Assembly (NCBI GenBank): GCA_034408725.1
Contig: JAWXCN010000117.1
Span: 1-15,093, forward strand
Reading direction: 5' to 3'
Source: Candidatus Hydrogenedentota bacterium
Lineage (GTDB): Bacteria > Hydrogenedentota > Hydrogenedentia > Hydrogenedentales > SLHB01
Length of the DNA stretch: 15,093 nucleotides
Position 1 is the first letter of the stretch; every line of letters starts with the position of its first letter. Below the pieces are notes generated by a model that was not told the DNA's origin, did no database searches, and saw only the letters and a program-made list of their open reading frames with translations. The position numbers and the translations under genes are program-made. Below are positions 1 through 15,093 of the stretch, piece after piece.

Positions 1-1
1 G

Positions 2-436
2 TACAACGACACCTGTCTATCCCCTCTGCTCGTGAGTTGCTTCATCGCGATTGACGCCTGCACGAAAGAAAACGGATGCCTGCAGGTGCTCAAAGGTTCG
101 CATCACATTGGCCGCATCAACCACATTCGCGTCGGCGATCAGACGGGCGCGGACCCCGAGCGCTGTGATCAGGCGGAGAAAATGTGCCCGCTGGAATACG
201 TCACGATGGAGCCGGGCGACGCGCTATGGTTTCATTCAAACCTGCTGCACCGGTCTGATCAGAATACTTCACCGAATCCCCGCTGGGCGTTGATTTGCTG
301 TTACAACGCAAAGCGCAACAGCCCGTACGGCAAATCGAGCCATCCATCTTATACGCCCATGAAGCGCGTGCCGGACAACGCCATCAAGGAAACCGGCTTG
401 AAGTGGCTCGGCGCAACAACGGACTTTCTGGCGTAG
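2..436 (+). CDS. PhyH-family Fe(II)/2-oxoglutarate-dependent dioxygenase, 5'-truncated by the window edge
   Basis: The frame is open from base 2 (YNDTCLSPLLVSCFIAID...). It has the family motifs IAID-x4-ENGCLQVLKGSH and MEPGDALWFHSNLLHRS (distal Fe-ligand His), plus PRWALICCYN (2OG-binding Arg). The HxD motif would lie upstream of the window. Confidence 0.9.
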   Translation, partial: YNDTCLSPLLVSCFIAIDACTKENGCLQVLKGSHHIGRINHIRVGDQTGADPERCDQAEKMCPLEYVTMEPGDALWFHSNLLHRSDQNTSPNPRWALICCYNAKRNSPYGKSSHPSYTPMKRVPDNAIKETGLKWLGATTDFLA

Positions 437-473
437 AAACAGGCATTCGCGCATTGCTTATTAAGTAGTTCGA

Positions 474-2711
474 TTGAATAGCACTTCGCCATCCTCCGTT
501 CCCACGTTTCCGCGCGTGCTGGTCGCTGTGTGCGCGGCGGCGATTATCGTGCTGGGCATTGCCGCTAGTTTCGCGACGGCGCGTCTCCGCACGGATAATT
601 CCATCGAGCATTGGCTGAATCCATCGAGCCCCGCGACACTCGATTACGCGCGTTTCAGGCAAATGTTCGGCGCGGACGAATTTATTGTCGTGTGCATTTC
701 GGGCAAGCCTTTGTTCGACCAAGCCGCGTTGGATGCGATGCTCATAGCGCAGGATGCCCTGCTTCGCGTGCCGGAGGTCCATCGCGTCGCTGGAATTCCC
801 GCGGTGTATCGCGACGTATTTGGCGCGGAAGACCCGGACGCCCTCCAGGCTGAATTCACGTCCACGCCATTTTATCGCGGGCTATATATTTCACCGGATG
901 CCACCGCCGCGGGTTTATTCCTCGAAATCGTCCCGCCGGAAGATAGTCCCGAGCGAAGCGCGATGCTTTCAGAGATCGAAGCCGCCGCGCAACCATTGCG
1001 CGACCATGGTTTTCGCGTGGACCTCGTCGGCCCGCCGACGCTGAATGTTGCGCTCGACGAAATCTCCGAGCGGGAAACGCGCCGCGCCATTCCGATCGCG
1101 CTCGTTTGTTCAATCATCATGTTATTGGTCCTGCTGCGCAGTGCCCGCGCTGTGCTTGTCGCATGCGTCTGCGCGTGGCTCAGCGTGGTGATCCCGCTAG
1201 GTCTGATTCATGTCTCTGGTTACACCCTCACGATGGTCAGTTCGGTGCTGCCGCCCCTGCTGTGGTCGCTTTCGCTGGCGCACTCGGTGCATTTCATCAC
1301 GCACTACTACCGCCACCGCACGCGGGGTGAAGGCGTGTCCGATGCCGTCGCACGTGCGTGGTTTGAAGTGCGGCTTCCGTGCGCGCTCGCGGCGATAACG
1401 ACATCCGCGGGGTTCCTCTCGCTTGCGTTTTCGTCCATGCCGCCGATTCGGCATCTGGGCGTGTTTGCATCTATCGCGATTGTGATATCGATGGTCGCGA
1501 ACCTGGCGGTCGCGCCCACGTTGACCGCGCTGTTTCAACTTACGCCCCGGCCCCAGGCGCGTTCACGCTGGGCGCCGTTGCTACTCCGCATGGAACGCCT
1601 TGCCGAACAACGCACCTGGACCATCGTAATCGTTTTCGCCGCAATTGGAATTGCCGGCGCGATCAGCATTACCCAATTGCGGCCCGAGCCCAACCCGCTT
1701 TCCTTTCTCCCGAAAGACGCTACGGCGGTGCAGTCATACAACTTCGTGAGCGAGAATCTCACCGGCCTGTACACGCTCGAGACCGTTGTGGACTGCCCGA
1801 ATGGCTGGCTCGATCCGGCATATTGGCCCACGATAGACGCGATGACCGCGCAACTGGAGTCCGTCGAATACGTGGCGCGCAGGGCGTCGCCGTTGGACTT
1901 GTTGCGCAAGCTGAACCAATGGGACAACGCATTCGATCCCGCGACGTATGTGCTTCCCGAATCGCAAGAAGAAGCCGCGCGCTTAATTCACGAAACACCC
2001 GCATGGACGCGGAACGAGCTACAGCGGCTCGTGTCAACTGATGGAAAAACCATTCGCCTCTCGATCCTCGTGCGCGCGATGGACGCGGAACGGTTTTACG
2101 CGTTGACCGATTTCGCGCAGGGCGTGTTCGATGCTCTCGACGATGGAGTGACCGCGCGTCTCACCGGCATCGTGCTGCTGTTGAACAACGCCCAGGTCGA
2201 ACTCGCGATCACGCAGGTGAAAAGCTTCGCGTTCTCGTTCCTGACAGTATTCGCAATGATTGGCCTCGGGCTTCGATCATTGCGGCTGATGGGGCTCGCC
2301 ATGGCGCCGACGGTACTGCCGACGCTTGCGGCATTCGCAGTCATGCCGCTGCTTGGAATTCCACTTGACGCCGCCACCGTGCTGGTTGCGGGCGTTGCGC
2401 TGGGCATGGCCGACGACAACACCATTCACCTCATCGCGTCGTATCGTCTGTTGCGCAAGCCCGGCCAACCTACTACGCAAGCGGTCAGCGCCGCGCTCAT
2501 CGAAGTGGGCCCCGCGCTGATTTATTCGACCGGCACGTCGTGCATCGGATTCTTCACGTTATGCGCGTCGGAGTTTGTGCCGATTCGCTATTTCGGATTT
2601 CTTTCCGGTTTGGCCCTGCTAACAGCATTGCTCGCAAACCTGTTGCTCACTCCGGCGCTGATCCTGCTCGTCAACCGCCGCCGCGGCGGTCCCGAACGCG
2701 AAGCGATATGA
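474..2711 (+). CDS. MMPL/RND-superfamily membrane exporter (about 12 TM)
   Basis: 745 aa with two-fold repeated architecture (TM, periplasmic domain, 5 TM). Motifs include FGADEFIVV, AAITTSAGFLSL, GVALGMADDNTIH and GPALIYSTGTSCIGF. The TTG start is uncertain because the RBS is weak. Confidence 0.88.
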   Translation: MNSTSPSSVPTFPRVLVAVCAAAIIVLGIAASFATARLRTDNSIEHWLNPSSPATLDYARFRQMFGADEFIVVCISGKPLFDQAALDAMLIAQDALLRVPEVHRVAGIPAVYRDVFGAEDPDALQAEFTSTPFYRGLYISPDATAAGLFLEIVPPEDSPERSAMLSEIEAAAQPLRDHGFRVDLVGPPTLNVALDEISERETRRAIPIALVCSIIMLLVLLRSARAVLVACVCAWLSVVIPLGLIHVSGYTLTMVSSVLPPLLWSLSLAHSVHFITHYYRHRTRGEGVSDAVARAWFEVRLPCALAAITTSAGFLSLAFSSMPPIRHLGVFASIAIVISMVANLAVAPTLTALFQLTPRPQARSRWAPLLLRMERLAEQRTWTIVIVFAAIGIAGAISITQLRPEPNPLSFLPKDATAVQSYNFVSENLTGLYTLETVVDCPNGWLDPAYWPTIDAMTAQLESVEYVARRASPLDLLRKLNQWDNAFDPATYVLPESQEEAARLIHETPAWTRNELQRLVSTDGKTIRLSILVRAMDAERFYALTDFAQGVFDALDDGVTARLTGIVLLLNNAQVELAITQVKSFAFSFLTVFAMIGLGLRSLRLMGLAMAPTVLPTLAAFAVMPLLGIPLDAATVLVAGVALGMADDNTIHLIASYRLLRKPGQPTTQAVSAALIEVGPALIYSTGTSCIGFFTLCASEFVPIRYFGFLSGLALLTALLANLLLTPALILLVNRRRGGPEREAI

Positions 2712-2752
2712 AATAAAAAGGCGCCGCGTTCGGAGCGAATCGAACGCGGCGC
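2711..2752 (-). terminator. Rho-independent terminator for the minus-strand microprotein gene
   Basis: Perfect 12-bp stem GCGCCGCGTTCG (2721-2732) / CGAACGCGGCGC (2741-2752) with an 8-nt loop. On the minus strand it is followed by CTTTTTATTT. It lies between convergent stops at 2711 and 2775. Confidence 0.85.
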
Positions 2753-2774
2753 GGGGCTATACGTTTCAATGAAA

Positions 2775-2972
2775 TTACGCGGCGTGTACCACTTCCCTGC
2801 GGGAAGCTTCTCGCGCTTGCGCGCGGCGATACAACTCGCCGAATGCCTCCGCGGCGCATCCCGGGCAGTATCCGTGGCTCACGAGTGTCTCGTGATGGTT
2901 AACCGGCTTGCCCAGTGCAAACCACTGACCATCTTCACGAACTTTCTCACATACACAGCATTGAACTATCAT
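2775..2972 (-). CDS. Small putative zinc-binding protein, 65 aa (CxxC...W...SHGYCPxC)
   Basis: Sequence MIVQCCVCEKVREDGQW...VSHGYCPGCAAEAF. GGGAGG (2982-2987) is flush against the ATG at 2981 but 9 nt from the ATG at 2972, which favours 2972 as the start. It is bracketed by its own promoter and terminator. Confidence 0.8.
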   Translation of the reverse strand: MIVQCCVCEKVREDGQWFALGKPVNHHETLVSHGYCPGCAAEAFGELYRRAQAREASRREVVHAA

Positions 2973-3019
2973 CTCGAACATCCTCCCGGGTTCCGTCCCG
3001 AGTTCTGTATCGTAGAGAG

Positions 3020-3036
3020 AGCATAGTCTGTGCCAA
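3020..3036 (-). promoter_or_regulatory. Sigma54 (RpoN) -24/-12 promoter
   Basis: The minus strand reads TTGGCACAGACTATGCT. This gives TGGCAC and exact GG-N10-GC spacing, with one mismatch (ATGC for TTGC) to the consensus TGGCAC-N5-TTGCW. The predicted TSS is near 3009, about 37 nt before the start at 2972. Confidence 0.75.
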
Positions 3037-3060
3037 ATATCCCGTATAACCCGATTTCCT

Positions 3061-3073
3061 CTATAAGTGTTTA
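3061..3073. promoter_or_regulatory. Possible IHF site upstream of the sigma54 promoter
   Basis: CTATAAGTGTTTA partially matches the IHF core (C/T)AA-N4-TTR. It sits in an AT-rich tract about 55-65 bp upstream of the predicted TSS, a typical position at sigma54 promoters. Confidence 0.35.
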
Positions 3074-3233
3074 CCTTTCCATGTCTTTAACGTTACGTGC
3101 GGCAAGGACAATGCTGATTTAGCCCTGTCGTTCTGGCAAACACGGCAAATTATTCCACTGGTTGCCAAAATTAAGTGCCCGGAATCCCGTCAGTCCGACG
3201 AAATCTGGGCAGGATTGGGTTCCAGAATTAGCA

Positions 3234-3262
3234 TTTTCGGCGTATATCCCGGCTGTTACGTT
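3234..3262 (+). promoter_or_regulatory. Possible sigma70 extended -10 promoter for the ABC operon
   Basis: TG-T-TACGTT at 3254-3262 with a weak -35 (TTTTCG, 3234-3239) at 17-bp spacing, about 48 nt upstream of the start at 3310. Confidence 0.3.
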
Positions 3263-3309
3263 GCGCGGAAGTGTCCGAATGCGTTAGGGTAGCGGCAGAG
3301 GAGTGTCCC

Positions 3310-4239
3310 TTGATCGAGGTTAGCGGGTTGACAAAGGTTTACGGCACGATTACGGCCGTACAGGACCTTTCGTTCCGGGTAGCGAAGGGCGAAATCATCG
3401 GGTTTCTTGGGCCTAACGGGGCCGGGAAAAGCACGACTATGCGTATTCTTACCGGGTTCACGCCGCCCACCAGCGGGGTTGCGAAGGTCGCCGGATTTCA
3501 CATCGAAGACCAGCCGATAGAGGTCAAGCGGCGCGTCGGCTACATGCCGGAGAACGTACCCGCGTATGGCGAGATGCTGGTTCGCGCATTTTTGCGGTAT
3601 GCGGCGGAGGTAAAGTGCGTCGCGCGGGGGAGTTTGGCCGCGGAAGTGGACCGCGTGATGTCTCGATGCGGCCTGGGAGACATGGCAAACCGGGTAATTC
3701 GCAATCTGTCGAAGGGCTACCGCCAGCGCCTGGGCCTTGCGCAGGCGCTCATTGGAAACCCACCGGTGCTGATCCTGGATGAGCCCACTTCGGGCCTGGA
3801 CCCAAAACAGATTGTCGAAATCCGCCAGGTGATCAAGGAACTTGCGCCGGAACACACCGTACTGCTGAGCACACACATCCTGCCCGAGGTTGCGATGGTG
3901 TGCGAGCGCGTCATCATTATCAACCGCGGCCACATCGTCGCGCAGGACACCATGCACAATCTCACGGGCGGCGACACGGAGTTGCTCGAGGTCGAAGCGC
4001 GCGGCGTTTCCGATGCAATCGTGTCAAAGCTTAGCGCGATTCCCGGCGTGACGACTGTCGAAACGCTCGGCAATGGGCGTTACCACGTGTCCGCGCCGCG
4101 CGGATCGAACCTGAACGAGGCTATCATCGCCGCGCTTGCGCAGGGGGACTGCGGCCTCACGGGCATTCAACGCAAGCGCCGGACGCTCGAAGATGTTTTC
4201 ATTGCCGCGGTCGCGTCCGATCAGGGAGCGGCGGAATGA
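3310..4239 (+). CDS. ABC-2-type transporter ATP-binding protein (GldA-like)
   Basis: Walker A GPNGAGKST, signature LSKGYRQR, Walker B/D-loop LILDEPTSGLD, H-loop LSTH and a C-terminal TLEDVF. GAGGAG at 3298-3303 supports the TTG start at 3310 (MIEVSGLTK) rather than 3271. Confidence 0.95.
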   Translation: MIEVSGLTKVYGTITAVQDLSFRVAKGEIIGFLGPNGAGKSTTMRILTGFTPPTSGVAKVAGFHIEDQPIEVKRRVGYMPENVPAYGEMLVRAFLRYAAEVKCVARGSLAAEVDRVMSRCGLGDMANRVIRNLSKGYRQRLGLAQALIGNPPVLILDEPTSGLDPKQIVEIRQVIKELAPEHTVLLSTHILPEVAMVCERVIIINRGHIVAQDTMHNLTGGDTELLEVEARGVSDAIVSKLSAIPGVTTVETLGNGRYHVSAPRGSNLNEAIIAALAQGDCGLTGIQRKRRTLEDVFIAAVASDQGAAE

Positions 4240-5069
4240 GAAGTGCCTGGGCCGTCTGCAAGCGCGAGCTTGTAAGCTTTTTTACCACTCCGGTCGGTTA
4301 CGTAATCGTCGGCACGTATGCGGCGATTGCCGGCCTTGGGTTCGCCGCGTCTTTCACCGAGTTTTGCGCCATTACAGTCAACCCGGCGGAGAAGGGCTAC
4401 GAGGGCATCCCAAAACTGGAAGAGTTGTTGATAAGCCCCTACCTGCTTTTCTGCGGCCAGCTCCTGATGTTCATCGGGCCATTGATCACCATGCGATTGC
4501 TTGCGGAAGAACGCAGCCGGGGAACGATGGAGCTATTGCTCACCTATCCCTTGCGTGACCGCGATATTGTGTTCGGCAAGTTTGGCGCGGCCTTGGGCAT
4601 AGTGCTCGTGCTGATGGCAATCGTCGGGGTGCATCTCGCAGTCGTAGGCGTCTATACCGACGTCGAACCCGCGGTGCTGGCCTTCGGCCTGCTCACGTTG
4701 TTTTTGATGAGCGCGGCGTTCATGAGCCTCGGACTCTTTGTGTCGGCGTGGACGCGCAACGCGGTGACGGCCGGCGTCGTCACGTTCGCGCTATGGTTTA
4801 TTTCCTATATCGTGGGCACTTTCGGCCAATCGCTGCCGGGAGCGCCCGCAAATATTCCGGCGCAACTCGGGGTAAACGCCGGGCGCGCCATTGGTTTCAT
4901 GTGGGGCATTTTCCGTCAACTTGTCGTTGAGCTTCCGCTGGACCGTCACGCCGAACGCATGGCGCAGGGTATCGTCCAGCCGCAGGACATCGCGTACTAT
5001 TTGCTGTTCACCGTGTTTTTTCTTTTCCTGACGTTCCGCGCGCTCGAATCGCGGCGGTGGAGGGCGTAA
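4236..5069 (+). CDS. ABC-2-type permease (GldF-like)
   Basis: Motifs KRELVSFFTTPVGY, PLITMRLLAEERSRGTMELLLTYP, IVFGKF and a C-terminal RALESRRW. It has about 6 TM segments and an ATGA overlap with the upstream gene. Confidence 0.92.
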   Translation: MRSAWAVCKRELVSFFTTPVGYVIVGTYAAIAGLGFAASFTEFCAITVNPAEKGYEGIPKLEELLISPYLLFCGQLLMFIGPLITMRLLAEERSRGTMELLLTYPLRDRDIVFGKFGAALGIVLVLMAIVGVHLAVVGVYTDVEPAVLAFGLLTLFLMSAAFMSLGLFVSAWTRNAVTAGVVTFALWFISYIVGTFGQSLPGAPANIPAQLGVNAGRAIGFMWGIFRQLVVELPLDRHAERMAQGIVQPQDIAYYLLFTVFFLFLTFRALESRRWRA

Positions 5070-5071
5070 CG

Positions 5072-6754
5072 GTGAATCGCTTGCGCATACTCTGCGGGTT
5101 GGGCGCGCTGGCTGTATTGGGGTTCGTGCTGAACATTTTCGCCATACAACGCCAGATGTTCGTGCCCCTCGTTTATGTTCCATTCCTTATTTCAGTGATG
5201 CTGGCGTTGCTCTGGGCCGTATTGTCCATCATTCTCAAAGCGACTGCCTCAAAAGAACATCGCCGCTCTGGATCGTTTAACGGCATTTTCGCCTCGATCA
5301 TTTTTCTTTGCATCTGCATGGTGACCTACGCCTTTGTCCGGAAGTGGGACCGCGCGTGGGACCTCACCGAGGAAGGCCGCGCGTCCATGGCACCGCAGAC
5401 GGTACAGGTGTTGCAGGGCCTGACCCAGGAAGTAAACGTCACTGGGTTATTTCCGCAAACGGAAGAACGCGAAATTCAGGTCGCGAGGGACAAAGCGGAG
5501 TTGTTCCTGAAACGTTGCGCGGAAATATCGCCCAATCTGAAAGTCACGTACATGGACCCCGTGAAGGAAAGGGTCCGCGCGGAAGCGATGGGGCTGAGCT
5601 TTGCTGATCCCAAGGGTTCCGTCGTCATTAAATCCGGCACGCGCCAACGTACAATCTCGCTAACGGGCGATGTGCCACGGCTTGAAGAACGCGATTTCAC
5701 GAACGCGCTTATAAATGTGCTGCAAACGTCTGAGCCCAAAATTGGGTTTCTCACTGGTCATGGAGAAAACGATGTTTCCCGTCCGGAGATGGCGACGGTG
5801 AAGCAATTGCTTGAACGCGAGAGTTACAAGGCGGAGCCGATGGCGATCAAGCCTGGAGAGGGCGGAGTGCTTGGCGATTATGACTTGCTGGTCATCAACG
5901 GACTCAACGCGCAAGAAGGCGGCGATCTTTCTCAAGATGAACTTTCCGCGTTGGACGCGTTTGCCGGCGGCGGCGGCCGGCTTCTGGTTTTCGTTGATCC
6001 ACAATTCTCGAATGATCCCGCGGCCCCGCGAAAGCGTGTGCTGGACTGGTTGCAGCAGCGCTTTGGCATTGTCGTCGGCGCGGACGTAGTCATCGCGGAT
6101 CAGCGCATTGAATCGCGGCTCGGTGAGATCACGCTGTACTCCGATGTCGCCGCGACCGCGCAATTCGGTGAAATTGACGTGCCGGACGTCGAGTTCAACG
6201 GATGCTACGAACAGTCAAGTCCCATCACGCGCGGGTTCGACAAACAAATGATGCTTATTGCCGCTTGCTCGGTATCGCTCGCGGAATCGCCCCCAACGAA
6301 TGTATCGGGGACAACACTGTTGCGCACGCTTCCCTACTGCTACGCGGAAACAAATCTTATCGCGTTGATGCAGGGCAAACCGCCCACCCGCGACCCGCAG
6401 GAAAAAATGGGCTCGATCAGTTTGGCCGCGTCCACCGTCATGCAAACCGATGTGCCTGTCGGCGATACGGGTCAAATGAAAAGCGCCCGAGTCGTGGTTG
6501 TCGGCGACACAGAATTTATCACGAACGAAACCATACGGCTCGGCGGCAACCTGAACTTCTTCATGAACACAGTCGCATGGCTAACCGAACGCGAGCAATT
6601 GATCGCAATCCGCCCGACGGGCCGCGAAAACCAGCCCATTAAATTGTCCAGTGCCGACGAAACGTTTATATGGTGGGTCGCCGGCCTCGGCGTGGTCCAG
6701 ATCGTTCTGATCGCGTCGTTCGTCATGTATCTGGCGCGGAGACGCTACGCGTGA
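5072..6754 (+). CDS. GldG-like ABC transporter auxiliary component (ABC_transp_aux type)
   Basis: N-terminal TMs, WDLTEEG...APQT, FTNALI...IGFLTGHGE, GGRLLVFVDP, RVVVVGDTEF...NLNFFMNTVAWL...LIAIRP and a C-terminal TM ending RRR. GGAGGG at 5059-5064 supports the GTG start at 5072. Confidence 0.88.
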   Translation: MNRLRILCGLGALAVLGFVLNIFAIQRQMFVPLVYVPFLISVMLALLWAVLSIILKATASKEHRRSGSFNGIFASIIFLCICMVTYAFVRKWDRAWDLTEEGRASMAPQTVQVLQGLTQEVNVTGLFPQTEEREIQVARDKAELFLKRCAEISPNLKVTYMDPVKERVRAEAMGLSFADPKGSVVIKSGTRQRTISLTGDVPRLEERDFTNALINVLQTSEPKIGFLTGHGENDVSRPEMATVKQLLERESYKAEPMAIKPGEGGVLGDYDLLVINGLNAQEGGDLSQDELSALDAFAGGGGRLLVFVDPQFSNDPAAPRKRVLDWLQQRFGIVVGADVVIADQRIESRLGEITLYSDVAATAQFGEIDVPDVEFNGCYEQSSPITRGFDKQMMLIAACSVSLAESPPTNVSGTTLLRTLPYCYAETNLIALMQGKPPTRDPQEKMGSISLAASTVMQTDVPVGDTGQMKSARVVVVGDTEFITNETIRLGGNLNFFMNTVAWLTEREQLIAIRPTGRENQPIKLSSADETFIWWVAGLGVVQIVLIASFVMYLARRRYA

Positions 6755-8589
6755 AGACGCGCACGAACATAATTTTGCTGGTTGTGCTGCTTGCGTTGTG
6801 CGTTGGTTATTGGCTGTTGGTGAGGGGCCTGTTTGAAAGAAAACAGCAGGCGATTGAAGCGAAACGCCTCTACTCATTTGCCAGCGCCGATGTAACCGCC
6901 ATCACCATTTTGCGTGAAGGCGAACGCGCAACTACCGGCGTGCGCGACGCCGCGAAAAGTGGCTGGCGGGTTACGCAGCCAACCGGAATTGTCGCCAATG
7001 CGCAGGTCTGGGAGCGGGTCGCGACGAGCATCGCAGAACTTCGCAACGAACAAACCATCGATGAGGAAGCGTCAAATCCGGCGGATTTTGGATTGGACGA
7101 GCCCGTCCTCGAAGTCACTGCGCAAACCGCTTCGGGCGACGGCATTGCCGTCGCATTCGGCATGATGGACCCCACGCAGAAATTCCGGTATGCGCGCGAA
7201 GGGGATGGCCCCATTTTCCTGGCCCATCCCGACCAATTTTTTTTGTTGGACCGTAATCTCGAATGGTTGCGCGACCGCAATTTGTTCAAGGTAGGCGATG
7301 CCGGCATCACCCGCATCGAGTTCACGCCCATGCGCGCCGCGAAAAGTGCCCCGGAGAAGGGCGCGGCGGCGGTCGAAGAATCGACGACGGTGATCGCGGA
7401 AAAGAATGCCCAGGGTGTATGGTCGATTGTCGCCCCGCAACCCGGCACGGCGGACCAGCAGATGTTGAATACACTCGCGAGCGAACTCCAGTTTGCGATG
7501 GGACGCGACTACATCGAGAACCCGGAAAACCTCACAGACTATCAGCTTGCTCCGCCTCGCGCCCGCGTAAGCATTCAGAGCGGCGCGGACGGCCCCTTGC
7601 AAACCGCGTATTTCGGCACGTTTGAACGTGAGCGAAAAGAAGACGCCGGAGTATTTGTGATGCAGGAAGGCATGCCGGCAGTCTTCGTCGTGGATGCGAG
7701 CATCGTAACGAACTTCCCCTTGTCTTCGCCCGATGCGTGGCGCGAAAAACGGCTCATCACGCGGCAGGGCGGCGATATCACGTCGCTGAAGTACGCGGCG
7801 GGTCCTCAACAGTTCCTGCTCAGCAATGACGAAACACAAGGCTGGATTCTGAAGGAACCGCGGGAAGAACCGACGGACCAAGCCGCGGTGTCACGGTTCA
7901 TCGGCGATTTGCTTGAAATGAAAGGTAGCCAATCATTCACCGAACGCAAACCGGAATTCGGGTTGGACGTGCCTGCGATACGCATGATGCTGACCTTCAG
8001 GGGCGCCAATGAACCCGTTGAAATTCTCGTGGGCGCGGCGACCGCAGATGAATCGCGATACTACGTCACGCAGGATTCCGGCACGGTGATTACGCTGCCG
8101 CAAAAGGATGTCGACGCGCTGGCCGTGAGCATGAAAAAGTTCATGTCGCGCGGCCTACTCTCCTTCCAAAAAAATACCGCGACTAACGTCGTGCTCACAC
8201 TCGACAATACGCGCCATGTTTTTGCGCGCGGTGAACAACAATGGAAAATTACTGAACCCGCGGACAAGGTCTGGGAAAGCCAGGATGATATGCAGACCAT
8301 TCTCGATACTTTTGCGTCGTTTTCCGCGGAGTCTGTGGATGCCGCGGAAGCCCCGGCCGATTTATCTCCGTTCGGCCTCGACAAGCCCGCTTTGACCGTT
8401 CAGGTTGCGGCGCTTCCCGACGGTGCGGCAGAACCTGTGACTTTGCCCGTTGTAATCATCGGGAGCGCGTGCCCAGATGACGCGCACCTGCGTTATGCAC
8501 AAGTCGAAGGCCGCCCGCAGATTTATCGTGTAAAACAGGCTGCCGTTAGCGAAGTGCGCGACGCATTGCGCGGGGTTGTAGACCAATAG
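6751..8589 (+). CDS. Membrane-anchored DUF4340-like protein with four internal repeats
   Basis: GTGA overlap with the upstream stop, preceded by GGAGA. An N-terminal TM/signal (MKTRTNIILLVVLLALCVGYW) is followed by repeated W-x3-4-P and (F/Y)(G/Q)L-x2-P motifs. This is the usual fourth gene of GldAFG-like operons. Confidence 0.8.
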   Translation: MKTRTNIILLVVLLALCVGYWLLVRGLFERKQQAIEAKRLYSFASADVTAITILREGERATTGVRDAAKSGWRVTQPTGIVANAQVWERVATSIAELRNEQTIDEEASNPADFGLDEPVLEVTAQTASGDGIAVAFGMMDPTQKFRYAREGDGPIFLAHPDQFFLLDRNLEWLRDRNLFKVGDAGITRIEFTPMRAAKSAPEKGAAAVEESTTVIAEKNAQGVWSIVAPQPGTADQQMLNTLASELQFAMGRDYIENPENLTDYQLAPPRARVSIQSGADGPLQTAYFGTFERERKEDAGVFVMQEGMPAVFVVDASIVTNFPLSSPDAWREKRLITRQGGDITSLKYAAGPQQFLLSNDETQGWILKEPREEPTDQAAVSRFIGDLLEMKGSQSFTERKPEFGLDVPAIRMMLTFRGANEPVEILVGAATADESRYYVTQDSGTVITLPQKDVDALAVSMKKFMSRGLLSFQKNTATNVVLTLDNTRHVFARGEQQWKITEPADKVWESQDDMQTILDTFASFSAESVDAAEAPADLSPFGLDKPALTVQVAALPDGAAEPVTLPVVIIGSACPDDAHLRYAQVEGRPQIYRVKQAAVSEVRDALRGVVDQ

Positions 8590-8619
8590 CGCCTTTTGAG
8601 CGAGAGGAAAATTCTGTTC

Positions 8620-9501
8620 ATGTCCGATCGGAAACCGTTGTTGGGAGTCATTGGCGGGAGCGGGGTGTACGACTTCGCCGGGCTCGAGAACAAGCGTTGG
8701 GTAAAAGTCGGGTCCCCGTTTGGCGAGCCGTCCGATGAGTTGTTGTTTGGCGAATTCGCGGACGAGCTGCTCGTGTTTCTTCCGCGCCACGGCCGCGGTC
8801 ATCGCATTCCACCGTCTGAGATCAATTTTCGCGCGAACATTGACGCCATGAAACGTGCCGGGGTAACACAAATCCTGTCGATCAGCGCCGTCGGGTCGCT
8901 ACGGGAGAATCTTCACCCTGGCGATTTTGTCATCGTCGATCAGTTTATCGACCGCACTTTCGCGCGCAACAAGAGCTTTTTTGGTATGGGCATGGTCGCG
9001 CACGTTTCCATGGCGAACCCCGTGTGCGGGCATCTGGGCGATTGCATCGAAAGCGCGGCCAGTGCCCTTGCGCTTAAAGTCAAGCGCGGGGGCACGTACA
9101 TGGTTATGGAAGGTCCGCAGTTTTCTTCGATCGCAGAATCCCACCTTTACCGTCAGTGGGGTTGCGACGTAATTGGCATGACCAACATGCCCGAAGCAAA
9201 ACTCGCGCGCGAAGCGGAGATGTGTTACGCCACCGTCGCAATGGTCACGGACTACGATTGTTGGCACACTGACCATGACCACGTCACCGTCGATCAGATC
9301 ATCAAGGTGCTGCATGCGAACGCGGACAACGCGCGCGATCTGGTGAAGCACCTGGTGCCGGTGTTGAAACAGCCTGGTTGCGTCTGTAATAAAGGCTGCC
9401 AGACGGCCCTCGAATTCGCACTGATTACTGCGCCGGACGCGCGTGATCCGGCTGTGCTGAAAAAACTCGACGCCGTCGCCGGGCGCATCCTCGCCTCTTA
9501 G
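8620..9501 (+). CDS. mtnP: S-methyl-5'-thioadenosine phosphorylase
   Basis: Motifs GVIGGSG, PFGEPSD, FLPRHGRGH, INFRANI, SAVGSL, EGPQFS, IGMTNMPEAKLAREAE and VTDYDCW. GAGAGG upstream supports the ATG at 8620. Confidence 0.93.
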   Translation: MSDRKPLLGVIGGSGVYDFAGLENKRWVKVGSPFGEPSDELLFGEFADELLVFLPRHGRGHRIPPSEINFRANIDAMKRAGVTQILSISAVGSLRENLHPGDFVIVDQFIDRTFARNKSFFGMGMVAHVSMANPVCGHLGDCIESAASALALKVKRGGTYMVMEGPQFSSIAESHLYRQWGCDVIGMTNMPEAKLAREAEMCYATVAMVTDYDCWHTDHDHVTVDQIIKVLHANADNARDLVKHLVPVLKQPGCVCNKGCQTALEFALITAPDARDPAVLKKLDAVAGRILAS

Positions 9502-9509
9502 CACAGGGC

Positions 9510-10337
9510 ATGTACGCCATCATCATCCACGGCGGCGCGGGCCAATGGCCTTCGGAACGATTGCATCGCGCGCAGGAGGGTGTTGAACGCGCGCTCCATG
9601 TCGGGACATCGATTCTGATCCGGAACGGCACCGCGCTTGACGCGGTCGAGAACGCCGTGCGCATACTTGAGGATGACCCCGTATTCGATGCAGGGACTGG
9701 TTCCTACGCCAATACCGATGGCGAAGTCGAGATGGACGCAATCATCGCCGACGGCGCGACGGGAAAATTCGGCGCTGTCGCGGCAATCCGAAACGTCCGG
9801 AACCCGGTGTCTGTCGCGCGTAAAATCATGGAGGAAACCCCGCATTGTTTGCTTGCTGGAAATGGCGCAACCCGGTTCGCACACGCCAACGGCTTTGAAT
9901 TCACCCCTACCCAAATTCTACTCGGCGATGCGGCATCGCCGCTCGGGGACACCGTCGGCGCCGTCGCCCTTGATGAACGCGGCCATATCGCCGTCGCAAC
10001 ATCCACGGGCGGCACGCGCGGCAAAATGCCGGGACGCGTCGGCGATTCTCCCCTGTTCGGATGTGGCGCGTATGCGAACATCAATTGCGGCGTCTCGACG
10101 ACAGGCGTTGGCGAATACATCATGCGCACGCTGCTTGCGAAAACCGTAGGTGACGGAATCGACCGGGGATTGACGCCCGCTCTAGCGATCAAAGGCGCCC
10201 TCGCAAAACTTGAACATATCGGCGGGCATGGTGGAATTATCGCGCTCGACCGCGAAGGCCGGGTTGGGTTCGTGTGTAATACGGTTGCCATGCCGGTTGC
10301 GTTCATTGATGGCAAGGGGTTGCGCGGAGAGGAGTAG
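9510..10337 (+). CDS. iaaA: Isoaspartyl peptidase/L-asparaginase (Ntn-hydrolase, asparaginase 2 family)
   Basis: Motifs IIIHGGAG, LEDDPVFDAGTGS, VEMDA, RNPVSVAR, the autocleavage nucleophile D/TVGAVA, ATSTGG, GRVGDSPLFGCG and TGVGE. Confidence 0.92.
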   Translation: MYAIIIHGGAGQWPSERLHRAQEGVERALHVGTSILIRNGTALDAVENAVRILEDDPVFDAGTGSYANTDGEVEMDAIIADGATGKFGAVAAIRNVRNPVSVARKIMEETPHCLLAGNGATRFAHANGFEFTPTQILLGDAASPLGDTVGAVALDERGHIAVATSTGGTRGKMPGRVGDSPLFGCGAYANINCGVSTTGVGEYIMRTLLAKTVGDGIDRGLTPALAIKGALAKLEHIGGHGGIIALDREGRVGFVCNTVAMPVAFIDGKGLRGEE

Positions 10338-10362
10338 CGCGGAATTGAAGTATCCCTCGCAT

Positions 10363-10394
10363 CTTCCTGTCTTCCACCCTTCCTGCCTTCATCA
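10363..10394 (+). repeat. Degenerate 8-mer tandem repeat, 4 copies
   Basis: CTTCCTGT CTTCCACC CTTCCTGC CTTCATCA, intergenic and pyrimidine-rich. Confidence 0.55.
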
Positions 10395-10461
10395 CCCGAT
10401 CATCGATCACGAGAACGAAATAGCCGCCACCCACCATCTCGCCTCTTGCCGCTTCTCGCCC

Positions 10462-10490
10462 TTGTCAGACCGTCTGTTGTTGGCTATACT
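10462..10490 (+). promoter_or_regulatory. Sigma70 promoter
   Basis: TTGTCA (10462-10467), a 17-bp spacer and TATACT (10485-10490). Each hexamer matches the consensus at 5 of 6 positions, and the -10 lies about 60 nt upstream of the ATG at 10550. Confidence 0.8.
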
Positions 10491-10549
10491 GTTGGTTTAT
10501 GCACGAAAACCGCGGGATTTCGTTTGCATTCTGATCAGGGGGGTACGCG

Positions 10550-12382
10550 ATGCGCCATGGGGCGAGCTTGATAGCAGGGCTCGAAGGCTTGAGCCGGCCT
10601 GCGTTCCGCATCGCAAAAGAATTGACGCTGAACAGCCGCTCGGGCCTGACCGTGCGTTTTCTATCCAAAAAACTCGAAGTGTCCGAAGAGGAAGTCGAGT
10701 ACATCATTGATGTAAACCACCGCATTTTTTTTACCGACATTACCAAGGTGAAATTGGTGGCCGAAGGCCCTCTGGTGGTGAAGCGCATTTCCGATGGCCT
10801 CGAAAACCGGGGCGACGTCCCCTCACTCGTGAATCTCGTGAAAGGGCTTGGCCCCCACGAATTCCGGCGTCTCGAAGAACAAATTGGGATTGATAAACCG
10901 GGCGGCAAAAAGGCGGCCGCGGAAGAGATCATCGCGCGCTGCTACGAGCATCCTGATTCCGTCGTCGAGTACGTTGCTTCGCGCGGTTTTTCGACCGCGG
11001 CGCAGGAGGTCTTCGATATCGTTTGGCAGACGCGCCAGGGCGTACTGCCAGCCGCGGCGATCCGCGGCGCGGCGGGCAAATCGGATTACGCGGTCGAGCA
11101 GGCAATGCTCGAGCTGTTTCAGGGGTTTGTCCTTTTCGAGATGTTCCGTTTCGACAGCGAAGACCGCTTGGTGCGCGCGGCCGGGGTGCTCTCGGAATTG
11201 CGGCAATGGCGCGAAGCATCACGCTCGAACGGCACGGGTAAGCACGCGCTTCGTTCCCTGAAAATAAAACCGCAAAGCATTGATGCCCGTGGGCTCGATC
11301 TCTCGGACCGCATCTGCCGCCTCGTAGCCGCAATTGCCGCCCGGCCCGCGCGAGTACGGGGTGACGGCGAATTGTTCCGCGAAGACCGGAAACGTCTTCA
11401 GGAGTTGTGCCCCGACGAAAACGAACCGTCATTGCGCACTTGCCTTTGGATGGCGCAGGGTCTGGGTTGGCTGGCGCGCGTGGATAGCGAGCTGCGCGCA
11501 GGCGAACTTGAATCGCTGTTATCGCTCAATCGCGTTGGCCGCCATCGCATCCTGTTTGAATGGATGATGACCAACGGCAGCGAGCCGCTGTCGCGCAGAC
11601 GCATGGGCGAATTGCTTGACGAGATAAAACCGGACTCCTGGTACCCTGCGACAGATTTCGTCGAGCATGCGCAACGCCACAACACAGATCGTGAACAACC
11701 CGCCCTGAAAAGCGCGGGTGGCCATTGGCACTTTTCGGGCGCGAGCGACACCAATTCCGAACGTGGATTGGCGCGCTCCCTCGAAGAGTCCTTCCACTGG
11801 CTGGGTTTGGTTGACCGCACGGAGGACGGCAACCGCGGGCTATTCAGGCTGACCCAGTTGGGACGGGCCTTCATCGGCGGCGGCGACGGAATCGATTTGT
11901 CGAAGCTGTTTCCCGAACGGCGCGGCGAGATCATCGTTCAGCCAAATTTCGACATCGTCGTGCCGTCACAGGACATGGATTCGCTGCTCACCGTTCCGCT
12001 GGACCAGTTCGCCGTGCGCGGCAGCACGGGTCTTGCTACGGTCTACACACTCTCGAAAGACTCCTTCACGCGCGCGGTTCAGGAAGGGCATGACGGCGAT
12101 GGTTTTGTAAAATTTCTGTTGGACCACAACCGCGGCGGCTCGTTGCCATCGAACGTATTGCAAACCCTGGACGACTGGCGCGGCGGGATGAAGCGCGTGC
12201 GCCTGCGTACGGTGCACGTCCTCGAATCCGACGATCCCCTCGTCATGGCCGACCTGGTACACCGGCGCCGGTTTGCCAAGCATTTCGAGCAAATGGACCC
12301 GCGCACAACCGTTGCCGTCGCCCGCATCTCCAAGACTGACCTCGCCAAGGAACTCGAGAAGGAAGGGTTTGTCGTAGATTAG
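10550..12382 (+). CDS. Helicase-associated (Helicase_C_3, XPB-NTD/p52-type) domain protein without helicase motor motifs
   Basis: 610 aa. The C-terminal region reads IIVQPNFDIVV...QFA...VYTLSKDSFTRAVQEG...FL...LPSNVLQTLDDW and is preceded by WLGLV...FRLTQLG. No Walker A or DExH motif was seen. Confidence 0.78.
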   Translation: MRHGASLIAGLEGLSRPAFRIAKELTLNSRSGLTVRFLSKKLEVSEEEVEYIIDVNHRIFFTDITKVKLVAEGPLVVKRISDGLENRGDVPSLVNLVKGLGPHEFRRLEEQIGIDKPGGKKAAAEEIIARCYEHPDSVVEYVASRGFSTAAQEVFDIVWQTRQGVLPAAAIRGAAGKSDYAVEQAMLELFQGFVLFEMFRFDSEDRLVRAAGVLSELRQWREASRSNGTGKHALRSLKIKPQSIDARGLDLSDRICRLVAAIAARPARVRGDGELFREDRKRLQELCPDENEPSLRTCLWMAQGLGWLARVDSELRAGELESLLSLNRVGRHRILFEWMMTNGSEPLSRRRMGELLDEIKPDSWYPATDFVEHAQRHNTDREQPALKSAGGHWHFSGASDTNSERGLARSLEESFHWLGLVDRTEDGNRGLFRLTQLGRAFIGGGDGIDLSKLFPERRGEIIVQPNFDIVVPSQDMDSLLTVPLDQFAVRGSTGLATVYTLSKDSFTRAVQEGHDGDGFVKFLLDHNRGGSLPSNVLQTLDDWRGGMKRVRLRTVHVLESDDPLVMADLVHRRRFAKHFEQMDPRTTVAVARISKTDLAKELEKEGFVVD

Positions 12383-12400
12383 CCGCGCACGCTCTCGTTG

Positions 12401-12543
12401 CTAGTGTCATGAATCCCAAATCCGTGGCAAAACTCACACGCATAGACCGATCTTCAAAGTCCCCCTTTGAAGGGGGATTTAGGGGGATGTAAGGTCTGAT
12501 TTCCAAATTTCATATCGAATGAATCTCGATCTTAGGACACTAG
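12401..12543. mobile_element. MITE-like element, 143 bp, with CTAG ends and imperfect terminal inverted repeats
   Basis: Left end CTAGTGTC (12401-12408) and right end GACACTAG (12536-12543) form a perfect 8-bp inverted repeat that extends imperfectly to 16 of 25 positions. The interior is more AT-rich than the flanking genes, and the element sits between convergent genes. Confidence 0.6.
12457..12488. repeat. REP-like C5/G5 hairpin with an extra G5 tract
   Basis: AAGTCCCCCTTTGAAGGGGGATTT forms a stem-loop and is followed immediately by a second AGGGGGAT. Confidence 0.7.
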
Positions 12544-12584
12544 TGTTCGTTTGCCTGCGCACGCTCGCGCGCTCGCTTCGTGTG

Positions 12585-13442
12585 CTAACCATAACCGGCG
12601 TCGCTGAACGTATAGTCGCGATACGCGATTCCAATTGCCAGTGCCACAAGAGCGCCGGTGGCAATGCCAGCGAACAAATTGCGGACAACGCTGTTTCGGC
12701 GCATGTTCAAATGCGCCAGCCACGGCGTGGTGGTGGATGCGGCGAGCAGCGCGATTGGCGCCGGCAACGATTGAGCATAAAAATATCCTTCAATCCAAAT
12801 CAGCGCAGTCAACAACCATGCGAGCGCGAGCGCGCCGGAGAGTGGATACCGTTGCGGAGCGAACCACGCGAGGACCGCCGCGCCAAAAAGCGCGGAAGTA
12901 ACCGCGCCTGCGAGCAGCGCAAGTTTCGCGCTCCCGGACAGCAACATGACCACACTGCCGCCGGCCATGGTGAGCAATGCGAGCGTGGCGGCGCGTGCGC
13001 GCGGGTCGCGCCGGACAAGCGCTGCGTAGGACTCCCCAATCGCGACACCACCACAAACGAGCACCGCGAGCCAGACCAATGTCTCCGCAAACTGCCAGGC
13101 ATGCGTGATCAAAGGACGAAGAACAATGGCCAAAGCTAATCCGAAAACAATAGACCGGACCGCAACCCGGAGCGGCGCGTTCTTGCTCCATCGTGACTCC
13201 GTCGCGCAAAGCACCATGAACAAGCCGCATGCGTAGACCAGCCACTGGGCGGCATCACGCGCGGGAAACAAGGGCCAGCCGAGCACTGCAATCAAGCCCG
13301 TGAATGCGCCAAACCCGACGGCCAATGCGCCGATGCTTTCCCCCCAATCTGGGTGGCGGCGTCTTAACGGCATGGCCGCCACTGCGAAAAACTGCGCGGC
13401 CACCGCGCAGGGAGCGATGGCCGCGATCAATTGCCGGAGCAT
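12585..13442 (-). CDS. Hypothetical polytopic membrane protein (285 aa, about 9-10 TM)
   Basis: Continuous run of hydrophobic segments from MLRQLIAAIAP. The ORF-track extension to 13580 overlaps yceI out of frame and does not look like protein, so the start is placed 26 nt after the yceI stop. Confidence 0.7.
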   Translation of the reverse strand: MLRQLIAAIAPCAVAAQFFAVAAMPLRRRHPDWGESIGALAVGFGAFTGLIAVLGWPLFPARDAAQWLVYACGLFMVLCATESRWSKNAPLRVAVRSIVFGLALAIVLRPLITHAWQFAETLVWLAVLVCGGVAIGESYAALVRRDPRARAATLALLTMAGGSVVMLLSGSAKLALLAGAVTSALFGAAVLAWFAPQRYPLSGALALAWLLTALIWIEGYFYAQSLPAPIALLAASTTTPWLAHLNMRRNSVVRNLFAGIATGALVALAIGIAYRDYTFSDAGYG

Positions 13443-13468
13443 CAATTCGACTTCTGATTGGTCCGTCG

Positions 13469-14056
13469 TTACTTTTTTGCGCCTTCGATACCGATGCGGA
13501 TCGTTACTTCGGCCCCGATCGCATCGGGCATGAACGCCATCCCGAAATCGGTGCGGTCGATGACAAGCGTAGCATCCCAACCGGCGAGTTGCTGGCCTTT
13601 CTGGCCTTTGCCAACGCCCACGAATTCGGCGTCGAGCGTCACAGACTTGGTAACGCCGAGGATGGTCAGATCACCCGTGACCTCGTAGGTCTCGCCTTCC
13701 TTCTTCTTGAAGCTTGTGCTCTTAAACGTCATCGTGGGGAATTCGGTGGCATTAAAGAAATCCGGGCCGCTCAGGTGTTTGTCGCGCGCCTTGTTGGCGG
13801 TGTCAATACTCGCCGTTTTGACCTCAATTTCAATGGAATTCTTGGCCGGATCGGCAGCGTCAATGGTGAAGCTCCCGGATGCCTCGTTAAACCTTCCATA
13901 CGAGTAACTTGCACCCAGATGCTTCACACGATACAAAAACGCGGAATGGACCGGATCCACTTCGTAGACGTCCGCGGCGCTGGCGGGCAAGGCGATTACG
14001 CCGAGGGCCGCAATAAGAGAAGCTGCGAGAAAACGCGAGGCAAAAGTGCAACGCAT
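13469..14056 (-). CDS. yceI: YceI-family periplasmic polyisoprenoid/lipid-binding protein
   Basis: Signal peptide ending ASA-A. Motifs YEVDPVHS, VKHLG...GRFN, SIDT...RDKHLSGPDFFNA.EFP.MTFKS, GDLTILGVTKSV and IDRTDFGM. The RBS GAAAGGA lies 7 nt upstream. Confidence 0.93.
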   Translation of the reverse strand: MRCTFASRFLAASLIAALGVIALPASAADVYEVDPVHSAFLYRVKHLGASYSYGRFNEASGSFTIDAADPAKNSIEIEVKTASIDTANKARDKHLSGPDFFNATEFPTMTFKSTSFKKKEGETYEVTGDLTILGVTKSVTLDAEFVGVGKGQKGQQLAGWDATLVIDRTDFGMAFMPDAIGAEVTIRIGIEGAKK

Positions 14057-14271
14057 ACAGGTTTCCTTTCATAGAATCGAGGTTGAATGCACCACGTGAA
14101 TACCTGTAAGAATGCCCTACACTTGCGATTTATTCCAGTATGAAAAGGGAATCCCCACTTTGGCGGGCGGGTTCGCGATAGAATGCCTGCCGTTCGACCC
14201 AAATGCGGCGCGGAGGATCGCGCGGTAAACCGTTGTGCGACGATAGGCATCGGAAGGAAGGGTGAACAGCT

Positions 14272-15093
14272 ATGACAAATGACCAAAACGCGACGACCGC
14301 AAGCCAGGCAGAGTCTTCCCGCGCGCTTTTGAGCCCGGGGGTGTGGGCCATGGGCGCGCTTGCCCTCTTGCTGCACCTCGTCACTGCGAATGGTTACGGC
14401 ATTTTCCGGGACGAAATGTATTATATCGCGTGCAGCGACCATCTGGCGTTGGGCTATGTAGACCATCCGCCGTTGTCTATCGCAATTCTCGCGGCGTGGC
14501 GCGCCATTTTCGGAGAGTCGCTTTTCGCGCTGCGCATACCCCCCGGCATCGCCCATGCCACTACCGCCATTTTCTTTGGCCTTATCGCGCGGGAACTGGG
14601 TGCGGCGCGATTCGGACAGTGTTTCGCGGCGCTGGCCGCCGCGCTGATGCCTGCTTACCTCGGCACCTCGTCGTTCTATTCGATGAACGGGTTTGACGTT
14701 ACTTTTTGGGCTGTCCTTGTCTACCTGCTCTGCCGGATACTGCGCACCGGGGACGCGCGCTTGTGGCTGGTCTTCGGCGTCATTGCCGGATTCGGTCTGC
14801 AGAACAAATTCAGCGTCGCCTTTCTTGGAATGGCGCTTGCCGTTGCTTTGGTGCTCTGCCTGCAATGGAAACAGCTTCGAGCGCCTCAACTCTATCTCGG
14901 CGGCGCAATCGCACTGGCGATTTTCTTGCCGCACGTCTATTGGATGTATTCGACGGATTGGATCACGCTCGAGTTCATGCGGAACGCCAGCAGCTCGAAA
15001 AACGCCGACACCAATCCACTCAAGTATTTCCTGGATCAGATTCTAATGGCCCATCCCCTCTTGCTGCCAGTCTGGATTGCGGGAGTCGTCTAC
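14272..15093 (+). CDS. GT-C fold glycosyltransferase (GT39/PMT_2, ArnT-like), 3'-truncated by the window edge
   Basis: Manual translation: MTNDQ...LHLVTANGYGIFRDEMYYIACSDHLALGYVDHPPL...FGESLFALR...SMNGFD...GFGLQNKFS...IFLPHVYW. The RDE-x-YY and DHPPL motifs are present, the frame is open to the window end, and GGAAGG(G) lies upstream. Confidence 0.9.
   Translation, partial: MTNDQNATTASQAESSRALLSPGVWAMGALALLLHLVTANGYGIFRDEMYYIACSDHLALGYVDHPPLSIAILAAWRAIFGESLFALRIPPGIAHATTAIFFGLIARELGAARFGQCFAALAAALMPAYLGTSSFYSMNGFDVTFWAVLVYLLCRILRTGDARLWLVFGVIAGFGLQNKFSVAFLGMALAVALVLCLQWKQLRAPQLYLGGAIALAIFLPHVYWMYSTDWITLEFMRNASSSKNADTNPLKYFLDQILMAHPLLLPVWIAGVVY

Follow-up and report, generated by a model that had tools for sequence, protein, structure and literature searches.

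A putative sigma-54-controlled zinc-finger microprotein gene of Hydrogenedentota, related to a C-terminal module of sensor proteins

The window analyzed here is a stretch of 15,093 nucleotides from a Candidatus Hydrogenedentota bacterium (assembly GCA_034408725.1, contig JAWXCN010000117.1). Positions 2972-2775 of its minus strand constitute a genuine monocistronic gene for a 65-residue protein, which is very probably a true sigma-54-dependent zinc microprotein gene. Judged by sequence comparison, the microprotein is the free-standing form of a C-terminal module of sensor proteins. The best explanation overall, and one that is held to be moderately probable, is that of a sigma-54-switched zinc-finger module that acts in trans as an output.

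Coding sequence, family and predicted fold

The longest open reading frame (ORF) of the gene extends from 2981 to 2775 on the minus strand and gives 68 amino acids when counted from its first ATG. This in-frame ATG at 2981 adds three residues relative to the ATG at 2972. The start in relatives is the equivalent of ATG 2972; homologues begin at residue 4 of the query, and a methionine occupies the first column in 89% of the rows of a 150-sequence family alignment. The coding sequence is thus placed at 2775..2972, stop codon included, with the layout MIVQCCVCEKVR...W...SHGYCPGCAAEAF...VVHAA. A Shine–Dalgarno sequence, GGGAGG, is located at 2982..2987 on the same strand, 9 nt upstream of ATG 2972. 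The Shine–Dalgarno block CCCGGGAGG is unchanged in three of five genus members; L009 and L011 each differ from it by a single change. A preliminary description of this DNA had proposed both the 65-aa ORF and the GGGAGG site; both are present, and the start is backed by the relatives and by a public protein prediction of 65 aa that is identical to the window microprotein. The suggestion that annotation pipelines could easily miss the gene does not hold, since the product is already among public predictions and two close relatives carry the NCBI annotation ‘hypothetical protein’.

Comparison with the genus relatives L010 and L097 yields a dN/dS of approximately 0.06; the estimate for L009 is saturated. 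Values of pN are 0.13-0.14 and those of pS 0.73-0.85 against genus relatives, with synonymous sites saturated. Judged from these substitution patterns, the gene is under strong purifying selection.

Homologues of the translated ORF (Cys/His pattern CCVCEKVR...W...SHGYCPGC), for which the preliminary description had proposed a search, were found in a library of 1.84 billion proteins as 431 cluster representatives at E<=1e-3. Most are 55-90 aa long, and 142 of the best 150 representatives do not exceed 123 aa. Within Hydrogenedentota, matches occur in 117 of 135 genomes (75 of the 86 high-quality genomes), with 1-13 matches per genome; by these sequence matches the family is nearly universal and multi-copy in the phylum. 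The pattern is as first stated and is kept across the 150 aligned sequences: C5, C6, C8, W17, S32, H33, Y35, C36 and P37 are each retained in at least 90% and C39 is invariant. The C5/C8 and C36/C39 pairs, with their C-x2-C spacing, are kept in at least 99%. There are also conserved non-ligand surface residues, namely Q4, R12, W17, Y35, F44 and E46. The protein ends in Ala-Ala in 28 of the 150 members (12 of these 28 being close relatives of the window protein), compared with 2.5% expected from tail composition; such ends occur in 39 of 3941 long ORFs of the source genome.

No Pfam or NCBIfam family model matches the microprotein or the module, no clear relative was seen in the PDB, and the literature search found no paper on the module. 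The family is undescribed and unmodelled. The most frequent weak Pfam match of the family is DUF2197 (PF09963), which comprises small bacterial zinc-ribbon proteins of unassigned function. It is matched by seven of the 150 members (best E 8.7e-4). Membership was rejected, as the window protein has no match and one of the seven, P0004, scores 15.6 bits where the gathering cut-off is 22.2 bits; for the remaining six only the E-value is available. The zinc motif of ZAS-type anti-sigma factors is H-x3-C-x2-C. This assignment was also rejected, as the spacing here is H33-x2-C36-x2-C39 and there is no zf-HC2 Pfam match.

The AlphaFold2 model of the microprotein (pLDDT 87.8) contains strands at residues 2-5, 11-13, 16-18 and 31-34 and a helix at 37-62. 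In the model, strands 2-5 and 11-13 flank C5/C8, and the helix starts at C36-P37. The predicted fold is a small beta-sheet with one CxxC knuckle, after which SHGYCPxC opens the long C-terminal helix, an arrangement characteristic of treble-clef Zn(Cys)4 fingers. The top rows of a structure search are the ZAD (zinc-finger-associated domain, e.g., 7poh_B) and the Rabex-5 A20 finger, in which a treble-clef zinc site likewise leads into a long helix that begins at the second Cys pair (Z 2.7 and 2.5, rmsd 5.6 and 3.9 Å over 48 and 43 residues); these scores lie within noise. Both are eukaryotic, and nothing points to common descent with the window protein.

Promoter, leader and terminator

The sigma-54 -24/-12 promoter TGGCACAGACTATGCT is located at 3020..3035 on the minus strand, with its GG at 3034-3033 and its GC at 3022-3021. 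It has one mismatch to the consensus TGGCAC-N5-TTGCW and the two doublets are exactly 10 nt apart. As 87 of 200 shuffles of the window also yield at least one such match, the match alone is not significant, and it rises above chance only through its conservation in related loci. The motif TGGCAY-N5-ATGCT (at least 9 of 11 consensus positions, within -120..-30) occurs in 58 of 80 related loci, which are kin and so do not count independently. Its density is 8.06 per kb against a background of 0.097 per kb, an enrichment of approximately 83-fold. At a threshold of at least 10/11, the motif is found in 32 of the 80 loci (4.4 vs 0.015 per kb). A motif-bearing member is present in 46 of 63 clusters formed at 70% protein identity, and there are 42 distinct N5 spacers among 62 promoters. 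Measured from its first T, the motif is situated 50-81 nt ahead of the ATG, apart from a single instance at 103 nt. On the opposite strand the motif occurs in one of the 80 loci, and on the sense strand further upstream in none.

The remaining 22 loci lack the motif at 9/11 or better. Among them are three fused forms, almost every copy that is labelled as belonging to another phylum, and the second stand-alone copy of this genome (contig C15). Sigma-54 control is thus a property of one large group and not of the whole family. The promoter proposed by the preliminary description is borne out by its conserved position and strand; the scan of relatives and paralogs that it suggested supports the motif in the 58 loci and fails at the C15 copy. 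The presence of rpoN, also called for there, was confirmed in the source genome through a DNA-binding domain on contig C114 (E 4.1e-63). Of 22 PF00158 matches that exceed the profile cut-off, 16 reach E<=1e-47, and these sequences point to about 16 full-length sigma-54 activator ATPase domains. Domain annotation found no activator gene within the window, and only 3 of 81 loci have an NtrC-type activator close by. It is strongly inferred that the microprotein gene is transcribed only from the sigma-54 promoter.

A sigma-54 start lies at the usual distance of approximately 12 nt downstream of the GC element. This places the predicted transcription start at 3009 (minus strand), with a probable leader of about 37 nt. 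A search for RNA runs that contain this DNA found none. The leader contains a putative hairpin, CUCGGG-ACGGAA-CCCGGG, at 2985..3002 (minus strand), whose 3′ arm covers the first three G of the Shine–Dalgarno sequence. Its minimum-free-energy fold of -13 kcal/mol (z -1.4) is not significant alone. The hairpin sequence is unchanged in four of five genus members and reduced to four pairs in the fifth, with no compensatory changes among the five. The gene is followed by an intrinsic terminator at 2711..2752 (minus strand), with a G+C-rich stem, an 8-nt loop and a T-run. The stem, 2752-2721, has 12 bp, of which 10 are G-C pairs, and is followed by CTTTTTATTT. Its fold of -26.8 kcal/mol (z -3.7) is equalled by none of 200 shuffles, and the G+C-rich hairpin directly followed by a U-tract is that of a Rho-independent terminator. 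The 12-bp terminator of the preliminary description is thereby upheld.

An IHF site between the activator site and a sigma-54 promoter is frequent, though not obligatory. The possible IHF site put forward earlier was not recovered: WATCAANNNNTTR has no match within 2711-3300, even with one mismatch allowed, and five such matches elsewhere in the window against 6.55 expected. Of the self-contained sigma-54 unit first described, the promoter, Shine–Dalgarno sequence, ORF and terminator stand and the IHF site does not. An AATCAA core lies at a fixed 27-28 nt upstream of the promoter motif in only 16 of 63 other loci. Sigma-54 activator sites are expected approximately 80-150 nt from the start. 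An inverted repeat, TTCTGGCAAACA / TGGTTGCCAAAA, at 3131..3170 (no strand assigned) has 12-nt arms that are 83% complementary and 16 nt apart, and its center lies approximately 141 nt from the predicted start on the upstream side. The repeat is a candidate activator-binding site only, and a weakly supported one because it is not conserved in four genus relatives. No activator-site motif common to the loci was found among the 63 compared.

Fused modules and the divergent ABC operon

The module is also found at the C-terminus of REC, PAS, GAF, CHASE and MASE6 proteins. Such fused forms had been mentioned in the preliminary description, and their homology was substantiated: hhalign of 36 fused modules, which were themselves collected via similarity to the stand-alone family, gives a probability of 99.6% (E 1.3e-23, 50 columns). 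Many of the fused forms are membrane sensors with MASE6, CHASE or other transmembrane N-terminal parts. The proposed count of stand-alone and fused copies gives, for the source genome, the window gene, the second stand-alone copy on contig C15, and one REC-linker-module protein on contig C205. In Citrifermentans bremense R1, a 212-aa REC-module regulator adjoins a hybrid kinase. The window protein and the Cys4 module of the sensor proteins share C-x2-C-x-K-x-R...W...SHG-x-CP-x-C and the predicted order of strands and helix. The model of a fused copy (pLDDT 90.1) has the same order of elements as the microprotein, placed after a long linker helix. The window protein differs in that it lacks a sensor domain and a coiled-coil linker, begins exactly at the first strand and has its own sigma-54 promoter. 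Its Trp-to-SHG loop has approximately 14 residues, compared with approximately 20, including a short helix, in the fused module.

The gene upstream is divergent and encodes a GldA-like ABC ATPase (3310..4239, plus strand). Its longest ORF begins at 3271; the likely start is TTG 3310, chosen from the genus alignment, with a ribosome binding site AGAGGAG at 3297-3303. The ATPase matches TIGR03522 at E 3.9e-91, below the model cut-off. The rest of the ABC operon occupies 4236..8589 on the plus strand and, like the ATPase, was assigned through Pfam and NCBIfam matches. It encodes a GldF-like permease (4236-5069), a GldG-like auxiliary protein (5057-6754) and a DUF4340 protein (6670-8589), all on the plus strand. 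The intergenic DNA, 2972-3310, measures 337 bp.

In 52 of 80 loci, a divergent GldA-like orthologue (51-89% identity) is found upstream of the microprotein gene at a distance of no more than 700 nt. The promoter motif, here scored at 8/11 or better and 40-110 nt before the ATG, is carried by 51 of these 52. Of 81 loci, 36 have the permease cluster in the 4-kb flank and 41 have the GldG-like cluster there. We strongly infer that in about two thirds of the related loci the microprotein gene is divergent from a gldA/F/G-like ABC-2 operon, with approximately 300-380 nt of shared intergenic DNA. This conserved pairing is newly seen and was missing from the preliminary description. Downstream, no gene cluster is common to more than 10 of the 81 loci. 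The convergent gene in the window, for an MMPL/HAE3-type RND transporter (474..2711, plus strand), ends at the terminator and is not a conserved neighbor.

Proposed function and rival explanations

If the sigma-54 promoter is its only one, the microprotein gene would be silent until a signal-activated enhancer-binding ATPase acts on it. The signal would then release a burst of a zinc-stabilized binding module. Acting in trans, the free module may take the role that its homologue has at the output end of response regulators and one-component sensors, either by docking on the partner of the fused modules or by pairing with the fused modules themselves. Such an interaction would add a transcription-gated input to the pathway, and its local target would most likely be the neighboring ABC system. 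That the protein so often ends in Ala-Ala suggests fast proteolytic turnover, in which case the response would be transient. That the module acts in trans specifically as a protein-binding output is proposed tentatively.

Rather unlikely is the reading of the module as a small nucleic-acid-binding domain. In that case sigma-54 would induce the microprotein as a mini regulator of transcription (or of RNA) that chiefly targets the divergent ABC operon, and the fusions to REC and PAS would be ordinary DNA-binding regulators whose DNA-binding domain is of a new type. The divergent pair with a shared intergenic region in 52 of 80 loci is a classic regulator-target layout, and the order of REC, linker helix and small C-terminal domain is the one that DNA-binding response regulators usually have. 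Lys or Arg is conserved at K10 and R12, the helix is Arg-rich, and the median pI of the family is 8.3; the window protein itself, however, is neutral (pI 6.9, net charge 0). In 10 of 80 loci the shared intergenic DNA contains a clade-specific palindrome, TCCA-N3-TGGA (background 9 in 519 kb), but there is no operator common to the loci. DNA-binding outputs are also rare on membrane sensors, which make up many of the fused forms, and no structure-search match to DNA-binding zinc fingers reached significance. A metal or redox device, whether a zinc buffer, a chaperone or a thiol switch that frees zinc on oxidation, is improbable. The retention of five Cys (5, 6, 8, 36, 39) and His33 would fit it; Cys6 and His33 are not required by a Cys4 site. 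Also in its favor are the top Foldseek rows, which come from regulators of the Fur, Zur and PerR type and their structural Zn(Cys)4 domains, but these matches are weak and not significant (E 0.8-3). One zinc per 65 residues makes a poor buffer, no metal-homeostasis gene was found as a conserved neighbor in the 81 loci, and the sensor-output homology together with the conserved non-ligand surface residues points to a binding surface.

It is very improbable that the -24/-12 match is not a working promoter and that transcription depends on a sigma-70-type promoter, such as the overlapping TTGGCA-16-TACGAT (3036..3009, 9/12), or on read-through. A window of this size would be expected to yield a lone sigma-54 match by chance, and 22 of 80 relatives lack the motif. 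Nevertheless, neither the genus alignment nor the 62-locus profile preserves the -10-like hexamer that follows the GC element; in the profile, GG, GC and their spacing are invariant, and the 83-fold enrichment is specific to strand and position. Read-through is not expected because the upstream gene is divergent. Highly unlikely, too, is a RiPP-like role, in which the product would be the precursor of a peptide that is exported or modified, with the neighboring ABC-2 transporter handling it. A small cysteine-rich ORF does adjoin an ABC-2 exporter, and the ATPase matches lantibiotic-protection ABC models (TIGR03740, E 5.8e-44), a similarity that is generic. Against this, there is no modifying enzyme in the window or among the conserved neighbors, the sequence does not appear to have a leader-plus-core layout, the fold is confidently predicted, and cytoplasmic sensors carry homologues of the protein as their C-terminal domains.

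The reading as a sigma-54-switched output module has partial parallels elsewhere. The C(P)XCG one-domain zinc-finger micro-proteins of Haloferax volcanii, e.g., HVO_0758, are likewise stand-alone, no longer than 70 aa and provided with two Cys pairs, and regulatory or stress roles have been proposed for them (PMC11241148, PMC10716476, PMC6562870). They are archaeal and carry the motif C(P)XCG, whereas the window family has CCxC...SHGYCPxC; they are not known to have a sigma-54 promoter or fused sensor counterparts. No sequence relation between the two was detected in the searches run. Eukaryotic microProteins are single-domain relatives of larger proteins that engage the partners of those proteins (PMC6003976, PMC5381583). 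The window protein resembles them as a small single domain homologous to one domain of multi-domain regulators. Unlike them, it is bacterial and sigma-54-gated, and partner engagement would be by analogy only.

Hydrogenedentota, which are not known to have a cultured representative, may use this zinc-finger domain as a general output of both two-component and one-component sensors, with a free copy under strict control of sigma-54 and its activator wired to the ABC operon; this wider view, which applies less to other phyla, is doubtful. The module is the only recognizable output on many REC, PAS, GAF, CHASE and MASE6 sensors, and its carriers include a response regulator from a cultured Geobacter relative. 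A class of ‘output-less’ regulators would be accounted for once the module is named and its partner found. The stand-alone form is tractable, with 65 residues, a good predicted fold, a clear on/off promoter and a conserved genomic partner. The arrangement of promoter, gene and ABC operon is conserved across the phylum and offers a testable regulatory link, which would concern gldA/F/G-like transporters outside gliding bacteria. If the proposal is true, transcription of the 65-aa protein would be an extra, transient input into post-translational signaling. The protein would then be a clear example from bacteria of how a domain of larger regulators is liberated as a sigma-54-gated microprotein, and a bacterial counterpart, linked in this phylum to a gldA/F/G-like ABC machine, of the eukaryotic microProteins.

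The microprotein gene and its family

The longest open reading frame (ORF) of the microprotein is located on the minus strand at 2981-2775 and encodes 68 amino acids counted from the first ATG. The sequence GGGAGG (2987-2982) touches this first ATG (2981) and lies 9 nt ahead of a second one (2972). Relatives of the family start at the second methionine, column 1 of an alignment of 150 members is methionine in 89% of the sequences, and a public prediction of the identical protein is 65 amino acids long. Thus, the product is assigned as a 65-amino acid protein encoded at 2972-2775, and both the ORF and the ribosome binding site of the preliminary description stand. The terminator proposed there, with a 12-bp stem and a U-tract, was also recovered. 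Its stem (2752-2721, minus strand) has 10 G-C pairs and is followed by CTTTTTATTT; the fold has an energy of -26.8 kcal/mol (z -3.7), equaled by none of 200 shuffles. A hairpin in the 5′-UTR, CUCGGG-N6-CCCGGG (3002-2985, minus strand), overlaps the Shine–Dalgarno sequence. It is conserved in the genus, with no compensatory changes seen and an unremarkable energy, and Rfam gave no match at E<=1 across 2600-3400. The sequencing runs that contain window positions 2500-3500 comprise eight of DNA and none of RNA.

Searching 1.84 billion cluster representatives exhaustively with HMMER returned 431 sequences at E<=1e-3, and the length and alignment figures are taken from the best 150 of these. All except eight are no longer than 123 amino acids (142 of 150); among those eight are an unrelated protein of 1408 amino acids and a call that is probably over-extended. 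The family consensus reads MxVQCCVCxKVRxxGxW, a stretch of about 12 residues, and VSHGYCPxCAxxAFxEI. At least 90% of the sequences conserve residues C5, C6, C8, W17, S32, H33, Y35, C36 and P37, and all have C39. The closest relatives share 68-83% identity, two of them being annotated at NCBI as “hypothetical protein” of Candidatus Hydrogenedentota. Therefore, gene callers do detect the microprotein gene, and the public 65-amino acid prediction likewise contradicts the earlier suggestion that annotation pipelines could easily miss it.

A family match at E<=1e-5 occurs in 117 of 135 Hydrogenedentota genomes, in 75 of 86 high-quality genomes and in 60 of the 66 genera these genomes represent, with 1 to 13 matches per carrying genome. 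A scan of metagenomes yielded six relatives only and added no close orthologue. Against orthologues of the same genus, pS is saturated (0.73-0.85) and pN is 0.13-0.14; dN/dS is about 0.06 for the relatives at loci L010 and L097, the pairs where dS could be computed. By these comparative measures, the ORF is a genuine gene, and its family is large.

The source genome (5.17 Mb, 92% complete) holds exactly three significant copies, two stand-alone and one fused. They are the window gene (65 amino acids, minus strand), a stand-alone 70-amino acid paralogue on contig C15 (about 32330-32540, minus strand; MTVQCCKCKRVR...SHTYCPVCA) and a copy linked to a REC domain on contig C205 (11532-12158, plus strand, corresponding to 1048-1671 of locus L003). 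The C15 paralogue has no GG-N10-GC motif within 200 nt of upstream sequence and adjoins a divergent gene, taken as MazG-like from its translation alone.

An Ala-Ala at the C-terminus forms the core of ClpXP signals of the ssrA type. This ending is found in 28 of the 150 family members, 12 of which are close relatives of the window protein, and a terminal alanine in 60 of 150. The expectation for Ala-Ala from tail composition is 2.5%, and it is seen in 39 of 3941 long ORFs of the source genome. The resemblance makes rapid turnover a reasonable consideration, and the Ala-Ala end may be an ssrA-like degradation signal.

A conserved sigma-54 promoter

The promoter match TGGCACAGACTATGCT is located at 3035-3020 on the minus strand, where a -24/-12 element had been proposed, and has one mismatch to TGGCAC-N5-TTGCW. 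On its own the match proves nothing, since one or more such matches also arise in 87 of 200 shuffled versions of the window. The motif was examined in related loci from a scan of one genome per species, which found 248 relatives; the best 80 loci were used. By record label, 47 are Hydrogenedentota, 16 “Nitrospir-” and the remainder mixed. The “Nitrospir-” labels are not trusted, as several of these records agree with Hydrogenedentota ones in synteny and encode near-identical proteins.

When GG-N10-GC and a match to 9 or more of the 11 consensus positions are required between -120 and -30 from the ATG, the motif is present in 58 of the 80 loci, or 58 of the 77 stand-alone ones. Its density is 8.06 per kb, compared with 0.097 per kb over the other 1.08 million strand-bases. 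At a threshold of at least 10 of 11, it is present in 32 of 80 loci (4.4 per kb, against a background of 0.015). The distance from the ATG to the first T of the motif is 50-81 nt, with one exception at 103 nt. The opposite strand of the same stretch carries the motif in 1 of 80 loci, and the sense strand farther upstream in none of 80. Clustering of the proteins at 70% identity gives 63 clusters, of which 46 include a member with the motif. Among 62 promoters there are 42 different N5 spacers, the doublets being fixed while the intervening sequence drifts. Across the family the promoter reads tTGGCAY-G-N4-ATGCT; in 53 of 62, an A replaces the first consensus T of the -12 element. The source genome encodes rpoN, whose presence the preliminary description had asked for, along with 16 strong sigma-54 activator domains; 105 sites at 10 of 11 or better occur genome-wide, several ahead of genes typical of sigma-54 regulons. 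Judged by this comparison, the sigma-54 promoter of the microprotein genes is conserved upstream of orthologues.

It could be argued that the sigma-54 motif is non-functional. A sigma-70-like sequence, TTGGCA-16-TACGAT (3009-3036, minus strand), matches 9 of 12 positions and overlaps it, but the -10 part of this match is unconserved in relatives. No -10-like hexamer downstream of the motif is conserved, either in the related loci or in the genus alignment, which argues against the overlapping match as a promoter. A non-functional motif is considered very improbable.

The possible IHF site described earlier was not recovered, the IHF consensus having no match with up to one mismatch between 2711 and 3300. 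The distance of an inverted repeat (3131-3170) suits an activator site, of which it is a candidate; the repeat is not retained in four genus relatives. Counts of inverted repeats and k-mers over 63 promoter-bearing loci gave no activator site common to them, only clade-specific elements. One of these is a palindrome, (C/T)TCCA-N3-TGGA(G/A), found in the shared intergenic region of 10 of 80 loci (L014, L020, L024, L027, L031, L033, L036, L037, L038 and L041), compared with nine occurrences in 519 kb of background. It lies 140-173 nt ahead of the microprotein ATG and is absent from the window. Two hexamers keep a fixed distance upstream of the T of TGGCA: AGTGTA at 52-53 nt in 17 of 63 loci, and AATCAA, which resembles an IHF core in the expected place, at 27-28 nt in 16 of 63. 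Their carriers include L029, L033, L036, L038, L041 and L083; neither hexamer occurs in the window or its genus.

The source genome has five TGGCAC-N5-ATGCT promoters. Three of these, on contigs C95, C182 and C272, share an upstream element, TGTACAGTTA(A/C)TT, about 105-135 nt away. From their translations, the genes behind them encode a 59-amino acid protein, a 56-amino acid small hydrophobic-tailed protein and a 475-amino acid protein with a signal-peptide-like N-terminus. A single activator probably binds this element, which would define a small sigma-54 regulon. A regulon shared with these promoters was rejected for the microprotein gene, whose promoter is without the TGTACAGTTA element.

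Kinship with sensor output modules

In longer relatives the motif is located at the C-terminus, behind a long helix that itself follows REC, PAS, CHASE, GAF or MASE6 domains or membrane parts of other kinds. In some relatives the whole unit is duplicated in tandem. The only fused copy in the source genome, on C205, is a 208-amino acid response regulator composed of REC, a long helix and the Cys4 module. A profile of 36 fused modules aligned with that of the stand-alone family (hhalign) at 99.6% probability and E 1.3e-23 over 50 columns, the 36 having been gathered by similarity to the family, so that the comparison is not blind. The fused module named in the preliminary description does exist and, by homology, the microprotein is a liberated sensor output module. 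Pfam and NCBIfam contain no model of the module, which in the fused proteins drew no match above the cut-off of either library. In Citrifermentans bremense R1, a 212-amino acid REC-module response regulator directly follows a 647-amino acid hybrid PAS histidine kinase (L085, 1562-4159); this organism is cultured and could serve for experiments on the fused form.

The AlphaFold2 model of the microprotein is confident (pLDDT 87.8) and predicts strands at 2-5, 11-13, 16-18 and 31-34 and a helix at 37-62. One cysteine pair is placed on a hairpin and the second at the helix start, as in a treble clef. The model of the REC-linked copy (pLDDT 90.1) has the same order of elements behind the long linker helix, with a short inserted helix. 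The window protein has no match in Pfam or NCBIfam, and Pfam over all 150 members gave scattered weak matches only. The sole outcome of a PDB profile search was a partial match of the knuckle to ribosomal protein L44e (E 0.006). Foldseek returned no PDB row at E<=0.001, the best being Zn(Cys)4 domains of Fur/Zur/PerR (E 0.8-3), and with VIA-align, run on 48,161 chains, the highest Z was 2.7, to a ZAD domain; none of these matches is significant. Clusters in the ESM Atlas are named “hypothetical protein” only. A homodimer prediction with two copies and two zinc ions scored 0.00 with no controls alongside, which weighs neither for nor against a dimer.

The divergent ABC operon and possible modes of action

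The microprotein gene diverges from a four-gene operon encoding a GldA-like ABC ATPase, a GldF-like ABC-2 permease, a GldG-like auxiliary protein and a DUF4340 protein. Genus alignment indicates that the ATPase probably begins at TTG 3310 (plus strand, ribosome binding site AGAGGAG at 3297-3303) rather than at the longest-ORF GTG at 3271, which would give a shared intergenic region of 337 nt. Just upstream, the blocks TTGCGCGGAAGT (3261-3272) and ATGCGTTA (3279-3286) are conserved in all five genus sequences and may be a promoter or operator of the ABC operon.

By tblastn, 52 of 80 loci have an orthologous ATPase (51-89% identity) on the opposite strand, no more than 700 nt upstream. The promoter motif, here taken at 8 of 11 or better and 40-110 nt before the ATG, accompanies 51 of these 52 compared with 11 of the 28 others. 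The downstream side is unconserved, the largest common gene cluster covering 10 of 81 loci; thus, the pairing is retained while the surroundings are shuffled. In a tree of 78 family members, 13 of 75 branches are supported, and a single clade of ABC-linked copies, labeled by cruder ORF-based calls since superseded by tblastn, is neither shown nor refuted. The ABC pairing was no part of the preliminary description, of whose unit the promoter, ribosome binding site, ORF and terminator are borne out and the IHF site is not. Other plus-strand genes of the window (2-436, 8596-10337 and 10550-12382) encode a PhyH-type dioxygenase fragment, a PNP_UDP_1 phosphorylase, an Asparaginase_2 protein and a Helicase_C_3 protein; several ORFs at 12519-14934 have no Pfam match. 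None of all these is a conserved neighbor of the microprotein gene.

It is very probable that this is a real sigma-54-dependent gene for a zinc microprotein. How the product works is a matter for more tentative proposals. That it binds protein, as an output module acting in trans, is possible and is the reading followed here. The main alternative, in which the module would be a DNA- or RNA-binding domain and the microprotein a regulator of the divergent operon, is considered rather unlikely. A metal or redox device is improbable, and an exported RiPP-like peptide scarcely credible.

Neither sigma-54-dependent genes nor small zinc-finger proteins that stand alone are new in kind. The family, its kinship with an unnamed sensor output domain, the phylum-wide sigma-54 promoter and the ABC partner appear new, being undescribed in the libraries and literature searched. 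That literature, with subscription sources outside its scope, gave nothing on the family under the motif strings, response-regulator zinc-ribbon outputs or sigma-54 microproteins, nor under Hydrogenedentota with sigma-54 or gldAFG with DUF4340.

The gene, its family, the conserved promoter motif, the homology to sensor output modules and the ABC synteny are counted as established. In the trans-acting scheme proposed, sigma-54 and an activator would gate transcription of the microprotein, which would bind zinc. The protein would then act in trans as a copy of the output module and bind either the partner of that module or the fused modules themselves, with the ABC system as its likely local target.
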